From positions 12,479 through 76,478 of the forward strand of contig DAOTTI010000012.1 of assembly GCA_034437795.1 (NCBI GenBank): a stretch of 64,000 nucleotides of DNA, in the 5' to 3' direction. Shown here piece after piece: positions 1-64,000 of the stretch. This stretch comes from Chloroflexota bacterium (GTDB lineage Bacteria > Chloroflexota > UBA11872 > UBA12225). Numbering within the stretch: position 1 is the stretch's first letter; every line of letters starts with the position of its first letter. A model generated the notes under the pieces. The model did no database searches. It saw only the letters and a program-made list of their open reading frames with translations, and was not told where the DNA came from. Made by a program: the position numbers and the translations under genes.

Positions 1-91
1 CCGCGCCGACAATGCCGCCGCCGATGACGACTACGTCGGCGGTGGCGGGCAGGCCCTCAGCGTAGCGGATGGGGTAGGGGCCTGATGGCAT
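1..91 (-). CDS. FAD-dependent oxidoreductase (DAO/sarcosine oxidase-like), N-terminus only; runs off the left edge
   Basis: Manual translation from ATG at 91 gives MPSGPYPIRYAEGLPATADVVVIGGGIVGA, a Rossmann GxGxxG dinucleotide-binding motif. It lies directly downstream of the SBP gene on the same strand. Confidence 0.7.
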   Translation of the reverse strand, partial: MPSGPYPIRYAEGLPATADVVVIGGGIVGA

Positions 92-136
92 GATAGATAG
101 GCGCTCCTTCGGTCTCGGGCCTGCACGCGCGGGGCG

Positions 137-1489
137 CTACCTCGTCGCCGGCGCCCTGGCGCGCAGGAAGTCGTTCACCTTCGGTACCAGGGCGTCGACG
201 ACCTGCTTGGCCGAGCGTTCGTTCCGCCAGAGCGCGCCGAGCTCCGGCATGATGATGTCGCGCTCGATCTCCTGCCAGTGGGGGAAGATGGGGTTCACGT
301 GGATGACGGTCTGGCCATCGGCGCCGACGTGCCGGCTCTTGGGCGGCAGATGGGGATCGACGGTCTGGAGGTACTGCACGGCCGACTTACGGCCGGGATA
401 GTAGACGATCGCCAGCTGCTTGGCGGTCTCCGCGCTGACCAGGTGCTGGAAGACGGCCCAGGCCTCTTCGTGGTGGCGCGAGGCGGCGACGATCAGCCAG
501 GCCACGCCGCCGCCGGTCGTCAGGCGCCTGCCCTTCCCTTTGGGGTTGACGGCGTTGTCCCAGCGGAAGGTGGCCCGCCGGTGCCGGACCACCTGCGCCA
601 CAGGCGCGATGCGCATAGCCACGTTTCCCCCACTAATGAACATGGCCTCGGCGCCGCCGGCGGCCATCTCTTCCTGAGGCGTCGGCGCGACGCGGTACCG
701 GTACATCAGGTCCTGCATGAACTGGAGCGCCTCCACCGCCCGCGGATCGTCGAGGGTGCAGCGAGTGAAATTCTCGTTGAAGAACTCGGCGCCGTTGGTC
801 CAGATCCACTGCCCGTAGCCGCCCCGCAGGCCCCGCCCGACGATGCAGCCATACTGCACGGTGCCAGCGCCGTCGCGCTTGGTGAGGCGGTCGGCCGCCT
901 TGAGAAAGGCGTCGAAGTCCCAGCCGGGGGCGTCGAGCTTGGTCGGCGGGTAGGACAGGCCCCCATTGTCGAAGAGGTTCTGGTTGACGTACAGGCTCTG
1001 GTTGGACATGCCGCGGGGCAGGCCGTACCTTCTGCCCTGCCATTGGTATTGCACGATGGCCATGTCGAAGAAGTCGGAGAGGTCATACCGGTCGCGCTTG
1101 AAGTAGGGATCAAGGGCCAGGAACTGCCCCTTGTCGATCAGTGGGAGCGCCTCCGTCGCCTCCAGCGCGGCGATGTCTGGAGGCGTGCCGGCGGCCAGGG
1201 CAGTCTCGAGGCGCTCGGGGCGCGAGGCGCCGGCCGGAAGGATGAGCGGCTCCAGCGCCGGACCGGCCGGATGCGCCGCCCGCCAGCGCTCCACGACAGC
1301 GTCAAAGAGGGGCTGCTCCTCAGCCGCCAGCTCCGTCAAGACCTGGACGGAGACGTTCGTCCGCAGCGCCGCCCTTTTCTCAGCGGCGCCCGGCGCGCGG
1401 CAGGCCGCCAGCGCCCCCAAGGCGGTCGTGGCCAGCGGCGCCGCCAGCAGCTCGCGGCGGTGGAGGCGTCGCTCAGTCGCGGGGCTCAT
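137..1489 (-). CDS. ABC-type extracellular solute-binding protein, family 1 (TAT/lipoprotein)
   Basis: Twin-Arg leader RRLHRRELLAA then LAAC lipobox; AAGTPPDI, LDPYFKRD, YGLP...LYVNQNLF motifs. Start moved from 1564 to the ATG at 1489. Confidence 0.88.
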   Translation of the reverse strand: MSPATERRLHRRELLAAPLATTALGALAACRAPGAAEKRAALRTNVSVQVLTELAAEEQPLFDAVVERWRAAHPAGPALEPLILPAGASRPERLETALAAGTPPDIAALEATEALPLIDKGQFLALDPYFKRDRYDLSDFFDMAIVQYQWQGRRYGLPRGMSNQSLYVNQNLFDNGGLSYPPTKLDAPGWDFDAFLKAADRLTKRDGAGTVQYGCIVGRGLRGGYGQWIWTNGAEFFNENFTRCTLDDPRAVEALQFMQDLMYRYRVAPTPQEEMAAGGAEAMFISGGNVAMRIAPVAQVVRHRRATFRWDNAVNPKGKGRRLTTGGGVAWLIVAASRHHEEAWAVFQHLVSAETAKQLAIVYYPGRKSAVQYLQTVDPHLPPKSRHVGADGQTVIHVNPIFPHWQEIERDIIMPELGALWRNERSAKQVVDALVPKVNDFLRARAPATR

Positions 1490-2283
1490 CAGGCAGGCGC
1501 CTCCCCGGCCACTCAAGGCGCGATGCTGATCGTGCTTGCCAGGCTCGCTTCGGCTCATCTTCATGCGTCCCTCCTACATGCCTCCTTTACGGAACCCCGA
1601 GAAACGCCGCTCTCCCGGCGCGGGCAGAGCAGCGGCTCACGTGCCGCCCTCCCATTCGCGTCGCCCGTTCTCGCGGCGCGCGGGGCGAGCGTCATCCCGC
1701 CGAGGGCGGTGAACTCCCAGCAGGTCAGTGCGTACCGGCAGCGCCATGCACCAGGCGGGAGCAGGGCCGCTGCCGCCGGCAGTGACCGCTAGAGGCAGGG
1801 TACTGCGGCCGGCCGCTGGAGTCAACCTGTCGGCAGAGAGGGGGAACGGGACGACAGCCCTCACCCCTGGCCCCCTCTCCCGCACGCGGGAGAGGGGGAA
1901 CGCGGGCCTTGGAGAGAGGTTCTCCCCCACGATGGCCCCGCCGCCCCCGCTCCGACGGGGGACGCGGAGACGCGGGGAGACGGGGTGAGGTCTTACTCGC
2001 GGCGCGCTGCGGTGCGGGGACCGCGGGACTACCGCAGCCTGCTGCTGGCGCATTACCTCGCGGCGCGCTGCGGTGCGGGGGCCGCGGAGGAACGCCGGTC
2101 ATAGCCTGGCGCGTTTGGCCAGCGGAGCCAATAGTCGCCTGCCAGATACGTGACCCGCTGGCCCGGGTTCTTCGCCAGCGGAGCCGGCACTGCCGCCCGC
2201 TGCGGGGGCCCCCGCTCTCCCACAGGGAGAGGGAACTCCTGCGTGGGCGAGGGAACGGATCACCGGCCACGAGAAATCCGGTC

Positions 2284-2367
2284 TACGTAGGCGCTGGTAC
2301 GTTCGTGCGGGACAGGACGGCCGGGCATCGATGGACAGGGCGGCGCGAACATGCCAGCGGATCCTTA
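2284..2367. mobile_element. MITE-like element family A, copy 1 (84 bp, TA-flanked)
   Basis: Near-identical to 18369-18452 and 53943-54026. Terminal inverted repeat GCTGGTAYGTTCG...CGAACAYRCCAGC. Its right TTA is the stop codon of the enolase gene. Confidence 0.7.
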
Positions 2368-3492
2368 GACCGCGTAGGCGACTGAGCCGTCCGCTCGGAG
2401 CGGGTTTCTCATGGGGTCCCACAGGGGGCGCCCTACCTCCTTTAATCGGGCCTCATCCAGCTTGACGCCCAGCCCGGGGGCATCCGGCACGGGCAGGTAG
2501 CCGCCCGTTCGTTTCAGCGCGCCTGGAAAGGCCGTGGCGACGGGGCCCTCGTCGGCCTTGGAGTACTCCTGGACGACAAAGTTGGGGATGGAGACATCCA
2601 GGTGCACCGACGCGGCCGTCAGCACTGGCCCGAGGAAGTTGTGCGTCACCACGGCGGCGTGGAAGGACTCGGCGATGGCGGCGATCTTCTTGCAGTGGGT
2701 GAGCCCGCCGGCCAACCCTACGTCAGGGCGCACGTACTGGCTGCCGCCGTAGACGAGTAGCTCGCGGAACTCCCAGATGGAGTGCATCCGCTCGCCGTTG
2801 GCCAGGGCGCTGGAGATGCGCCGCGCGATCTCGGCCTGGGACTGGATGCTATCGATCTGGATCGGGTCTTCGATGAACAGTGGATGGAAGCGGGCGATCG
2901 CCTCGGCGACGGGCACAGCCTGCAGGGGGGTGAGCTTACGGTGGAACTCGGTGATGAGGTCGACGTCCTTACCTACGGCCTCGCGGGCCGCTGCCACACG
3001 CTCCACCACGGCCGCGACCAGTCCTTCCAGGGTCATGTCCTGAAACCCCGCGGGAATGGGATCGAACTTGATGGCGGTAAAGCCTTCCTCGGCCGCGGCG
3101 CGGGCATTGGCCGCCAGCTGCTCCGGCGTGGCGCCACCCATCAGGAGATGCAGGCGCACCTTGTCACGGCACCTGCCGCCGAGCAGCTCCCAGATCGGGG
3201 CCTGGAACCGCTGGCCTTTGATGTCCCACAGGGCGATATCTACGGCGCTGACGGCGCCGCTGAGCACGGACCCGCGGAAGGGGGCCATCCGGTAGAGGTA
3301 CTGCCAGTGGTGCTCGATCCGCAGCGGGTCCTGCCCTACGAGATACTTGCGGAAGGTCTGGATCACCTCGTGTACCGCGTTCGGGTAGCCCCAGCAGGCC
3401 GTCTGGCCCAGGCCCACAATCCCATCCTCCGTGGTGATGCGGACGAACAGGCTGCCGCCGACCAGGATAGGCTCCACCTCAGCAATCTTCAT
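2365..3492 (-). CDS. Mandelate racemase/muconate lactonizing family enzyme, galactonate dehydratase (DgoD)-like
   Basis: SAVDIALWDIKG, TAIKF, FIEDP, ANGER, RPDVGLAGG, HN.LGP and IPNFVVQE motifs of the enolase superfamily acid-sugar dehydratases. Confidence 0.88.
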   Translation of the reverse strand: MKIAEVEPILVGGSLFVRITTEDGIVGLGQTACWGYPNAVHEVIQTFRKYLVGQDPLRIEHHWQYLYRMAPFRGSVLSGAVSAVDIALWDIKGQRFQAPIWELLGGRCRDKVRLHLLMGGATPEQLAANARAAAEEGFTAIKFDPIPAGFQDMTLEGLVAAVVERVAAAREAVGKDVDLITEFHRKLTPLQAVPVAEAIARFHPLFIEDPIQIDSIQSQAEIARRISSALANGERMHSIWEFRELLVYGGSQYVRPDVGLAGGLTHCKKIAAIAESFHAAVVTHNFLGPVLTAASVHLDVSIPNFVVQEYSKADEGPVATAFPGALKRTGGYLPVPDAPGLGVKLDEARLKEVGRPLWDPMRNPLRADGSVAYAV

Positions 3493-3689
3493 GGCGCGTC
3501 TCTCCTCTGGAGCCTGAATGCTACCGCGCCCGCTGCCGGCGGCGCCGGTTCGACGTTCAGATCAGGGGCACGGGCACGCAGCCGCGGGGGTCGGGCGCCG
3601 GCTCCGTCCCTGAGCCGAGACCAGCCCTCGGCCGCTGCCGGCCCGCTCGCGCAACGGCACAGGCACGCCGAGCGTGTAGACTACAGGGC

Positions 3690-4982
3690 ATGCGCCTGCT
3701 GGGACGATCAGTGAGACGCCGGACGGCCCTTGAGCGCGGGGCACGGGCCCTGCTGGGCGGGGGCCTGCTTGCGGCCGGCAGCGGGTGCCGGCCGCCGGAG
3801 TGGGGGCGGCCGGTAGGGGCAGCGGAGGTGTACGTCGGGCTCGGCCGGGCGCGGGAGGTGGCCATCCTGGACGCGGTGACGGACACGGTGCGCCGGCGCG
3901 TTTCGCTGGCCCCGCTGGGGGAGCGCGGCCTGCCATGGCGGCTGGGGGTCGGGCCGGCGGGGAACGCGGCCATGGTCCCGCTGGTGGGCAACGAGCCCCG
4001 CGTGGGGCTCATCGCTCCGGCGCCGTCTGCGGAGGGGCGTGGCGGAGGTGTACGCTGGCGGCAGACGGGAAGCGGGCGCGCCGGCGGCGATGGATCGCAG
4101 GAGTGCGCCTGGCTGCGGGTGGGGACGGGGCGCCCGCCGCCCGCGCGCGCCGGCGCGTGGATTGCTCCGGAGGCGCCGCAGACGCTGACCGCCGACGCCC
4201 GCGGGCAGGCCTACGTCCTGCTGGCCGACGCCGCCGGTCGGGAGCCGTCGCACGCGGCGGTGGTCGACCTCCGGCGGGGAACCGTGCTGCGCCACCTGCC
4301 GCTCTCCCCCGCGGGGGAAAGCGTGCTGGCCCTGCTGGCCTTACCAGACGGGGACCGCCTGATCGCGGCCGTATGGCGGTGGGCCAGCACCGGAGCCGGT
4401 GGGAGCCGGCCCGCTGCCGGACGGCTGGTGCTCCTGGACGCGCGGACGGGCGCCATCCGGGCGCGATCCGGCCTCCCCGACGACGCCGCGGTGACCGACC
4501 TGGCGCTGGCGGCGCCTCCGCCCGGCGCCGCGGGAGCCGGCGGGCTGGCCATCTATGCGGTGGTGGGGACGCCCGGCCCGGCGCTGGACGAGGATGACTG
4601 GTGGGCGCCGACCACACAGTTCGAGCTGGCCGCACTGGACCAGACAACGCTGGACGTGCTGGCGGTCTGGCCGCTCGAGCGCCGGCCCCAGGCCCTGGCG
4701 GTGGCGCCGGATGGGAGCCGCGCCTACCTGCTGGTGGGCCTGCCAGGCGGCTGGGGCTGGTCGCAGCGCGTAGTCGTGCTCGATCTGGTTGGCGGCGGGG
4801 CGCGCCGCGTCTGGCCGCTGCCGTCGGGCGGCTTCGGGCTGGCGCTGAGCGCCGCTGGCAAGCTCTACGTCGCGGACGCCTTTGGCGACCGGCTGTGGCG
4901 GGTGGACACGCGCACGGACACTTTCCTGGGCAGCATCCCGCTGGCCGGCGCTCCCATCGCCATCGCCGCCCGCCCCGCGTGA
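3690..4982 (+). CDS. Putative lipoprotein with YncE/YVTN-like beta-propeller
   Basis: Arg-rich leader plus LAAGSGC. Repeated blades (LAVAPDGSRAYL, LALSAAGKLYVAD, VDTRTDTFLGSIPL...PIAIA). Confidence 0.65.
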   Translation: MRLLGRSVRRRTALERGARALLGGGLLAAGSGCRPPEWGRPVGAAEVYVGLGRAREVAILDAVTDTVRRRVSLAPLGERGLPWRLGVGPAGNAAMVPLVGNEPRVGLIAPAPSAEGRGGGVRWRQTGSGRAGGDGSQECAWLRVGTGRPPPARAGAWIAPEAPQTLTADARGQAYVLLADAAGREPSHAAVVDLRRGTVLRHLPLSPAGESVLALLALPDGDRLIAAVWRWASTGAGGSRPAAGRLVLLDARTGAIRARSGLPDDAAVTDLALAAPPPGAAGAGGLAIYAVVGTPGPALDEDDWWAPTTQFELAALDQTTLDVLAVWPLERRPQALAVAPDGSRAYLLVGLPGGWGWSQRVVVLDLVGGGARRVWPLPSGGFGLALSAAGKLYVADAFGDRLWRVDTRTDTFLGSIPLAGAPIAIAARPA

Positions 4983-5001
4983 GGTTGGCCCGTGTCGCTC
5001 A

Positions 5002-5226
5002 TAGCCTGGCGATTTCAAATGCGAAGCCCTCTCCCGGAGGGAGAGTAGCGAGTAGCGAGTGCCGAGTAACGAGCAGCGAGTGGCGAGGCCCCCAACGCTC
5101 GCCCAAAGGGAGACGGAACTCCTCGCTCTGCCAGAGGGAGCGGGGGCTCCTCGCTCTGCCAGAGGGGGCTCCTCGTCCTGCCAGAGGGAGACGGAACTCC
5201 TCGCTGGCCGTGGAGAGGCCAGGTTA
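5002..5226. repeat. Expanded MITE-like family B copy with internal heptamer (GAGTAGC-type) and CTCCTCGCTCTGCCAGAGGG tandem units
   Basis: Starts TAGCCTGGC and ends GCCAGGTTA, contains a CCCTCTCCC/GGGAGAG hairpin. The terminal TTA is the recD2 stop codon. Confidence 0.6.
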
Positions 5227-8040
5227 GCGAGGGGGATCACTGGGCGCTCCGCCGGAGAGTAGCCCTTCCCATCCTTGCCAGGGGTCCGGCGCGTCCCATG
5301 GCTCCACTGCGTCCGCATCGTGGAAGGCCACCGCCGGCGTAGCGGCCCGGCCGGCGCCGGGCGGGCGGTGGGGCCAGGTGAAGGAGAGGGTCCCCGCCAG
5401 GAGGGCGCCGAGCGCCGTGTGGCGGGGCTCGCGCCGCCAGTCGCGCACGGCCAGGCGCAAAGCCTTGTAGTGCCCGACGATGACTACCAGCTGCCGCGCG
5501 CGGGTGAGGGCGGTGTAGAGCAACGTGCGGCTGAGCATGGGGGCGTGGCTGGTGAGCAGCGGGATCACGACGGCGGGGAATTCGGCGCCCTGGGCCTTGT
5601 GCACACTGATGGCGTAGGCGTGCGTCAGGGCCAGCAGTCCGGCGGCGGGATAGCGGACCTCCCGCCCGTCGTCGAGCACCAGGGTGAGCTGCTGCTCCAC
5701 CGGGTCCACCGCCTGCACCGTTCCCAGGTCGCCGTTGAACACGCTCAGCTCGTAGTCGTTCTGGAGCTGGAGCACGCGATCGCCCGGCCGGTAGACGCGC
5801 CCGCCGGCGCGCAGCTCCGGCAGCCCCGGGCGCGCCGGGTTGAGGCGCTCTTGCAGGAGAAGGTTGAGCATGCCCACGCCGGCCTCACCGCGGTGCATCG
5901 GCGCGAGCACCTGCACCTCGCCCCGCGCAAAGCCGTAGCGCGCCGGCAGGCGCTGCGCCACGAGGTCCACGACCACCTGCGCGGCCTGCTGGGGCGTCTC
6001 TGCGGGGAGGAAGAAGCAATCCTGGACCTTGCCCAGGGCGCGACCGAAGAGCGGGAGTTCGCCGGCATTGATGCGGCGCGCGTTCTGGGCGATGCCCGAG
6101 CCGGCGCCCTGGCGGAAGATGTGGCAGAGGCGCGTGACGGGGAACTGCCCGCAGCCGAGCAGGTCGGCCAGCACGTCCCCCGCGCCGACGCTGGGCAGCT
6201 GGTCGGGATCACCGACGAGCAGCAGGTGGGTGCCGGGGGCGAGCGCCTTGACCAGCTGGTTGGCCAGCAGGGCGTCGAGCATGCTCGCCTCGTCCACCAC
6301 CACCAGGTCCGCCTCCAGCGGCCGGCCGGCGTGGCGCCCCGCCTGGCCGCCGGGGCGTAGCTCCAGGACGCGGTGCAGCGTGCCGGCGGCCAGGCCGGTC
6401 GCCTCCTCCATGCGTTTCGCGGCGCGGCCGGTCGGCGCCGCCAGGACGCAGCGCAGGCGCTTGACCCTGGCCAGGGTGAGGATGGCCCGCAGGGTGTGCG
6501 TCTTGCCGGTCCCCGGGCCGCCGGTGAGGAGCGATACCGGCTCAGTGAGCGCCATGCGCACGGCCGCCTCCTGCTCGGGGGCGAGGACCAGCCGGTGGCG
6601 CTGAGCCAGCCAGCGGAAGGCCGCCGGCCAGTCGACCTGCCTGAAGTGGCGGCCGGCGGGCGTGCCATCGGGGCGCTGGGCGGCCGCTTGCAGGGCGCGC
6701 AGCCGGCCGGCCACGCTCGTTTCCGCCCGCGCAAACGGCGCCAGGGCCAGGAGCTGGACCGGGCGGGGCGGCGGCCCCTGGCGGGGGCCATCTTCCAGCC
6801 CCTCGTATGGCGCCGGCGCCTCGGCCACCATGGCCGGCCGCGGGCCCGTCGCGGCGCCGGTGGGGGCGCCCCCCTCGCGGCCAGCGCCTGTCAACCCCGG
6901 CGGGGAGCTACGGCCAGGGGGCACGGGCCCTAGCCGGCCGGACAGCGGCCGGTGGGTACGGGCCAGGGCCGGCCCGGCCAGAGGTACGCCGGCCGGGTTG
7001 GTGGCGCCGGCAGCCGGGGGGCGAGGCGTCGCAGCCAGGACCTCGCCCCGTTCACGCAGGGTGGCGATGACCTCCCCCAGGCGGGCGGCGTCCACGCCGA
7101 GGAGAGCGGCCGCGCGCCTGGCCAGGGCCTCATCGGGCAGCAAGGTATGGCCTTCATCGGCGGCCTCGCCCAGGGCGTGCAGCACCCCCGCCTGCAGGCG
7201 CTCTGGGGCATCTGGGGTAATCCCCACGGCCTGGGCGATCTTGTCCGCCGTCTTGAACCCGATGCCCCACACCTCACGCGCCAGCCGGTACGGCTCCTGC
7301 TGGATCACGCGGGCGCTCTCATTGCCGAAGCGCTTGAAGATGCGCACCGCCAGCGAGGTGGAGACGCCGTACCCCTGCAGCGCGACCATCACCTCGCGGA
7401 TGTGGCGCTGCTCTTCCCAGGCGGCGGCGATCCGGCGCGCGCGGATGGGGCCGATCCCCGGCACTTCGGTCAGGCGCTCCGGCGTGGTATCGATCACCTC
7501 CAGCGTGGCCTCACCGAAGGTATCCACGATCCGCCCGCCCATGACGGGGCCGACGCCCTTGACCAGGCCGCTGCCCAGGTACTTCTTCATGCCCTGCAGG
7601 GTGGCCGGCAGCGTGGTGCGGTACTCGACGGCGACGAACTGCCAGCCGTACTTGGGGTCGTTCTTCCACCAGCCGCGGGCGACGATCGCCTCGCCCGGCG
7701 TCAGATCGGCCAGGGTGCCGACGACGGTGACCAGATGGTCGGGGCCGCTGTGACGGGCTGCCGCTAGCTCAGCGGGCGGACGCTCGGGCGCCAGGCGGGC
7801 GACGGTGTACCCGTTCTCGGGATTGTGGAACGTGATCCGCTCCACGACGCCACGGAGCTCTCGGAGGTCGGGTCCATCGCGTCCATCACGTCCATCACGT
7901 CCACCACGGCCGCCAAGCGGCGCAGCCGGGGGCCGGCCCCGAGCGACGCCTGAGGAGGCATCCAGAATCACAAGCAAGACCATACCAGCAGATAGGGCGC
8001 GCCGAGCACGCCGCTGGAGACGGCCGGCCCCGCGGGACAC
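5224..8040 (-). CDS. recD2: ATP-dependent RecD-like DNA helicase RecD2 (true start uncertain, probably downstream of 8040)
   Basis: VERITFHNPENGYTV N-terminus; YLGSGLVKGVGP and GIGFKTAD HhH motifs; Walker A TGGPGTGKT; VVDEASMLD, VGDPDQLPSVGAG, YAISVHKAQGAEF, LLYTALTRAR. Confidence 0.95.
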   Translation of the reverse strand: MSRGAGRLQRRARRALSAGMVLLVILDASSGVARGRPPAAPLGGRGGRDGRDGRDGPDLRELRGVVERITFHNPENGYTVARLAPERPPAELAAARHSGPDHLVTVVGTLADLTPGEAIVARGWWKNDPKYGWQFVAVEYRTTLPATLQGMKKYLGSGLVKGVGPVMGGRIVDTFGEATLEVIDTTPERLTEVPGIGPIRARRIAAAWEEQRHIREVMVALQGYGVSTSLAVRIFKRFGNESARVIQQEPYRLAREVWGIGFKTADKIAQAVGITPDAPERLQAGVLHALGEAADEGHTLLPDEALARRAAALLGVDAARLGEVIATLRERGEVLAATPRPPAAGATNPAGVPLAGPALARTHRPLSGRLGPVPPGRSSPPGLTGAGREGGAPTGAATGPRPAMVAEAPAPYEGLEDGPRQGPPPRPVQLLALAPFARAETSVAGRLRALQAAAQRPDGTPAGRHFRQVDWPAAFRWLAQRHRLVLAPEQEAAVRMALTEPVSLLTGGPGTGKTHTLRAILTLARVKRLRCVLAAPTGRAAKRMEEATGLAAGTLHRVLELRPGGQAGRHAGRPLEADLVVVDEASMLDALLANQLVKALAPGTHLLLVGDPDQLPSVGAGDVLADLLGCGQFPVTRLCHIFRQGAGSGIAQNARRINAGELPLFGRALGKVQDCFFLPAETPQQAAQVVVDLVAQRLPARYGFARGEVQVLAPMHRGEAGVGMLNLLLQERLNPARPGLPELRAGGRVYRPGDRVLQLQNDYELSVFNGDLGTVQAVDPVEQQLTLVLDDGREVRYPAAGLLALTHAYAISVHKAQGAEFPAVVIPLLTSHAPMLSRTLLYTALTRARQLVVIVGHYKALRLAVRDWRREPRHTALGALLAGTLSFTWPHRPPGAGRAATPAVAFHDADAVEPWDAPDPWQGWEGLLSGGAPSDPPR

Positions 8041-8331
8041 CCCACTATGGGATGAGCGCCCATGAACGACGGGATAGCGCCCGCGCCGCGCCGGGTGTGC
8101 AACCAGTGTCCACGACTGGTGGAGCCCTCACCCTTGCCCGGGGTTCCGGCTGGAGGCGGGACGACTAACAGGGAGAGGGAACGCAATGGCGCCCGCACGG
8201 CGTAGGTGGTTGCACAGGCGCGCCTGCCGCGACGCGCTGAACTGCAGCGCCTGGGCGGCGCCAGCCGGGGCTGCACGGCCGCGCCTGTCGGCACGCGCTC
8301 CGTAGCCAGCCAGACGGTAGCATGATGGCTC

Positions 8332-9330
8332 ATGAACGACGGCAACGACGACAACGACGGCCAGGACGGTAACGGGCCACGGCTGGGGATCGAGGGCACG
8401 CGGTTCACGCTCGACGGGAGGCCGGCGTTCCTGCTGGGCATCAGCTACTACGCTGGGCAGGGCGCGCCTGAGGCCATCCTGCGCGAAGACCTGGAGCGCA
8501 TCCGCGAGCACGGCTTCAACTGGATCCGCGTGTGGACGACGTGGGCAGCCTTCGGCCACGACGTCTCGTCGGTGGACGGGGACGGGTTCCCGCGGGCGCC
8601 CTATCTGGATCGGCTGGAGGCGCTGGTGGAGGAGTGCGGCCAGCGGGGGCTCGTCGTGGACGTGACCTTCTCGCGCGGCAATGGAGTGACGGGCCCCCCG
8701 CGACTGCAGGGCCTGGAGGCGCACCAGCGGGCGGTGGCGGTGGTGGTCAACCGCCTCAAGGGGCGCCCGAACTGGTACCTCGACCTCGCCAATGAGCGCA
8801 ATCTCAAGGACCAGCGCTTCGTCAGCTACGACGAGTTGCAGGCGCTCCGCCGGCTGGTGCGGGAACTGGATCCGGCGCGGCTGGTGACGGCGTCGCATGC
8901 GAGCGCCGACCTGACGCGGGACGACGTGCGCGAGTACGTGCACACGGTTGGCGTGGACTTCCTTGCGCCGCACCGGCCGCGCCATGCGGGCTCGCCAGCG
9001 CAGACGGCGGACCGCACGCGGGAGGCGCTGGCATGGGGACGAGAGCTCGGCAAGCCGGTGCCGGTACACTACCAGGAGCCGTTCCGGCGAGGCTTCGGGA
9101 GGTGGGAGCCACCGGCCGCCGCCTTTCTGGAGGACCTGCAGGGGGCACTATCCGGCGGGGCGGCGGGGTGGTGCTTCCACAACGGCGACCGGCGGCAGGA
9201 CCCTGACGGGCGGCCGCGGCGCTCGTTCGACCTGCGGGAGCAGGGCCTGTTCGAGCAGCTGGATGAGGAAGAGCGCCGGGTGCTGGCGGCGATTCGCCGG
9301 CTGGACCTCTCCAGGTGGACCGAGGCATGA
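8332..9330 (+). CDS. Glycoside hydrolase-like TIM-barrel protein (GH5/GH-A clan-like)
   Basis: FTLDGRPAFLLGISYY, GFNWIRVW, DLANE (acid/base Glu), PVHYQEP (nucleophile-like Glu). No signal peptide. Confidence 0.65.
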   Translation: MNDGNDDNDGQDGNGPRLGIEGTRFTLDGRPAFLLGISYYAGQGAPEAILREDLERIREHGFNWIRVWTTWAAFGHDVSSVDGDGFPRAPYLDRLEALVEECGQRGLVVDVTFSRGNGVTGPPRLQGLEAHQRAVAVVVNRLKGRPNWYLDLANERNLKDQRFVSYDELQALRRLVRELDPARLVTASHASADLTRDDVREYVHTVGVDFLAPHRPRHAGSPAQTADRTREALAWGRELGKPVPVHYQEPFRRGFGRWEPPAAAFLEDLQGALSGGAAGWCFHNGDRRQDPDGRPRRSFDLREQGLFEQLDEEERRVLAAIRRLDLSRWTEA

Positions 9331-9484
9331 GGAGCACAGGCTCCTTCTCGCCTTGGGAGATGGCGAGGGTGAGGGCTCCACGGGGATATTCCTTCTCCCC
9401 TTTGCGAGAGGGCGAGGGTGAGGGCTCCGCTTGGAGATACTGGGCGCACCTGGGCATAAGCGTCTGGTGGCCGGGTACGGTCCT

Positions 9485-10261
9485 ATGGCAGATGATGTGA
9501 GCACCCCCTGGTACCGGCCGTTCTTTGGTGACGACTACCTGCGGGTCTATGCGCCCCGGCTCACGCCGCAGCGGACGGCGCAGGAGGTGGAGGGCATCGT
9601 CAAGCTGCTCGGGCTCCCGGCGGGGAGCGCCATTCTCGATCTGTGCTGCGGCCACGGGCGCCACGCCATTCCGCTGGCACAGCGGGGCTATCGCGTGACC
9701 GGCCAGGATCTGAGCGAGACCTTTCTGCGCCAGGCGGAAGCGAGCGCCGCGGCGGTGGGCGTTCGGGTGCAATGGGTGCGGCGGGACATGCGGGAGATGC
9801 CGTTCGAGAGCGAGTTCGACGCGGTGATCAACGTCTTCACCGCCTTTGGTTACTTCGAGCGTGAAGCAGATGACCAGCGGGTGCTGGAGGAAGTGCAGAA
9901 GGCGCTCAAGCCGGGCGGGGTGTTCCTCCTGGAGACGATGCACCGCGACGCCCTCGCGCGCAGGTTTCAGCCGTATGGGATTACGCGCCACGAGGACGGG
10001 CTGCTCGTGCTCGAAGAGCGGCGGTTCGACCAGGTGCGCGGGCGCAACGACGTGCTTCTGACCATGATCCACGCCGATGGCCGGCGCGTCGAGCACCGCC
10101 ATTCGGTACGTATCTACACGGCCACGGAGCTGGCGAGCATGTGCGCCGCGGCCGGTCTGCCGGTCGACGCCAGCTATGGCGGCCTGGACGGGAGCCCGCT
10201 GACCCTGGACAGCCGCCTGGCGCTGCTCTGCCGAAAGCCGGCCGCGAAGGCGGCGGGCTAG
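9485..10261 (+). CDS. Class I SAM-dependent methyltransferase
   Basis: ILDLCCGHGRH motif I, VTGQDLS, FDAVINVFTAFGYF, LKPGGVFLLE. Start placed at ATG 9485. Confidence 0.9.
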   Translation: MADDVSTPWYRPFFGDDYLRVYAPRLTPQRTAQEVEGIVKLLGLPAGSAILDLCCGHGRHAIPLAQRGYRVTGQDLSETFLRQAEASAAAVGVRVQWVRRDMREMPFESEFDAVINVFTAFGYFEREADDQRVLEEVQKALKPGGVFLLETMHRDALARRFQPYGITRHEDGLLVLEERRFDQVRGRNDVLLTMIHADGRRVEHRHSVRIYTATELASMCAAAGLPVDASYGGLDGSPLTLDSRLALLCRKPAAKAAG

Positions 10262-10371
10262 ACGACCCTGACTAGCAGCGGCGCCTTCACCGCCGCCCGC
10301 TGCGCAGGCTCCCGCTCTCCCACAGGGAGAGGGAACCGCCCTCGCCCCGGCCCCTCCCAGAGAGAGGGAAC

Positions 10372-10690
10372 TCATCGCTCGACCGCGAGAGGGGAGCCGG
10401 CGCCGGTGACGACCACTTCCTGTCCTTCGAGCCGCAGGCAGGCGCCCCGGTCGCTGGCAAGGCGGCGCATGGCCTCCACGATGGCCAGCCCGTCGCCGCG
10501 GGCAGGATCGAGCAGGACCGGGTGGTTCTGCTCGTCGCGCCGCAGCGGGACGAACGAGACCCGCGCCACCTGGCGGTCGCGCACCAGGCAGCGCAGCAGC
10601 AGGCCATCGCGCCGGCGGCGCATAGGTTCCCAGTCGAAGATGTAGTTAGTGCGGGCCCCGGCAGCCTCCTCGGGAGTGCATTTCCTGGAA
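10372..10690 (-). pseudogene. 3' remnant of a CapA/PGA_cap-like metallophosphoesterase gene
   Basis: LLLRCLVRDRQVARVSFVPLRRDEQNHPVLL...IVEAMRRL...LRLEGQEVVV resembles the C-terminus of CapA-family proteins. The upstream part is replaced by the AT-richer island. Confidence 0.5.
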
Positions 10691-10889
10691 CAACGGCGGC
10701 AAGGAAGGTAGTCTGAACCAGCAGTTGGGCGCCGCCGAACCGGGTCTCGCGGCGGCTGAGCCCGTTGGGCTGTCACCCGATGATATGGAGCGCCAGCGGC
10801 CCGGGCAACAGCACGCCAGAAGCGGGGTACACCGGCCGCTTTGCAGGACGGCGCCAGGCCCGATGCAGTTAGCTCCTCGCTGTCCGGCG

Positions 10890-12005
10890 CTACCGGACCT
10901 TGAGGATGTTGTTGCAGTTGGACCAGCCGACCACCTTCATGTTCGTGGCCGAGAAGCTGACGCTGGCGCAGCCGTAACGCCACGTGTACTCGCTCGCCTG
11001 CTGCGGCGTGCCCTGCACCGCCGCCACCTCTTGCTTAGTGGAACCCAGCGTGAACGTGCTGGCAGGTACTGCGGTAGGCCGGTTTGCTGCACCTTGCGTG
11101 CTACTAGCCGTAGTCGGCTGCCTGGCTGAAGCAGCCATAGTGGCCTGGGCAATTCTCGCTGCCTCTTGCGTCGCTTTCGCAGCAACTGCGGCGGCCTCTT
11201 GCGTCGCTCTGGCGGCCGCTGCCGCGGCTGTGGCTCCCGCTTCAGCAGTGGGGCGAAGGCGCAGCGCCTCGCCACTAAACGAACTGACCCCGAGGGCGGT
11301 CACGGTTTCGATCGCGGAGAGTGCACCTGCGTAGTTCCCTGCCTGCAAGAGCGACCCCGCGGCACCCAGGTGATCGGAAGCAGCCGCGTCTATCGCCGGG
11401 TCGATCACGTTACTGGCACCTATCAACCAGGCTTCAACCTGCTCCGCTCGCTCCGACCGCGCGGACACGGCACCATTGTCGTCCCGAACGCTCCAGAGCG
11501 CTACGCCCTCGACGGCGGCGATGACCTGCCAAGGCTTGCCGACCATGTCCTTCGGTGCCCACGCAATAAGCCACGTGCCGGCAGCATACGACTGAAGCCA
11601 GGTCCAGTCCGGAGATTGACCGACGAGGAAGCTATGGACGGAAATTCCCACACCAGCCGACCTCCGATCCGCCACGGCAGCGACAGCTTGTGCGGGCTGC
11701 ATCCGAGGGAAGAGAGGGCGCAGTGGCGTGGGGAGGGCGTGTGTCGAGGTGGGCACCGTGCGGAGGGCAGGTGTTGAAGTGGGCAGCATCGGAGGCGTGG
11801 AACGTGCCCCAAACAGCGTGACGCTGCCTCCGCTTGAAAGGTACGCTACTCCGATGGCGGTGATCACAGAGCCCACCAGCCAACCACCAGCCCGGCGTCC
11901 CAGACGTCCTCCCGATTTGGACGGTAGTCCGCTGTTGTTGGCCCCGCAATACGCGCAATAGTTGCAATGCGCCGGGATTGTCTTACCGCAGCGACGACAC
12001 CTCAC
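10890..12005 (-). CDS. Zinc-ribbon membrane protein with C-terminal SmpA/BamE-like small domain
   Basis: N-terminal CRRC...CAYC, one hydrophobic helix, Pro/Thr and Ala-rich linkers, C-terminal FTLGSTKQEVAAVQGTP...WRYG...VSFS...VVGWSN. Confidence 0.7.
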   Translation of the reverse strand: MRCRRCGKTIPAHCNYCAYCGANNSGLPSKSGGRLGRRAGGWLVGSVITAIGVAYLSSGGSVTLFGARSTPPMLPTSTPALRTVPTSTHALPTPLRPLFPRMQPAQAVAAVADRRSAGVGISVHSFLVGQSPDWTWLQSYAAGTWLIAWAPKDMVGKPWQVIAAVEGVALWSVRDDNGAVSARSERAEQVEAWLIGASNVIDPAIDAAASDHLGAAGSLLQAGNYAGALSAIETVTALGVSSFSGEALRLRPTAEAGATAAAAAARATQEAAAVAAKATQEAARIAQATMAASARQPTTASSTQGAANRPTAVPASTFTLGSTKQEVAAVQGTPQQASEYTWRYGCASVSFSATNMKVVGWSNCNNILKVR

Positions 12006-12092
12006 AAGATTCCATCATACACAGGGTGCGAAAACTGCGGTAACAAGCAAGCTCTCGCGCGGCGCTCCAGTCGGTCTAGGGCGTGTGCCCTA

Positions 12093-12413
12093 TCAGGGCC
12101 GGCACTTTCTGCACGCACGAAATCCGCATCGACGGGCTTCTTGCGTCGAGGAAAATAGCCGCCGGCTGCTCCCGCCAATCCTACGGGCCCACCGGCAGGA
12201 TGGCAGGTGGTAGATCAGGCTATGCGCGCTCGCAACTAACTGCGTGCCCTGAGCGGCTGGACCCCGTGTCACGGTCGCGGTTACGGCTTGCCTCTGAGTA
12301 GGCACGTGTGCCGGTGCAGCCACGTATGCGGTTGTCCGGGAACTAGCCCGCGTAGGGTTGGCAGGCGACGCACTCGGGTTTGCAGTGGCGCGCCGCGCCT
12401 TGGCGATCCTCAT
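12093..12413 (-). CDS. Small protein with C-terminal Ada-like metal-binding domain
   Basis: IYHLPSCRWARRI...FSSTQEARRCGFRACRKCRP matches the YH...C...GFRACxxCxP pattern. ATG at 12413 sits 2 nt after the kinase TAG. Confidence 0.65.
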   Translation of the reverse strand: MRIAKARRATANPSASPANPTRASSRTTAYVAAPAHVPTQRQAVTATVTRGPAAQGTQLVASAHSLIYHLPSCRWARRIGGSSRRLFSSTQEARRCGFRACRKCRP

Positions 12414-12415
12414 AC

Positions 12416-13660
12416 CTACGGCCCGAGGAGGCTCCCGAGCCAAGATTTCGGCCGCGCCACCACGGTGGCGAGCGACCCGCAGTGCGGACAGTGAGGTGCA
12501 GACTGGGGCATGTCTTTCCCACAGGTAGGACACGGTTGGTTGGGAACCAACTGAGCGCCACAGTGCTGGCAGTAGATCTCCGAAGCTAGATTAGGCCTAG
12601 CACAGTGGCGGCAAAGTGGCCAGGAGGCAGTACTGGCTGCGACAGGTGGAGTGATCCGGTGTTGAACTTGCGCCCGTGCGCAGTATGGACATTGCAGCGC
12701 GCGTTGCTGGCGAAAGTGGCCATTTGCGCACTGCACCAGGGTCTGTTCCGCCTCGCCCAAGGCTTGCTCCCACTCACTAGGAGATGGGCGACTAGTTGGA
12801 GCCGAATGACCGGATCCGAAGCACCGTACCACGAGTTCCGCTACCTTCGGATGCAGGAGATCAAGCGAGAGCCCTGAAGGGGCACGCACTAGAGCTCGGT
12901 TCACCTGTCCGTATGGAAAGAGGCCCTGCCGTATCTTCTCGGCGATATCAGGAGGCTCGCCAGGACCAAGCCACCGCGACCGGAACGGATGGTTTCCTTC
13001 CATGAGGAGCTGGAACACTAATACGCCCAGAGCGAAGGCATCGTGTGACGGCGTTCGCGCCTGGCGTTCGAATGATTTGCCTTGCAGTTCCGGCGGCGTG
13101 TACTCTGGCTTGCCGACCGGGCAGGAATACAGCCGTCGCACGCCGTTCTGTTGCACCTCCACCTGGAATGAGTCCGTGTCGATCAGCGTAACGAGCGCTT
13201 GCCTCGTCAGCAGAACGTTGGACTCGTTCAAATCACCGACAACGTATCCGCGTGCGTGAACCGCTGTCACTGCCGCAGCCAGATTGCGAGCGGATCTGTG
13301 GAGATACCTGGAATCAAAATTTGGCAGGGTCCTGGAGCGTAGACGGGGATTAAAGACTGTCAACACCTTGACGGCGTCAGTGATCCGAGGCATTAGATAA
13401 CCCACGACGCGCCCTTTGCCATCAGCTATCAGATCCACCGGCCACGCGATCGACGCGTGTCCAATCGAGCTACTCGGATCTGCAGGGGGATTGGCAACCA
13501 TGTGGCTGAGCTTCTCGGAGTAGCCGTCCCTCGGTCCAGGCACATACAGCTTCGCGACGAGAGCGGGTTCATGGGCGACCGTGTAAACGACACCCTCGCC
13601 CCCACGAGCCAACACCTGCCCGAGTTGCAGGGGGCCCTTCGAGCACCGGAGGTCCGTCAT
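12416..13660 (-). CDS. YegI-like protein kinase with C-terminal zinc ribbons (TerY-P triad)
   Basis: LARGGEGVVY, VAKLY, VVGDLNESNVL, LIDTDSFQ, GKPEYTPPELQG, DAFALGVLVFQLL. Cys clusters C..GH, CPYC, CRHC...CQHC, CPTC...CPHC. Confidence 0.9.
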   Translation of the reverse strand: MTDLRCSKGPLQLGQVLARGGEGVVYTVAHEPALVAKLYVPGPRDGYSEKLSHMVANPPADPSSSIGHASIAWPVDLIADGKGRVVGYLMPRITDAVKVLTVFNPRLRSRTLPNFDSRYLHRSARNLAAAVTAVHARGYVVGDLNESNVLLTRQALVTLIDTDSFQVEVQQNGVRRLYSCPVGKPEYTPPELQGKSFERQARTPSHDAFALGVLVFQLLMEGNHPFRSRWLGPGEPPDIAEKIRQGLFPYGQVNRALVRAPSGLSLDLLHPKVAELVVRCFGSGHSAPTSRPSPSEWEQALGEAEQTLVQCANGHFRQQRALQCPYCARAQVQHRITPPVAASTASWPLCRHCARPNLASEIYCQHCGAQLVPNQPCPTCGKDMPQSAPHCPHCGSLATVVARPKSWLGSLLGP

Positions 13661-13676
13661 GTGATGGCCCGAGCCT

Positions 13677-14447
13677 CTACCCTCGTTGAGTGAACAGCCG
13701 CCGGGAAGCGATGACGAGTGTCTTGTCGTCGTCGGTACGGGCGTTCACCCGCTCCGACGACAGAAAGCGCTGGAGGTGCTGCTCGGCTTCAACGATGTCG
13801 TTCGAATCGGCAACCAGCGCGAATAGGGGAAGAAAGAAGGGCTCGTGCGGGGTATAGGACGGCAACTGCACCGCTAAATGCAAGAGGCCGTCGGTCAGTG
13901 CGGCGAAAGCCAGCGGCCTGTCCAAGCGCACGTGTATGTCGAGGCCGTCGAGCGCTCCATCGCTAGTCAGGAAGGGCACCTCGTTGGCGTACTGGCCACG
14001 CTGCGGCCTAAGCAGGAGCCGCAATGCCATCTCGGCATCAAGCACCACAACGATCCCGTCGCCCACCTGAGCTGCAACGAGCACCTCCTCAGTTGCAACG
14101 ACGCCGCAGAGTGTCGTGGCGAACGACCGGACCGGAGCCGACTCCCGCTCAGCATATTGGATCACGGCGTTGCGAGCCTGCTTGAAAGCCTCTAAAACCA
14201 ATGCTTCCCAGTCGTCAGGACCCGATGCAGCCAGCATGGCACGTAGTGCCGCGTCGCAGAACGCCCGGGTAGCCACATCTGCGCCCTCGCGTGAGCGCAA
14301 TGCAGAGCCCGCGCCGTCGCCGATGGCCATCACGAGTGTCCGGTCATGCACTCGGCATGCGAATGAGTCCTGACAGTCCGCTCCCTTCGCAGCGTGGGAG
14401 GAACCAACAGCCGAGGCTGCGATAATGCGCCAGGAGCAATCAGGCAT
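13677..14447 (-). CDS. PP2C-family phosphatase, YegK-like (TerY-P triad)
   Basis: ASAVGSSH...CQDS, IGDGAGS, FATTL, QVGDG, LTDGL, RTDDDKTL. Start placed at ATG 14447. Confidence 0.9.
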   Translation of the reverse strand: MPDCSWRIIAASAVGSSHAAKGADCQDSFACRVHDRTLVMAIGDGAGSALRSREGADVATRAFCDAALRAMLAASGPDDWEALVLEAFKQARNAVIQYAERESAPVRSFATTLCGVVATEEVLVAAQVGDGIVVVLDAEMALRLLLRPQRGQYANEVPFLTSDGALDGLDIHVRLDRPLAFAALTDGLLHLAVQLPSYTPHEPFFLPLFALVADSNDIVEAEQHLQRFLSSERVNARTDDDKTLVIASRRLFTQRG

Positions 14448-14461
14448 CGGCTCGCCGCGCG

Positions 14462-15184
14462 CTACGAGTGGGACGTGTCCACCTGCCCCCAACCGACGGG
14501 CGGGAGCGGCACTTGCTCGCCCGGCCTCGACTGGGCGACCACCGAGACGCTCTTGGAGAGCCACTGGAAGAGCTCGCGAAAGGCCAGCCCCTTTAACCTT
14601 ACGGGAGGACGCTGATCGGAGAAACGCGACAGCACCTGCAGATCCGCCCCTTCCACGCCAACTGCGTAAAACGTGACGCCCTTTCGTGCTTCTTCGGCCC
14701 TAATCTCGTCCGCCGCGGCTTGCCACCCAAAGTCCGTTGGATGCCCATCCGTGATCAGAAACATCCACGGGCGGAAATAGTCAATGTTGTCCCTCCGATA
14801 GATGGCCTTCCTATCCCTGATAAGCGATAGCGCCCTTCGAACCGCTTCGCCCATGGGCGTTGCTCCGCTCGTTACCAGCACTGGCGGGGCGAAAGCATCA
14901 ACCGTAACGAACGCCTGCTCAGCATCGAATGGGATCGCGCCGCCAGCCCCTTTAACGTCCAGAGCCTGCACGGTGCCACCGAAGGTAACTATGGCAACTT
15001 CCACACGCAGAGACACGAGTGGGTCGGACCTAACTGCTTCAGCGAACTCCTTAAGACCCTGGTTTAGCTCCTGGATCGGGTCGCCCGACATCGAGGAAGA
15101 TGTATCCAGGACCAGCACCAGTGGGCACCGAGGCTCTGGGTTGTCAGCGAACTCGACGCTCTCAAGAGGCTGCTGAAGCGTCAT
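14462..15184 (-). CDS. vWA domain protein TerY/YegL-like (TerY-P triad)
   Basis: NPEPRCPLVLVLDTSSSMSG MIDAS motif, SGATPMG, YFRPWMFLITDGHPTD, FRELFQWLSKS. Confidence 0.92.
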   Translation of the reverse strand: MTLQQPLESVEFADNPEPRCPLVLVLDTSSSMSGDPIQELNQGLKEFAEAVRSDPLVSLRVEVAIVTFGGTVQALDVKGAGGAIPFDAEQAFVTVDAFAPPVLVTSGATPMGEAVRRALSLIRDRKAIYRRDNIDYFRPWMFLITDGHPTDFGWQAAADEIRAEEARKGVTFYAVGVEGADLQVLSRFSDQRPPVRLKGLAFRELFQWLSKSVSVVAQSRPGEQVPLPPVGWGQVDTSHS

Positions 15185-15291
15185 TCACTGGTACTCCTGG
15201 GTCGCCATCCCACTGATCCCTGCCCAAAGGGCGAAGCCTCACTGCACCGAGCCTTGCCTTCATAGGCTCAGCGCTTTACGCAGCCACCAAT

Positions 15292-15321
15292 AATATACCA
15301 CAACGCTAGCTTGTGATTCAA
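15292..15321 (-). promoter_or_regulatory. Sigma-70-type promoter for the TerY-P operon with an operator-like inverted repeat in the spacer
   Basis: Minus strand reads TTGAAT-N18-TATATT with an extended -10 TG. The spacer contains CACAA-N7-TTGTG. About 110 bp upstream of the vWA ATG. Confidence 0.6.
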
Positions 15322-15399
15322 CCGTGAGGGAGCATGTCTGACACGGCGGGAGCAGGCGGCAAGTGGGACGGCGGGCCGCGTTGGCGGCTGATGGGCCGC

Positions 15400-15774
15400 T
15401 CAGGGGGGCAATTCGATGGCTGGCGTGCGGGACGCAGGGCGGTAGCGGCGCCCTTTGGGGCGACCAGCCGGCTGGTCGCAGGGTTTTGGTGCGGCGGCCG
15501 GAGTGCCGAACAGTTCGCGAAGCTGCGAAAATGCGCGGTGCACGCGGTAGGGCGTCAACTGGCCGGCTGGGCGGGGGCGTTCCCACGGCAGGCGGTGGTC
15601 GATGACGAAGGGCCGGGCGAGCCTCAGTTGGGTGTAGGCAAGCACCACCAGCCAGGTCCACCGCTCGGCGGCCGCCGGCTGACGCACCCGCAGGGCCGTC
15701 CAGCCCAGGCTCTGTTTCTTTCCGAATCTCAGGGTATGCTCCAGATCGAAGCGGTGGACCTAGGCCCGCCAGAT
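15400..15774 (-). pseudogene. C-terminal remnant of a DDE transposase (IS4/IS701-like superfamily)
   Basis: Manual translation IWRA*VHRFDLEHTLRFGKKQSLGWTALRVRQPAAAERWTWLVVLAYTQLRLAR...PWERP. In-frame TAG at 15760-15762; N-terminal catalytic part absent. Confidence 0.75.
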
Positions 15775-15912
15775 CCAGGCTATCCTGGATCGCCCGCCGC
15801 CCGCCCTGCAATGACCAGCCGGCGGTGGCCGCGGCCACACCACCGACGCCGGCGTGGCCCTGCCCAGGCCCGGCGATCCTGCAATGACCAGCCGGCGGTG
15901 GCCGTAGACACC

Positions 15913-16653
15913 TTACGCCTCAGCGCGGCCTTTGATGCGGTCCAGCGCGTCGAAGGTAGCGCGGATTGCGTCGACGGCCGCGGGCACCAGTTGCTCGAGG
16001 TAGCGCCGGCCCTTGTCCGCCGTCGCGTCTGCCGCGTGGCCCCAGACGCCGCTCGGCTCGAGCGCCTTGATGGGCGCGTACAGCAGGAAGCTCTGGGTGT
16101 AGGGCACATCGGTGTTGATGGCGCGGTCCATCTTGACCAGGTTGGGCGCGATGTGGAGCATGCGAGAGGTCTCACTCTCGCCGGCATGGATGCTGCCGGG
16201 CGGTTCGGTAAAGGGACTGGTGGGGACGGACGCCTCCAGCAGGATGACCTGCAGGTCGTGGTCATCGCGGTTGAGGTCCTGGATAATGGGGCGCACGACG
16301 AAGTTCCCGCCGTGGCCGTTGAGGATCACGACGCGCCTCACGCCCTGCGCTCGGAGAGAGAGCACGATGTCCTTGACGAGGGCCATGAGCGTCTGGTTCG
16401 TGATCCAGACGGTGCCGGGTGAACCGCGGTGCATGTGGCTGACGGTGATAGGGATGGTTGGCAGGCGCCAGATGGGGAGGCGGCGGGCGATCTGGTCGGC
16501 GAGGTAGTCGACCTGGAAGGTATCGGTACCGCAGGGGAGGTGCGCGCCGTGCTGCTCCGTGGCGCCGAGCGGGAGTAAGGCTATCGTCGGCTGGGCGGCG
16601 GCGAAATCGGCACTGGTGCGGCGGTGGTCAAGGATGTCGGGATCCGGTCGCAT
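15913..16653 (-). CDS. Creatininase family protein
   Basis: LPLGATEQHGAHLPCGTD, SHMH, ILNGHGGN, IHAGESETS, SGVWG motifs. RBS GGAG before ATG 16653. Confidence 0.92.
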   Translation of the reverse strand: MRPDPDILDHRRTSADFAAAQPTIALLPLGATEQHGAHLPCGTDTFQVDYLADQIARRLPIWRLPTIPITVSHMHRGSPGTVWITNQTLMALVKDIVLSLRAQGVRRVVILNGHGGNFVVRPIIQDLNRDDHDLQVILLEASVPTSPFTEPPGSIHAGESETSRMLHIAPNLVKMDRAINTDVPYTQSFLLYAPIKALEPSGVWGHAADATADKGRRYLEQLVPAAVDAIRATFDALDRIKGRAEA

Positions 16654-16982
16654 TGAAGGCTCCTTCCAAGAACGTACCAATGTAGCGTCTGTGTCCGGCC
16701 GGTGGCGAGGGATCGCTCCTGCGACGACGAAGCAGTGGCTCACTGCCGGAGGCGGCTCTGGAGGTGATCAGACCCGGCCTGCGGAGCAGCAGCGCCACGC
16801 CGCCGCGTGGCGACCCGTTCGTAGCCGGCAACACGGCACGCGCGCACCACCTAACGGGGGAGCCAGCTGCCATGGCCAGCCCCACGTGGCCGGTGGCACC
16901 GCAGGCACTCTACACTAACGACCACCCAGGAAGTGGGCCCGGAGACCGGAGTACAGGAGAGATGGAAGGGAGCCTACGGCAG

Positions 16983-18371
16983 ATGAAGATGGAGACGGCA
17001 GAGGCGTTGACGGCCATACGAAGCACGCTGTCGAGGCGGCGGGTGGTGCACCGGCTGGTGGCTGCGGCCGCGGGAGCAACCGGCACGGCACTGGCGGTCG
17101 CCTGCGGACGAGCCGGTGGTGGGCCGGCCGGCGAGGGGATGCCGGCGCCGGCGAAAGGTCCGGTCACCATCCGGTTTGCCACGTGGGCCAGTGGGGCGCA
17201 GGCGGAGATGAAGGAGCGGCAGCTAGAGGCCTTCAACCAGGCGCAATCGGGTATCAAGGCCGTCCTGGAATCAACGTCCACCAGCGGCGAGTACTGGACC
17301 AAGATGCAGACGCAGTTCGCTGCGAGCCCGGAGGACGTGCCGGAGGTCTTCTGGCAGAGCGGATCGTACTTCCTGCAGTTCTCAGCCAGCGGCTGGCATC
17401 TGGACCTGGGGCCTTACGTCAAGCGCGACAAGTTCGACCTGACCAAGCACAACCGGCAGCTTGAGGTGGAGGAGTATCAGGGCAAGCTGTATGCGCTACC
17501 GTACGGCACCGGGGGCGTGGTGATGTATTACAACAAGAGCCTCTTCGACGCAGCTGGGGTCAGGTATCCCACGGAGACGTGGACCTGGGACGACGTGCGA
17601 GCCGCGGCGCAGAAGCTGACCCGGCCAGGCGCGGCCGAGACCGGCGGCCAGTGGGGGTTCGTCGCTTACCCGAACGCCGGCGAAACCGGCTACCTCCCGT
17701 TCGTCTACGCCAACGGCGGGGCGCAGCTGAACAAGGAGCGCACGCGGGTCCTGCTGGACCAGCCACAGACGATCGCCGCATTCGAATGGCTGACCGATAA
17801 CATCTACAAGCACCGGATCATGCCGAGGCCGGGCGAACTGAGGCGCGCCCCGGGGCAGAACGACGACTTCATGACCGGTAAGGTGGCTATGTTCATCGGG
17901 GGCACGTGGCGGCTCTCCGACTACATGCCGATGCAGGACTTCCAGTGGGACATGGCCCACGTCCCGCTTTCCCCCACGACCAGGAAGCGGGGCACGACGT
18001 TTAACGAGAACCCGGTCTCGATCCCCCGGTTCACCAGGGTGCCAGAGGCGGCGTGGGCGCTGGCGAAGTTCCTCAATGAGGAGAAGGCGCAGAAGATCAT
18101 GGGGGAGTCCAAGCGTAAGGCGCCGACGCTGAAGACCGCCGTCAGCGACCCGAACGGGTTCCTGAAGCCGCCGCCGGCCAACATCCGGGTAGCCGCCGAT
18201 CTGTACGCTTACGCCCAGGCGCTGCCGTTCGTGGCCTGCCCGGCGGCGATGAACGAGGCGATCAATCCAGAGCTCAACGCCATCTACAACGGGACGAAGC
18301 CGCCGGCTGAGGCGCTGCGGGCGGCAACGCAGGCAGGCAATGCGGTGCTGGCCGCCAATAAGTGCAGCTAA
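16983..18371 (+). CDS. ABC-type extracellular solute-binding protein, family 1 (TAT/lipoprotein)
   Basis: LSRRRVV...LAVAC leader, DLGPYVKRD, YALPY...MYYNKSLFD, WTWDD, FMTGKVAM. Confidence 0.9.
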   Translation: MKMETAEALTAIRSTLSRRRVVHRLVAAAAGATGTALAVACGRAGGGPAGEGMPAPAKGPVTIRFATWASGAQAEMKERQLEAFNQAQSGIKAVLESTSTSGEYWTKMQTQFAASPEDVPEVFWQSGSYFLQFSASGWHLDLGPYVKRDKFDLTKHNRQLEVEEYQGKLYALPYGTGGVVMYYNKSLFDAAGVRYPTETWTWDDVRAAAQKLTRPGAAETGGQWGFVAYPNAGETGYLPFVYANGGAQLNKERTRVLLDQPQTIAAFEWLTDNIYKHRIMPRPGELRRAPGQNDDFMTGKVAMFIGGTWRLSDYMPMQDFQWDMAHVPLSPTTRKRGTTFNENPVSIPRFTRVPEAAWALAKFLNEEKAQKIMGESKRKAPTLKTAVSDPNGFLKPPPANIRVAADLYAYAQALPFVACPAAMNEAINPELNAIYNGTKPPAEALRAATQAGNAVLAANKCS

Positions 18372-18452
18372 GTCGGCGCTGGTATGTTCGTGCGGGACAG
18401 GACGGCCGGGCATCGATGGACAGGGCGACGCGAACATACCAGCGGATACTTA
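18369..18452. mobile_element. MITE-like element family A, copy 2 (84 bp, TA-flanked)
   Basis: TAAGTCGGCGCTGGTATGTTCG...CGAACATACCAGCGGATACTTA. The left TAA is the SBP stop codon. Confidence 0.72.
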
Positions 18453-18630
18453 GCCGGGCGCCGGTACACTCTGGCCTTCTTCTCCTGAAGGGCACCGCAG
18501 CCTCGATGGCCTGAATGGACCAGGAGACCGACCAGCCAGCCTCGCTACTTGCACGCCAGGGGACCATGGGAAGGGACGGACAGGGCTGGAATGTGACGCA
18601 GCGGGCCCGCGGGGTCTGGAGAGCGACGCG

Positions 18631-19659
18631 ATGCGAGTGGGACTGATTGGCTGTACCGGGCACTGGCGCACGTATGCGGAGGCGCTGCGGTCGTTTCCCG
18701 ACCTGGAGATCAGCGCCGTGGCTGTGGCCGCGCCGGAGGAACGGCTGGCGCAGTTCGATGGCGCCCCTGGGGTGACGGAGGCGACGCGACGCTATGACAC
18801 GCCCATGGCGCTGCTTGCTCAGGCGGAGCGGGGAGGCCTGGACGCAGTGCAGGTGAGCACCCGGCCGGATCTGGCCGAGCAGTGGGTGCGGGCGGCCATC
18901 GAGCGAGGCCTGCCGGTGATGGCGGAGAAGCCGCTGGCCACGTCGCTGGACACGTTGCACGAGCTCTACGCGCTGGCGCGCCACCACCGCGTGCTGGTCT
19001 CGGCGATGCACGCGCAGCGGGGCACGCCCCTGGTGGCCGCGGTGCGGGATGCCGTCCGGTCCGGGGCCACCGGCAGCCCCCTCCTGGCCCATAACCAGAA
19101 GTCGTATCGGTGGGGGACGGCGCGTCCGGACTTCTTCCGCTCGCGGGCGACGTTCCCGGGCGTGGCGCCGTACATCGGCATCCACGTCTTCGACTGGCTG
19201 CTGTGGATCCTGGGCGATCGCTTCGTGGAGGTTTCTGGGGCTGGGTCGGCGGCGGCCCGACCCGATTACGGGGCCTGCGCCAGCCATGCAGCGTACCTGC
19301 TGCGCCTGACCGGGGATGGGATGGCCACGGTGACCCTGGACTATCTGCGACCGGAGGGAGCGCCGACCCACGGCGATGAGCGGATCCGCATCGCGGGCAC
19401 GCGGGGTGTGGTGGAGGTGGCGGTAGCGCAGGGCGCCGGCACCCTGCTCACGGCTGAAGGGGTGCGCCCGCTCACGCCGCCGCCGGCGCCGCAGTGGTAC
19501 GCGAGCTTCCTGCTGGCGGTTCAGGGTCGAGGGCAGCCGATCATCCCGCGGTGGGAGGCGTTTCGGGCCACGGAGGTGGCGCTGAAGGCGCAACTCGCCG
19601 CCGACCGCGGCCGGCCGGTGAGCCTGGTGGGTTCACCGTACCGTCCCGAGGACGACTAA
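18631..19659 (+). CDS. Gfo/Idh/MocA family oxidoreductase
   Basis: MRVGLIGCTGH Rossmann start, VMAEKPLA, GIHVFDWL motifs. Confidence 0.88.
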   Translation: MRVGLIGCTGHWRTYAEALRSFPDLEISAVAVAAPEERLAQFDGAPGVTEATRRYDTPMALLAQAERGGLDAVQVSTRPDLAEQWVRAAIERGLPVMAEKPLATSLDTLHELYALARHHRVLVSAMHAQRGTPLVAAVRDAVRSGATGSPLLAHNQKSYRWGTARPDFFRSRATFPGVAPYIGIHVFDWLLWILGDRFVEVSGAGSAAARPDYGACASHAAYLLRLTGDGMATVTLDYLRPEGAPTHGDERIRIAGTRGVVEVAVAQGAGTLLTAEGVRPLTPPPAPQWYASFLLAVQGRGQPIIPRWEAFRATEVALKAQLAADRGRPVSLVGSPYRPEDD

Positions 19660-19746
19660 CGTGGATTATTCACGAGCGGCGCTCTCACCCTCGCCTTCTC
19701 CCAGAGGGAGAGGGGACACATCGCCGGCCATGAACCATCCAGGCTG
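19657..19746. mobile_element. MITE-like element family B copy
   Basis: TGGAT-TAT-TCA...TGA-ACC-ATCCAGGCT ends around a CTCACCCTCGCCTTCTCCC-AGA-GGGAGAGGG hairpin. Begins at the TAA stop of the upstream gene. Confidence 0.6.
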
Positions 19747-19953
19747 AGCCGGCAGGACGGGCACGGCGCTCTTGCCAGAAGCGCCGAGCCGCGGCGCGCA
19801 CACGCGTGACGAGCGTGGATGGTTCAGTAGGCGCAGCTCTCACGCTCTCGCGCAGGGAGAGGGAGCCGGTAGAGCTCCAGGAAGTCGTCGGCCTGGAGCC
19901 CCACCTTCTCGTACAGGGAGAGGGAACTGGTCGCCGGCCATAAAGAATGCGGG

Positions 19954-20943
19954 TTAGCCTTCGGCGCAGACGGGCTCGGTGCCGCTCCAGCGATTGAACT
20001 TCCCTTCGGGCGGCTGGGCGGCCAGGCGGGAGCGGGTGGCGTGCCACAGGCTCTGCCAGACGCGCCAGTCGTGCACCTCGGCGGCAGGGTTGCGACGGCT
20101 GCGCACGACGAAGGAGGGGAACCACGGGCGGCCGGTAGGCTGGCCGATGGGTTGATAGCGCAGGTCGAAGCTCCACCGGACGTCGTTGCTCCGGTTGCGG
20201 AGCGACGCGTGCATCGTCCGGCGGTGCAGGAAGAGCACGCTGCCGCGGCGCATGGGCAGGGGCGTGGCGTCGGAGCCACGGAGCTCGTCGGGGATGTGCA
20301 GGCCGCGGCGGGCGCCGTTGGGCTTGGCCGGACAATGGGTGACCAGGCCCCGCTGGTGGCTGCGCGGGACGACGCACAGGCAGCCGTTTTCCACCGTGGC
20401 GTCGGAGACGGGGATCCAGACCGTGAGCATCTCGGTCTCATCCACCTCCGGCAGGGCCACGCCCTGGTCCTGGTGCCAGTCGGTCCAGCTCACCAGCCCG
20501 CCGAAGCCTTCCGGCAGCAGGTGCTCCGGTGGCTTGATGCGGACGTGCTGGATGGGGTTGGAGAGGATCTCCGGCCCGATGAACTGTTCGATCACGTCGA
20601 CCAGGCGGGGGCTGGTGAGCAGGGCGAAGGTGGCCGGGCCGAGGTGGATGGGGGTGTCCTCGGTAACGCCGGAGAACGGCAAGGAGATGTCGAAGGGCTG
20701 GTAACCTCGGGGGCCCATCTCAGTCAGGACGCGGGCCAGGCGCTGGGCGAAGGGCAGCTCGGCATAGGTGGAGGTGAGCTTGCCCTCGGCGTGCCACTTC
20801 GCCGCCAGGTCGTCCAGCAGCGCGGTATATTCGGCCACGACCGGCTCCAGGTCCTCACGGACGTCCAGCACGTCCTCGACGACGAGGTAGCCTTCCTCGT
20901 GGAAGCGTTCAAGGTCCACCTTGGGTGTGGTCGCCACTGCCAT
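19954..20943 (-). CDS. Phytanoyl-CoA dioxygenase (PhyH) family Fe(II)/2-oxoglutarate oxygenase
   Basis: FHEEGYLVVEDV, WHQD (HxD), VWIPV...ENGCL..VPRSH, GSVLFLH..TMHAS..N.S..VRWSFDLRY. Start at ATG 20943. Confidence 0.92.
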   Translation of the reverse strand: MAVATTPKVDLERFHEEGYLVVEDVLDVREDLEPVVAEYTALLDDLAAKWHAEGKLTSTYAELPFAQRLARVLTEMGPRGYQPFDISLPFSGVTEDTPIHLGPATFALLTSPRLVDVIEQFIGPEILSNPIQHVRIKPPEHLLPEGFGGLVSWTDWHQDQGVALPEVDETEMLTVWIPVSDATVENGCLCVVPRSHQRGLVTHCPAKPNGARRGLHIPDELRGSDATPLPMRRGSVLFLHRRTMHASLRNRSNDVRWSFDLRYQPIGQPTGRPWFPSFVVRSRRNPAAEVHDWRVWQSLWHATRSRLAAQPPEGKFNRWSGTEPVCAEG

Positions 20944-21209
20944 CAGTTTGCCTCCTGCTCTCTCTTCATCTTCCTCGGGCCTGCGCCAGGCTTCCAGAGC
21001 TAGTGCCGCGGCGGGCCTCGCGCTCCTGCGACGCCGCCCCCGCTCCGACATGGCAAGGGGAACGCCGACTAGCGGGAGAGGACGTCACCCCGGCGGCCAC
21101 GCGTTGCGGCGCCCGCGGCGGATGCCGGCCCCGACCTGGCACGTTCCAGACTTGCGGCGCATGCCCCACCTCGCTCGGCGGCCGGCGCACCAGCCGCGCT
21201 CCTGCTGGC

Positions 21210-21238
21210 ATGCTATGCCATGACCCGCGCCCTGTCAA
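21210..21238 (-). promoter_or_regulatory. Sigma-70-type promoter (TTGACA-N17-TAGCAT)
   Basis: Consensus -35 and near-consensus -10 with a 17-bp spacer, pointing at the PhyH gene about 270 bp downstream. Confidence 0.6.
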
Positions 21239-21467
21239 TAGGGGATTTTCGCCGGCCGGCCGCACGGGCCGGCCGCGTGTATCCTTCGGCGGAAGGATGG
21301 TCCAGGGGATCGGTAAGAGAGAGTAAGAGGAAAGCGGCCGGGGAAGCGGGAATAGCCACGGGCGCAAGCCGTCGGAGGCGGTGTAGGGCCAGACGAGGGG
21401 GTGAGGCGTACCATAGCGCAGTGAGGTACAAGGACGTCCACGAAAAGGAGAGACAAGGAGAGCGGCC

Positions 21468-21833
21468 ATGCCGATGCGCGTGATTACCGACCGGATCGGG
21501 ATCTCGGCGCTATACGTCGATGAGACGCTGCCAAGCGCCGAACAGCCTCTCTACTTCCACCACCGCAGCGTGCCGCCGGGGGGCCGCGCGCACGCGCCCC
21601 ACGTGCATGACGCGGACCAGGTGGAGGCCTTCTTCGTGATCGAGGGGGAGGCGGAGGTGCAGGTAGACGACGAGCGCTACCACCTCACGGCGGGGCAGGG
21701 GGCGGTGCTGAACCCGCGGCGCCTGCACGGCTTCCGGAACGCAGGGACGGCCCCGCTGCGCTACATCGTGATGACTGCTCCCGGCCCGCCGCCGGCGGGC
21801 GCTATCGGTCGGCGCGAGACGCCCGGCCGGTAG
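21468..21833 (+). CDS. Cupin domain protein
   Basis: PHVH...EAFFVIEGEAEV and PRRLHGFRNAG cupin motifs. RBS GGAG. Confidence 0.85.
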   Translation: MPMRVITDRIGISALYVDETLPSAEQPLYFHHRSVPPGGRAHAPHVHDADQVEAFFVIEGEAEVQVDDERYHLTAGQGAVLNPRRLHGFRNAGTAPLRYIVMTAPGPPPAGAIGRRETPGR

Positions 21834-22032
21834 CTTCTCAGACCTATTCGCGGATCCGGGCTCGCACCTGCTTCCCGTCCAGGTAGCGCGCCATGGATGA
21901 GCTCTCACCTGCCGATTGGTATCGGTCTATTGCTCCAGGCTTCATCCGCAAGGAAGCAGTTCCGAGCAGGTCCCCTGAGGACGCGCTCAGTGATGCATCT
22001 GGCGGCTCGGTGCCACTTGCTGCCAGATCGGT

Positions 22033-23295
22033 TCAGACGGCCCAGCCGTAGAGGCGCTGGGCGTTGGCGCGGAGCATGCCTTCACCCATCTGGATGGCCC
22101 TAGCCGCATCCACCACACCGTCACGGATCAGCCCTGCCAGGGCCAGCGAGAGGGCTTGCCGCGTGGCGCGGCAGAGGGCCAGGTGCTGCACCTCGGGGCC
22201 GACGGGGACGCCGGGATAGGCGGCCACGTCGGTGCCGAAGAGGACCTTTTCCGGCGCGTAGAGGAGGCAGGTGCGCAGCCGCGCGGCCAGGTCTGGCACC
22301 GGATAGAGGAACGGCATGGCGGAGACGTCCAGCCAGACGTGAGGCTTCAGGGCCAGGTAGGCGGCCTCTTCGACCGCCGGCAGGCCGCCGTGGATGAGCA
22401 CGAAGGTGGTGTCGAAATAGCGCGCGTCGGTCAGGACGGCTTCGAGGTTCTGGACGCAGGCTTCCTGGTAGCGCAGGAAGGGCGGCACGCCGAAGGAGGC
22501 ATGGATGTGGACGGCCAGCCCCAGGCGCCCCGCGGTAAGGAAGATGTGGCGCGCCAGAAAGTCCTGAAGGGCGAGATAGTCATCGCGCGGCAGGGGCGCT
22601 GCGAGCCCCGTGGCAAAGAGCTCCTGGGCCCGGCCCTGGGGCACGTCGTCGAAGCGGAGGGTACGCAGATAGGCGTCCCAGAGCTTGACTGCCACAGCGC
22701 CCTGCTCCTTCCAGCGGGCGAGCGTCGCGTCCGCGAAGGCGAGGTAGCCGTCGAGGTCGCGGGGCAGCTCGGCTAGGCCGGCCGCAGCGAGGAAGCGCCG
22801 GAGGTGCTGCTGGATACGGGGGATCTGCTGGGCGTGCGCCGGGCTGCGCGCCAGCAGCGCGGCGGCGGGCAGGGGATACAGGAGCGTGGTGGCGTGAGGC
22901 ACCCAGCGCAGCCGGCGCCCGTCGGTGCCTTCAGGGAAGTCCTGGTTAACGAGGGCGATCTCGGTGCACGTGAGGTCGAGGTGCCGCAGCCAGTACCCGT
23001 GCTCCCCCAGCCGGTCGATGAGGGCGGCGCGGACCTGCTCGGCTTGCCGCGCTGCGGGCTCGAGGTCGCCTTCGCGCACAGCGACGCCAAAGTAGTCGGC
23101 CAGGGCTTGGGCGTAGGCGGCGCTGCGCAGGCCAAGGGGCTGGTGACGGTCCAGCTCCGGCCGAAAGGCCCCCGGCCAGAGCAGGTGGGTGTGGTGATCA
23201 ATCGCGGCGACCGCGTCCAGGCGGGCGGCGACCTGCTGGAAGAGCGGGTCGTCCTGCCACCAGCGCCGCGGCGCCGGCTCTCGGTTCGTGGACAT
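22033..23295 (-). CDS. Amidohydrolase family protein
   Basis: IDHHTH, AVAVKLW, VHIHASFG, VLIHGG, WLDVS, KVLFGTD motifs. Confidence 0.88.
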   Translation of the reverse strand: MSTNREPAPRRWWQDDPLFQQVAARLDAVAAIDHHTHLLWPGAFRPELDRHQPLGLRSAAYAQALADYFGVAVREGDLEPAARQAEQVRAALIDRLGEHGYWLRHLDLTCTEIALVNQDFPEGTDGRRLRWVPHATTLLYPLPAAALLARSPAHAQQIPRIQQHLRRFLAAAGLAELPRDLDGYLAFADATLARWKEQGAVAVKLWDAYLRTLRFDDVPQGRAQELFATGLAAPLPRDDYLALQDFLARHIFLTAGRLGLAVHIHASFGVPPFLRYQEACVQNLEAVLTDARYFDTTFVLIHGGLPAVEEAAYLALKPHVWLDVSAMPFLYPVPDLAARLRTCLLYAPEKVLFGTDVAAYPGVPVGPEVQHLALCRATRQALSLALAGLIRDGVVDAARAIQMGEGMLRANAQRLYGWAV

Positions 23296-23569
23296 CTTCT
23301 TACCTGTTTTGACCTGACGAGGGACCGCTTGCCAGCTGCCAAGCAGGCTGAGCGCACATGCTCACACGCGCTTCGGCCTCAGCGCTGGCCTGCAGTGTAC
23401 GTTACTGCCTGGGTCCATGCAGGCGATGAAGCGCGTCACTCTGATTGAGTTCGTCTCCCTTACCGCGGTTGCGCTGGCGCAATAGGCAATAGCGGGTCTG
23501 CTACGCTCGGAGCGGTGAAGACAGGCGATGCATCCTGCTGCGACATTGACGGACACGGAGATCCAGCGC

Positions 23570-23647
23570 CAGGCTGGCGGTGATCAGGCTGGCGGTGATC
23601 AGGCTGGCGGTGATCAGGCTGGCGGTGATCAGGCTGGCGGTGATCAG
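23570..23647. repeat. Perfect 15-bp tandem repeat (CAGGCTGGCGGTGAT)x5
   Basis: Five exact units at 23570, 23585, 23600, 23615 and 23630. Abuts the TGA stop of the Gfo gene. Confidence 0.95.
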
Positions 23648-24711
23648 CACACGGACCCGCGGGCGCGGGCGACCATGGCGGCGACGTCGACGATGCGGTC
23701 GCCGGCGGAGGCGTCGATGGCACCGAAGAGCATGGCGTTGCTCTGGAGGTTGTCGTCGATGGTGGTGGCCGGCTCTGGGCCGCCATCCAGCCAATCGAGG
23801 AACTGGCCGATGACGGCAGGGTGGCCTTCCCGCTCCAGACGGACGGTGGGGACCTCCCAGATGCGCAGGCCCTGGCCGCGCTCATGCTCCAGGACGCGCA
23901 CGACATGGTCGCGATCCAGGACGACGGCCCCGCCTTCGCACTCCACGCGGTAGTACTCGCCGTGCCAGGAGTTCTGCCAGCCGGCGGCGAGGCCGCTGCC
24001 TTCGTATTGGGCGAAGACGCCGCCGGTGAGGCGCATGGTGTAGAGGGTGAGGCACTCTCCCTGGAAGCTGGGCGCGCCGGGGTTCCACTCCCAGCCGGCG
24101 ATGGCGAGGCAGTCCTGGCCGGAGAGATGGCGGATCTGGTCGAAGTGGTGGATGCTCCCTTCGATGAGGATGGCGTGGCGCATCTCGTGGCGGAAGGCGG
24201 CGCCCCAGGAAAGGGGCCGGCGGTAGTCGGCGGCGAAGCGGGCGACGACGTAGTGTATGCGCCCCAGGCGGCCGGAGGCGAGCACCTGCTTGAGGGTCTG
24301 GATGCGCGGGGTGTAGCGGTAGTTCTGCATCACCTGCATCTTGATGCCGGCGCGCTTGGCGGCGCGGTAGACGGCAACGGCGTCTTCCCAGGTGTCGGCG
24401 ATGGGCTTTTCGCTGAGGACGTGCAGGCCGCGGGCGGCGGCGAGTTCCACGGCGGGGCGGTGGAAGCGAGGCGGCACGGCGACGCCGCAGCAGTCTGCCT
24501 CAAGAGACTGCGCTGCATCGAAGGCGTCTTCCATGCGCGTGAAGCGCCGCTCAGGGGGCAGGCCCAGGAAGTCGCCGGCCTGCTGGAGGGCGTCGGGGTT
24601 GACGTCGACGATGGCGACGATCTGGGCGCGATCGCGGAAGGGGGCGAAGTGGTGGCGGATCCAGTTGCCGCCCATGCCGCCGGCGCCGACCATGATCCAG
24701 CGGTGAGGCAT
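23644..24711 (-). CDS. Gfo/Idh/MocA family oxidoreductase
   Basis: WIMVGAGGMG, VLSEKPIA, MQNYRY, EGSIHHFD motifs. Start at ATG 24711 after a GGAG RBS. Confidence 0.9.
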   Translation of the reverse strand: MPHRWIMVGAGGMGGNWIRHHFAPFRDRAQIVAIVDVNPDALQQAGDFLGLPPERRFTRMEDAFDAAQSLEADCCGVAVPPRFHRPAVELAAARGLHVLSEKPIADTWEDAVAVYRAAKRAGIKMQVMQNYRYTPRIQTLKQVLASGRLGRIHYVVARFAADYRRPLSWGAAFRHEMRHAILIEGSIHHFDQIRHLSGQDCLAIAGWEWNPGAPSFQGECLTLYTMRLTGGVFAQYEGSGLAAGWQNSWHGEYYRVECEGGAVVLDRDHVVRVLEHERGQGLRIWEVPTVRLEREGHPAVIGQFLDWLDGGPEPATTIDDNLQSNAMLFGAIDASAGDRIVDVAAMVARARGSVC

Positions 24712-24887
24712 GCCGTCTCCCTTTCTTCTCACTCGTGCTGCTCACGCACGTCGTCGCATCTGGTCCCCACGGCCGGACGCTTGGCTGGTGAGCTGGGGCG
24801 CCGGCGCGGGGGCGAGGGCGCTGTGAGTGTACCCCTCTCCGAACCCCCTTGGCCCCGCTCCGACACGGGGACGCGGCGACACGGGGA

Positions 24888-24972
24888 CTGGACTATGCGC
24901 AAGTGGAGCCCTCACCCTCGCCCTCTCCCGTGGGGAGAGGGGATCCATCGCTGGCCGTGACGCATCCAGGCT
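24888..24972. repeat. MITE-like family B copy
   Basis: GAGCCCTCACCCTCGCCCTCTCCC-GTG-GGGAGAGGGG...TCGCTGGCCGTGA-CGC-ATCCAGGCT. Lies just downstream of the DUF6884-like gene. Confidence 0.6.
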
Positions 24973-25040
24973 TGGCGTGCGGCTGGAGAGGTGGCGGACG
25001 GGGGGGATGTCGGACCGGATGGTCGCGGAGCGGCAAGGGA

Positions 25041-25505
25041 TCATGCGTCGGGAAGTGGGACGCCGGCAGTGATGGCCTGCTTGAGGGCCCGCATCGCTTT
25101 GCCGACGGGCAGGCCGGCGGTCGGGGCGGAGAGCGTGACGGGGTAACCGGCGAACGCCTGGCAGGTGAGGCGGCGGTAGGCGGCGCCGCCGAGGACGATG
25201 ACGCGGTCGAACCGGTCAAGATGAAGGGTCTTGATCTGGCGCTGGAGCGCAGGAAGGTCGATGGGGCGGGTGCGGGGCCACTTGAAGGTGACGTCATAGG
25301 GGCCAGGGATCATGAAGTCGGGTGGGATGAAGCCATACCTGGCGCTGAGGATGACCCAGGCATCGCCGAAGCGCTCGGCATAGCGGCGGTTCAGCTGAAA
25401 GGGGGCGCCGGTGTAGGCGTCGCGAGCCGGCGCGGGACCGTGCGCGGGGCGCCGATCCCAGATCTTGCACTGCCCGCAGGGGACGACAATCAAGGTTCGC
25501 GGCAT
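25041..25505 (-). CDS. DUF6884-like protein
   Basis: LIVVPCGQCKIW...PARDAYTGAPF...YAERFGDAWVILSARYGFI.PD..I..PYDVTF...VIVLGGAAY...GLPVGK. Matches my recollection of the DUF6884 consensus. True start is ATG 25505 within ORF 25041-25829. Confidence 0.7.
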   Translation of the reverse strand: MPRTLIVVPCGQCKIWDRRPAHGPAPARDAYTGAPFQLNRRYAERFGDAWVILSARYGFIPPDFMIPGPYDVTFKWPRTRPIDLPALQRQIKTLHLDRFDRVIVLGGAAYRRLTCQAFAGYPVTLSAPTAGLPVGKAMRALKQAITAGVPLPDA

Positions 25506-25575
25506 CGCTGTCGTGGCCTGGCGTTGGGGGGCGGGACTTCCGCCGAGCCGACGTTCAACCGCGCCGAGCTGACGT

Positions 25576-26670
25576 TCAACCGGCAGGCGCGGCCGTGCCC
25601 GCTGGACCTGCGGCCGGCAGGGCGTGGTGGACGCGCTGCGAAAAGCGTTGGGCGGCCACCTGGGAGATAAGGGGGCGGTAGATGGAGTTGTCCAGGTGGT
25701 GCTCGTACCAGCCAGCGTAGGTGCCGTTGGCGAGGTGCGACCCGATGCGATCGGCTTCCTGCAGCAGCGTCCAGAGGTTATGGGTGGCGCGGTTGGAGAA
25801 GCCGGCGAGGCCGGCAGCGCGCAATCCATCGAGGCCCCACCGGTGGCAGGCGGGACAGGGGCAGGAAGCGAGGGTCTTCACCTCATCGTGGCTGGGCGGG
25901 CGCCCCCGCCAGGAGCCGAGGTTGGCGATGACGCGATCTCCGCTGCCGGGGGACTGGACGATGCCGCGGGCGGCGCGGTTGCGCCAGCCGGACGAGTCGC
26001 AGGAGTCGAGCTCAAGCAGCGCGGCGAGGTGGAGGGTGGCGGTGCCGCCGATGCCGAAGACGTGGAGCTGGCGGCCGGACAGGCGCCGCCGCGCGCGGCG
26101 GACGCCGTCGAGCACCTCGGCGTAGGGGACGGCCTGTGGCGCGCGGAGGAGGTTAGGGACGATGCCGCCCAGGCCGACGGCTGGCTTCTGGCGCAGGCGC
26201 TCGTCTTCGTGGAGTTGGCTGAGATAGTCATCCAGGTGGCGACTGATGTGGATGACGGGGACGTAGCCGTCATGCCGGTAGGCGCGGTTGATGGCCATGG
26301 TGCGCTCAAGGCAGCGCCACTGCTCGGTCTCGCTCATGGCGGGCGTGGGAATGTAGTCCTGAGGAACGACGTACCAGTCGGGGCGGGCGTGGCGGACGAA
26401 GGTCTCGTACTCGTCACGGGGGACCTCGCCGCCCTTAGAGAGGAAGGCAAAGGCGCCGTTATCCAGGTAGACGGCGACGCGGCCCGCTGGCCGGATGCCC
26501 AGATAGGCGTGGAGACCCTGCTCCATGGCCAGGCGGCGCTTGCGAGGGTTGGTGTGGAACTCGAAGTAGGAGACCATGACCGCCCGGAGCTGGGGCAGGT
26601 AATAGGGAGACTCAGGGTCCCAGACGCGGGGCTGGAGGTTCTTGAGGCTGAGGCCGGCGACGACGAGCAC
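25576..26670 (-). CDS. tRNA-guanine transglycosylase-fold protein (divergent, DpdA/TGT-like)
   Basis: VYLDNGAF, PQDYIP, VGLGG, LHVFGIG, LDSCDSSGW and Zn-binding CPCPAC...H(NL) motifs appear in TGT order. Confidence 0.85.
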   Translation of the reverse strand: MLVVAGLSLKNLQPRVWDPESPYYLPQLRAVMVSYFEFHTNPRKRRLAMEQGLHAYLGIRPAGRVAVYLDNGAFAFLSKGGEVPRDEYETFVRHARPDWYVVPQDYIPTPAMSETEQWRCLERTMAINRAYRHDGYVPVIHISRHLDDYLSQLHEDERLRQKPAVGLGGIVPNLLRAPQAVPYAEVLDGVRRARRRLSGRQLHVFGIGGTATLHLAALLELDSCDSSGWRNRAARGIVQSPGSGDRVIANLGSWRGRPPSHDEVKTLASCPCPACHRWGLDGLRAAGLAGFSNRATHNLWTLLQEADRIGSHLANGTYAGWYEHHLDNSIYRPLISQVAAQRFSQRVHHALPAAGPAGTAAPAG

Positions 26671-26674
26671 GGGA

Positions 26675-28576
26675 TCATCTCATTGGCTGGGAGGAGTGGG
26701 GCGCAGCGGCCATCTGCTGGCGAGCTTTCTCGAGCCTCTCGAACGCATCCTCCTCTTCGCGCTCACCCTTGGATTCCGGCTCCTTGATGCGGACCAGCAC
26801 AGGGAAGTTGATGAACTGGCCGGAGAGGATGGCTTCCCCGACGTCGAGGTCGGGCAGCATCCTGGCTTCTTCCTCGCCGAGGGTCTCCACGACACGCCGG
26901 ACGAAGCTCTGGTCGGCTGGGTTGACCATGCGCATGATGACGTAGGAGTTGCACTGGGAGAGGGTGGTCTCATCCAGGCGCGAGGGACGCTGGCTGATGA
27001 GGATCAGCCCCACGTTGAACTTGCGGCCTTCCTGGGCGATCTGCCTGGTGACGGTGATGGCCCGCTGCTCGGCGGCCGTGGCGGCATGCGCTGGCGCGAA
27101 GTTGTGCGCCTCCTCCAGGATGAGTAAGACGGGCAGCTGGAGATCGCCGCTGACCTTAGCGTCAAGGAGCTGGTTGGCGATGATAGTGTAGATGGTGGCC
27201 TGGAAGTCCGAGGTGTAGCCGGCAAGCGCGACGACGCTGATGCCGCCGTAGCGTACAAGCTCCTTACGGTCGACGGGAAGTGGCTGAGCGTCGCGCGCGA
27301 CTGTCTTATTGGTTTCTTCCATGCGGCGAAGTACTGCGGCGGCCTGGTAGGCGCGCTTCTTGATGCCTTCAAGGGTACGCCTATCGGTGCTGGAGTAGGT
27401 GCCGAGAGCGGTCCAGCCCCAGTTGACGAGCTGCTGACGGTGGGGTTGGCTATTTTGCCGCAGGACGACTTCGCCGGCCTCGGCAATGTTGGCAATGAGC
27501 CACATGTCCCGCTTTACGCCGTAGGTCAGTAGTTCCGGCTTGCCGATAAGGTCTGCAAGCCAACTGGTACGTTGCTTCATCTCGGAGTGATCGGGCACGA
27601 CGAAGGCTTTCGCGGTACGGAACACATCGTCGAAACGGGTGCGCATCGTGTCGGTGAGTTCGTAGCCCAGGGTGTCGATGACCTTGGCGACGGTGTCGCT
27701 CTCCTCCTCGAAGACGGGGAATTGGGCGTAATAGCGGTGGACTTTGCCACTGAGAGCCGGCACATCCGCCAGGCCGGTGTAGTCCCCATGAGGATCGAAG
27801 ATGACGATGGGGTAGTGCTTGGCGGCGAGCTGCTCGACGATGCGGCGGGCGGTCCAGCTCTTGCCCGCGCCGGTCATGGCCAGGATGGCGAGGTGGCGGG
27901 TAACGATGGCGTGGCCGTCGACCATGACGGTCACGTCGGGGCGGTTGGAGAGTGTGGCGATGTCCAGCGCGCGGGCCGTTCGCTGCTGCAGCTCACCGAG
28001 CACGACCCGAGCGATGTCGTCGGGGTCTGGGCGGTAGGCGCTGGTGGCGGGCTGGGGAGGATAGCGGAGGGGAGCCAGCTTGGCACCGGCGCCATCGTCG
28101 AGGGGCTCGCAGCCGAGCACGCGGCAGACGGCGGTGACCATCTCGCGGCTGAGCGAGATCACCGTGTCGAAGGGATCGGTGCGAGTGGCGGCGAGCTCGT
28201 GGCCGGCCTCTACCGGAAAGAGCGGGTTCAGGCGCTCAATGCGCTGGACCTTGGCCCAGACGCGGATCCGCTCCTTGCCGCCGGTCGGTGGCGGAGGGGC
28301 GGCGGCGCGCGCGGCGGGAGACGACGCGGTGGATGCTGCCGAGGCGCCATCCGTCGCGGGCGCGCCCGGGCGCCAGAGCTCGGCGTCAATGGCGATGATG
28401 TCCTGCTCGCGGATGGCCTCCTGATGGATGGCCAGACGGAACTCGCGGCTGGTGCTCTCGCCGACGATCGTGCCGACGTAGCGGTCGTAGCGGCTGGCGC
28501 GTGGCGCGGCTGGAGGCGGGGCCGGCGCGCTGCGCTCGGCGATGCGGAGCAGAGCGGGATCAAGTCGACGCGCCAT
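26675..28576 (-). CDS. HerA-family ATPase/helicase (HAS barrel + DUF87)
   Basis: N-terminal HAS-like barrel, RHLAILAMTGAGKS Walker A, LILEEAHNFAP Walker B, QEGRKFNVGLILISQRPSRLDETTLSQCNS. Confidence 0.92.
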   Translation of the reverse strand: MARRLDPALLRIAERSAPAPPPAAPRASRYDRYVGTIVGESTSREFRLAIHQEAIREQDIIAIDAELWRPGAPATDGASAASTASSPAARAAAPPPPTGGKERIRVWAKVQRIERLNPLFPVEAGHELAATRTDPFDTVISLSREMVTAVCRVLGCEPLDDGAGAKLAPLRYPPQPATSAYRPDPDDIARVVLGELQQRTARALDIATLSNRPDVTVMVDGHAIVTRHLAILAMTGAGKSWTARRIVEQLAAKHYPIVIFDPHGDYTGLADVPALSGKVHRYYAQFPVFEEESDTVAKVIDTLGYELTDTMRTRFDDVFRTAKAFVVPDHSEMKQRTSWLADLIGKPELLTYGVKRDMWLIANIAEAGEVVLRQNSQPHRQQLVNWGWTALGTYSSTDRRTLEGIKKRAYQAAAVLRRMEETNKTVARDAQPLPVDRKELVRYGGISVVALAGYTSDFQATIYTIIANQLLDAKVSGDLQLPVLLILEEAHNFAPAHAATAAEQRAITVTRQIAQEGRKFNVGLILISQRPSRLDETTLSQCNSYVIMRMVNPADQSFVRRVVETLGEEEARMLPDLDVGEAILSGQFINFPVLVRIKEPESKGEREEEDAFERLEKARQQMAAAPHSSQPMR

Positions 28577-28624
28577 GGTGATCGTCCTTGCAAGGTACGG
28601 TGGCGACCCGCAGGCATGAGCGGG

Positions 28625-30142
28625 CTAGGTCTGGGGGCGGAAGAGCCAGTCGCGATGCGTCATGTAGATCGCCTGGACGATGATGCGCCGCATCTCCGCG
28701 TCGGAGATCTCGCCCCGCTGGAGACTGACGCCGAGGTGATAGCGGATCAGCTTGGCGTAGGCGTCGGTGAGCCAGCCCGGCACGTGGGCATACTTGTCGG
28801 CAACGTCCAGGCCCACAGGGAAGCCGTAGCCGGGGAGCAGGCGGGCGTACAGGTAGGTGCGGCGGCAGGCCTCGGCAAGCTGGTCGGGACCGAGGGCTTC
28901 AAACACCTCGATGCGGATCGGCTCAGTGATCTCGGAGACGTGCAGGTAGCAAGCGCGGACCGCGGGGAAGCCGACGGGGCTGGGCGGGCGGAGGACGGAC
29001 CAGTCGGCCGTGGTGCTGAAGGACCCGCCCGGCAGGGCGATCTGGCCGCGGCGCAGGCCATGGTACTTGGAGATCGGCCAGGGCTCGGAATACTGGCCGG
29101 GCTGGAGGAGCATGGCCAGCAGGAGCGCATCGGTGTAGCCGAGGCGGTCGAGGAGGGCTTTGGAGGAGGTCAGGTCCGTGCGGCCGTACAACCGGTTGAA
29201 GTAATCGGTCTTTCCCTTCTCGCGCAGCTTTCGAAAGACCCGTTCCAGGAGGATCGTTTCGAGGAAGGCGCGGGAGGTGTCGCGCTCGACGACACCGCAG
29301 ATGACGGGCGCCGGCGTTCGCTGGCGGGCGCGCTCGATGAGCCGGCGATAGAGAAAGGCCATCCAGGCCAGTGGCTCGAACAGGTGGCGGCGGGCCCACT
29401 CGTCGGCACGGCGGGGGACGTGGGGGACCATGGCGGGGTAGATCTCGGCGGCGGCCTGGCGCAGGAAGTCGGCTTTGAGGGCCTGGCCCAGCGAAGGATC
29501 AGGGGCGTAGTGCTGCAGGAAGCGGTCGATATCCGCTTCCGTGAAAGGGGAGTGGCCGGCATAGGCGCCGACGAGGTAGACGAGCGGCCCGTGGAACATG
29601 AGCAGGCGCAGGTCAGGCGTGCGCTCCAGGGCGGAGAGGCCGCCCAGGAGCTCGGCGGTGATGCGGACGATATCGACGAAGTCCTTGCGCTCCTTGCTGC
29701 CCCCTTCGAGGTCGCCAAGGATCACGGGGTAGTAGCCGAAGCGCTCGCGCTCAGAGAGGTGGCGCTCGCCGGTGCGCACGGAGTACGAGCCGACGCGGAG
29801 CAGGATGGGAACCTGGCTGGAGAACTGGACCTGGCCTACGCCACCGTCGATGAAGGTGACGACCTCGCCCTGGAGGCTGGCCCACTCGGCGTCGGACACG
29901 GTGTGCACGGCCATGATCGGATCAGGGCGATTGATGGCTTTGCGGAGGTCGGTGACGAAGCGGGTAGTGTTCTTAAAGTAGTTGTCGCGCAGGCTCTCGG
30001 CAACGGTGAGGGCATTCGCCGCGAGCCGGAGCGGGAGGTAGCGCTGGGTCTGGAGATCGTGCAGGACGCCCTCTTCGGTGAAGGGTCGTGGCGGCAGGTC
30101 GCGGCGTGGCGCGGGCGTTCCACGTTGATGCGTCAGGGCCAT
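28625..30142 (-). CDS. NurA-family nuclease
   Basis: TFIDGG, RITAE, MFHGPL, CGVVER, PIRIEV and GYGFPVGLDVADKYA. Located immediately upstream of HerA. Confidence 0.82.
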   Translation of the reverse strand: MALTHQRGTPAPRRDLPPRPFTEEGVLHDLQTQRYLPLRLAANALTVAESLRDNYFKNTTRFVTDLRKAINRPDPIMAVHTVSDAEWASLQGEVVTFIDGGVGQVQFSSQVPILLRVGSYSVRTGERHLSERERFGYYPVILGDLEGGSKERKDFVDIVRITAELLGGLSALERTPDLRLLMFHGPLVYLVGAYAGHSPFTEADIDRFLQHYAPDPSLGQALKADFLRQAAAEIYPAMVPHVPRRADEWARRHLFEPLAWMAFLYRRLIERARQRTPAPVICGVVERDTSRAFLETILLERVFRKLREKGKTDYFNRLYGRTDLTSSKALLDRLGYTDALLLAMLLQPGQYSEPWPISKYHGLRRGQIALPGGSFSTTADWSVLRPPSPVGFPAVRACYLHVSEITEPIRIEVFEALGPDQLAEACRRTYLYARLLPGYGFPVGLDVADKYAHVPGWLTDAYAKLIRYHLGVSLQRGEISDAEMRRIIVQAIYMTHRDWLFRPQT

Positions 30143-31257
30143 CGGTCCGCCATCCCAGAGATAACGCGCAGGCGATATACGAGAGGGACGCCACCCCTCC
30201 TACCTGGCGGGAGCACACAAGTGCGCACTTTAATTAATGCACCGGCACGACGCGGCGTCAACGGTGAGCCAGGGGACGCCTGGCTGAGCGCCTGGCAGCG
30301 CTCCTGCGCCAAGAGCGGACTGACAGGAAAGACTATCGGGCGAGACGCGCTCCTCTTCTCGAGGCATCGCCCATCGTCGCAGCAGGCGGATCGCCAGCGG
30401 GTGGCTACGGGGAGATGCTGGTTCAACGCCAGCCGCTCGCGCGTGCCGTTGGAGAAGCGGAAGGTCAGTGAGGCGTAGTCGAACGGCGGATCGTCGCGAT
30501 GGATGGCGGCGTGGTGATTAGGGCAGACGAGCACCATGTTCTCTCGCTCGTCCTCGCCCCCGCGCGACAGCCACTGGATGTGGTGGGCGTGACAGAGACG
30601 ATAGCCGTAGCGGGTCCGCGGGTCGTAGAGGCACACCTGGCAGCGGCCGGCAGAGAGCTCCTGGAGCCGTTCCACGCGCTGCCGTGCGCGGTGCAGGTCG
30701 ACCGGCTCGAAGACGTACTTCAGCCGGCGCCCGTACTGGGCCTTGTCCTCGCGCAGGACGAGTGAGCGGGCGGCCTCGCCGTGGATCAGCCGCGCCTCGA
30801 ACTCGTCGTCAGGGTACAGCGCCACGCGGTCGAGCGCCGGCAGGTAGAGTGCGAACGCGACCAGGACCTGGTGATCGGCGTGGCTAAGGATGCGCACGGC
30901 AGCATGCCCCTGGAACGCCTGGCCGAGGCGCTGGCCGGCGGCCTTCACCTGGAGCGGCCGGATGAGCGGCTCGGCATTCGGCGCAACGTCGATATCGAAG
31001 TACCGGCTCCGGACCAAGTCGCCCCAGATGCGATAGCGCCCGTACCAGTAGTGTGGTAGATTGGTGGTGACAGCGCGCACCACGAGCCCGGCCGCCAGCA
31101 CATATTGACCATCGCGCTCACGGCGCGTGAACGCCCACAGGCTGTCGCCAGGACGAGCCGACAGCATGGCGGGGCTGCTCTGATTCAGGTGGTAGCCGAA
31201 CCAGAGGCGACGATCGCGGGCGTAGTTATCGGGCCGCCAGTAGTACAGCAGCGGCAT
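30133..31257 (-). CDS. HNH endonuclease with N-terminal PUA/EVE-like domain; the C-terminal ~90 codons are probably read-through
   Basis: CQVC...AHHIQWLSRGGED..ENMVLVCPNHHAAIH HNH motif; N-terminal PGDSLWAFTR...YVLAA segment. Start uncertain (31257, 31278 or 31326). Confidence 0.8.
   Translation of the reverse strand: MPLLYYWRPDNYARDRRLWFGYHLNQSSPAMLSARPGDSLWAFTRRERDGQYVLAAGLVVRAVTTNLPHYWYGRYRIWGDLVRSRYFDIDVAPNAEPLIRPLQVKAAGQRLGQAFQGHAAVRILSHADHQVLVAFALYLPALDRVALYPDDEFEARLIHGEAARSLVLREDKAQYGRRLKYVFEPVDLHRARQRVERLQELSAGRCQVCLYDPRTRYGYRLCHAHHIQWLSRGGEDERENMVLVCPNHHAAIHRDDPPFDYASLTFRFSNGTRERLALNQHLPVATRWRSACCDDGRCLEKRSASRPIVFPVSPLLAQERCQALSQASPGSPLTPRRAGALIKVRTCVLPPGRRGGVPLVYRLRVISGMADRWP
30219..30237. 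promoter_or_regulatory. Palindrome AAGTGCGCACTT plus TTAATTAA, possible operator/promoter of the nurA operon
   Basis: Perfect 12-bp palindrome at 30219-30230 overlapping an AT-only octamer, about 80 bp upstream of the nurA ATG. Confidence 0.4.
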
Positions 31258-31475
31258 CTGCGCGGCATTGTCGCGCACATGTCTCGGCTCACCCTCCCTG
31301 GACGATGGCCGCGGCTCCAGTGTCACTACCGGGAGTGGCCGGCTGAGCAGTTGCGCGCACAGATTACCCGGGTTGCTGCTGAGCCGTGCTGCGGCACAGT
31401 GTCGCGGGCACCCCCCGCCACCCTTCAGCCGGTATGGTGCAGTCGGTCAGCTAGGCCGAAAAAGCGGAAGGGCCT

Positions 31476-31660
31476 TCAGCTCGATCGCTGCTGAGAGAGC
31501 TCTTTCACGGTGTCCACGCCAACCGTTGGGGAAGGGCGCCAGGCCAGGGGCGTTAGCGCACGCGCTATGCAGGTGAACCGCCCGGCGAGCGTCGCCGGCT
31601 GGTCGAACCAGTGGAAGGTCGCGCCTACGACGACGGCGTGGACCGCGCGGGCATAGACCA
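31476..31660 (-). pseudogene. Fragment of a class I SAM-dependent methyltransferase
   Basis: VHAVVVGATFHWFDQPATLA...IARALTP resembles the D.V..AQAFHWFD...EIARVL.P segment. No motif I and no credible start. Confidence 0.45.
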
Positions 31661-31904
31661 GCCCGCCCGCAGGCGAGGCAGCGTGGCGCCTGGCCCGGAA
31701 GGCTGGTTCGCGGGCGAGAGACGTGCTACGGTGTAGACGACCCATGGGAATAGCCAGTGGCGAGTAGCGAGTTGTTCCCCTCGCCCAGAGATCCCGCGGA
31801 CGCGGGACGGCCAGAGGGCGAGGGGGCGCTCCGGCAGTTGAAGGGTGGTGGGGTGGCGCCACTGCATCACTGCATCACTGTCTACGGAGCAAAGGAGGCG
31901 CGAG

Positions 31905-33374
31905 ATGGCAGTGCAGACGCTTCGTCGTGGCAGGGTGGGAACGCACGCGCCGGCGGGGGCTGGTTCCGGACCGGCCGGCACAGGGCAGATCGTTCGGCGT
32001 GAAGGGGCGGCAACGGACGAGTGCAGAGAGGGACCGGCCGGAGCGGCCAGCGCGGCCGGAGCGGTGCGGCGGCAGGTCCTGCTGGCGCTAGCGGGCGGCA
32101 TGGCGGGCGGACTGGCGGCGGCCTGCGGCCAGCGGCAGGAGCCGGGTGCCGGCACGCGCGCCCAGACGCCGGTGACACTCCGCTTTGCCGCGGACCGGGC
32201 GCGCCTGGATGCGGGCGTGCAGTCAGTGATCGACGCCTTCAACGCCCGCGGCGGCCCGGTGCGCGTGGAGCCGGAGCTGGTTACGGGCTCGATCGTGGAT
32301 AAGATCCTGACGCAGGCGGCGGCCGGTGACCCTCCCGATCTGACCCACACCCACCCACGGGACTACCATCCCTGGGTGAATGCCGGCGCCCTGCTGGCCC
32401 TGGATGACTACATGAAGCGGGACCGGCAGAACGTGCCGGACATCGTGCCGGTGGCGCTCGACTACTGGGCGCGCGACGGCCGGCGCTGGGCCATGCCCAA
32501 CAACCTCTCGGTCCAGAACATCTACTTCAACAAGGAGATCTTCGATCGGCGCGGCCAGAAGTATCCCGATCACTACGAGCGGGAGGGGAAGTGGACCTTT
32601 GAGACCTACCTGGACCTGGCCCGCCAGCTCACCACCGGCACCGGTGAGCATAAGATCTTCGGCGCCACGTGGCGGCACACGCTGCTGGACATCCAGCTGG
32701 GGTTCATCTGGCCGTTCGGCGGCGACCTGTGGGACAAGGACCGCATGAGGACGGTGCTGGACAGCAAGGAGTCGCTGGAGGCCATCCAGTTCCAGGCCGA
32801 CCTGACCCATAAGTACGGGGTGGCGCCCACCGACGAGGAGTGGCAGCAGTTTGCCTCAGCACCGGCCGCGTCGTGGGGGGCGGCCTTCTCCGCCGGCCGC
32901 GCGGCGATGGAGCTGCAGCCGAACGATTCGCTGCTGCAGCACGTGGTGCCGGCTGCCTTCCCGAAGGGGATGGTACCCATGCCCAAGGGGCGGGCGGGGC
33001 GGATCATCCGCGGCCTGGCGGTGGGGGCGCATATTACCAAGGGCTCGCGCCACCAGGACGCGGCCTGGGAGGTGGCGAACTTCCAGGCAGGCAAGGAGTC
33101 TGAGAAGATCATGCTCGGGCTCCACGTCTCCCTGCCCTGGCACAAGTCCACGCTGGCCGACTTGGAGCGGTCGATGCCGCTCTATCCATGGGAGAGCGGC
33201 GCCTACTACGCCGAAGGGGTGCGCCGGTTGCGGGCCACGCCGTACGTGAACCGCTTCACGGAGATCAGCAATCTCTATAGCCAGCACTACAACATGGTCC
33301 GCCACGGGCAGAAGACGGCGGCCCAGATGATGGCCGAGATCAAACCGCAGATCGACGCCCTGCTGCGGGGCTGA
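31905..33374 (+). CDS. ABC-type extracellular solute-binding protein, family 1 (TAT/lipoprotein)
   Basis: AAGGAGG RBS then ATG 31905. VRRQVLL...LAAAC, AAGDPPDL, LDDYMKRD, YFNKEIFD. Confidence 0.9.
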   Translation: MAVQTLRRGRVGTHAPAGAGSGPAGTGQIVRREGAATDECREGPAGAASAAGAVRRQVLLALAGGMAGGLAAACGQRQEPGAGTRAQTPVTLRFAADRARLDAGVQSVIDAFNARGGPVRVEPELVTGSIVDKILTQAAAGDPPDLTHTHPRDYHPWVNAGALLALDDYMKRDRQNVPDIVPVALDYWARDGRRWAMPNNLSVQNIYFNKEIFDRRGQKYPDHYEREGKWTFETYLDLARQLTTGTGEHKIFGATWRHTLLDIQLGFIWPFGGDLWDKDRMRTVLDSKESLEAIQFQADLTHKYGVAPTDEEWQQFASAPAASWGAAFSAGRAAMELQPNDSLLQHVVPAAFPKGMVPMPKGRAGRIIRGLAVGAHITKGSRHQDAAWEVANFQAGKESEKIMLGLHVSLPWHKSTLADLERSMPLYPWESGAYYAEGVRRLRATPYVNRFTEISNLYSQHYNMVRHGQKTAAQMMAEIKPQIDALLRG

Positions 33375-33563
33375 CCCTCATCTTCGCGAGCGGATTGACG
33401 AGCGGCACCCTGACTGCAGCCTGCGCTGTGACCCTGGGGCGACGGACGTTCGCTGCTTATAAGTGGTGCCCTCACCCTAACCGTCTCCCTTTGGGAGAGG
33501 GGACGCTTCGCGCGCCCAAAGGGAGAGGGGACGCTTGGTCCCCGAAGGGGCAGGGGATGCATG

Positions 33564-34403
33564 CTACGGCGGCGCGTCGCCGAGTAGCCAGCGGACGTTG
33601 CCGCCTTTGATCTGGCTGAGGGCGTCGTCGCTGGCGTCGAGGAACTCAAGGCGCAGGAGCGCCACCTCCGGATACTCGAAGGGGGCGAGAGAGCCGAGCA
33701 GCAGGCGCCGCGGGCCGAGCAGGCTGTACGCCTCCTGGATGCTGTTGCTCAGGGGCCCGCTGAGCCCGCTGGTATCGAAGGCGACGTTATCCTGGTAGGG
33801 CAGGTGGCGCACCACCATCTCGATCACGGGGACGGTGGTAGTAGTAAACAGGAAGCGCACCTGCGGATGGCGGCGCACGGCCGCGGCGATGTCGTGCTCC
33901 GTGAGGTCGGGGGCCGTGTCCAAGTGATGGCGCTGGCGGGGGTCTTCGAAGGCGCAGGCGACGGAGACCGGCAGGTTGCGCGCTGCCGCCTCGGCCAGCA
34001 GCTCGGCTGCAGCGTCGCCACCGAGGGCGTAGCCGGTTCCCTGGCCCGGCGCGGGCGCCGGCGCTCGGGCCGGTGATGTGCTGAGGCCGTCATGGTAGGA
34101 GGGGTAGAGGCGCAGGCCGCGCATGCCCCACTCTTCGACGCATTGCTTGAGGTCGTCGCGCCAGCCGGCATACTCGGGGTGGAGGCAGGCAAAGGGAATG
34201 AAGCGATCGCGGTGGGCCTTGACGGCGTCGTAGAGCTCGGCGTTGCTCTCATGCGGGTTGCGATAGAAGATGCCGTGGGTGTGGGAGACGATGGCGCGAT
34301 CGATGCCGGCGCGATCGAGCATGCGGAGCAGGCCATCGACGGTGGTCGTCCACAGGCGGCGGAACGGCCAGTGGCCGATGTGGCAGTTGGCGTCAATGAT
34401 CAT
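33564..34403 (-). CDS. Amidohydrolase_2 family metal-dependent hydrolase
   Basis: IIDANCHIG, GMRGLRLYPSYH, AFDTS, RLLLGS..PF motifs. Confidence 0.85.
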   Translation of the reverse strand: MIIDANCHIGHWPFRRLWTTTVDGLLRMLDRAGIDRAIVSHTHGIFYRNPHESNAELYDAVKAHRDRFIPFACLHPEYAGWRDDLKQCVEEWGMRGLRLYPSYHDGLSTSPARAPAPAPGQGTGYALGGDAAAELLAEAAARNLPVSVACAFEDPRQRHHLDTAPDLTEHDIAAAVRRHPQVRFLFTTTTVPVIEMVVRHLPYQDNVAFDTSGLSGPLSNSIQEAYSLLGPRRLLLGSLAPFEYPEVALLRLEFLDASDDALSQIKGGNVRWLLGDAPP

Positions 34404-34482
34404 CGCCGTGCCTCACCATGGAAACGCGGGGACACTCGGGCGCGGAGACGCGGGGACACGGAGACGTTGGGAGGGGGTGTGT

Positions 34483-35367
34483 TCATCGCGGGGCTTGCTG
34501 TGGGTCTGTGGTGCTGATCCGTCGGTGCAGCAGGCGCTGCAGGTTGGCGCCCCAGATCTGGCGCCTGGCCCCCTCGGGGATCTGGGCGCCGCGGAGCTTG
34601 CCCACGCCTTCGCACATGGAGCCATCGGTGCCGAAGAGCAGGCGCTCGGCGCCAACGGCGTCATAGGCCATCTCCACCATGCCGGCGTCGACGCCGCTCC
34701 CGCTCAGGTCGAGGTAGACGTTGGGGTAAGGGCGGACGGCCTTGATGGAGAAGGCCCAGTCGCCCCCGCCGCCGAGGTGGGCCAGGATGAGCGGCGCCTG
34801 CGGGAGGCGCTGGGCCAGGTAGGCGACCTCGCGCCCGTCGGAGGCGTACTGTCCGGGGATCTCCCTGGTGCGGCGCTGCACGACGTGGAGCAGGGTGGGG
34901 ACGCCGTAGTCGGCGGCGCGGGCGACGACAGGCAGCACGCGGGGGTCGTCGTAGCGGCAGGCGGCGTAGAGCTTGAGCCCGAGGAAGCCGCGCCGCTCGA
35001 CGCAGTCTTCCAGCTCTCGCTCGGCCTCCTCGGGGTAGGTGCAACTGACGAAGCAGTAGCCGAGGAGCTGGTCGGGCGCACGCTCGAGCCAGCGTTCGAC
35101 CGAGCGATTGCACTCGCGGAACTGGTCGGGCGTGGCGGTGGCAGGCACGCGGTTGCCCGCCCACAGGCGGGAGACCATGAGCTTGTGGATGCCCAGCCGG
35201 CGCGCGGCGTCCAGCAGGCGCTGGCCCCGTTCGTGAGGCGGGTCACCGTAGAGGTGGGCATGGCAGTCCCACACCGGCACGTCCGCCGGCGCCGCCCCGC
35301 GAACCCGCCCATTCGGTGACGGTTCCACGTTCTCTCCTTGATCTCCTTGGTTTCCTTCGTCGTTCAT
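34483..35367 (-). CDS. Amidohydrolase_2 family metal-dependent hydrolase
   Basis: VWDCHAHL, GFLGLKLY, TLLHV, ILAHLGGG, VYLDLSGS, LLFGTDG. Start at ATG 35367. Confidence 0.88.
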   Translation of the reverse strand: MNDEGNQGDQGENVEPSPNGRVRGAAPADVPVWDCHAHLYGDPPHERGQRLLDAARRLGIHKLMVSRLWAGNRVPATATPDQFRECNRSVERWLERAPDQLLGYCFVSCTYPEEAERELEDCVERRGFLGLKLYAACRYDDPRVLPVVARAADYGVPTLLHVVQRRTREIPGQYASDGREVAYLAQRLPQAPLILAHLGGGGDWAFSIKAVRPYPNVYLDLSGSGVDAGMVEMAYDAVGAERLLFGTDGSMCEGVGKLRGAQIPEGARRQIWGANLQRLLHRRISTTDPQQAPR

Positions 35368-35609
35368 CAGCACCCGGCAGAGGATGGCACATCGTGCGGG
35401 CGGGTCGCAGGCTGGCCGTCCGGCTGCGGCGCGGCACGGAGAGGCCGACCGGTTCCGGCTGCCAACGCTGGGCAGGCGCTGTGCACGTGCTCCGCAGGCG
35501 CTGTTATGCCCTTTTTGCGGGGGCGCCGACAAGCGGCAGACCGTACAATCGGTGGCGCTGCAGTATGGGTTCTGGACACGGGAGAGGCAGCCACTCCGGA
35601 TGATCGCCG

Positions 35610-36536
35610 ATGGTGGGAGCTGAAGGGCCGGCATGGTCGTCTAGTCCGTCTGGGTCGGCAGAGAGCGGGCGGGGCGCGGAGCTACCCTGGGCGGCGGCGC
35701 GCACGCCGCGCCTGCCGCCGGTCCCTGCCGGTGGGTACGTTGACGCCAATAGCTACCTGGGCGAGTGGCCGACGCGGCGCCTGAATGGCTCGCCGCCGAG
35801 CCGGTCGCAGATGGCGGACGAGCGTCTGCGCCTGATGGACCGGCTGGGGATCCGGCGGGCGGCGGTAGCGCTGCTGGACGGCGTGCTGCTCAAGGACGCG
35901 GGCGTGGCCAATGCCGAGCTGCACGCGCTGGTGGGCCGCCAACTGGACCGGTACTTCCCGCTGTACACGCTGAACCCGACCTTCCCCGCGTGGGAGGAGC
36001 ACCTGGCGCGCTGCCGCGACGCCTACGGCCTGGCCCCCGGCCGTGGGGCCATCCGGCTCTACCCCGCCTACCAGGGCTATGGCCTGGACGATCCGCGTCT
36101 GGACGGGGCCCTGGAGAGCCTGGCGGGGCTGGACCTGCCTGTGGTGCTGACATTGCAGCTGGAGGACGCGCGCATGCACCACCCCGCGCTGCACGCGCCG
36201 GACGTGGATGCGGCGGACGCGCTGGCCCTGGTGCGCCGGTGGCCGCGCCTGCGCTGGCTGCTGGCCGGCGGGAGCTACCGCGACGTGCGGGCCATCGGGA
36301 CGGAGCTACCGAAGGAGGCGCGCGTCTGGTTCGACATCGCGCGGGTGCAGGGGCCGATCGACTGCATCCGCCTGCTCTGCGAGGAGGTGGGCGCGGGCCG
36401 GCTCCTGTTCGGCACCAACCTCCCGTTCACCGTCGCCGAGTCACCCATCCTGGAGCTGGCCGACGCGCGCCTGGCGGCAGCGGCGGACGCGGCGGTGCGC
36501 TATGGAAACGCGAGGGAAGCGCTGGGAGTGGATTGA
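35610..36536 (+). CDS. Amidohydrolase_2 family metal-dependent hydrolase (start uncertain)
   Basis: YVDANSYLG, AIRLYPAYQGY, VWFDIA, LLFGTNLPF motifs. Confidence 0.82.
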   Translation: MVGAEGPAWSSSPSGSAESGRGAELPWAAARTPRLPPVPAGGYVDANSYLGEWPTRRLNGSPPSRSQMADERLRLMDRLGIRRAAVALLDGVLLKDAGVANAELHALVGRQLDRYFPLYTLNPTFPAWEEHLARCRDAYGLAPGRGAIRLYPAYQGYGLDDPRLDGALESLAGLDLPVVLTLQLEDARMHHPALHAPDVDAADALALVRRWPRLRWLLAGGSYRDVRAIGTELPKEARVWFDIARVQGPIDCIRLLCEEVGAGRLLFGTNLPFTVAESPILELADARLAAAADAAVRYGNAREALGVD

Positions 36537-36544
36537 GGAACAAG

Positions 36545-36650
36545 TCGCGAGTGGCGAGTGCCGAGCCGCGAGGAAGTAGCGAGCACCGAGGAGCGAGGAG
36601 GCAGACGCGAGACACGAGCGGGGAGCGATGAGGAGCGACGAGGGAGATGA
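36545..36650. repeat. Degenerate heptamer tract (GAGTGGC/GAGTAGC/GAGGAGC)
   Basis: About 7-bp periodic GCGAG units between two genes. Similar tracts at 5042-5087 and 40691-40745. Confidence 0.7.
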
Positions 36651-37969
36651 GAAGGAACGAGCGAGCTGATGAGGGCCAGGCCGGGGAGGGACGTTACCGC
36701 AGGTCGCTGGCATGGTGGGAGGAGGCGGAGCGGCTGATCCCTGGAGGCTCGCAGACGAACAGCAAGCGCCCGCAGCACTACGCCTTTGGCCGGTATCCGA
36801 TCTTTGCCGAGCGGGCTGCCGGCTGCCGGATCTGGGACGTGGACGGCAACGAGTACATCGATTACGTCAATGGCCTGGGGCCGATCACCCTTGGCTACGC
36901 CTACCCCGCGGTGGACGAGGCGGTGAAGGGGCAGCTGGCGCGCGGGGTAGTGAGCGGCCTGCTGTGGCCGGTGGAGGTGGAGGCGGCGAGGGCGCTGGCG
37001 GAGGTGATCCCCTGCGCCGAGATGGTGCGCTTCTTCAAAGGGGGAGGCGAGGCGACGGCCGCCGCCGCGCGCATCGCCCGCGCCCGAACCGGCCGCCATG
37101 TGATCCTGAATGCGGGCTATCGGGGCTGGCCGGACACGTGGGCGGCGGGGCGGGATCCGGCGGTGCCGCCGGAGCTGGCGCGGTACACGCTCTCCTTCCG
37201 GCATGGGGACCTGGCCCAGCTGGAGCGGCTGCTGGCGGAGCACCGCAACCGCGTGGCGGCCGTCTTCACGGACCTGCCGTACGATGGCTCGCTGGGGCGC
37301 GACTATCTGCAGGGAGTACGGGAGCTGGCACACGCGCACGGGGCGCTGTTCTGCCTGGACGAGATCGTGTGCGGGTTCCGGCTGGCGCACGGCGGGATGC
37401 ACGAGTACTACGGCGTGGCGCCGGACCTGGCCTGCTTCGCCAAGGGCATGGCCAACGGACTGCCCCTGGCCGCCGTGGTGGGGCGGCGGGAGGTGATGGA
37501 GGTGGCTGGCAAGGCCCTGATCTCGCTCACCTATGGGGGCGAGGCGCTCTCGCTGGCCGCGTGCCTGGCGACGATTGGCGAGTACCGGCGGCGGGACGTG
37601 ATCGGCCACCTCTGGCGGGAAGGGGAACGCCTGATGGCCGGCCTGAACGCCGCGGCCGGGTCGGCCGGCGTGCCATTCCGCTGCCTGGGGTATGCGCCGA
37701 TGAGCGCCATGCGCTTCGACCTGCCGGCCGAGCAGGTCGGGCCGGCATGGGAGCTCTTCCTGGCCGAGTGCGCGGCGGGGGGCGTGCTGTTCCGGCGGGG
37801 CGGTCTGAACATGCTGACCTACTCCCACACCGCGGCGGACGTGGAGCGCACGATCGCGGTGGCGGCGCAGGCGCTGGCGGCGGTTCGTGCGGCGGGGTTC
37901 TCGGCGTCGGCGGGTGCTGCCGTGGGGGCAGGGGCCGCGGGCCAGCAGGCCGGGCCCTGGACGGCATAG
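36647..37969 (+). CDS. Class III aminotransferase, glutamate-1-semialdehyde aminomutase-like
   Basis: IPGGSQTNSKR, IWDVDGNEYIDY, VRFFKGGGEA, FCLDEIVCGFR, PDLACFAKGMANGLP (PLP-binding Lys). Confidence 0.9.
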   Translation: MRRNERADEGQAGEGRYRRSLAWWEEAERLIPGGSQTNSKRPQHYAFGRYPIFAERAAGCRIWDVDGNEYIDYVNGLGPITLGYAYPAVDEAVKGQLARGVVSGLLWPVEVEAARALAEVIPCAEMVRFFKGGGEATAAAARIARARTGRHVILNAGYRGWPDTWAAGRDPAVPPELARYTLSFRHGDLAQLERLLAEHRNRVAAVFTDLPYDGSLGRDYLQGVRELAHAHGALFCLDEIVCGFRLAHGGMHEYYGVAPDLACFAKGMANGLPLAAVVGRREVMEVAGKALISLTYGGEALSLAACLATIGEYRRRDVIGHLWREGERLMAGLNAAAGSAGVPFRCLGYAPMSAMRFDLPAEQVGPAWELFLAECAAGGVLFRRGGLNMLTYSHTAADVERTIAVAAQALAAVRAAGFSASAGAAVGAGAAGQQAGPWTA

Positions 37970-38211
37970 CTCTGCCTTATCCGCACCTCTGCCCGGCAGT
38001 CCGCGGCGCCCCTGCCAAGCGGTCGCGCCGCCGACATACGCTCGTGTCACAGCCCGTGTGCAAGGGACGCCCTCTTCTGCTGGCCAGCAGCCGAATGGGC
38101 ACCACTGGTCAAGACACAATCGGGGGATGTGGCTGGCGAACCTCAACCGGAAGTCCACGGCGGTGCAACGCCAACGCACATTTGCTCCGCCAAAGTGCAT
38201 TCGTGGCCACG

Positions 38212-38418
38212 ATGCATCCCCGCCGCACGCCGCTCCAAGCGCACGAGGTCCGGCAACTGCACGAGGCCCTGGTGGAAGCTGAACAACCGCTACTCCTGGC
38301 CATGCCGGTGGCCGACGCAGAGGCGGAGCGGCTGCGCTCACGCGCCTGCGAGCTGATGGCCGACCTGCTGCCGCTGCTGGCCCGGCTAGGACGCCGACTG
38401 GAAGGAGTGCGCACGTGA
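38212..38418 (+). CDS. Possible small helical hypothetical protein (68 aa)
   Basis: 3' end of ORF 36712-38418 from ATG 38212 shows coding-like codon use (MHPRRTPLQAHEVRQLHEALVEAEQ...). No recognisable motif. Confidence 0.3.
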   Translation: MHPRRTPLQAHEVRQLHEALVEAEQPLLLAMPVADAEAERLRSRACELMADLLPLLARLGRRLEGVRT

Positions 38419-38983
38419 GGGACGAGTGGCGAGTGGCGGGTGAGGGGAGGAGTGATGGGCGGGAGGAGTGGAGAGCGGGGAGGGAGGAAAGGGGGGAGTG
38501 GCAAGCACGGCATGGTCGTATCCCGCCAGGTGTGCAACCGGCAGCGCCGTCCTCCTGGCTGCAAGACGGACCTCACTACTGCTCAGGACCCAGTTGCGGG
38601 AATAGGGAGAGCGTGGAGTGAGGCGAGACCGCCGTGGGTGACGTCCTCTCTCCCGTGGGCCTCATTCTCCTCTCCGTGTGGGAGCGGGGGCGGCGCGGCC
38701 GCGACCGAAGGGGGTGAGGGCCGTCCTCCCTCCCCGTGTGGCGTGGCCGCGGCCGAAGGGGGTGAGGGCTGCTCTCCGGTGGCCGTCGTCCCCCTCTCCC
38801 GCGTACGGGAGACCGTGCGGCGGGGCCAAGCCGCATGATGGGGCAGGGTCTGGCAGGGATGCGGCGCGGCTCCGGCCGAAGGGGGTGGGGGCTGCCGTCT
38901 CCATGTCTGCGTGTCGGAGCAGGGGCGGGGCAGGCGAACGCGGGAAGGGCGCGGGGGCGGGCCGGCACCGTACTATCGGGGAC

Positions 38984-40702
38984 ATGGCAGAGACGGCCTT
39001 TATCGTGGATCTCGCCCTGGCCGTGCTGACCGCCTTTGCCGGCGGCGTGCTGGCCCAGCGCCTGAGGCAGCCGGTAATCCTTGGCTACCTCCTGGCGGGG
39101 GTGCTGATCGGGCCATTTACGCCGGGCCCGACGGTGGAGCCGCGCACGGTGCACGTGCTGGCCGAGGTGGGGGTGGCCTTCCTGATGTTCGCCGTGGGCG
39201 CCGAGTTCTCATTGAGCGAGCTGCGTCGGCTGGGGCGCGTGGCCGCGCTGGGCGGCGCGCTGCAGATCGGCTGCACGATGGGGTTGGGCCCGCTCCTGGC
39301 GCCCGCGCTGGGACTGACCTTCGTCCAGGGCGTGTTCCTGGGGGCGCTGCTGGCCCTCTCCAGCACGGTGGTGGCGGTGAAACTGCTGATGGCGCGTGGC
39401 GAGCTTCAGGCGCTGCACGGTCGGGTGGCGTTGGGGATCCTCATTGCCCAGGACCTGGCGGTGGTGCCGATGGCGATCGTCCTGCCGGCGCTGACGTCCG
39501 GCGCGGACGGGCTGCTGGCGCACCTGGGGCTGGCGGCGGTGAAGGCCGGCGGCATCCTGCTGGGGGCGTACCTCGTGGGGGCGCGGGCGGTCCCCTGGAT
39601 ACTGGGGCATGTGGCCAGGTCGCGCACGCGAGAGGTGTTCCTGCTGGGGGTGGTGGGCCTGGCCCTGGGGACGGCGCTGGTGACGCAGTTCGCGGGGCTG
39701 TCGCTGGCCTTTGGCGCCTTCCTGGCGGGGCTGGTGGTGGCCGAGTCCGAATACCGCGCGCAGGTGGTGGCGGAGGTGCTGCCCTTGCGGGACCTGTTCG
39801 CGTCGCTGTTCTTTGTCTCGGTGGGGATGCTCATCAATCCGGCGGCCCTGGTCCCCAACGCCGGGCTGGTGGCGCTCCTGAGCGGGGCGGTGGTTCTGGG
39901 CAAGGCGGGGATCGTGGCCCTGGTGGTGGCGCTCCTGGGGATGCCCGGGCGGGTGGCGGTGCTGGCGGGGCTAAGCCTGGCGCAGGTGGGGGAGTTCTCC
40001 TTCGTCCTGGCGCGCATCGGCGTCGGCGGGGAGGCGATCCCGCCAGCGCTATTCGACCTCACCCTGGCCACGGCGCTGGTCACGATTGTGCTCACGCCGT
40101 TGCTGCTGCGGGGCGCGCCGTTCCTCCTGCAAGGAATGGAGCGGCTGCCGGTTCTGGGGAGCCAGTTCGCGCCGACGCCAGTGCCTGGCAGCACGGACGA
40201 GGGGGTGCCGGAGCTGCGCGGGCATGCGGTGATCGGGGGCTTTGGGCGGCTAGGGCGGGAGCTGGCGGCCGCCCTGGAGGCGCGGGGCGTCCCCTACGTG
40301 GTGATCGAGTACAACCCGCTGGTGGTGCGCGAGCTGCGGGCGCGGGGCGTGCCGGTCATCTACGGCGACGCCGCCAACCCCGCCGTGCTGGAGCGCGCCC
40401 ACCTCGATCGGGCGCGGGTGCTGGCGGTCCTGATGCCGGACGCGACCGCGACGGAGGCCGCGACCATCCAGGCCCGGCGGCTCAATCCGCGCCTGGACAT
40501 CGTGGCGCGGGCCCGCGACGTCCACGACGTGGCGCGCCTGCGGCGGGCCGGCGCCACCGCCGTGGTGCAGCCGGAGTTCGAGGCAGGGGTGGAGGTGATC
40601 CGGCACGCCCTGCGCCGGTACGGGGTGGCCAGCCAGGAGCTGAACCTGCTGACGGCCGGGCGGCGAGAAACCTTCTACCAGCAGCCGGCGAGTGCCGAGT
40701 AG
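38984..40702 (+). CDS. CPA2 cation:proton antiporter with TrkA-N domain (KefB/YbaL-like)
   Basis: LRQPVILGYLLAG, ALSSTVVAVK, LIAQDLAVVP, QVGEFSFVLA, IGGFGRLG, VIYGDA. Start at ATG 38984. Confidence 0.92.
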   Translation: MAETAFIVDLALAVLTAFAGGVLAQRLRQPVILGYLLAGVLIGPFTPGPTVEPRTVHVLAEVGVAFLMFAVGAEFSLSELRRLGRVAALGGALQIGCTMGLGPLLAPALGLTFVQGVFLGALLALSSTVVAVKLLMARGELQALHGRVALGILIAQDLAVVPMAIVLPALTSGADGLLAHLGLAAVKAGGILLGAYLVGARAVPWILGHVARSRTREVFLLGVVGLALGTALVTQFAGLSLAFGAFLAGLVVAESEYRAQVVAEVLPLRDLFASLFFVSVGMLINPAALVPNAGLVALLSGAVVLGKAGIVALVVALLGMPGRVAVLAGLSLAQVGEFSFVLARIGVGGEAIPPALFDLTLATALVTIVLTPLLLRGAPFLLQGMERLPVLGSQFAPTPVPGSTDEGVPELRGHAVIGGFGRLGRELAAALEARGVPYVVIEYNPLVVRELRARGVPVIYGDAANPAVLERAHLDRARVLAVLMPDATATEAATIQARRLNPRLDIVARARDVHDVARLRRAGATAVVQPEFEAGVEVIRHALRRYGVASQELNLLTAGRRETFYQQPASAE

Positions 40703-40847
40703 CGACGAGCGAGGAGCGAGTGGCAAGGAGCGAGGAGCGAGCGGGGAGCCCGCGTCTTGGCCTGAGATGACCGCGGGAGGCGTGACGGCGGCAGGGAGAG
40801 GGAGCGCGCGCCTGGCGTGGGGCATCCGCGCTGGGCGGCCGGCGCCG

Positions 40848-42221
40848 TCAGGCAGGTGGCGTGCGGGGTGGCTCGGGTGCGGCGGGCACAGGCGCGCGGG
40901 GGGGCAGCAGACGGACGAGGGCCACCCGCATGCCATCGAGCTGCTCCACGCGGATGGTGCGGCCGTCGATCTGGACCTCATCGCCGAGCTGTGGGATCCG
41001 CCCCAGGCGGGCCATGACCACGCCACCGATGGTCTCCACCTGCTCGCGGTCGCGCTCTTCGAGGCGCACCCCCGTGGCCTCTTCCCACTCGTCGAGGCGG
41101 GTCAGGCCATCAACGAGCAGCGAACCGTCCGGCTGAGGGACGATCGCTGGCGGCGGGGCCGCGGTGCCGGCGGCCGCCGGCTCGGGCTTCATCGGACCTA
41201 CCAGGGCTTCGACCAGGTCTTCCAGGGTGAGAATGCCCGCCGTCCCGCCGAACTCGTCGATCACGACGGCGAAGTAGCTACCACGCTGGCGCATCTCCTC
41301 CAGGATGTCGTCGGCCGGCTTGCTCTCGGGAACGACCATGGCCGGCCGGATGATGCGCTCCAGCTTGAAGTCCGCCGGCCGCTCTTTCACAATACGGAGC
41401 AGGTCGTGGGTATCCAGCACGCCGACGATGGTGTCCAGGGAGCCGGCGTAGACGGGGAGGCGGTGGTGCCGGCTGGCCGCGGCCCGCTCCAGCAGCTCAT
41501 CGAGGCTAGCATCCAGAGGGACGGCCTCGACCTCGGTGCGGGGCGTCATCAGCGCGCCGGCGGTGAGATCGGCAAAGGTAAAGGCGCGCGTGGCGATGCG
41601 GGCCTCCGATTCCTCCACCACGCCCGCCTCGCGGCTGCCAGTGACCAGGAGGCGCAGCTCCTCGATGCTATGCACCAGCTCGTGACCGGCGGCGGGGCGG
41701 AGGCCGGCCAGGCGCAGCACGGCGTTGCCGATGCCGTTCAGCAGAGCGATCGGCCAGCGGAAGACGAACTCGAAGATCTGCATGGGGCGGGCGACCCAGA
41801 TGGCCGTCCCTTCCGCCCGCTGGAGGGCGAGCCCCTTGGGCGCAAGCTCTCCCAGGATGATGTGCAGGGCGGTGACGAAGGCGAACGAGGCGCCGATGGC
41901 GACGCCGTGGGCGGCGGCGGGGGCGAAGTGGCCGATGAGGGCGGTGAGCGGTGGCTCGACCAGGTGGGCGAGGGCCGGCTCACCGATCCAGCCCAGGGCC
42001 AGGGAGGCCATGGTGATGCCGAGCTGGCAGGCGGCGATGTAGGTATCCAGGCGCTCGGCGATCTGCTTGGCCGCGCGCGCACCGGCATGTCCCCGCGCGG
42101 CCAGCTCCTCCAGGCGGCTGCGGCGGACCGCAACGATGGCGAACTCGGTGGCCACGAAGAAGCCGTTGGCCAGGACCAGGGCGATGATGGCGAACAGTCC
42201 AACGATGGACGTTACGTCCAT
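40848..42221 (-). CDS. Hemolysin-family CNNM/CBS/CorC_HlyC protein
   Basis: NGFFVATEFAIV, CQLGITMASLALG, IILGELAPK, MTPRTEV, HRLPVY, VIDEFGGTAGILTLED, ETIGG. Confidence 0.93.
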   Translation of the reverse strand: MDVTSIVGLFAIIALVLANGFFVATEFAIVAVRRSRLEELAARGHAGARAAKQIAERLDTYIAACQLGITMASLALGWIGEPALAHLVEPPLTALIGHFAPAAAHGVAIGASFAFVTALHIILGELAPKGLALQRAEGTAIWVARPMQIFEFVFRWPIALLNGIGNAVLRLAGLRPAAGHELVHSIEELRLLVTGSREAGVVEESEARIATRAFTFADLTAGALMTPRTEVEAVPLDASLDELLERAAASRHHRLPVYAGSLDTIVGVLDTHDLLRIVKERPADFKLERIIRPAMVVPESKPADDILEEMRQRGSYFAVVIDEFGGTAGILTLEDLVEALVGPMKPEPAAAGTAAPPPAIVPQPDGSLLVDGLTRLDEWEEATGVRLEERDREQVETIGGVVMARLGRIPQLGDEVQIDGRTIRVEQLDGMRVALVRLLPPRAPVPAAPEPPRTPPA

Positions 42222-42587
42222 GCCGTCAGCATCTTCCTCCCGGCGGCCGGCGACGCCCGGGGGGCGTGGCGCCCCGCCGCGGGGGATGGGATGGAACCGC
42301 AGCGCCTATCGTCGTGGCCGGCGGCGCGGGGACGGATGGACCGTACGGCATATCGAGTGCGCCGGCCGAACGGGTCAGGCGCGGCGCCGGGGGCGCTGGC
42401 CGAGGAGCAGGGCCACGCGTACCGGCGGCCCGCTCGACGGCACGGGGGCCGGGGCGCCATCTGCGGCTCGTCCACGAACGTACTGGTGTAAGTATAGGCC
42501 AGGCTGCCGGCCCAGGCCCTACCACCCCGCCGCCCCGCCGACGCGGGGACGCGGAGACATGGGGACACGATTTCAGGCCTGCCGGCC

Positions 42588-43916
42588 TTACCGGCGCTTG
42601 GCCACCTCCTTATCCAGTAGCTCCTGCGCCCGCCGGTGGGCCTCGGCCAGGGCTTCCTTCGCGATCTTCTGGTTGCGGTAGGCGGCGACCAGCTCCTCGC
42701 CGATGACGTTCATCATCTCCTGGTAGTTGGTGACGATGGGGTAGGGTTTGCTGTCCGGGCGCCGGATCTGCCTGGTGACGGGGATCCAGGCCGGGTCGGT
42801 GGAGTAGGGGGGCTTGTCGAAGTTGGCGAGGGCGACGGGGACGTAGCCGGCCGCCGAGTTCCAGGCGAGGTCGCTGCTTTCCTTATTCATGAAGCGCATC
42901 ACGGTCCAGGCGAGGTCGCGGACCTTGCTGTCCTTGAACAGGACGATGTTGTTGGCCTGCAGCATGACCGTACGGGACTTCTTCTCCGGGTTGAGGGCAG
43001 TCATAAATTTCATGTCCGGCCAGTTCCGGCGGAACTCGGGGATATTCCAGGAGCCGCCGACCCAGAGCGCGACCTTCCCCGTCTCTCGCGGGTTCTGGAT
43101 GGCGTAGCCGGGCGGGATGGTGCACTGATCCTTCCAGATCAGATCCTGGAGGTACTGCAGCGTCTCTACCCCTTCGGGAGTATTGAACGTGAACCGGGTG
43201 AGATCCTTACTCATCCACTCCACGCCGTTCTGCAGGGCAAACTGCATGAAGTCGGTGGTCGAGGACTGGTCGGTGGAGTAAGCGTACATCATGTTGCCCC
43301 AGCGCTCGCGGGAGCGGTCGGTCATCCTGATCGCCATCTCGCGGCGCTGGGCCCAGGTCTCCGGTGGGGTGGGGTCATTCCCACGGACGAAGCCGTACTC
43401 GCGCAGCAGGTCGGGGTTGAAGAACTGGTGCAGGGTGACCGTGGTGAAGGGCAGGGCGAAGGTGCGGCCGTTCTGCTGGGTGGAGACCAGCCGCGCGGCG
43501 CCGTGCCTGGCCACCAGGTCGATCCGGTCGGCCTTGACGTAGGGGTCTAGGGGCACGAGCGCCCCTCGGGACTCGTAGTCGGCCGTCCAGTAGTCCTTGA
43601 TCCGGGCGATGTCCGGAGGCGTGCCGGCGGCCATGGCGGCCAGCAGCTTGGTATTGTGGTCGTTCCAGCTGCCGTTGGAGGTGATGCTGAGCTTCACCTG
43701 GGGCCGCTCGCGGAAATAGTCGGGGAAGACCTGCTTTTCCAGGATCTCCACCTGTGGCTGGCCGCCGATGATCCACCACACCACCTCACCGGCGCCGGTA
43801 GGATCGGTGTTCACCTTCTCCGTGGAGGCGGGGGCCTGCCCGGCGCACGCTGCCAGGGCGAGGGCGCCGGTGGCGAGCGAGGCGCGGGCGAGTAGCTGGC
43901 GCTTGGTCAGACGCAT
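42588..43916 (-). CDS. ABC-type extracellular solute-binding protein, family 1
   Basis: LTKRQLL...LAAC leader, AAGTPPDIA, LDPYVKAD, FFNPDL, GKVAL..GGSW. Confidence 0.9.
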   Translation of the reverse strand: MRLTKRQLLARASLATGALALAACAGQAPASTEKVNTDPTGAGEVVWWIIGGQPQVEILEKQVFPDYFRERPQVKLSITSNGSWNDHNTKLLAAMAAGTPPDIARIKDYWTADYESRGALVPLDPYVKADRIDLVARHGAARLVSTQQNGRTFALPFTTVTLHQFFNPDLLREYGFVRGNDPTPPETWAQRREMAIRMTDRSRERWGNMMYAYSTDQSSTTDFMQFALQNGVEWMSKDLTRFTFNTPEGVETLQYLQDLIWKDQCTIPPGYAIQNPRETGKVALWVGGSWNIPEFRRNWPDMKFMTALNPEKKSRTVMLQANNIVLFKDSKVRDLAWTVMRFMNKESSDLAWNSAAGYVPVALANFDKPPYSTDPAWIPVTRQIRRPDSKPYPIVTNYQEMMNVIGEELVAAYRNQKIAKEALAEAHRRAQELLDKEVAKRR

Positions 43917-44378
43917 GGCTTGTCTCTCCTCAACCGATCGCCGGCCGTGTATCAGCCGGGCTCAAAGTGAGCGTAACGTGAATGGGCTGGGCGGGCAAGC
44001 GCCGGTATTTTGAATAGCGGCCTTGACGAAGATGTAACCCACGCAGGGGGCCGCATTTAACACCGCGCGCGCAGACTGTCCCCATGTCGCCGGCGCCGTG
44101 CCGCGGCGAGCCGGGTTCGTTCACCAGCGGCGCCATCACCCTCTCCCTGTGGAGAGTGAACCGGTCGCCAGCGACGGGTAGGCCGGGCTAGCTCGGGATG
44201 TTCACGCGGGGCGTCAGTGTCTTCTCCGCGGGGTGAGGGCCCCGCCGGTACAGCCGGTCGTCGCTGGCCGTGGTCGGGTTCCTCTCCCTGGGGGTAAGGG
44301 CGCTGGCTGTGAGCGATCCGGGCCTTCACGGAGTTTCGGGGCCGGCGGCGCGAATAGCCGTCCCGACGGAGCACTCTC

Positions 44379-45446
44379 ATGCGCAGGCTGACTATGGCCC
44401 ACTACGTGACGCTGGCGGGAGTGCTGGCGCTGGCTGCGGCGGCAGGATATCTCGGCTACCGGCGCTTCGCCCCGTCGCCGGCGACGGCGGCCCGTCTGAC
44501 GACGCAGGCGGCGGCGCTGGGCACCGTTGTGTCGATGATCAGCGCCACAGGGAACGTGACCAGCCCCGCCACCTCCAGGCTTTCCTTCAGCAGCGGGGGC
44601 CGGCTCAGCGAGCTGCTGGTGGGCATCGGCTCAGCGGTGCAGGCAGGGCAGGCCTTGGCCCGCATCGATCCGGCCGAGCTGGAGGTGGCGCTGGCCCAGG
44701 CGTGGGCGAACCTGTCCAGCGCCGAGGCCAAGCTGGCGCAGACGCGGGCGGGGGCCACTGTGGAGGACCTGGCGGCGGCGCAGGCGCAGCTAGACGCGGC
44801 CAGGCTCAAGCTGGAACAGACACGGGCGGTAGCCCAGGGCCCCGAGGTGACGGCCGCCCAGAGCCAGGTGGACAGCGCCAGACTGAAATTGGAGCAACTA
44901 CTGGCCGGCGCCCGGCCGGACGAGCTGGCAGCGGCCCAGACGCAGCGAGACACCGCCAGGGCCAGGCTGGAGGGACTGCTGCATCCACGGGAGGAGGACG
45001 TCGCCGTGGCCCGCAGCCAGGTGGAGAGCGCCAGGATCAAGCTGGAGCAGCTGCGGTATCCCCGCCCTGACAACGTGCGCGGCGCTCGGGCGCAACTGGC
45101 CTCGGCGCAGGCCCGCCAGGAGGCATTGCGCAACCCGCGGCCGGAAGACCTGGCCAGCGCGCAGCCCCAGGTGGACCAGGCCAGGACGCCCCTGGCGCAA
45201 CTGGTGGACCATCCGTGTACGGCCACGGCGCAGGACATCGCCAACGCCCAGCTCCAGGTGCAGAACGCGCAGGTGGGCCTGGCGAATGACCACCTGAGCG
45301 AGATCCTGAGCGGGCTGCAGGCGGGCGAGCAGGTGGTGATCCCCAGCACGACGACGGCGGGGGCGCGCCTCCAGGTGCCTGGCGTGGCGGGGATCGGCGC
45401 CGGCCCCGGGGTCGGCGGCCCGCCGCCCAGCGCCGGCCCGCGCTAG
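44379..45446 (+). CDS. Efflux periplasmic adaptor (MacA/HlyD-like) with apparent large in-frame internal deletion
   Basis: N-terminal TM, ISATGNV, LSFSSGGRLSEL.V..G..VQAGQ.LARID and a long coiled-coil, then directly the C-terminal VGL.ND..SEILSGL.AGEQVV. Second lipoyl half and beta-barrel are missing. Confidence 0.75.
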   Translation: MRRLTMAHYVTLAGVLALAAAAGYLGYRRFAPSPATAARLTTQAAALGTVVSMISATGNVTSPATSRLSFSSGGRLSELLVGIGSAVQAGQALARIDPAELEVALAQAWANLSSAEAKLAQTRAGATVEDLAAAQAQLDAARLKLEQTRAVAQGPEVTAAQSQVDSARLKLEQLLAGARPDELAAAQTQRDTARARLEGLLHPREEDVAVARSQVESARIKLEQLRYPRPDNVRGARAQLASAQARQEALRNPRPEDLASAQPQVDQARTPLAQLVDHPCTATAQDIANAQLQVQNAQVGLANDHLSEILSGLQAGEQVVIPSTTTAGARLQVPGVAGIGAGPGVGGPPPSAGPR

Positions 45447-45527
45447 CGCGGATTCGTCAGAGCCGGCGACGGGTCCCTCTCCCTCTTGGCGAGGGTGAGG
45501 GCTCCGCTCATGAGGACATCCAGGCTA
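45444..45527. mobile_element. MITE-like element family B copy (84 bp, TA-flanked)
   Basis: TAGCGCGGAT...ATCCAGGCTA termini with an internal CCCTCTCCC/GAGGGTGAGGG hairpin. The left TAG is the adaptor stop codon. Confidence 0.65.
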
Positions 45528-45593
45528 GGGCCATCGGTCCAGTAGTCGGGCCAGGAAGGCTGGACGAAAGACGACGAACGCCACCCGGCGGGC

Positions 45594-46907
45594 ATGCAGA
45601 TGGCGGCCGGAAGACAGAGAGCAAGCGAGACGATGAACGCGATGGAAAGTATCCGCGTGGCGGTACGCGCCTTGGGCGCGAACAAGCTGCGCACGGCGCT
45701 GACGATGCTGGGCATGATCATCGGCGTGGGAGCGGTGATCGCCCTGATGTCGATCGGCAAGGGCATGCAGGCCAGCGTCACGGCGCAGATTAACGCGCTG
45801 GGCAGCAACCTGCTGTTCATCTCGCCCGGCTCCACCCAGCAGGGCGGCGTGCGTTCCCAGGCCGGCACAGCGCCGACGTTGACCGCGGAGGACGCGGAGG
45901 CGATCCTGGAAGCGGGCATGCCGGAGGTGGTCAACGTCGCGCCGGACGCGGGGACCTTCGGGCAGGCGATCGCCAACGGCCAGAACATCTTCACCCGAGT
46001 GAGCGGCGTGACCCCCGCCTACCTGGAGGTGCGTAACTTCACCGTCGCCGAGGGCGAGTTCTTCAGCAAGGAACAGGTCGACGCCCGCTCGCTGGTAGCG
46101 GTGCTGGGGGCGACCGCCAGGCAGAACCTGTTCGGCGACGGTGAGGCGGTCGGGCAGACGGTGCGCGTGAACCAGGTGAACCTGCGGGTGATCGGCGTGC
46201 TGGCGGCCAAGGGCGCGCAGGCGCTGGGCAATCAGGACGATGTGATCTACGTGCCGCTCTCGACGATGCAGACGCACCTGAACCGGAACCGCACGGCGCA
46301 GGGCGGGCAGACGGTGTCGCAGATCAGCGTGCACCTGGCGGACGGCCGGCCGGAGACGGCGCAGGCAGCCGTGGAGCAGATCGGGGAGCTGCTGCGCGAG
46401 CGCCATAAGGTGGCGCAAGACGACTTCACGATCCGCAGCCAGGAGGACCTGCTGGCGACGGCCAACCAGATCACGGGGTTCATTACGCTCTTCCTGGGGT
46501 CCGTGGCGGGGATCTCGCTGCTGGTGGGCGGGATCGGGATCATGAACATCATGCTGGTATCGGTGACCGAGCGCACGCGCGAGATCGGCATCCGGAAGGC
46601 GATCGGGGCCACGCGAGGCAACATCCTGTCCCAGTTCCTGACCGAGGCGACGATGGTGAGCCTGGCCGGCGGCGCCGCCGGCATCGTGCTAGGTGGGGGC
46701 GGGTCGCGCCTGCTGAGCGGCGTCAATCTGAACGGGCAGCCGCTGCAGACGGTCGTCTCGCCGGACTCGATCGTGCTGGCGTTCGGCGTCTCGGCGCTGA
46801 TCGGCCTCTTCTTCGGGGTCTGTCCGGCGATGAAGGCATCGCGCCTGCACCCGATCGAGGCCCTGCGCTACGAGAAGAGATGGTCACGGGCAGTGGTGCT
46901 CAGGTAG
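45594..46907 (+). CDS. ABC transporter permease, MacB/FtsX family
   Basis: NKLRTALTMLGMIIGV, VAGISLLVGGIGIMNIMLVSVTERTREIGIRKAIGA, PA..AS.L.PIEALRYE. No fused or adjacent ATPase. Confidence 0.93.
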   Translation: MQMAAGRQRASETMNAMESIRVAVRALGANKLRTALTMLGMIIGVGAVIALMSIGKGMQASVTAQINALGSNLLFISPGSTQQGGVRSQAGTAPTLTAEDAEAILEAGMPEVVNVAPDAGTFGQAIANGQNIFTRVSGVTPAYLEVRNFTVAEGEFFSKEQVDARSLVAVLGATARQNLFGDGEAVGQTVRVNQVNLRVIGVLAAKGAQALGNQDDVIYVPLSTMQTHLNRNRTAQGGQTVSQISVHLADGRPETAQAAVEQIGELLRERHKVAQDDFTIRSQEDLLATANQITGFITLFLGSVAGISLLVGGIGIMNIMLVSVTERTREIGIRKAIGATRGNILSQFLTEATMVSLAGGAAGIVLGGGGSRLLSGVNLNGQPLQTVVSPDSIVLAFGVSALIGLFFGVCPAMKASRLHPIEALRYEKRWSRAVVLR

Positions 46908-46972
46908 TGATCAGCACCTTACCGAGCGTTAACGCTCAGCTAACCGTGGCCTAAACGTGTGGCCGTACGCTG

Positions 46973-48265
46973 GTGGTAACGGGCATGATCGTACCCAAGC
47001 TTGAAGCAGCGGCCGATGGGCTGAGTGGCGCAGCTGGTGACCCCGTGCCGGTTCCTACCGGTGAGAGCCAGGCCCCAGCGATCTGGCGAACGCACCACCT
47101 GGTGGCCGGCCCAGGAGCCGCCACCGAGGTGGCGGTTGTCAGCCCCGCGGCGGGCGGACGCGGGCGCAACCGGTTTTCCCGAATGGCGGACCCCTCACCG
47201 TCGCCTATAGGCAGACGGAACTCAACGGCGCCGCGTCCGGAAGAACTGGTTGCACCCGGCCGACCCTTGGCGGTGCGCGGGCCGCGGACGGCGCTGAGCG
47301 GGCCGGCTGCGACCGCAGGCGCCGCCCGCGCCAGGCGCGCGAGGCTGAGCCCTGAGGATGGAGCTGCCGGGCCGGCGGACCTGGAGTCGCTGCCCCAGTA
47401 CCTGCGGGAGATCTCCGAGGGGGCGCTGCTGACCGCCGACGAGGAGCGGGCACTGGCACGGGCCCTGCGTTCGGACGACGCCCGCGCGGCGGAGCGGGCA
47501 CGGGCACGGCTGATCCGGTCCAACCTGCGCCTGGTGGTGAGCGTGGCGCGGCGCTACCTGGGGCAGGCGGGGCGGGCCGGGCCGGCCATGGACCTGGGCG
47601 ACCTGATCCAGGAGGGGAACATCGGCCTGTTCAAGGCGGTGGACAAGTTCGACCCCGAACGGGGCTACCGCTTCTCGACCTACGCCTACTGGTGGATCCG
47701 TCAGACCATTACCCGCGCCATTGCCGACCACGGCCGCGCCATCCGGCTGCCGGTCTACGTGGGCGAGCACCTGGCGCGGCTGGCGGAGGCCGAGGTCCGC
47801 CTGCGGCAGCAGCTCGGGCGCGAGCCCTTGCCGGAAGAGCTGGCGGCTGAGCTGGGGCTATCCCTGAGCCAGGTCACCGACCTGATCGGCGCCGCGCGGC
47901 CCCTGGCCTCGCTGGATGAGCGGCGCTCGTCCGGCGACGGCGAAGGAGGCGCGCTGGTGAATGACGTGGCCGGCATGGTAACGGCCGCCCCCGACGGGGA
48001 AGCAGAGAGGGACGAGCGGGAGGAGCGGCGGGCCGCGCTGGAAGCGGCGCTGGAGCGGCTCAAGCCACGGGAACGGGACGTGGTGGCGTTGCGCTACGGG
48101 GTCAGGGACGGCCAGGAGCGCAGCCTGGCTGAGGTAGGGCGCCTGCTGGGCATCTCCCGCGAGCGCGCGCGCCAGGTGGAGGCGGCTGCCCTGGCCAAGC
48201 TGCGCCGCCTGCTCAGCCCGCCGGAGGTTCAGAGTTCAAAGTTCAAGGTTCAAAGTTCAAAGTGA
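46973..48265 (+). CDS. Alternative sigma-70 factor (RpoD/SigA-like, lacking region 1.1; start uncertain)
   Basis: YLREI (region 1.2), [76 protein letters not shown]. Confidence 0.92.
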
Positions 48266-48476
48266 GCGTCAAAGTGAGCCGAGTCTAGCCCGCATCCTGC
48301 ATCGGTTCATCGTCGGTGATCAATATCCGTCTCCCAGAGGGAGAGGGCCAGGGTGAGGGCTCCGCTGGCAAAGGGTCCGGGCGAGGGGCTGCGGCGTGGC
48401 TGTTGAATGGTGCGGCCGTTCCGCAGCAGGGCAGGTGGATGGGACGGCGGATGAAGCGGAGTAGCAGGAAGCCGGA

Positions 48477-49469
48477 TCAGGGGCGCACGAGGCGGACGGA
48501 TTCTTCGGCTCGCTCGCGGACGGCGGGGTCAGGGTCCTGGGCCAGGCCGGCCAGGCAAGCCAACACGTCGGGCGGGGGCGGGTCGGGGTGGCGGATCTTG
48601 CCCACGGTATGGGCGACCTGAGCGCGGACGGCGGGCTCGGTGTCGGCGCTGAGCGCGAGGAGCGCGCGGACTACGGCCGGCTTGATGGGACGGCCCTTGA
48701 GGCCAAGCTCGCCGATGTGGAACACGGCCATCACCCGCGTCTCGGGGTCAGGGGCGTGAAGGAGGTCGAGCAGGACCGGTAGCGCCTCTGGGCTATTGCC
48801 GCAGATCTGGAGCAACTCGTCAAGGTAGAAATGGAGTTCGTCCACGTCGGCGCGGCGCTGGAGGACCAGCTCCTTGATGGCCGCGGCGTAGCGGCCGCTG
48901 CCCATGTTGACGAGCGCCTGGCGGGCGCGATTGCGCTCCAGGCGGCTGGGCGAGCTGGTCCAGAGCTTCATCAGGCGGTGCTCGCGCTCGGGGTCAGGGG
49001 GCGTGGCGGCAGGTCGCTCCCAGCGTGCGATGGCCGCCGTGACCTCGGCGGCGAGCTGCTCGGGCGAAGTGAAGGTGGCGCACAGGAGGTCGCGCTGGAT
49101 CTCAGCGCGTAGCGCATCCAGCTTCCGGCGGCCGGGCCCTTGCTCCTTATAGCGCTCCGGCCACGGGGCATCCTCGGCGAGCAGAAAGCACAGCACCGGC
49201 CGGTCGAACCGGACAGCCTCGCGGAACTCCCGCTCGGTGATCGAGCGCTCTGAGCCGGGCGGGACGTAGCCGTACCGCCAGGCGAAGAGGCCAACGTACA
49301 GGTCGCAGCGGCGGACGTCGTCCAGGCACCGGTCGAGCGGACGCCGTGGCTCAGCCACGTAATACTCCATAGCGACGTCGTCATGGCCGAGCTTGCGGAT
49401 GGCGCGGCTGACCGCCTGACGGAAAGCCTTGAGATCCTGATAGGTCGACGAGACGTAGATGCGGGCCAT
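48477..49469 (-). CDS. DUF4062 domain protein with C-terminal HEAT-like repeats
   Basis: IYVSSTYQDL...R...ME...CL..V..CD.YVGLFAWRYG...SITEREF.EA; C-terminal DPDPETR/DTEPAVR/DPDPAVRERA..S repeats. Confidence 0.88.
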   Translation of the reverse strand: MARIYVSSTYQDLKAFRQAVSRAIRKLGHDDVAMEYYVAEPRRPLDRCLDDVRRCDLYVGLFAWRYGYVPPGSERSITEREFREAVRFDRPVLCFLLAEDAPWPERYKEQGPGRRKLDALRAEIQRDLLCATFTSPEQLAAEVTAAIARWERPAATPPDPEREHRLMKLWTSSPSRLERNRARQALVNMGSGRYAAAIKELVLQRRADVDELHFYLDELLQICGNSPEALPVLLDLLHAPDPETRVMAVFHIGELGLKGRPIKPAVVRALLALSADTEPAVRAQVAHTVGKIRHPDPPPPDVLACLAGLAQDPDPAVRERAEESVRLVRP

Positions 49470-49602
49470 CCGGCGTGCTCCGTATCAGGTCAAGAACGTT
49501 CTGCCAGACCACCTTCCCGGCCGGCGGCGCCATTGCTCCAGGAAGTGCCATCCCCAGGGGGCGCAGGATCGTATAGCGGCGCACCCTGGGTGTGGGCCGG
49601 CC

Positions 49603-50328
49603 TCAGCTGTGCTCCGGCGGGCGCGGGGCGGGGTCACGCAGGGCGTGCAATTCGGCGATGACCTGGTCCGGCGAGGAGAGATTGCTCGTGCGTAGACGGA
49701 TGGTACCGGGCTCGGGCGGCGGCTCGCGGTGCGCCGCGGCCTGCACGACGGCGACCAGAGCGTCGATCTGGTCGGGGCGCGCCGCGCCGAGGCGTTTGAG
49801 AATGGAGACCATGGCCGCGGCCAGGGGGGTGTCCCAGTCAGCCTGCTCGAACACGACCTCAGCGATCTCCAGGACGATGTCCGGCTGGTCCCGTCCGACG
49901 TTGGACCAGAGCTCGGCGCTGGGGACGGGGTGCGCCAGCGTCGCTTCGAGGGCGAGGCGGTAGTACGGCCCGGCGATGAGGTCGGGGCGGAGCCGGCTGA
50001 GCATGGTCAGGGCAGAGAGCAGCCCCATGGCGTCGAGGCGCTGGGGCGCGCCGAGCCAGCGTTCAAGCGTCTCCAGGGGGACCAGGTCCGGCCGGCCCGC
50101 CGTGTGGTTAGCCAGGACGAAGAGGGTGGGGCCAGCGCGGGCCCGGTGCAGCTCCGAGCCAAGGAAGGAGTCGACCACCTCGCAGAGGCCGCCGGCGATC
50201 CGCTCCGGCGTAGCCCGCAGGACATCGACGGCCTTCTCCCAGGCACGGTACTGACGTTCAGGGTCGGCGCCGCAGAGGTCGTCGATGAGCTGATCCACGA
50301 AGGGATCTGGAGCGGACGCCATGGCCAT
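49603..50328 (-). CDS. Hypothetical helical-repeat (HEAT-like) protein
   Basis: From ATG 50328: DQLIDDLCGADPERQYRAWEKAVDVL... amphipathic helices. Co-oriented upstream of the DUF4062 gene. Confidence 0.6.
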   Translation of the reverse strand: MAMASAPDPFVDQLIDDLCGADPERQYRAWEKAVDVLRATPERIAGGLCEVVDSFLGSELHRARAGPTLFVLANHTAGRPDLVPLETLERWLGAPQRLDAMGLLSALTMLSRLRPDLIAGPYYRLALEATLAHPVPSAELWSNVGRDQPDIVLEIAEVVFEQADWDTPLAAAMVSILKRLGAARPDQIDALVAVVQAAAHREPPPEPGTIRLRTSNLSSPDQVIAELHALRDPAPRPPEHS

Positions 50329-50452
50329 CTCTTCCTGCCGGACCCCGCTTTGCTGGGACGCAAGGACCTGCACCGGGAAGGTCAGTCTAGCACACACCCC
50401 TTCGACCCCCTCGCCCCCCTCTCCGACACGGAGACGCGGAGACGCGGAGAGA

Positions 50453-50645
50453 GACCTCATCCCCTTCGGCCGGGGCCGCGCCCGGAGGGAGGACCTCACC
50501 CCCTCGCCCCCTCTCCGACACGGAGAGGGGGAACGACGGCCATGGCTGTGCCGCTTGGCCCCGCCGCCCCCGCTCCGACACGGAGCGGGGGAACGACGGC
50601 CACGGCTGTGCGGCTTAGCCTCACCACCTCTCTCCGGCACGGAGC
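50453..50645. repeat. Family C composite repeat with 60-bp tandem units
   Basis: CTCCGACACGGAG.GGGGGAACGACGGCCA.GGCTGTG units at 50513, 50573 and 50633 (last degenerate), preceded by CCCCTTCGGCCG. Matches 55767-56036. Confidence 0.8.
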
Positions 50646-50707
50646 GGCCGGAAGGCCTTCGATACGTCTCCAGGAGTGGAAGTGTCAGGGGGCTTCCGGC
50701 CGCGCAG

Positions 50708-52018
50708 CTAGCGTCCGCGCTGGCGGCGGTACTCGTCGAGCACGGCGTTGATGTCGTTGGTCATGTTGGTCATGGCCTCGCGCGGGCTCGCCTCCGCGGT
50801 GCGTAGCTGGCGCGTGTACTTGTTGTAGATGGCCTGCAGATCGGGGATCCACTTGGCGTGCAGCGGGTCCGGCCGTGCGGTAGGGGCCGCTTCCAGCCAG
50901 CGGCGCTTGTTGAACTGCGTCATCGTCTTCAGCCAGACCTGCTCCGCCACCCGCTTGTTGGACGGGATGTTGTTACCGCCGTTCTCCTCGATGATCCGCG
51001 CCCCGTCATCCAGCAGCCAGAACAGGAAGTCCACGGTGGCGTCGCGAGCCCGCGTCTCCTTGAAGATGAAGTAGCCGTCCAGATACATGCGGTGGTTGCG
51101 CCCCCTGGGCGCCTTGGGCTTGAGGAAGACGTTGACCCGCGCCGGGATACGGGAGTAGGCGATGATGCTGTTGGGGATCCCGTTCGCATGCATGGCGATG
51201 GTCCCCTGGTTGAAATTCAGCTCGGGGCGCTTGTCGATGCCGTCGCGCATGAAGACGCGGTCGCTGGTGTGCACCTTGGCGTACCACTCGGCGGCGGCCA
51301 GGGCCTCGGGGGTATTGGTCGCCGCCCGCGACTTATCGGCGGTGAGGAAGTCGCCGCCGTAGCTATAGAGCCAGTGGAAGAAGATGGAGTCGTCGCAGCC
51401 GCCAACGGGGTCCTGGCGCCCCTGCGCGTCGAACCGGACGACCTGCTTGAGCATCCGCACCAGGTCGTCCTGGGTCCAGTTCTCGTCAAAGCCGGGGTCG
51501 AGCGTGACGCCGTATTGCTCGAAGAGGTCGAGGTTCATGACGTAGAGGCTGGTGCCCCAGCCCTGGGGCATGCCCATCTGCTTGCCGTCGATCTGGTAGG
51601 CCTTGGTGGGCACCTCGTAGAAGTCGCTCTGCTTGAGCTTGCGCGTGGAGAAGTCCTTAGTGATGTCCAGGTACCAGCCGCTGTCCATGAAGCGCAGGAA
51701 GCCGCGGTTGGAATCCATCACGATGTCGGGGATCACGTCGGAGGTCCAGGAGACGACCAGCTTGTCCTGGATCTCGCCGGATGGAATACCGGTGCGTTCG
51801 ACGGTGATGTTGGGGAACTGCTTGCGGTACTCCTGCACCACGGCTTCGAAGAGGCGGTCGCTATCGCCCCCGCCGCCGTAGTTCCAGAACACGATCTTGG
51901 CGGGGCCCTTCTGCGCGGGGGCGGTGCGCCCACCGAAGGCGCCGCACCCCGCCCAGACCACGGACGGAAGCCCGGCCCCCGCCATCGCTACCAGACGCCG
52001 GCGCGTGAATGCCGCCAT
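50708..52018 (-). CDS. ABC-type extracellular solute-binding protein, family 1 (TAT/lipoprotein)
   Basis: FTRRRLV...WAGC leader, DVIPDI, MNLDLFE, W.QDDL. Confidence 0.9.
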   Translation of the reverse strand: MAAFTRRRLVAMAGAGLPSVVWAGCGAFGGRTAPAQKGPAKIVFWNYGGGGDSDRLFEAVVQEYRKQFPNITVERTGIPSGEIQDKLVVSWTSDVIPDIVMDSNRGFLRFMDSGWYLDITKDFSTRKLKQSDFYEVPTKAYQIDGKQMGMPQGWGTSLYVMNLDLFEQYGVTLDPGFDENWTQDDLVRMLKQVVRFDAQGRQDPVGGCDDSIFFHWLYSYGGDFLTADKSRAATNTPEALAAAEWYAKVHTSDRVFMRDGIDKRPELNFNQGTIAMHANGIPNSIIAYSRIPARVNVFLKPKAPRGRNHRMYLDGYFIFKETRARDATVDFLFWLLDDGARIIEENGGNNIPSNKRVAEQVWLKTMTQFNKRRWLEAAPTARPDPLHAKWIPDLQAIYNKYTRQLRTAEASPREAMTNMTNDINAVLDEYRRQRGR

Positions 52019-52167
52019 CGTTCTCTCCTTTCCTTGTTCCCTTGCTGAACTCCCTGTTCGCGCTCCCTACGGCGCTCCCGTGCTGCGCGCACTCCCACTA
52101 TACTGGGCGACGCGGGGAGGAGGAAAGGGCCGCCCACCCCCGTTCCCCCACATCGAAGCGGGAGCAT

Positions 52168-52298
52168 GGGGACGCGGAGACATGGAGACGAAGCTCCAGG
52201 GACGCGGCGACGCAGAGGGACGAGGACAGGGGACGCAGAGACGCGGGGACACAGAGACATGGAGACGTAGAGGCCGGGAGACACGGAGACACGGGGAA
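52168..52298. repeat. Degenerate octamer tract (GACGCGGA/GACACGGA)
   Basis: More than ten GGAGAC-like units between divergent SBP genes. Shorter tracts at 1962-1987, 24861-24889, 34430-34466 and 42541-42568. Confidence 0.7.
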
Positions 52299-52329
52299 CT
52301 GGTATCACGCATGCCCAGGAGGAACGTCG

Positions 52330-53676
52330 ATGAAGCCGGTTACTCGCCGCCATGCCGTCCGATCCGCGTACGCGCTCGCCGCGGCCGGGGCCGCCGCCTG
52401 CGGCCCGCAGCCGGGCACGGCCGGCCCCGAGCCGAGCCAGGGCCCCGTGACGGTGCGGGCCTTCATTGGCGGGATCGACGCCGCCACGGCCGACCGCTGG
52501 GAGAGCGAGATCGCCGGCCCGTACCGGCAGCGGCGGGCCAACGTTGCGATCGAGCTGGTCTCGCAGACCAGCGTGGCCCCCAGCGGCGCCACGGCGGAGG
52601 TGATGGAGAAGCTGACGGCGCTGATCGCCGGTGGCGACCCGCCGGACATCACCGACCTGCCGCGTCCGGCGACGCAGCTCGTACCGCTCGGCTTTCTGGA
52701 TGAGAGCCTGGACCGACTCGTGCGGCGCGACCGGTTTGACACGAAGCAGTTCAACCAGCACGAGTTCGAGCGCCGCGCCGTGTACCAGGGCAAGGTCTGG
52801 CAGATCCCCTACAAGTACCTGAGCAATGCGCTGGTGGTGGTCTGCAACCAGCACCTGTTCCAGGCGGGGAACGTCGCCATTCCCAGCGCCGACCGGCCCT
52901 GGGAGTGGAGCGCCTTCGTCGACGCGCTGATCAAGCTCACCAAGCGAGCCGGCGGGGCGACCAGCCAGTTTGGCCTGCTGAACTGGGGCTCGCAGACGTA
53001 CACCTGGCCGCTGCTGTGGCAGACGGACTGGGTGAGCGCCGATGGCCGGACGGCGACCTGCGACAGCGCGGAGATGCTGGACTGCTACACCAGGTGGGCG
53101 GAGCTGTTCCACCGCCACAACGTCATCCCCCGCCCTGGCGAGACGCGGGATCTGTTTGGGACGACCAGCACTCCGCAGCTGTTCTTCGCAGGGAAGGGGG
53201 CGATGGTGATCATGTCGCCCGGCACCTGGCGCACCTACATCACGCGCGGGGAGCTAGCGGAGATCGCGCTGGCGCCGATGCCCAAGTTCAAGGTGAGCAC
53301 GGCCGACGTCGCCACCACCGACCTGGGGATTGCGCGGGGCAGCAAGCGGCCGGCGGACGCCTGGGAGGTGATCAAGTACTTCTCGGAAGGGTCGCGGCTG
53401 GCGCGCTACGCCAACTACCTGCCGGCTATCGCCAAGGACATCGAGCCCTGGGCGCGGGAGGACGTAAAGCGCTTCCCCGCGGTAGACGTCCGCGTCGTGC
53501 TGCGGGCGATCGAGACGCACGCCCCCAACAGCCGGCTCTCCGGCCACCCGAAGCAGGATGAGATCCTGCGCGTGACGGGCCCGGCGCTGGACGGGCTGCT
53601 GGAGGGAAAGGAGGCGCCGGTGCCGCTGCTGCGCCGCCTGAAGCCCGAGCTCCAGGCGATCATCGACCGGACCTGA
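52330..53676 (+). CDS. ABC-type extracellular solute-binding protein, family 1 (TAT/lipoprotein)
   Basis: GGAGG RBS, MKPVTRRHAV...AAAC, AGGDPPDI, LVRRD.FD, CNQHLFQ. Confidence 0.9.
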   Translation: MKPVTRRHAVRSAYALAAAGAAACGPQPGTAGPEPSQGPVTVRAFIGGIDAATADRWESEIAGPYRQRRANVAIELVSQTSVAPSGATAEVMEKLTALIAGGDPPDITDLPRPATQLVPLGFLDESLDRLVRRDRFDTKQFNQHEFERRAVYQGKVWQIPYKYLSNALVVVCNQHLFQAGNVAIPSADRPWEWSAFVDALIKLTKRAGGATSQFGLLNWGSQTYTWPLLWQTDWVSADGRTATCDSAEMLDCYTRWAELFHRHNVIPRPGETRDLFGTTSTPQLFFAGKGAMVIMSPGTWRTYITRGELAEIALAPMPKFKVSTADVATTDLGIARGSKRPADAWEVIKYFSEGSRLARYANYLPAIAKDIEPWAREDVKRFPAVDVRVVLRAIETHAPNSRLSGHPKQDEILRVTGPALDGLLEGKEAPVPLLRRLKPELQAIIDRT

Positions 53677-53942
53677 GGTACGGTGTGATTGTGGTGGAAG
53701 AGGGGAGGAGCCCGCGGACCTACCACACGCTTCATCGGCGGAGCCTTCACCCTCGCCCTCTCTCACAGGGAGCGGGCGCCGGAGCTTCGAGGGAGGGGGC
53801 CGCAGGTGAGGCTTCCCGCTCCCGGTGAGAGAGGGAAGTCATCGCCATCTGGCAGGCGGGGGGAGACCTAGTACTCCGCCGCGATGCTGCTACTGGGTGC
53901 CCCAATCTGGCTGCGCCCATCAAGATCACCGTGGCCAGGTAC

Positions 53943-54026
53943 TAAGTCGGCGCTGGTACGTTCGTGTGGGACAGGACGGCCGGGCATCGATGGACAGGGC
54001 GGCGCGAACATACCAGCGGATACTTA
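53943..54026. mobile_element. MITE-like element family A, copy 3 (84 bp, TA-flanked)
   Basis: TAAGTCGGCGCTGGTACGTTCG...CGAACATACCAGCGGATACTTA. Shares its right TA with an adjacent family B element. Confidence 0.72.
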
Positions 54027-54130
54027 GCCTGGATTAGTCACGGCCAGCGAGGGGTCCCCTCTCCCTGTGGGAGAGCGGGGGCTCACGAAGCGGGCGGCGG
54101 TCAGGGCTCCGCTCGTGAAGCATACAGGCT
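54025..54130. mobile_element. MITE-like element family B copy
   Basis: AGCCTGGATTAGTCACG...CGTGAAGCATACAGGCT imperfect 17-bp terminal inverted repeats around a CCCTCTCCC/GGGAGAG hairpin. Confidence 0.65.
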
Positions 54131-54217
54131 GGCCTGGATGGTTCATCAGGAACCCAGGCCAGCTTGCATCCCTGTGGTGAGGGAGAGGGAACTGGCGCCT
54201 AGGGTGATGAAGCCGGG

Positions 54218-55612
54218 CTAGAATGAGGCGAGGCGTTCGGTGATGGCCTGGGCCTGCGACGTGAAGTCGCCTACCGACATCTCCCCCGCCGTGACCTTGG
54301 TCCACAGCGGATCGATCTCCGCGCGGGCCTTGGCGAAGTCCTTCAAGAGGTAGTAGAGCCAGCCATCGACCTTGGAGCGCTGGCCCTGCAGGAAGTAGGC
54401 CCTGGGGTCGGCGCCCATCCGGTCCTGGAAGTCCTTGGCCGTGAGCTCGAAGGCGCCTTTGAGCAGGGGGGTCACCACGTGCCCGTCGGAGAGCACGTAG
54501 CGGGCGACGTTCTCCGGCTTCATCCAGTACTTGAAGACCTCCCAGGCCTGGTCCTTGTTCTTGCTGTCGGAGTCGATAAACAGGGCGTGCACGCTGATGC
54601 GGGCGGAGACGTTGCGGGGCTGCTGCGGATTGGGGGTGTACGGCAGGGCGGCGATCATCCAGCGGAAGCTGGGGCGCTCGGCCAGGTTGAAGATGACGGC
54701 CATGCCGATCTTGCCGGTGGTGAAGATGTGCTGGCCGGGCACCGACCGCAACCGGTTGGCCTCATCGCCGTAGGGCTGCACGTGGTACTTGGTGGCCATG
54801 TCCGCCCAGAACTGGAGCCCCTGCTGGAACCCGGGCGTGTTGATGGTGATCTTCTTGGCCGCCCAGTCGACGGGGCCGTAGCCGAAGTAGGTGGGCCCGT
54901 TCATCCAGGCTGAGCCGCCGGTGAAGCCCCCGCCGAAGCCGAACTGCTCGGTCCCCCTGGTGAGCCTGCGCGCCGTGTCCAGGAACTTCTCCATTGTCCA
55001 GGAGCGGTCGTCGGGGTCCACCGGCGGGGGCTGCAGGCCGGCGGCGGCGAAGAGGTCGAGGTTCACCGCCATGGCGTCGGCGGAGATGCTGACCGGCATC
55101 CCCCAGATCCGGTCGCCCTGCTTCATGCTCTCGATCGCCGCGGGGATCCACATCCCCTGATCGATCTTGTCGCGCTTGAAGTAGGGCGAGAGATCGGCAA
55201 TGATGGTCTCAATCTCGCGCCACAGCCGGGGCCACTCCCACATGTCGGCCGGCGTGCCGGCGACGTGGAGCGCGATGGCTTTCTCCATCACGCTTTGCCC
55301 GGGATTGATGAACTCCACCTGCAGGCCCTGGTCCTTGTGCTTGGCGTTGAACTCGTCGTAGAGCGCAACCTGCATGTCCCACCTGGGGCTGGAGGTCTGG
55401 TAGCTCAGGACGGTGACCTTGCCCTGAACGGCCTTCTGCGGCGAAGGCGGGGCGCCACCGGGCGCGCACGCGCTGAAGAACGGCACGGCGCCGGCGACCC
55501 CCGCCCCCAGCAGGAGCCGGCGCCTGGTCGCGGCGGGGCCGTACCTGGGACCAGCCGGCCGCGCTGAGCCGGCAAGGGAACGCCACCGTGGTGCTTGCGC
55601 CATGACGGGCAT
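54218..55612 (-). CDS. ABC-type extracellular solute-binding protein, family 1 (TAT/lipoprotein)
   Basis: AGGAGG RBS before ATG 55612. ATRRRLLL...FSAC, AGTPAD, LSPYFKRD, VNLDLFA. Confidence 0.9.
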   Translation of the reverse strand: MPVMAQAPRWRSLAGSARPAGPRYGPAATRRRLLLGAGVAGAVPFFSACAPGGAPPSPQKAVQGKVTVLSYQTSSPRWDMQVALYDEFNAKHKDQGLQVEFINPGQSVMEKAIALHVAGTPADMWEWPRLWREIETIIADLSPYFKRDKIDQGMWIPAAIESMKQGDRIWGMPVSISADAMAVNLDLFAAAGLQPPPVDPDDRSWTMEKFLDTARRLTRGTEQFGFGGGFTGGSAWMNGPTYFGYGPVDWAAKKITINTPGFQQGLQFWADMATKYHVQPYGDEANRLRSVPGQHIFTTGKIGMAVIFNLAERPSFRWMIAALPYTPNPQQPRNVSARISVHALFIDSDSKNKDQAWEVFKYWMKPENVARYVLSDGHVVTPLLKGAFELTAKDFQDRMGADPRAYFLQGQRSKVDGWLYYLLKDFAKARAEIDPLWTKVTAGEMSVGDFTSQAQAITERLASF

Positions 55613-55766
55613 CGTGTCCTCCTGTCGATCCATCAATCGCGTTGTCGCTTCTCTTGCCCCTTCTCGCCCACTCTCAGCGTGTAGTTGTAGCGTACCGGCC
55701 TTCTTTCCCGCCTGCGGGCAGCTTGCCCCGGGGCACGCACCACGTCCGGATCAGCCGCCATGGCGG

Positions 55767-56036
55767 ACCTCACCCCTTCGGCCGCGGCCGCGCCGGGGGA
55801 GGAGCAGACCTCACCCCCTAGCCCCCTCTCCGACACGGCGAGGGGGGACGACGGCCACGGCTGTGCGGCCTGGCCCCGCCACCCTCGCTCCGACACGGAG
55901 AGGGGGGACGACGGCCACGGCTGTGCGGCCTGGCCCCGCCACCCTCGCTCCGACACGGAGAGGGGGGACGACAGCCACGGTCGTGGGGCTTGCCTGCGGC
56001 TCCCTCCCCGACACGGAGAGGGGGGACGACGGCCAT
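55767..56036. repeat. Family C composite repeat with four ~60-bp tandem units
   Basis: CTCCGACACGG at 55828, 55888 and 55948 (period 60) and a variant near 56007. Inter-unit sequences are nearly identical. Confidence 0.85.
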
Positions 56037-56125
56037 AGCCGGGGCAGCGAGGGTAGTCGCGCGTGGCGGGGGCGTTGCTGGCTACGCTCGTATTCTGAGC
56101 GAAGCAGCTACCGCAGGGTGAGACG

Positions 56126-57142
56126 CTACGCGGCCACGCGGACCACGACGCGGCCGCGGACGGCCCCGCGGAGGATCTCCTGCAGCAGGCAAGGCACGTC
56201 GTCCAGCGACGCCTCAGTGGCAATCAGCTCGTCGAGCTTCGGGGGGCGCAGGTCGCCGGCCAGGCGCTGCCAGATGGCGATGCGCTCTGACAGCGGCAGG
56301 TGAGCGGAGTCGATGCCCAGGAGGCTCACGCCGCGCAGGATGAAGGGGAAGACGGTGGTATGGAGCGTGGAGCCGCCGGCCAGCCCGCAGGCCGCGACGC
56401 TCCCGCCGTACGTCGTGGTCCGCAGCAGGTAGGCCAGGGTGGCACCGCCAACGGAGTCGATGGCGCCGGCCCAGCGGGCATGCTCCAGGGGACGCTCGCT
56501 GGCGGCGCTCGTCTCGGAGCGGTCGAGGAGCTGGCGGGCGCCGAGCTGGCGCAGAAAGTCGTGGCAGGCCGGCCGGCCGGTGCTGGCGGCCACGTCGTAG
56601 CCCCGCGCCGCCAGGATGGCGACCGCGGTGGAGCCCACGCCGCCGGCGGCGCCCGTGACCAGCACCGGCCCGCTTTCGGGGCGCAGGCCCAGGTGCTCCA
56701 GGCGCGCCACGGAAAGGGCGGCGGTGAAGCCGGCGGTACCGATGGCCATGGCCTGGCGGGGGGAGAGCCCGGCCGGGAGGGGCACGACCCACGAGGCAGG
56801 GACACGGGCCAGCTCGGCATAGCCGCCGTGGTGGCCGGCGCCCAGCTCATAGCCGTGCACCAGCACGCGATCGCCCGGCCGGTAGCGCGGATCGTCGCTA
56901 CTCACCACCGTGCCGGCCAGGTCAATGCCGGGGATGAGCGGGTAGCGGCGCGCCACACGGCCATCGGGCCGGGCGGCCAGGCCGTCTTTGTAATTGATGG
57001 ACGAGTACTCGACGCGCACGGTGACCTCGCCCGGCATTAGCTGGTCGGGGGACCACTCTTCGATGGCCAGGCTGGTCCCGCCATCAGTTCGCCGCACCAC
57101 CAGGGCGCGAAAGGTCTGCGTCACGGCTGAAGGCGGCATCAT
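56126..57142 (-). CDS. YhdH/YhfP (AcuI-like) NADPH-dependent quinone/acrylyl-CoA oxidoreductase, MDR family
   Basis: YSSINYKDGLA, PLIPGIDLAG, HHGGYAE, IGTAGFTA, VTGAAGGVGS, PFILRGVSLLGIDS. Confidence 0.93.
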   Translation of the reverse strand: MMPPSAVTQTFRALVVRRTDGGTSLAIEEWSPDQLMPGEVTVRVEYSSINYKDGLAARPDGRVARRYPLIPGIDLAGTVVSSDDPRYRPGDRVLVHGYELGAGHHGGYAELARVPASWVVPLPAGLSPRQAMAIGTAGFTAALSVARLEHLGLRPESGPVLVTGAAGGVGSTAVAILAARGYDVAASTGRPACHDFLRQLGARQLLDRSETSAASERPLEHARWAGAIDSVGGATLAYLLRTTTYGGSVAACGLAGGSTLHTTVFPFILRGVSLLGIDSAHLPLSERIAIWQRLAGDLRPPKLDELIATEASLDDVPCLLQEILRGAVRGRVVVRVAA

Positions 57143-57178
57143 CGCCCCCCTGAGACGGGCTTCGGCCGTACCTGAAGG

Positions 57179-57235
57179 CTGAAACCAGGCTGCAACCGGC
57201 TTGAAACCAAATTGGTACTGCCACCAAGTTGTACC
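57179..57235 (-). promoter_or_regulatory. Phased direct repeats GGTT(T/G)CA(A/G), 11-bp period
   Basis: Plus-strand YTGMAACC at 57179, 57190 and 57201, with weaker copies at 57218 and 57229, in the divergent yhdH/sulfatase intergenic region. Confidence 0.5.
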
Positions 57236-57304
57236 ACCGTTATGATGGCCTCAGGGCGCTCCCCCTACCGGAGACCGCGGCGCGCGTCTTGCGTGTCCGG
57301 GGTC

Positions 57305-57382
57305 GAGGTTCGAAGTTCAAAGTTCAAGGTTGGGTGCGGCTTACTTTGTACTTTGCACTTTGAACCTTGAACGTTGAACCTT
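57305..57382. repeat. Heptamer (AGTTCAA) tract followed by its complement (TTGAACC/TTGCACT), forming an inverted repeat
   Basis: GGTTCGAAGTTCAAAGTTCAAGG...CTTTGAACCTTGAACGTTGAACC. Same family at 48231-48263 and 59501-59557. Confidence 0.75.
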
Positions 57383-59498
57383 GAATGCGGAAGCGTTGAT
57401 GGCTGACGTCCTGGGCGTGTGCGCGCGACACGTCGCGCGGGGGATGCTGTTCGGGGCGCTGGCCGGCGGGGGGGTTGGCAGTGTGGAAGGCTACCTCCTT
57501 ACGGCCGGCCGCGTCGCGCGGGCCGCCCTGCGTGAGGCGGCCGTCTATGCCGTGGTGGTGGATTGCCTGGTGGGTGCGGCTGCGGGGGCGCTGCTGGCGT
57601 TGCCGCTGGCGCTGGCCGGCGCGCTCCTGGCGGGGCGCCGGGCCGAGCGCCCGCTGGCGGTGGCGCAGTTCATGGCCATGGCCGCCGGCGGGATCGCCGT
57701 TGGCGGCGTGCTCTGGTACGAGCGTCTGCAGCGAACGGGCCTCCCGCGGGCGCGACCGGGGCTCGCCCTTCCGGACGCGCCGGCCCTTCCACCGGCCTTC
57801 CAGCTGGCCGGCGCTGCCGTGCTGGGGGCGCTGTTGGTGTACTTCCTGGCCGGCCGGCACCTGATCGGCACGCTGCTGCGCTGGCCGCGCGCCACCAGCG
57901 CCGGCGCCCTGGCGCTGGTCGGGCTGGTGGCGCTGGTGCTGCCGGTGCAGGTGGTGCTGGAGGCCCGCGCGTATCACGTTCACGCCACGCCCGGCCGGGC
58001 CGCGCCCCAGTGGTCCCTGGCGGCGCCGCTGCCCGCCGCGCTTGAGCCGGACCTGCGCGGCGTGGGGGCGCCGAACGTGGTGCTGATCACGGTCGATGCG
58101 CTGCGGGCGGACCATCTCGGCCTCTGTGGCGCGGGCGAGCACGGGCGCGGGCTCCGCGCAGGCGATGCGGCTGCCTTCGAGGTGGGCGAAACGGGCGCGG
58201 CCGGGGCAGCGAGCCCCACGCCGAACCTGGACCGGCTGGCGGCGCAGGGCACGCTCTTCTGCTTCGCCCACGTGCACCAGCCCCAGACCAATCCATCCCT
58301 GGCGTCGCTCTTTACGGGCCTGTACCCCGCCAGCCACGGCGTGCGGGCCCATATGACCGACCGACTGCCGGAGAAGATCCCCACGCTGGCGCGCTTTCTC
58401 CGCGCTGCGGGGTACACCACCGCCGGCATCGCGCCGTGGACCAGCCTCAAGCCGGCCTTCTCGGGGCTGCACCAGGGCTTCCAAACCTACATCGCCGCCG
58501 CCATTGGCGAGCCGGAGTTCCTGGCGCTGCCGGTAGTGCAGGGGGCGGCCGGCGTCTTTCGGCGGGTGAAGGACCAGCTCTGGATCGCGCAGCGCCTCGC
58601 CCCGCTGGCGCAGACGGAGGACGCGCTCGAGGAGCAGCTCGAAGGGCGCGCGGACGTCTCCACCGACCACGCCATCAACTGGTTGGCGGTCCACCGGCGC
58701 GACCCGTTCCTGCTCTGGGTGCATTACTTCGATCCCCACTATCCATGGACGCCGCCGCCTCCGTACGACACGCTCTACGATCCCGACTACGTCTGGTCGG
58801 CCGACGACGTCTATGACGGGTCCTGGCGTACCTGGCACGCCTACGCCGCTGGCGAGTGGGCGCCGGGGCCCCGCCAGGTGCAGCACCTGCGGGCGGTCTA
58901 CAAGGGCGAGGTGCGCTACGCCGACGAGCAGATTGGTCGGCTGCTCGCCGCCCTGGACGATCTGGGCCTGCTGGCGAACACGCTGTTCGTCGTCACCAGC
59001 GATCACGGCGAGGGATTTGGCGAGCACGACGTGTGGTTCCACGGCGATAGCCTCTACGCCCACGACATTCAGGTCCCCCTGCTCTTCGCCGGGCCGGGCG
59101 TGCCGGCACGGGGACGGGTCGACGCGCTGGCGCGGCAGATCGACGTGCTCCCGACGATCCTGGAGCTGCTGCACCTGCCGCCGGCGCCGGAGATCGACGG
59201 ACGGAGCCTGGTGCCGCTGCTGCGGGGCGAGGACGACGGCCGGGACCGCGTCTCCTTCGCCCAGATCGGGGACGACACCCTGCTGGCGGTGGTCACCGGC
59301 GACCTGTGGAAGCTGATCCTCGACTACCGCAAGTGGGAGGTGGAGCTCTACTACCTGCCGGATGACCCGCAGGAGCTGGACAACCGTGCGGCGCGGGAGT
59401 GGGGGCGGGCGAGCGAGCTGTTCCGGCTGGTGGACCGCTGGGCGGAGGCGAAGAACATGCACTGGTTCAAGCTGCCGGAGTTCCGCCTGGGGTTCTAG
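57381..59498 (+). CDS. Membrane-anchored sulfatase/alkaline-phosphatase-superfamily protein
   Basis: Several N-terminal TM helices, LITVDALRADHL, PQTNPSLASLFTGLYP..HG, WVHYFDPH, VTSDHGE, HG.SLY, W.L/ELY.L..DP.E..N. Confidence 0.9.
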   Translation: MNAEALMADVLGVCARHVARGMLFGALAGGGVGSVEGYLLTAGRVARAALREAAVYAVVVDCLVGAAAGALLALPLALAGALLAGRRAERPLAVAQFMAMAAGGIAVGGVLWYERLQRTGLPRARPGLALPDAPALPPAFQLAGAAVLGALLVYFLAGRHLIGTLLRWPRATSAGALALVGLVALVLPVQVVLEARAYHVHATPGRAAPQWSLAAPLPAALEPDLRGVGAPNVVLITVDALRADHLGLCGAGEHGRGLRAGDAAAFEVGETGAAGAASPTPNLDRLAAQGTLFCFAHVHQPQTNPSLASLFTGLYPASHGVRAHMTDRLPEKIPTLARFLRAAGYTTAGIAPWTSLKPAFSGLHQGFQTYIAAAIGEPEFLALPVVQGAAGVFRRVKDQLWIAQRLAPLAQTEDALEEQLEGRADVSTDHAINWLAVHRRDPFLLWVHYFDPHYPWTPPPPYDTLYDPDYVWSADDVYDGSWRTWHAYAAGEWAPGPRQVQHLRAVYKGEVRYADEQIGRLLAALDDLGLLANTLFVVTSDHGEGFGEHDVWFHGDSLYAHDIQVPLLFAGPGVPARGRVDALARQIDVLPTILELLHLPPAPEIDGRSLVPLLRGEDDGRDRVSFAQIGDDTLLAVVTGDLWKLILDYRKWEVELYYLPDDPQELDNRAAREWGRASELFRLVDRWAEAKNMHWFKLPEFRLGF

Positions 59499-59708
59499 AC
59501 GAGTTCTAGGTTCACAGTTCTAGGTTCACAGTTCTAGGTTCAAAGTAGGTTCAAAGTAAGAGGGTTGAGGGAAGGGAGCCGGTGGGTCCGGGTCTGGCTT
59601 CGGGCGAGGGTATCGGGAGGAGCCCTGGCGGGGGCACTGGCGCAAGTTCCTGACCCGAGGGGTTCGAGCCTGGCTTCGGTTTGAGGCCATAAGTGAGGAG
59701 TGAGCGCG

Positions 59709-60926
59709 ATGGCCATGCGCATCTGTCTTGCATCAATTCATCCGCGGATGCTCAGCGGCCAGATTGAGAGCCTGGTAGCGCTCGGCCGCGAGCTGCGTGC
59801 GCTTGGCCATCCGGTGCGCGTCGTCTCGGCCTTTCCGGAGGAGATGCTGTACCACGACCAGCGCTGGGCGCTGGAGACGGGCGACGCGCGGCCTCTGGCC
59901 CCCAAGGTGCTGCGCATCGGACGGATCGTGCGCGACCTGTGCCTCCTGGCCCGCGAGGCGGACGTGGTCCACCTGAACCTGCCCACGCCGGCCTTTGCCG
60001 CCCTGGGCGCGCTGGTGCAGGGGGCCACGGGCCGGCCGGTAGTAGCCGGCTTCGAGGCCCAGCTGGCGCCGGCGGGCACCGTCCTGGCCGGCGGGCACCT
60101 TTTCCGCGCCCCGCGCTTCTTCTTGCCCAGGCTGGTGGTGAATAACCGGCTGGTGGCCCGCCTGGCGCCGTACCGCTGCCGGCAGTACGTCGTGGGCAGC
60201 GAGGTGCAGCGAGAGGAGCTGCTCCGGATCGGGCTTAAGCCGGACCAGGTGGCGGTGATCCCTAGCCCCGTGGATACCGCCAAGCTGAGGCGGTGGCCCA
60301 GGGCGGAGGCGCGCCGCCGCCTGGGGCTGCCGCTGGACCGGAAGCTGATCGGCTACGTCGGGCACTACCACCCCGTGAAGGGAGCCGAGCTGCTGCCCGG
60401 CGCCCTGCGGCTGGTGCTGGACCGCGTGCCGGAGGCGATGCTGGTACTGGCCTGGAGCGGCCTGGGCGACCGGCGGCCGGTGGAGCGCGCCATTCGACAG
60501 GCGGGCGTGGCGGAGCAGGTGATCCAGCTGGGGCGCGTGGACGTGGGGCTGCTCCTCTCGGCTGTGGACGTGCTGGCCGCGCCCTACACGCTGACTATCG
60601 GGCAGGCGGCCTTCCCCGCGGTGCCGCTGGAGGCGATGTGCCTGGGGGTGCCGCTGGTGACGAGCGACCTGCCCCTGCTGCGGGAGTTGACCGGTGGGGG
60701 CGCCGCGGGGCTGCTGGTGCCCGCGGGCAAGGTGGCCCCGCTGGGGGCGGCCCTGGCCGCCGTCCTGGCCGACCCGAGCTGCGGCGCCGCCTGCGGCGCC
60801 GCCGCGCGGCGCCTGTACGCGCGGGCGTACGATCCAAGAAAGCTGGCAGAGCGCCATGCCGCCCTCTACCGCGCCGTGGTGGCGCGACAAACGGCTGTTC
60901 TACGCCCGGCCCTCAGTGAGCGCTAA
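59709..60926 (+). CDS. Glycosyltransferase family 4 (GT-B fold)
   Basis: IGYVGH...KG, DVLAAP, FP.VPLEAMCLGVPLVTSD, GLLVP. Confidence 0.9.
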   Translation: MAMRICLASIHPRMLSGQIESLVALGRELRALGHPVRVVSAFPEEMLYHDQRWALETGDARPLAPKVLRIGRIVRDLCLLAREADVVHLNLPTPAFAALGALVQGATGRPVVAGFEAQLAPAGTVLAGGHLFRAPRFFLPRLVVNNRLVARLAPYRCRQYVVGSEVQREELLRIGLKPDQVAVIPSPVDTAKLRRWPRAEARRRLGLPLDRKLIGYVGHYHPVKGAELLPGALRLVLDRVPEAMLVLAWSGLGDRRPVERAIRQAGVAEQVIQLGRVDVGLLLSAVDVLAAPYTLTIGQAAFPAVPLEAMCLGVPLVTSDLPLLRELTGGGAAGLLVPAGKVAPLGAALAAVLADPSCGAACGAAARRLYARAYDPRKLAERHAALYRAVVARQTAVLRPALSER

Positions 60927-61713
60927 GTACGACGCCCTGCGCTTCGGGGGCGCGGGCGGGGCGCGCGTTAACCAACGCGAGCTGGAGCTGGTGCTGCGCC
61001 TGCTGGGCGACCTGCCGGCGGGGGCCCGCCTGCTGGACCTGGCCTGCGGCACCGGCCGCCTGGCGCGCGTCTTGTACCGCTCGTGCTACCGCGTGGCCGC
61101 GCTGGACTTCTCCGTGCCCATGCTCCAGCAGGCCCAGGCCGCACTGGCGGCGCCGGCACGGGGGAGCGAGGCCAGCGCGGTGACGGCAGCGACGGGTGCC
61201 GTGCGGCGCGATGAGCGTGACCGCGCGGCGCCGGACGAAACGGCGCCGCGCCAACAGCTACCGACCTTCTGGAGCCGGGAAGGGGCGTCGATCCACCTCA
61301 TTCAGGGCGACGCCTTCGCCCTGCCGTTCCCCGCGACCCTGTTCGACGGGGTAGTGGCCCTACGCTTCGCCTTTCACTGGCGGGAGCTGGGCCCGCTGCT
61401 GGCCGAGATGCGGTGCGTAGCCGCGCCGGGGGCGCCGCTGGTGTTTGACACCTACGTCTGGACGCCCCGCGCCTTGCTGGCGCTGGATGCGGCGCGCTGG
61501 GGTGGGAAGGTCTTCACCCACCGGCCGCGGGCCGTCCGTGCCCTGGCGGCGGAGCTGGGACTGGCGGTGGAGGCCGAGGTGCCGTGCTTTCTCTGCTCGC
61601 CGTACGTCTACCGCCGGCTGCCGCTGCCGGCCGTGCGGGCGTTGGAACGGGTAGAGCGGGTGGTGCCGCCCCGCTGGCTGTGTCGCGTGTTCTGGCGCCT
61701 GCGGCGGGGGTGA
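60856..61713 (+). CDS. Class I SAM-dependent methyltransferase
   Basis: YDALRFGG.GG, LLDLACGTGR, VAALDFS..ML, IQGDAF.LPF...FDGVV. Start probably ATG 60856, overlapping the end of the GT gene. Confidence 0.85.
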   Translation: MPPSTAPWWRDKRLFYARPSVSAKYDALRFGGAGGARVNQRELELVLRLLGDLPAGARLLDLACGTGRLARVLYRSCYRVAALDFSVPMLQQAQAALAAPARGSEASAVTAATGAVRRDERDRAAPDETAPRQQLPTFWSREGASIHLIQGDAFALPFPATLFDGVVALRFAFHWRELGPLLAEMRCVAAPGAPLVFDTYVWTPRALLALDAARWGGKVFTHRPRAVRALAAELGLAVEAEVPCFLCSPYVYRRLPLPAVRALERVERVVPPRWLCRVFWRLRRG

Positions 61714-61996
61714 GGGACGCCACCCCCTTCGGCCCCGCCGCCTCCCCTCCGACGCGGGGATACGGCAGATCCGGACGTGTGGCGTGTGCCCACTGCTAGG
61801 GCATGCGCTAACGGTCCGGATGGCGCCAAATCATGGCCGGCTTTCCCCTCTCCGCGTCGGAGACGGGGCGGCGGGGCCCAGTCGCACGGTGGGGCCGGGG
61901 GGCAAAGGTGCGGCGCGGCCCCCTTTGAAGGGGGCGAGGTCCATCGTCCCCCGGTCCGCCCCCCGGCCAATCGGGCAGTGCTGCGCGCCCCCCTGT

Positions 61997-62038
61997 GGTT
62001 ACAAGGGTGGTTGCAACCGGGTTGCAATCCGGTTACAA
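61997..62038 (+). promoter_or_regulatory. Four phased direct repeats GGTT(A/G)CAA
   Basis: Copies at 61997, 62009, 62020 and 62031 (spacing 12, 11, 11), upstream of the TAT metallohydrolase gene. Confidence 0.55.
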
Positions 62039-62210
62039 TTGGCTCACGCCCTACACCAGCGCCCCACGCCAGTAGCGGGACCGGTGAGCGCCTGGACAGA
62101 GGCCACCAGCGGTGTTCGGTGCGCGCCATGGCGGGCGCCGGCACGCGCTGGATGGAGGAGCCTGGCCAGGCGCGGAGGCGCGTCGATCACATGGGTGGCA
62201 GGCGAGACTT

Positions 62211-63335
62211 ATGAGCGGGACGAGACGGCGCTTCTTGCGAGGCATGGTGGTGGGTGCGGGGGCCGCCGCGGCGGTGGCCGGCAGCACGGCCGTTGGCCGG
62301 CCGGCCGCGCAGCGGCTGGTGTCATTTGGCGCGCGGCCGCAGCCGGCGGCGCGCACGGCAGACCCGTTTGTCTCCCTGCGCCACGGGCCGCAGGTGCGCG
62401 ATCCGTATTGGGGGGCCGACCTGCTGCCCTGGTGGAAGGGCCAGCTGCACACGCACACCGCCCGCTCATTCGACGGTGACCCGAACGTGCCTCCAGTTCG
62501 CCGCGCCGCCCTGTACCAGCTTGCGGGGTACGACTTCGTCGTGCTGACCGACCACGATCGGGTGAGCGCCCTCCCCGGCAGCGGCCTGGTCGAGCCTGCA
62601 GGCGGGGCCGAACGGCCGGTGCTGATCATCCCCGGCGTGGAGAGCACCGACCCCAGCGCCCACCTCGGGGTGTGGTTCATGGGCCAGGACGCCGCCCCCG
62701 CGGCCGTCGATCCGCCGCTGGTGGCGTCGCGGCGCGCGGCGGGGGAACGGATCGAGGCCTGGGCCGCCATGGGGGCGCTGGTGTGCTGCAATCATCCCAG
62801 CCATCCTTCAGCGCCCCTCTCCCCCGAGCAGGTGGCGTCGTGGGCCGGCGCAGGGCTGCCCTTCCGGTTTGTGGAGGTCTTCAATACCCTGGCCACGCGC
62901 TCCGCGGAGGGGCTGGCGCACAACCTGGAGGTGTGGCGGCGGGCGCTGACCGCCGCGGGGCCGGAGCGGCCGGTGTGGGCCGTGGCCACCGATGACTCCC
63001 ACCAGCCAGCGGTAGGGCAGAGCTGGATCGCGGTGGCGGCGCCGTCGCTCTCGGCCGGCGCGCTGCGCGAGGCGCTGCTGGCGGGGCGCTTTTACGCCAG
63101 CAACGGCCCGGACTTTCGCGCGCTGGGCGTCGACGAGGAGGCCGGCGCGATCGTGGCCAGCGCCCCCGGCGCAACGACGATCCGCTTCGTCGGCGATGAC
63201 GGGGCCACGCGCCGTCAGGTGGCCGGCGAGACCGGCTGGTACCGCCCACAACGAGGCGACCGCTGGGTGCGCGTGGAGGCGGTGGACGGCGCGGGGCGCA
63301 TGGCCTGGTCACAGCCCTTCTGGCTGGACGCGTAG
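62211..63335 (+). CDS. TAT-exported PHP-domain metallohydrolase (CehA/McbA-like)
   Basis: TRRRFLRG leader, WWKGQLHTHT..SFDG, YDFVVLTDHD, PGVE...H, NHP, VEVFN, ATDDSH, GRFYASNGP. Confidence 0.88.
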   Translation: MSGTRRRFLRGMVVGAGAAAAVAGSTAVGRPAAQRLVSFGARPQPAARTADPFVSLRHGPQVRDPYWGADLLPWWKGQLHTHTARSFDGDPNVPPVRRAALYQLAGYDFVVLTDHDRVSALPGSGLVEPAGGAERPVLIIPGVESTDPSAHLGVWFMGQDAAPAAVDPPLVASRRAAGERIEAWAAMGALVCCNHPSHPSAPLSPEQVASWAGAGLPFRFVEVFNTLATRSAEGLAHNLEVWRRALTAAGPERPVWAVATDDSHQPAVGQSWIAVAAPSLSAGALREALLAGRFYASNGPDFRALGVDEEAGAIVASAPGATTIRFVGDDGATRRQVAGETGWYRPQRGDRWVRVEAVDGAGRMAWSQPFWLDA

Positions 63336-63585
63336 CGCGGCGTATTCACGGGCGGAGCCGTCGCCATCTGCGACAGGGGGACAGGCGCGCCGGCCCCACG
63401 CCGCCCAGGCGCCGGCCTCTCTCCCTCTGCCACAGGGAGACGGAACTGATCTCCGGCAGTCACGGACCCGGGCACGGGCACGGCGAGCGGATCGCCTGCC
63501 GTGCCGGAGTGCGCCCCGGCACAATTGGGGGACGGCGCGGGCTTCGATGCGCCTGGGAACGATAAGGTGCAAGGCGCGGGGTTCG

Positions 63586-64000
63586 ATGCGCCGGCGATCC
63601 TTCTGGCTGGGTTCAAGTCGGACCGCCGCTGTGCTCAGGACGGGGCTCGGCCTGCTGCTGAGCGCGGGAGCGATCCTGCTGGCCGTGCGCCAGGTGGACC
63701 TGGCCGGCACGGGAGCGGCCATGCTTCAGGCGCGTCCGGCGCTGCTGGTGCCGGCGGTCGGGCTGCTGGCGGGGGCCATGGCTGTGCGGGTGTGGCGCTG
63801 GCAGCAACTCCTGGCGCCGGCAGGCCCCGCGGGCCGCGTGCGCTTCCGTGGCGCCCTCGCCGCCACGCTGATCGGCTATCTGGTCAACACCATCTTGCCG
63901 GGGAGGGTGGGCGAGCTGGTGCGCGCCCTGCTGATCAGCGAGACGGAAGGCGTCGGCGCCGGCCGCGCCGTCGGATCGATCGTCGTGGAGAAGCTGCTGG
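63586..64000 (+). CDS. Lysylphosphatidylglycerol synthase TM-domain/flippase-like membrane protein, 5' part; runs off the right edge
   Basis: Manual translation: GLGLLLS..AILLAVRQVD...RVWRWQQLL...TLIGYLVNTILPGRVGELVRA...SIVVEKLL. Confidence 0.85.
   Translation, partial: MRRRSFWLGSSRTAAVLRTGLGLLLSAGAILLAVRQVDLAGTGAAMLQARPALLVPAVGLLAGAMAVRVWRWQQLLAPAGPAGRVRFRGALAATLIGYLVNTILPGRVGELVRALLISETEGVGAGRAVGSIVVEKLL

Follow-up and report, generated by a model that had tools for sequence, protein, structure and literature searches.

Four co-oriented genes called on the minus strand at 25041–30142 of the window (the whole 64-kb stretch of DNA analysed here), in the order NurA, HerA, TGT-like and DUF6884, have about an even chance of forming a compact Dpd-like system, in which 7-deazaguanine modification of DNA would be joined to a NurA-HerA nuclease. 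Most likely, such a cassette marks the DNA of its cell and destroys DNA that is unmarked. What the genes encode, that their active-site motifs are intact, that the cassette recurs and is modular, and that it is linked to queuosine-pathway genes are direct observations. The gaps of 48, 4 and 70 nt reported in the initial annotation agree exactly with the ORF coordinates, and profile and structure matches bear out its naming of the products as NurA, HerA, a TGT-fold enzyme and DUF6884 (Table 1).

Table 1. Features of the cassette and of the stretch directly upstream of it
Feature	Coordinates	Strand	Details
NurA-family nuclease	30142..28625	(-)	505 aa; Pfam NurA E=1e-8
HerA-family hexameric ATPase/translocase	28576..26675	(-)	633 aa; DUF87 4.5e-24
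TGT-like base-exchange enzyme, predicted DNA-guanine transglycosylase	26670..25576	(-)	364 aa, GTG start
DUF6884 protein, short form	25505..25041	(-)	154 aa; PF21818 8.9e-18
Apparent non-coding stretch upstream of NurA, ~260 nt	30143..30403	(-)	read from sequence
McrA-like HNH endonuclease ORF	30133..31326	(-)	Pfam HNH 4e-6

The nuclease scores 35.4 bits, above the Pfam NurA gathering cut-off of 21, and matches its homologues at other loci with a phmmer E-value of about 1e-220. It is 56–71% identical to the NurA partners of the TGT-like gene at 18 loci from many phyla, and its acidic and histidine residues are invariant across these loci, including D99 (in FIDGG), E133, D144, H184 and D446/D449. 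The protein is long for this family (∼500 aa), and no solved NurA was matched by its sequence. The adjoining HerA is recognised by the NCBIfam HerA (1.5e-49) and PADLOC HerA (1.6e-58) profiles, matches solved HerA structures with a best E-value of 1.7e-37 and carries both a Walker A (MTGAGKSW) and a Walker B (LLILEEAH) motif. A NurA domain with its acidic residues thus lies next to a HerA with its Walker motifs, and the HerA gene in turn is almost contiguous with the TGT-like gene.

Judged by sequence and structural model, the TGT-like protein is a divergent member of the TGT superfamily and not a non-member. The fold and the catalytic and Zn motifs described for it at the outset stand, but at 24.9 bits it narrowly misses the PF01702 gathering cut-off of 26.3, a match that is precomputed for most of its homologues. 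We accept the TGT fold despite this score because of the AlphaFold match, the family profile and the invariant motifs. The model (pLDDT 86) matches ArcTGT 1iq8 in Foldseek with E 2.3e-13 and TM 0.66, and bacterial and human TGT with TM 0.64–0.68. The family profile finds 1iq8 at 3e-11 and DpdA 7ui4 at 1.4e-4, so that the sequences place the family closer to archaeosine tRNA TGT than to DpdA. In 21 homologues D70 (YLDNG), D225 (DSxDSSGW), GGIVPNL and the Zn site C270-x-C272-xx-C275...H297 are invariant, and the catalytic and Zn motifs align with VDSGS, DLFDSA, CSCPVC and HNLW of ArcTGT. The protein is compact, with a family length of ∼345 aa against 582 aa in ArcTGT; it ends after the Zn subdomain, and the family is devoid of C-terminal C1/C2/PUA or other tRNA-binding domains. 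Membership in ArcTGT proper (TIGR00432) was rejected, since the score of 32 bits compares with an equivalog cut-off of 350 and the C1/C2/PUA domains are absent. No match to the PADLOC DpdA model was found for the window protein at E<=0.01; two relatives, L026 and L041, match it at 2.5e-11 and 3.4e-8. Distinct from canonical TGT, the family is a small one, with 652 clusters at 50% identity out of 1.84 billion. It is essentially absent from viruses, with 1 match in 2.9 million viral contigs and weak matches only in 50,697 phage genomes.

The DUF6884 protein reaches 65.2 bits with PF21818 (cut-off 30) and matches PADLOC PDC-M57A at 1.4e-12 and DpdC at 2.7e-5, the DpdC matches of the window protein and its relatives ranging from 2.7e-5 to 1e-4. 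C10-x3-K14 and the LSAxxG motif (L53-S54-A55..G58) are conserved across short and long forms. The AlphaFold model (pLDDT 96.9) matches AF0587 (2q07) and YaaA (5caj) in Foldseek, the YaaA fold match being weak. Pfam's authors set DUF6884 beside YaaA/DUF328 (PMC11701544), and DpdC is itself a DUF328 protein (PMC12839542). DUF6884 appears to be a distant relative of YaaA and DpdC. At 66 of 87 loci the TGT-like gene has a DUF6884 gene with it, placed downstream both in the window and in the nearest relative, L095, and in the Halorubrum virus HRTV-29 a DUF6884-like 'YaaA' gene overlaps DpdA. DUF6884 is likely the second half of a writing module, with a predicted role in altering or reading the 7-deazaguanine once it is inserted. 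It should be noted, as a counterpoint to this coupling, that no DUF6884 was seen within 8 kb at pure Mre11-Rad50-type loci, and that short-form genes like that of the window are also found without any TGT.

A relative of the TGT-like protein is present in 138 of 185,579 species genomes, from which 80 loci were kept for analysis (81 with the window). At ∼70 of the 75 assessable loci among the 80, the TGT-like gene adjoins a HerA-type ATPase and a nuclease, so the cassette is far beyond chance adjacency. That the gene order might recur in unrelated genomes had been proposed as a check, and it does: with the window included, 38 of 81 loci, spread over more than 12 phyla, show NurA, HerA and TGT-like one after another in this order. 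The other architectures in this set are HerA-U541-TGT (20 loci; U541 is an unannotated 540-aa protein partnering HerA), a NurA'-HerA'-Mre11-Rad50 module adjoining TGT, here called type C (12), and Z1-TGT (3). ORF clustering of the 80 loci returned only HerA, NurA, DUF6884, U541, Mre11/Rad50, Z1 and M78 as conserved partners, and some HerA partners bear an N-terminal HNH domain. Genes for an IrrE-like M78 peptidase and a sigma-70-like protein come first in type C, and its NurA-type partner is matched by the Deinococcus-type NurA 7f6d at 6e-7. TGT identity is ∼58% both within and between architecture types. The constant core is TGT-like plus DUF6884, around which the nuclease/ATPase partner is interchangeable among four architectures, a modularity resembling that of restriction-modification systems. 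Carriers include Chloroflexota, Cyanobacteria (desert cyanobacteria among them), Acidobacteriota, Latescibacterota, Poribacteria, Planctomycetota, Bacteroidota, Trueperaceae, Rubrobacteraceae, Thermomicrobiales and others. Two cyanobacterial loci are on plasmids, and different variants occur within Microcoleus. Such a sparse and patchy family with plasmid loci suggests a mobile-like distribution, and the 56–71% identity of sporadically occurring NurA proteins across phyla points to horizontal spread.

Queuosine-pathway genes (YhhQ-type transporter, QueC or canonical tgt) lie within 8 kb in ∼22 of 73 loci (∼30%). Individually, the Vut_1/YhhQ-family transporter was seen at 13 loci, QueC or a QueC-like gene at 4–5, DUF366 at 4 and canonical tgt at 3; among the recurrent neighbours, none is more specific than the transporter and QueC genes. 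The tgt genes contradict, where this is visible, the possibility raised earlier that the TGT-like protein is the only tRNA TGT of its host. In two loci the QueC-like gene is devoid of the Cys cluster that is usual at the C terminus. The genes nearest the cassette have mostly housekeeping functions, 120 neighbours falling into 117 different Pfam families, and DarT-Macro, HEPN/NTase, PIN and IS21 were also seen. No queuosine-pathway gene was found in the 64 kb of the window or, within 8 kb, at ∼70% of the loci.

The initial annotation knew of no described system with this architecture, and this is upheld by PADLOC v2 and by full-text literature searches. In PADLOC v2 neither NurA nor the TGT-like protein of the window finds a match, and only HerA (generic) and DUF6884 (PDC-M57A, weak DpdC) do; the searches returned no paper pairing NurA with a transglycosylase or, in this sense, with deazaguanine. 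SIR2-HerA, DUF4297-HerA, Dpd, Qat, CBASS IV and the PDC candidates of PADLOC-DB v2 were rejected, as their component genes were not all matched. The closest likeness is to Dpd (dpdA-K of Salmonella Montevideo and other bacteria), which also has a TGT-superfamily enzyme, ATPase and nuclease genes and a sparse, island-like distribution; its YaaA-fold helper and its dependence on preQ0 from the queuosine pathway would have their counterparts in DUF6884 and in the predicted base supply. However, the TGT of the window belongs to another clade (∼345 versus 436 aa, and a profile match to DpdA 7ui4 no better than that given above), the helper is DUF6884 and not DUF328, four genes stand against 11, and NurA-HerA, or any of the three partners found in its stead, takes the place of the nuclease arm. 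ParB-like DpdB and DpdD-K were not among the conserved partners or recurrent neighbours of the 80 loci. SIR2-HerA and DUF4297-HerA likewise couple a HerA-type motor to an effector, but here the effector is NurA, SIR2 and DUF4297 are absent and a DUF6884 protein is present. Archaeal and bacterial end-resection systems share the adjacent NurA and HerA with intact motifs, and one variant has the full set with Mre11-Rad50, whereas the pair studied here is tied to TGT-like and DUF6884 genes and is sporadic, not lineage-wide. Viral DpdA modules (DpdA1-4 with ArcS-core, QueC and DpdL/M/N) also combine a DNA transglycosylase with a small base-finishing enzyme, as HRTV-29 does with its DUF6884-like gene, and the ArcS core has in common with DUF6884 a (P)C-x3-K-type motif, which is a resemblance only; the cassette TGT, in contrast, is linked to nucleases and not to a full preQ0 synthesis set. 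In BREX-related capture (BRC), which combines HerA/FtsK, GNAT and a TGT homologue, the TGT is the proposed writer of a DNA self-mark (PMC12839542), but our cassette is without PglZ, DUF6079, STAND NTPase, DUF4007 and GNAT. In type IV CBASS the TGT-like Cap10 is directed at protein; it is without the Zn site and the nucleic-acid surface and has a CD-NTase and the QueC-like Cap9 as partners (bioRxiv 10.1101/2025.04.06.647259). Identity with it was rejected, as the Zn site is retained here and there is no CD-NTase among the conserved neighbours.

A nucleic acid is the predicted substrate of the TGT-like enzyme, since the Zn site and both Asp residues are kept, a tRNA-binding domain is absent and all conserved partners act on DNA. 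We infer that this nucleic acid is DNA, and likewise the identity of the base, the self/non-self logic and the role in defence. In double-stranded DNA, the enzyme would replace guanine with preQ0 or a related 7-deazaguanine. This base would come from queuosine synthesis in the host or through a YhhQ-type importer, which many genomes encode next to the cassette. DUF6884, with its Cys-x3-Lys, would then act on the inserted base, either converting it, as DpdC turns preQ0 into ADG, or reading it. The HerA hexamer with NurA would be an ATP-driven degrading arm that loads on DNA ends and destroys DNA without the mark. HerA may also provide ATP-dependent opening of DNA, the role of DpdB for DpdA; its gene and the TGT-like gene nearly touch. 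The recurrence of the cassette, its restriction-like modularity, the base-supply genes nearby, the likeness of DUF6884 to DpdC and a mobile-like spread with neighbours such as DarT-Macro, HEPN/NTase, PIN, IS21 and the HNH gene speak for a Dpd-like reading. Several observations run counter to it: the TGT-like protein of the window fails both PADLOC DpdA and the Pfam cut-off, most loci and the window have no queuosine genes nearby, the neighbours are mostly housekeeping genes and the nucleases are classic repair machines. Also, NurA-HerA requires DNA ends, and it is hard to explain how a sparse mark would shield a circular chromosome or gate the nuclease.

NurA-HerA and Mre11-Rad50 are machines of DNA end resection and repair, and a role in repair or damage tolerance, although unlikely, has several points in its favour. 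NurA-HerA(-Mre11-Rad50) would resect breaks, TGT-like and DUF6884 would handle abasic sites or guanine damage, for instance by swapping a lesion directly for guanine, and nearby 7-deazaguanine genes would be incidental or serve another purpose. The Deinococcus-type match of the type C partner, the M78 peptidase and sigma-70-like gene of that module, carriers such as Trueperaceae, Rubrobacteraceae, Thermomicrobiales and desert cyanobacteria, and the housekeeping neighbours are consistent with this. YfjM, a member of DUF6884, is reported among the proteins binding to abasic sites and RNA-base lesions, and YaaA has a role under peroxide stress (PMC11701544). The distribution, however, with its plasmids and variants in one genus, is far too sparse for core repair, and repair leaves unexplained why YhhQ-type transporter, QueC and tgt genes recur nearby, why HNH is fused to HerA and why a restriction-type Z1 protein can stand in for the partner. 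Z1-domain proteins are known as restriction-type partners of cytosine methylases.

It is also improbable, but conceivable, that a 7-deazaguanine mark finished by DUF6884 serves as an epigenetic 'Chi', halting HerA-NurA or Rad50-Mre11 resection on self DNA. The TGT-like enzyme would then ride the resection machine, and unmarked linear DNA of an invader would be digested to completion. If true, this would be a new self/non-self logic, with a base-exchange enzyme mechanically coupled to a DNA translocase. In a related scenario, the cassette would repair damaged guanine by genuine base exchange.

TGT chemistry is reversible and proceeds through a covalent ribosyl-enzyme intermediate, which would allow a type IV-like defence, in which the enzyme recognises 7-deazaguanine in phage DNA and forms this intermediate or removes the base, and NurA-HerA degrades the damaged DNA. 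The McrA/HNH gene adjoining the window cassette is type IV-like, the HerA-TGT junction suggests a physical complex, and the DNA of many phages contains 7-deazaguanines put in by DpdA enzymes (PMC10516641). This is nevertheless quite unlikely. A writer needs a base supply and an eraser or reader of phage marks does not, yet the transporter and QueC stand out as the most specific of the recurrent neighbours; DUF6884, a conserved partner, resembles mark-finishing enzymes (DpdC), and the TGT is equally conserved whatever its nuclease partner, as expected of a writer. Of the two mechanisms considered in the initial annotation, marking of self DNA fits better, with YhhQ, QueC or tgt at ∼30% of the loci, and excision of modified guanine from invading DNA fits less well.

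Very unlikely is a TGT-like enzyme that acts on tRNA or other RNA, or in a Cap10-like way on a deazaguanylated partner protein, to regulate HerA-NurA. In favour of this, archaeosine tRNA TGT is the solved structure nearest in both sequence and fold, JGI labels homologues '7-cyano-7-deazaguanine tRNA-ribosyltransferase', QueC-like and TGT-like proteins do deazaguanylate protein in type IV CBASS (bioRxiv 10.1101/2025.04.06.647259) and two loci have the QueC-like gene without the Cys cluster. Against it, the family is short and without the tRNA-binding/PUA domains of ArcTGT, keeps the Zn site that Cap10 lost, coexists with canonical tgt in at least three loci, has QueC-like genes in only 4–5 of ∼73 loci and is accompanied by conserved partners that are all DNA enzymes.

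If the Dpd-like reading is true, 7-deazaguanine marking of bacterial DNA extends beyond the 11-gene Dpd island to a four-gene cassette whose carriers, from over a dozen phyla, are mainly environmental (Chloroflexota, Cyanobacteria, Poribacteria, Latescibacterota and Acidobacteriota). NurA-HerA is poorly understood outside archaea, and in bacteria it would gain a job as a restriction arm, and a function would be assigned to DUF6884, to the unannotated 540-aa family and perhaps to DUF366. The interchangeable NurA-HerA, Mre11-Rad50 and Z1 partners would be a natural experiment in coupling one base mark to different nucleases. The cassette occurs in several cultured cyanobacteria and one Bacteroidota strain, with Calothrix PCC 7103, Tolypothrix PCC 7101, Chlorogloeopsis PCC 6912 and Adhaeribacter aerolatus NBRC 106133 among the cultured carriers, so that it is directly testable by existing LC-MS and genetics.

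The apparently non-coding stretch upstream of NurA contains the only AT-rich patch, CATTAATTAAAG, and is a weak candidate for the promoter region of the cassette, weak because a consensus promoter scan of it gave nothing significant. A fifth co-oriented ORF directly upstream, overlooked in the initial annotation, encodes the HNH endonuclease. Its homologous part spans 31257..30404 and is followed by 88 extra codons, the original stop having been lost; in BLASTP the homologues terminate at ...HLPVAV, encoded near 30404. It was rejected as a conserved member of the cassette, being a separate gene whose homologues stand alone elsewhere in unrelated gene contexts. These homologues number >600, are ∼286 aa long and in some sources are named '5-methylcytosine-specific restriction enzyme A'.

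The four ORFs of the cassette run on the minus strand from 30142 to 25041, all with high third-position G+C in a window of about 70% G+C, and their coordinates bear out the intergenic gaps of 48, 4 and 70 nt given in the initial annotation. Window HerA also matches solved HerA structures, down to 1.7e-37. Scanning this locus for promoters and terminators gave nothing exceeding shuffled controls.

ORFs of the cassette and the adjoining HNH gene, with profile matches
Feature	Coordinates	Strand	Length and matches
HNH ORF, McrA-like	31326..30133	-	HNH domain; directly upstream of NurA; overlooked in the initial annotation
NurA	30142..28625	-	505 aa; Pfam NurA 1e-8, gathering score exceeded
HerA	28576..26675	-	633 aa; DUF87 4.5e-24, NCBIfam HerA 1.5e-49, PADLOC HerA 1.6e-58
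TGT-like	26670..25576	-	364 aa, GTG start; PF01702 24.9 bits (slightly below the 26.3-bit cut-off), TIGR00432 4e-8
DUF6884	25505..25041	-	154 aa; PF21818 8.9e-18

With each species represented by one genome, 138 of 185,579 species carry the TGT-like gene. We clustered all ORFs of the best 80 loci of these 138 carriers and searched them with the window proteins. The 80 loci come from Chloroflexota, Cyanobacteria, Acidobacteriota, Latescibacterota, Poribacteria, Planctomycetota and Bacteroidota, and further from Trueperaceae, Rubrobacteraceae, Heliomicrobium, Nitrospiria, Gemmatimonadaceae and Proteobacteria; two cyanobacterial loci among them are plasmid-borne. Cultured carriers include Calothrix sp. 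PCC 7103, Tolypothrix tenuis PCC 7101, Aulosira laxa NIES-50, Chlorogloeopsis fritschii PCC 6912 and Adhaeribacter aerolatus NBRC 106133. Four architectures surround the TGT-like gene. Type A (DUF6884 - NurA - HerA - TGT; 38 loci, the window counted) is conserved across phyla, with E-values of ∼1e-220 for NurA and ∼1e-260 for HerA. The recurrence in unrelated genomes which the initial annotation had proposed to look for is found. Type B (20 loci) reads DUF6884 - shorter HerA - U541 - TGT. Type C (12 loci, three of them also with A) places beside TGT the row sigma-70-like - unknown - M78 peptidase - NurA' - HerA' - Mre11-like - Rad50/SbcC-like, where NurA' matches NurA 7f6d (6e-7) and HerA' matches HerA (hhalign probability 97%). 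Type D (three loci) is DUF6884 - Z1-domain protein (PF10593, 4e-23) - TGT. The sole assessable locus with neither partner, L046 (L-numbers denote loci collected in other genomes or contigs), has a frameshifted TGT gene. TGT identity is ∼58%, equal between and within types, and therefore one TGT module has been repeatedly combined with different ATPase/nuclease modules. A DUF6884 gene is present in 66/87 loci, the remainder being mostly cut short upstream or pure type C; the core of the cassette is TGT plus DUF6884.

U541, which takes the place of NurA between HerA and TGT (L007:8366-9988, L077:6369-7988 and 18 other loci), forms a family of ∼540 aa with 55–75% identity across phyla, an invariant RDGS and many invariant Trp, His and Asp. 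It has no match in Pfam, PADLOC or PDB, and its identity as a divergent NurA is unsupported (profile-profile probability 0.1%); the RDGS motif is the only suggestive hint of a NurA-like protein.

The most specific recurrent neighbours within 8 kb link the cassette to 7-deazaguanine metabolism. A Vut_1/YhhQ-family transporter (PF02592, 9e-53) is found at 13 non-redundant loci, mostly immediately upstream of DUF6884, QueC or a QueC-like gene at L036, L063, L081 and L082, and canonical bacterial tgt at L052, L056 and L067, while DUF366 adjoins the transporter or the cassette at four loci (L026:1016-1624, L019, L025, L027). At least one of this set occurs at ∼22 of 73 loci; the full 64 kb of the window holds no queuosine-pathway gene. 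YhhQ is an importer of preQ0 and preQ1; preQ0 is the product of QueC. Since canonical tgt coexists in the L052, L056 and L067 genomes, the TGT-like protein is not the tRNA enzyme of the cell there, which disposes at these three loci of the objection that it might be the organism's sole tRNA TGT. DUF366, whose sole solved relative is the hypothetical protein 2ddz and on which we found no literature, is possibly an enzyme of 7-deazaguanine salvage that has so far been overlooked.

The constant putative two-gene writer, the exchangeable ATPase/nuclease arms, the nearby precursor transporter and QueC and the sparse, partly plasmid-borne distribution point to a restriction-modification-like system based on a 7-deazaguanine mark, a compact relative of the known modification-restriction system Dpd, and we give this reading an even chance. 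Neighbours of the cassette across loci include DarT-Macro, HEPN/NTase, PIN and IS21, and an McrA-like gene lies in the window. A role in repair would be in line with what NurA-HerA and Mre11-Rad50 classically do, with the IrrE-like peptidase found in type C and with the lesion binding reported for one DUF6884 member, but it accounts neither for so sparse a distribution nor for the Z1 variant or the neighbouring transporter and QueC genes, and we consider it unlikely.

According to the Pfam authors, DUF6884, the second half of the presumed writer, is remotely related to YaaA (DUF328); CxxxK and LSAxxG are its conserved motifs, and it has a DNA-binding cleft (PMC11701544). DpdC, the helper of the Dpd system, belongs to DUF328 (PMC12839542) and converts preQ0-DNA to ADG-DNA (PMC12839542; PMC10164549). 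PADLOC matches to DpdC, weak ones, were obtained for window DUF6884 and its long-form relatives. The ArcS catalytic core, with its motif PC-x3-KPY, acts together with DpdA2 to give dG+ in phage DNA (PMC10516641; PMC5699537); the resemblance of (P)C-x3-K of DUF6884 to this motif is a lead only. In Foldseek, the DUF6884 model (pLDDT 96.9) matches AF0587 (2q07; top PDB match) and YaaA (5caj). AF0587 is presumably an ArcS-C1/PUA-type protein. The window and L095 have a short form of DUF6884 downstream of TGT, the other loci a long form of ∼250 aa upstream of NurA. The DpdA gene of Halorubrum tailed virus 29 (genus Dpdavirus; L099:4953-6078) overlaps with a DUF6884-like gene that is 31% identical to window DUF6884 and carries the annotation 'peroxide stress protein YaaA'; such pairing is not general in viruses, since the DUF6884 genes of phages Barkley26 and HRTV-8 do not adjoin DpdA.

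Under the restriction-modification-like reading, TGT and DUF6884 would constitute the constant pair that writes a 7-deazaguanine into the cell's own DNA, and HerA may both drive NurA, presumably in defence, and supply the ATP-dependent step. In Dpd it is DpdB that gives the transglycosylase DpdA its ATP-dependent step, a role HerA may fill in the cassette. A TGT that attacks phage DNA bearing deazaguanine would be consistent with TGT chemistry, but would need neither a base supply nor a finishing enzyme; we hold this to be quite improbable.

Assignment of the TGT-like protein is secured by fold matches, family-profile matches and invariant residues. Its AlphaFold model (pLDDT 86) resembles archaeosine TGT as well as the bacterial and human enzymes (TM 0.64–0.68), and the family profile matches ArcTGT 1iq8 (3e-11) and DpdA 7ui4 (1.4e-4), the latter a DNA-guanine transglycosylase. 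D70 (YLDNG), D105, GGIVPNL, D222/D225 (DSxDSSGWRNRAARG) and the zinc ligands C270, C272, C275 and H297 are invariant in 21 homologues, as expected from the TGT fold with intact catalytic and Zn motifs initially described. The protein ends after the zinc subdomain, without any ArcTGT C-terminal tRNA-binding domain. With such domains missing, the zinc site kept (it is lost in Cap10) and all partners DNA-acting, it is very unlikely that the enzyme is directed at RNA or protein. Metagenomes hold >1,400 close relatives (60–80% identity), and the family makes up 652 of 1.84 billion clusters at 50% identity, 90 of them at E<=1e-30; it is thus a small family, clearly set apart from ordinary TGTs. A phage origin of the clade was rejected: 2.9 million viral contigs gave one match, on a contig without NurA/HerA, and phage genomes gave weak Cellulophaga DpdA3-type matches and nothing else. 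On that contig (L094, IMGVR_UViG_3300016466_000585) the TGT-like gene is preceded by a row of ∼230–245-aa genes, two of them PAPS-reductase-like, a PP-loop family that includes DndC.

Gene identities, intact motifs, recurrence, modularity and the link to queuosine genes are read from the sequences; DNA as the substrate, the base used, self-marking and a role in defence are predictions. In agreement with the initial annotation, which knew of no described system of this build, full-text literature searches yielded no description of NurA-HerA-TGT-DUF6884, and PADLOC v2 recognised in the window cassette just HerA and DUF6884, the latter as candidate PDC-M57A. The TGT, NurA and DUF6884 proteins lack an NCBIfam model and are hypothetical in public records. 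The nearest described system, BRC, combines HerA/FtsK, GNAT and TGT with BREX-like genes (PMC12839542) and differs from the cassette in all components besides the HerA-type protein and TGT.

The HNH gene has >600 homologues of ∼286 aa, called '5-methylcytosine-specific restriction enzyme A' in some sources; in three other genomes they stand alone in unrelated surroundings. Membership in the operon as a fifth gene was rejected, these homologues being solitary and near a cassette only at L082, a weak match. Homologues finish at ...HLPVAV; in the window this stop codon is lost, and the 88-codon extension crosses what would otherwise be a ∼260-nt spacer and overlaps the NurA ORF by 10 nt. Translation of the HNH gene probably begins at M24 (31257). 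We treat HNH as a type IV-like restriction gene in its own right, which adjoins the cassette by chance.

The nearest relative of the window cassette, L095, aligns with it over 5.1 kb at 76% nucleotide identity. There, NurA appears broken: the region (L095:771-2206) aligns as DNA, yet the called NurA is a 162-aa fragment only. An empty-site comparison, meant to reveal the cassette as an insertion, was uninformative, as L092 has the HNH gene alone in common and L095 carries the cassette.

Several loci showed further variation. Complete NurA-HerA-Mre11-Rad50 modules, all annotated as hypothetical, lie on cyanobacterial plasmids (L041:1-7925, L042, L044, L036 and L100, Aulosira laxa plasmid6), with sigma-70-like, unknown and IrrE-like M78 peptidase genes first and TGT-like last. 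Type A HerA reaches ∼760–780 aa at L004:7719-10004 (also L005, L006, L011) and L080:5653-7992, and in the L004 group an N-terminal HNH nuclease domain is fused to the motor. Window HerA is ∼40 aa longer than most homologues owing to an Ala/Pro/Ser-rich low-complexity insertion at N-terminal residues ∼70–100. In Poribacteria, L070:690-9038 has NurA-HerA and HerA-U541 in tandem followed by a single TGT-like gene, and loci of this group carry an additional DUF6884 paralogue (hhalign 90%). Short-form DUF6884 also occurs without TGT, paired with a 438–486-aa protein (L096:5689-7471, L098:4515-6291, L097:7001-9031; Microbispora and others) that matches nothing in Pfam or PADLOC and was rejected as a hidden TGT (hhalign probability 0.1%); the pair may form a two-gene system of its own, possibly with a relation to PADLOC candidate PDC-M57.

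Apart from the HNH gene, the flanks in the window are metabolic (amidohydrolases, solute-binding proteins, GFO/IDH oxidoreductases). Window positions 10001-16000 have a G+C of 0.62–0.68 against ∼0.70 elsewhere, with few ORFs passing the third-position G+C filter, and may be a separately acquired segment.

Follow-up and report, generated by a model that had tools for sequence, protein, structure and literature searches.

The product of the open reading frame at 25576-26670 of the window (the whole 64 kb stretch of DNA that was analysed) belongs to a separate clade of the tRNA-guanine transglycosylase (TGT) superfamily, built of the catalytic TIM barrel and the zinc subdomain only. Its gene stands in a horizontally mobile cassette together with genes of a HerA translocase, a NurA nuclease and a DUF6884 protein, and the evidence leans, by a modest degree, towards a Dpd-like restriction-modification system in which preQ0 would be placed into DNA and then processed by the DUF6884 protein, and DNA without the mark would fall to HerA-NurA. 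What has been established is the fold, the conservation of catalytic, pocket and zinc residues, the linkage of the genes and their distribution across taxa. The following features of the window are considered:

25041-25505, minus strand: short DUF6884 protein, 154 aa (ATG at 25505; Pfam DUF6884, E=4e-17)
25541-25582, no strand: 21-nt tandem duplication, 95% identical, at the TGT-DUF6884 junction and covering the TGT stop codon
25576-26670, minus strand: TGT-like catalytic-domain-only enzyme, putative DNA-guanine/preQ0 transglycosylase, 364 aa, GTG start
26675-28576, minus strand: HerA-type hexameric DNA translocase/ATPase, 633 aa (Walker A AMTGAGKS, Walker B VLLILEEAH)
28625-30142, minus strand: NurA-family nuclease, 505 aa (Pfam NurA 1e-8, full domain model covered)
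30133-31278, minus strand: candidate modification-dependent restriction enzyme, with an EVE/YTH-like reader domain joined to a McrA-type HNH nuclease

The TGT motifs quoted in the earlier note each occur once only in the six-frame translation of the window and in the order given there: LDNGAF at residues 69-74 of the TGT-like protein, PQDYIP at 103-108, GLGG at 166-169, HVFG at 203-206, DSCDSSGW at 222-229 and CPCPAC at 270-275, followed by exactly 21 residues and H297. The reported absence of the N-terminal TPxFMPVGT motif was confirmed, as TP.F.PV is not found in the protein. All three catalytic aspartates (D70, D105 and D225) are kept, the pocket comprises G168-G169-I-V-P and H203-x-F205-G with the HxFG and GG(I/V)VP motifs preserved, and the zinc site (CxCxxC...H) is made of C270, C272, C275 and H297. 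These catalytic, pocket and zinc residues are invariant in an alignment of 30 homologues (which starts one residue late, so that its numbering is one lower than that of the protein), and the C-terminal ~25 residues are unconserved. The Pfam TGT model (PF01702) gives the window protein 24.9 bits, just short of the gathering cut-off of 26.3, and a precomputed PF01702 match is present in most of its homologues. Beyond the TGT domain there is no Pfam match in the 364 residues and the zinc subdomain is the last domain, hence the protein is devoid of the C-terminal tRNA-binding domains of ArcTGT.

A phmmer search of the PDB with the TGT-like protein retrieved ArcTGT of P. horikoshii (E=7e-5), with D70 paired to D95, D105 to D130, D225 to D249, GGIVP to GGVVP, HVFG to HLFG and CPCPAC...H to CSCPVC...H; the zinc ligands C270/C272/C275/H297 align to C279/C281/C284/H307. 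The DpdA counterparts of the three aspartates in alignment are D95/D130/D256. The motifs are thus homologous to TGT sites, and chance matches are excluded. It has been described that the backbone of the GG-x segment binds the preQ0 nitrile, in ArcTGT through G196-V197-V198 and in DpdA through G206-G207-M208 (PMC10164549), and it is this segment to which GG(I/V)VP of the TGT-like family corresponds. A profile built from 30 family members reached ArcTGT at E=7.8e-11 and DpdA (7ui4) at E=6.1e-5, which in bits is 44.8 for ArcTGT, 25.5 for DpdA, 16.9 for phage 9g DpdA and 0.5 for E. coli Tgt; a canonical Tgt that adjoins the relative L058 received 2.9 bits. The TGT fold proposed in the earlier note was borne out by an AF2 model (pLDDT 88), for which the top 50 Foldseek matches were all TGTs and ArcTGT (1iq8) the best of them (TM 0.72, E about 1e-12). 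By sequence and by fold the ArcTGT core is the closest, bacterial DpdA comes next and the likeness to bacterial Tgt is almost nil.

The TGT-like gene represents a distinct family and not a stray paralogue. The proposal of an accessory enzyme distinct from housekeeping Tgt agrees with the 0.5-3 bits of the family profile against bacterial Tgt, and in three relatives a canonical tgt adjoins the TGT-like gene or lies within 7 kb of it. A housekeeping or archaeal-type tRNA TGT was rejected, since the scores fall far under the cut-offs (32.1 bits for the TgtA equivalog TIGR00432, where the cut-off is 350), tRNA-binding domains are missing and canonical tgt stands beside relatives. An origin from phage DpdA was likewise discarded, as tblastn of 50,697 phage records was empty and BFVD fold matches were weaker than those to PDB TGTs. 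A PADLOC search with the window protein gave no match at E<=0.01, and neither the PADLOC DpdA model nor the NCBIfam models were reached, which, like the Pfam TGT score just short of its cut-off, speaks against the Dpd-like reading; the PADLOC DpdA model is matched by some family members and by more distant relatives, and the member L033 matches PDLC02807 at 1e-9 with 65 residues covered.

The gene order in the window, which has a matching contig in JGI metagenome 3300039521, is EVE-HNH - NurA - HerA - TGT - short DUF6884. HerA is recognised by DUF87 (4.5e-24) and NF040819 (1.5e-49) of Pfam and NCBIfam, its gene is separated from nurA by 48 nt, and the 4-nt coupling of the TGT-like gene to herA noticed earlier is a spacer, TCCC, that separates the stop codon of herA (26675-26677) from the GTG at 26670. 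The downstream DUF6884 gene, the NurA gene and the breadth of conservation of the cassette were overlooked in the earlier note. The DUF6884 protein carries CGQCK and LSARYG, which fit the CxxxK and LSAxxG motifs defined for this domain (PMC11701544). Its domain is the Pfam domain common to DpdC and the match to the DpdC model is weak (E about 3e-5); the suggested DUF6884-DpdC link, which draws on this shared domain and this match, counts to that extent against the Dpd-like reading. So does the form of the window copy, which is truncated, lacks the C-terminal domain (~90 aa) that the cassette protein usually has, and is placed on the opposite side of the operon from usual. The conserved core of EVE-HNH stops near 30400, and the loss of its stop codon has added a tail of ~88 aa, which runs 10 nt into the start of nurA. 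Homologues of EVE-HNH are stand-alone proteins of ~285 aa whose genomic surroundings are unrelated, and the other 85 loci yielded none; the protein was rejected as a part of the system and is treated here as a neighbouring type IV-like nuclease with a lost stop codon, not as a conserved cassette member.

No que genes accompany the cassette in the window, as had been stated: jackhmmer searches with E. coli QueC, QueD, QueE, QueF, QueA, FolE, Tgt and YhhQ against all ORFs of at least 50 aa in the 64 kb gave 0 matches, and Pfam scans of about 50 window ORFs likewise found no que genes. Rfam indicated no preQ1 riboswitch or other RNA for the window, and at nine related loci it gave two tRNA genes and nothing else. 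Around the cassette no flanking repeats or att sites were seen beyond the 21-nt tandem duplication, and no promoter-like sites were found at it. The cassette is flanked by metabolic genes and has been ameliorated to its host in composition; with a GC content of 0.676, slightly lower than the 0.696 of the flanks, the window cassette bears no sign of recent acquisition in its composition.

The family is large and widely scattered. Clustered at 90% identity, it amounts to more than 1,400 clusters; at 50% identity, only 662 clusters out of 1.84 billion proteins reach E<=1e-3. Carriers belong to at least 138 species (138 of about 185,000 species genomes in a pattern scan) of about ten phyla, among them Chloroflexota, Cyanobacteria, Acidobacteriota, Planctomycetota, Bacteroidota, Deinococcota and candidate phyla. 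Linkage was counted at the 55 species-level loci whose flanks were long enough. HerA is linked in 52 of them (95%), DUF6884 in 50 (91%) and NurA or a 540-aa substitute protein in 48 (87%), and in 49 the TGT start is spaced by at most 15 nt from the preceding gene. A DNA substrate, earlier suggested by the spacing to herA, thus gains support well beyond that spacing from an operon which nearly always includes HerA, NurA and a DpdC-type DUF6884 protein. The usual order is [YhhQ] - DUF6884 - NurA - HerA - TGT, with TGT last and a DUF6884 protein of about 250 aa that has its own C-terminal domain. The use of a host-made or salvaged base, also put forward earlier, is consistent with the relatives: a gene of a YhhQ-type preQ0 transporter, verified with E. 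coli YhhQ, lies within the operon in 14/55 loci (25%), QueC is near the cassette in 4/55 (7%; 6/80 species-level loci overall), QueD and QueE occur near it once each, and one related locus reads QueD-QueC-DUF6884-NurA-HerA-TGT. A preQ0 supply gene is absent nearby in the window and in about 70% of related loci, and this weighs against the Dpd-like reading.

The cassette is horizontally mobile. Its distribution across phyla and plasmids is patchy at 53-70% identity, and neighbours of related cassettes include DarTG, Mrr, Dnd, toxin-antitoxin pairs, methyltransferases and transposases. Partner modules are interchangeable (NurA, the 540-aa protein, Z1 helicase, UvrD-PDDEXK, HNH fusions): the 540-aa protein stands in for NurA in about 30% of loci, and in a third architecture TGT is joined to HerA-Mre11-Rad50. 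Among cultured carriers, Adhaeribacter aerolatus NBRC 106133 (with the order QueD-QueC-DUF6884-NurA-HerA-TGT), Coleofasciculus sp. LEGE 07092 and Microcoleus spp. represent the NurA form, Tychonema sp. LEGE 06208 the form with the 540-aa protein, and Calothrix sp. PCC 7103 and plasmid p6912-1 of Chlorogloeopsis fritschii PCC 6912 the Mre11-Rad50 form. That the 540-aa protein and a 352-aa protein are divergent forms of NurA was considered and rejected, as hhalign showed no similarity and Pfam and PADLOC gave no match.

What the enzyme acts on, which base it inserts and how restriction works we infer as follows. The TGT-like enzyme would flip guanine out of dsDNA, displace it via a covalent Asp225-C1' intermediate and insert 7-cyano-7-deazaguanine (preQ0) in its place, the preQ0 presumably being salvaged or made by the queuosine pathway of the host. 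HerA, whose translation is coupled to that of the enzyme, may provide ATP-driven DNA handling in the way DpdB does for DpdA. The DUF6884 protein could then act on the base once it is in the DNA, for instance by hydration of its nitrile to the amide (dADG), and DNA without the mark would be broken down by the HerA-NurA translocase-nuclease. In the Dpd system DpdA requires an ATPase partner and DpdC acts on preQ0-DNA independently (PMC10164549). Against the Dpd-like reading it must be said that no ParB/DndB-like (DpdB) domain was found either in the window cassette or in nine related cassettes with Pfam annotation. HerA-NurA, moreover, is known as a repair resection machine.

Another reading is a DNA repair or recombination module instead of immunity, where HerA-NurA, or HerA-Mre11-Rad50 in some relatives, would resect breaks and the TGT-like enzyme with DUF6884 would replace or remove damaged guanines. 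HerA, NurA, Mre11 and Rad50 form the archaeal end-resection set, which the third architecture with HerA-Mre11-Rad50 recalls; a bacterial NurA-HerA resection complex has been characterised (PMC9960219), oxidative-stress and lesion responses are linked to YaaA and DUF6884 (PMC11701544), and the window has metabolic flanks and host-like composition. The module is nevertheless hardly probable, given the patchy distribution, the high identity across phyla with some copies on plasmids or beside transposases, the linkage to YhhQ and QueC and the swapping of partner nucleases, which is a pattern of defence systems and unlike core repair. Even less credible, to the point of being very improbable, is an archaeosine-type enzyme that modifies tRNA with preQ0 and has DNA enzymes as incidental neighbours. 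ArcTGT is indeed the nearest solved relative by fold and sequence, and automated pipelines call the homologues '7-cyano-7-deazaguanine tRNA-ribosyltransferase', but the C-terminal tRNA-binding domains of ArcTGT are missing, TIGR00432 scores 32 bits versus a cut-off of 350, at about 90% of loci the gene shares a compact operon with genes of a DNA translocase and a nuclease, and the hosts possess their own Tgt.

Base-excision restriction, in which there is no self-marking and the TGT-like enzyme attacks invader DNA by removing guanine or phage 7-deazaguanine, is regarded as unlikely. An abasic site or a covalent adduct would be left, DUF6884 would recognise the lesion and HerA-NurA would turn it into degradation. 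The pocket is of the 7-deazaguanine/guanine type, a preQ0 supply gene is missing at most loci including the window, the adjoining EVE-HNH of the window may read modified bases, and the DUF6884 member YfjM was recovered as an abasic-lesion interactor and modelled flipping a base (PMC11701544). The YhhQ importer in 25% of operons and QueC/QueD elsewhere are, however, hard to explain without consumption of free deazaguanine, and known TGT-family enzymes are exchangers, not hydrolases. There is a similarly small chance that the immunity is aimed at phages with 7-deazaguanine-shielded DNA, so that dPreQ0, dG+ or guanine is excised, DUF6884 acts on the lesion and HerA-NurA shreds the genome, or, in a kindred reading, that inserted deazaguanine serves as an epigenetic Chi-like stop signal for the resection motor.

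To our knowledge, 7-deazaguanine in DNA has so far been associated with a single bacterial system, Dpd, and with anti-restriction enzymes of phages. In the searchable literature the cassette is undescribed and NurA has no link to TGT or deazaguanine, while an earlier computational mention is possible. If the Dpd-like reading is true, bacteria would have in the cassette a second route to 7-deazaguanine DNA marks, simpler in structure, with a HerA-NurA resection motor joined to the marking enzyme in place of the Dpd helicase/PLD set; it would also provide a function for DUF6884 outside DpdC and a defence role for bacterial NurA-HerA. Were base-excision immunity or the Chi-like stop signal true, a new principle of self/non-self discrimination would follow. 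The pipeline labels 'hypothetical' or 'tRNA-ribosyltransferase' are probably misannotations of the family. As a compact four-gene system, the cassette lends itself to studying what couples a base-exchange enzyme to an ATPase and by what means sparse base modification controls a processive nuclease.

Among known systems Dpd (DpdA-DpdB-DpdC with DpdD-K; Salmonella Montevideo and others) shares with the cassette the catalytic aspartate set, the GG-x backbone pocket, the zinc site, an ATPase partner, a partner with the DUF6884 domain of DpdC, the linkage of relatives to preQ0 synthesis or YhhQ genes and the genomic-island lifestyle. It differs in that the TGT-like family is another clade of the superfamily (its profile scores DpdA at 25.5 bits, under ArcTGT), that the cassette has HerA-NurA or other nucleases instead of a DpdB/ParB-like ATPase and the DpdD-K helicase/PLD genes, and that its DUF6884 protein of about 250 aa (154 aa in the window) is weakly similar to DpdC. 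In ArcTGT/TgtA (1iq8) the preQ0-pocket residues D95, F99, D130, G196-V197-V198, F229 and D249 all map to the TGT-like protein. ArcTGT has 582 aa in comparison to the 364 aa of the catalytic core here and alone possesses the C-terminal tRNA-binding domains, which we take to be PUA, whereas the TGT-like protein is bacterial and is found in an operon with DNA enzymes. The DpdA of E. coli phage 9g (gp03) is also a catalytic-domain-only protein (about 320 aa), acts on DNA and has the DSSxW...AAxG motif after the nucleophile Asp; the similarity is, however, very weak (16.9 bits), the CxCxxC zinc motif is missing from the phage protein in the alignment and the phage enzymes serve anti-restriction, not host defence.

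BRC (BREX-related capture) combines PglZ, DUF6079, STAND, DUF4007, HerA/FtsK, GNAT and TGT in 45 taxa, with TGT in a subset (PMC12839542). It is the only published case of a predicted defence system in which a HerA/FtsK translocase is paired with a TGT homologue, and its TGT, compared here by description, was proposed to mark self DNA with 7-deazaguanine (PMC12839542). BRC differs by PglZ and BrxA/B/C-like parts and by the lack of NurA, and a DpdC homologue was explicitly not found by the authors (PMC12839542). The HerA-NurA end-resection complex of archaea and Deinococcus is resembled in the adjacent herA and nurA genes, the full-length Pfam/NCBIfam matches and the intact Walker motifs; in contrast to that complex, NurA gives way to the dissimilar 540-aa protein in about 30% of loci, and the pair is carried here inside a mobile cassette together with a putative base-exchange enzyme.

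The TGT-like gene stands fourth in an operon of five genes of the window:

30133-31278, minus strand: EVE-HNH protein, in which a reader domain of EVE/YTH type (PUA-like) is joined to an HNH nuclease of McrA type
28625-30142, minus strand: NurA, with the whole Pfam NurA model covered
26675-28576, minus strand: HerA (DUF87/HerA_C; NCBIfam HerA 1.5e-49), Walker A and B intact
25576-26670, minus strand: TGT-like gene, GTG start, 364 aa
25041-25505, minus strand: DUF6884 protein, ATG at 25505, 154 aa, after a 70-nt gap

The TGT motifs listed in the earlier note are all present, each once and in the order described, with exactly 21 residues between CPCPAC and the histidine, and its statement that the housekeeping N-terminal motif is absent agrees with the lack of TPxFxPV in the sequence. 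Judged from sequence, these motifs are homologous sites and chance matches are excluded. The word "divergent" used there is a fair description because the Pfam TGT score (24.9 bits) lies slightly below the cut-off of 26.3. The best PDB match by phmmer is the archaeosine TGT (ArcTGT) of Pyrococcus horikoshii (1iq8, E=7e-5), and in this alignment D70, F74, D105 and D225 correspond to D95, F99, D130 and D249 of ArcTGT, the pocket residues G169-I-V and F205 to G196-V197-V198 and F229, and the zinc ligands C270, C272, C275 and H297 to C279, C281, C284 and H307. With a profile of 30 homologues the ArcTGT match improves to E=7.8e-11, and the Salmonella DNA-guanine transglycosylase DpdA (7ui4) is found at E=6.1e-5 with the catalytic Asp and GG-x pocket aligned. 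Catalytic, pocket and zinc residues are invariant throughout the 30-sequence alignment, which lacks the first residue and is therefore numbered one below the residues given here. The structure prediction proposed in the earlier note was run with AlphaFold2 (pLDDT 88.2); PDB matches of the model are TGTs only, ArcTGT being the top one (TM 0.72).

At E<=1e-3 a word-indexed search with the TGT-like protein gave 1,472 clusters (90% identity), of which the best are about 340 aa long, 60-80% identical across the full length, and carry either no name or the automatic "7-cyano-7-deazaguanine tRNA-ribosyltransferase". When 1.84 billion representatives were searched exhaustively with the profile, only 662 proteins reached E<=1e-3 (89 E<=1e-30), so the family is small and well apart from canonical Tgt and ArcTGT, both of which are very large families. 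Its profile scores 44.8 bits against ArcTGT, 25.5 against DpdA and 16.9 against phage 9g DpdA, and 0.5-3 bits against E. coli Tgt and a canonical Tgt encoded at the locus of a relative, which bears out the view of the enzyme as accessory. More distant relatives (100-150 bits) have 340-400 aa and score 30-85 bits against the ArcTGT core; several of them match the PADLOC DpdA model, as does, weakly (1e-9), one of two TGT-family members tested. No phage homologue was found by tblastn; one plasmid copy was found, every gene of which is annotated "hypothetical".

The cassette is flanked in the window by ordinary chromosomal genes for solute-binding proteins, amidohydrolases and GFO/IDH/MocA oxidoreductases, and a 48.8-kb contig from JGI metagenome 3300039521 matches the window, with independent gene calls that agree with ours. 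The absence of queC, queD, queE and folE from the window, noticed earlier, holds: Pfam detected no deazaguanine genes among some 50 ORFs with compositional support, taken from the whole 64 kb, and jackhmmer with E. coli QueC, QueD, QueE, QueF, QueA, FolE, Tgt and YhhQ found no match among ORFs of at least 50 aa. Other features are as follows:

5224-8127, minus strand: RecD2/YrrC-type helicase, 967 aa, also matched by PADLOC RecD-like models; it looks like a housekeeping RecD2
10890-12014, minus strand: zinc-ribbon protein
12416-13744, minus strand: Ser/Thr kinase with double zinc ribbon
13677-14699, minus strand: PP2C phosphatase
14462-15184, minus strand: VWA protein
48477-49484, minus strand: protein with N-terminal DUF4062 domain and HEAT repeats; no PADLOC match
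49603-50760, minus strand: unannotated 385-aa ORF adjoining the latter
137-1573, 16764-18371, 31845-33374, 42588-43961, 50708-52066, 52009-53676, 54218-55750: examples of SBP_bac_1 solute-binding proteins

The genes from the zinc-ribbon to the VWA protein lie in a block of lower GC (10300-15300; 61-65% vs about 70%); the VWA/PP2C/kinase architecture is like the TerY-P triad, and PADLOC matched the kinase domain only. At least eight SBP_bac_1 paralogues, interspersed with amidohydrolase and GFO/IDH/MocA genes, suggest a lifestyle of scavenging sugars or organic acids.

When one genome per species was scanned by pattern, the TGT family turned up in 138 species. The best 80 of these loci (53-70% identity to the window protein) belong to Chloroflexota, Cyanobacteria (plasmids included), Acidobacteriota, Latescibacterota, Poribacteria, Planctomycetota, Bacteroidota, Deinococcota, Rubrobacteraceae and others, and this patchy spread with high identity indicates horizontal transfer. 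ORFs were called in all loci and classified by jackhmmer; of the 55 loci whose sequence extends 5.2 kb or more upstream of TGT, HerA is present in 52, DUF6884 in 50, NurA in 33 (an unrelated 540-aa protein replaces it in 15), Vut_1/YhhQ in 14 and QueC in four. E. coli YhhQ, a queuosine-precursor transporter, matches the Vut_1 genes of 19 loci. Two orders predominate: [YhhQ]-DUF6884-NurA-HerA-TGT and DUF6884-HerA-540aa-TGT. The TGT gene is always final and mostly no more than 15 nt after the preceding gene. Adhaeribacter aerolatus has QueD-QueC-DUF6884-NurA-HerA-TGT, and one locus has DUF6884-Z1 helicase-TGT-YhhQ. A third architecture comprises an M78 peptidase, a 352-aa protein, HerA, Mre11-like and Rad50/SbcC-like proteins and TGT, a mobile bacterial copy of the archaeal herA-mre11-rad50 set plus a base-exchange enzyme. 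Canonical bacterial tgt occurs near the cassette in three species: in one it follows immediately downstream, in the other two it lies no more than 7 kb away. Occasional extras are an HNH-HerA fusion, UvrD-PDDEXK with DUF1232, and Macro-DarT; Mrr, Dnd genes, toxin-antitoxin pairs, methyltransferases and transposases are frequent neighbours. Features of these relatives' loci (L numbers) are:

L003 8355-9989, likewise 15 further loci: conserved protein (about 540 aa) in the NurA position, between HerA and TGT; no Pfam or PADLOC match, no hhalign similarity to NurA
L039 1755-11017, also L041, L042, L036, L086: Mre11-Rad50 architecture, carried by plasmids of cyanobacteria and by one Rubrobacteraceae genome
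L058 10912-12207, L049 4738-5931, L064 17393-18520: canonical tgt
L010 456-528, L009 1661-1733: tRNA genes immediately upstream of YhhQ-DUF6884-NurA-HerA-TGT; they may be island integration sites

The window order is atypical: DUF6884 is short and downstream, and EVE-HNH, a candidate modification-dependent (type IV) restriction enzyme, occupies its usual place. The closest relative (80% identity) shares the order HerA-TGT-short DUF6884. A 21-nt tandem duplication (25541-25582, 95% identical), spanning the TGT-like stop codon within the junction with the short DUF6884 gene, may be the scar of the rearrangement that put DUF6884 downstream. EVE-HNH homologues have about 285 aa and end in ...HLPxAA; the window copy has lost this stop codon, carries about 88 low-confidence extra residues and overlaps the nurA start by 10 nt.

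A Dpd-like restriction-modification system fits the cassette facts best; the fold, the conserved residues and the gene linkage are established, and we put the likelihood of such a system slightly above even. In Dpd, DpdA replaces guanine in DNA with preQ0 only while the ATPase DpdB hydrolyses ATP, and DpdC, which carries Pfam domain DUF6884 (bioRxiv 10.1101/2025.02.24.639861), converts preQ0-DNA to dADG-DNA in an independent step (PMC10164549). With its catalytic core and preQ0-type pocket the TGT-like protein would be the DpdA counterpart, probably inserting preQ0 into DNA, and HerA would be the ATPase counterpart, translationally coupled to it (the TGT start follows the herA stop after 4 nt, as noted earlier). 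The DUF6884 protein, which has the CxxxK and LSAxxG motifs defined for the domain (PMC11701544) and matches PADLOC PDC-M57A (1e-12) and, weakly, DpdC (3e-5), would be the counterpart from the DpdC family, presumably with related chemistry. A dedicated importer would supply the free base in a quarter of loci. The natural candidate for a restriction arm would be HerA-NurA, a processive translocase-nuclease. Restriction arms are commonly swapped, and elsewhere different nuclease modules take the place of HerA-NurA.

The main rival, that the TGT-like enzyme is a base-excision effector attacking invader DNA, would account for the majority of loci being without a preQ0 supply gene and draws on a report that one protein with DUF6884 has affinity for abasic sites (PMC11701544); it leaves the linkage to YhhQ and QueC unexplained, and we regard it as improbable. 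Less probable still is a role of the cassette in DNA repair, suggested by the identity of the partner proteins and contradicted by the phyletic pattern, and a tRNA role of the enzyme, contradicted by protein architecture and genomic context, is very improbable.

DpdA is the sole PADLOC 2.0 model matched in the two TGT-family members tested, weakly and in one of them, and PADLOC 2.0 has no models for the NurA, 540-aa and 352-aa proteins of the cassette. No description of the NurA/HerA-TGT-DUF6884 cassette was found in the literature searched, and an earlier mention in older papers is possible. Of published ideas the BRC system comes closest: it combines HerA/FtsK, TGT and GNAT within a PglZ-based system and, according to its authors, has no DpdB or DpdC homologue (PMC12839542).
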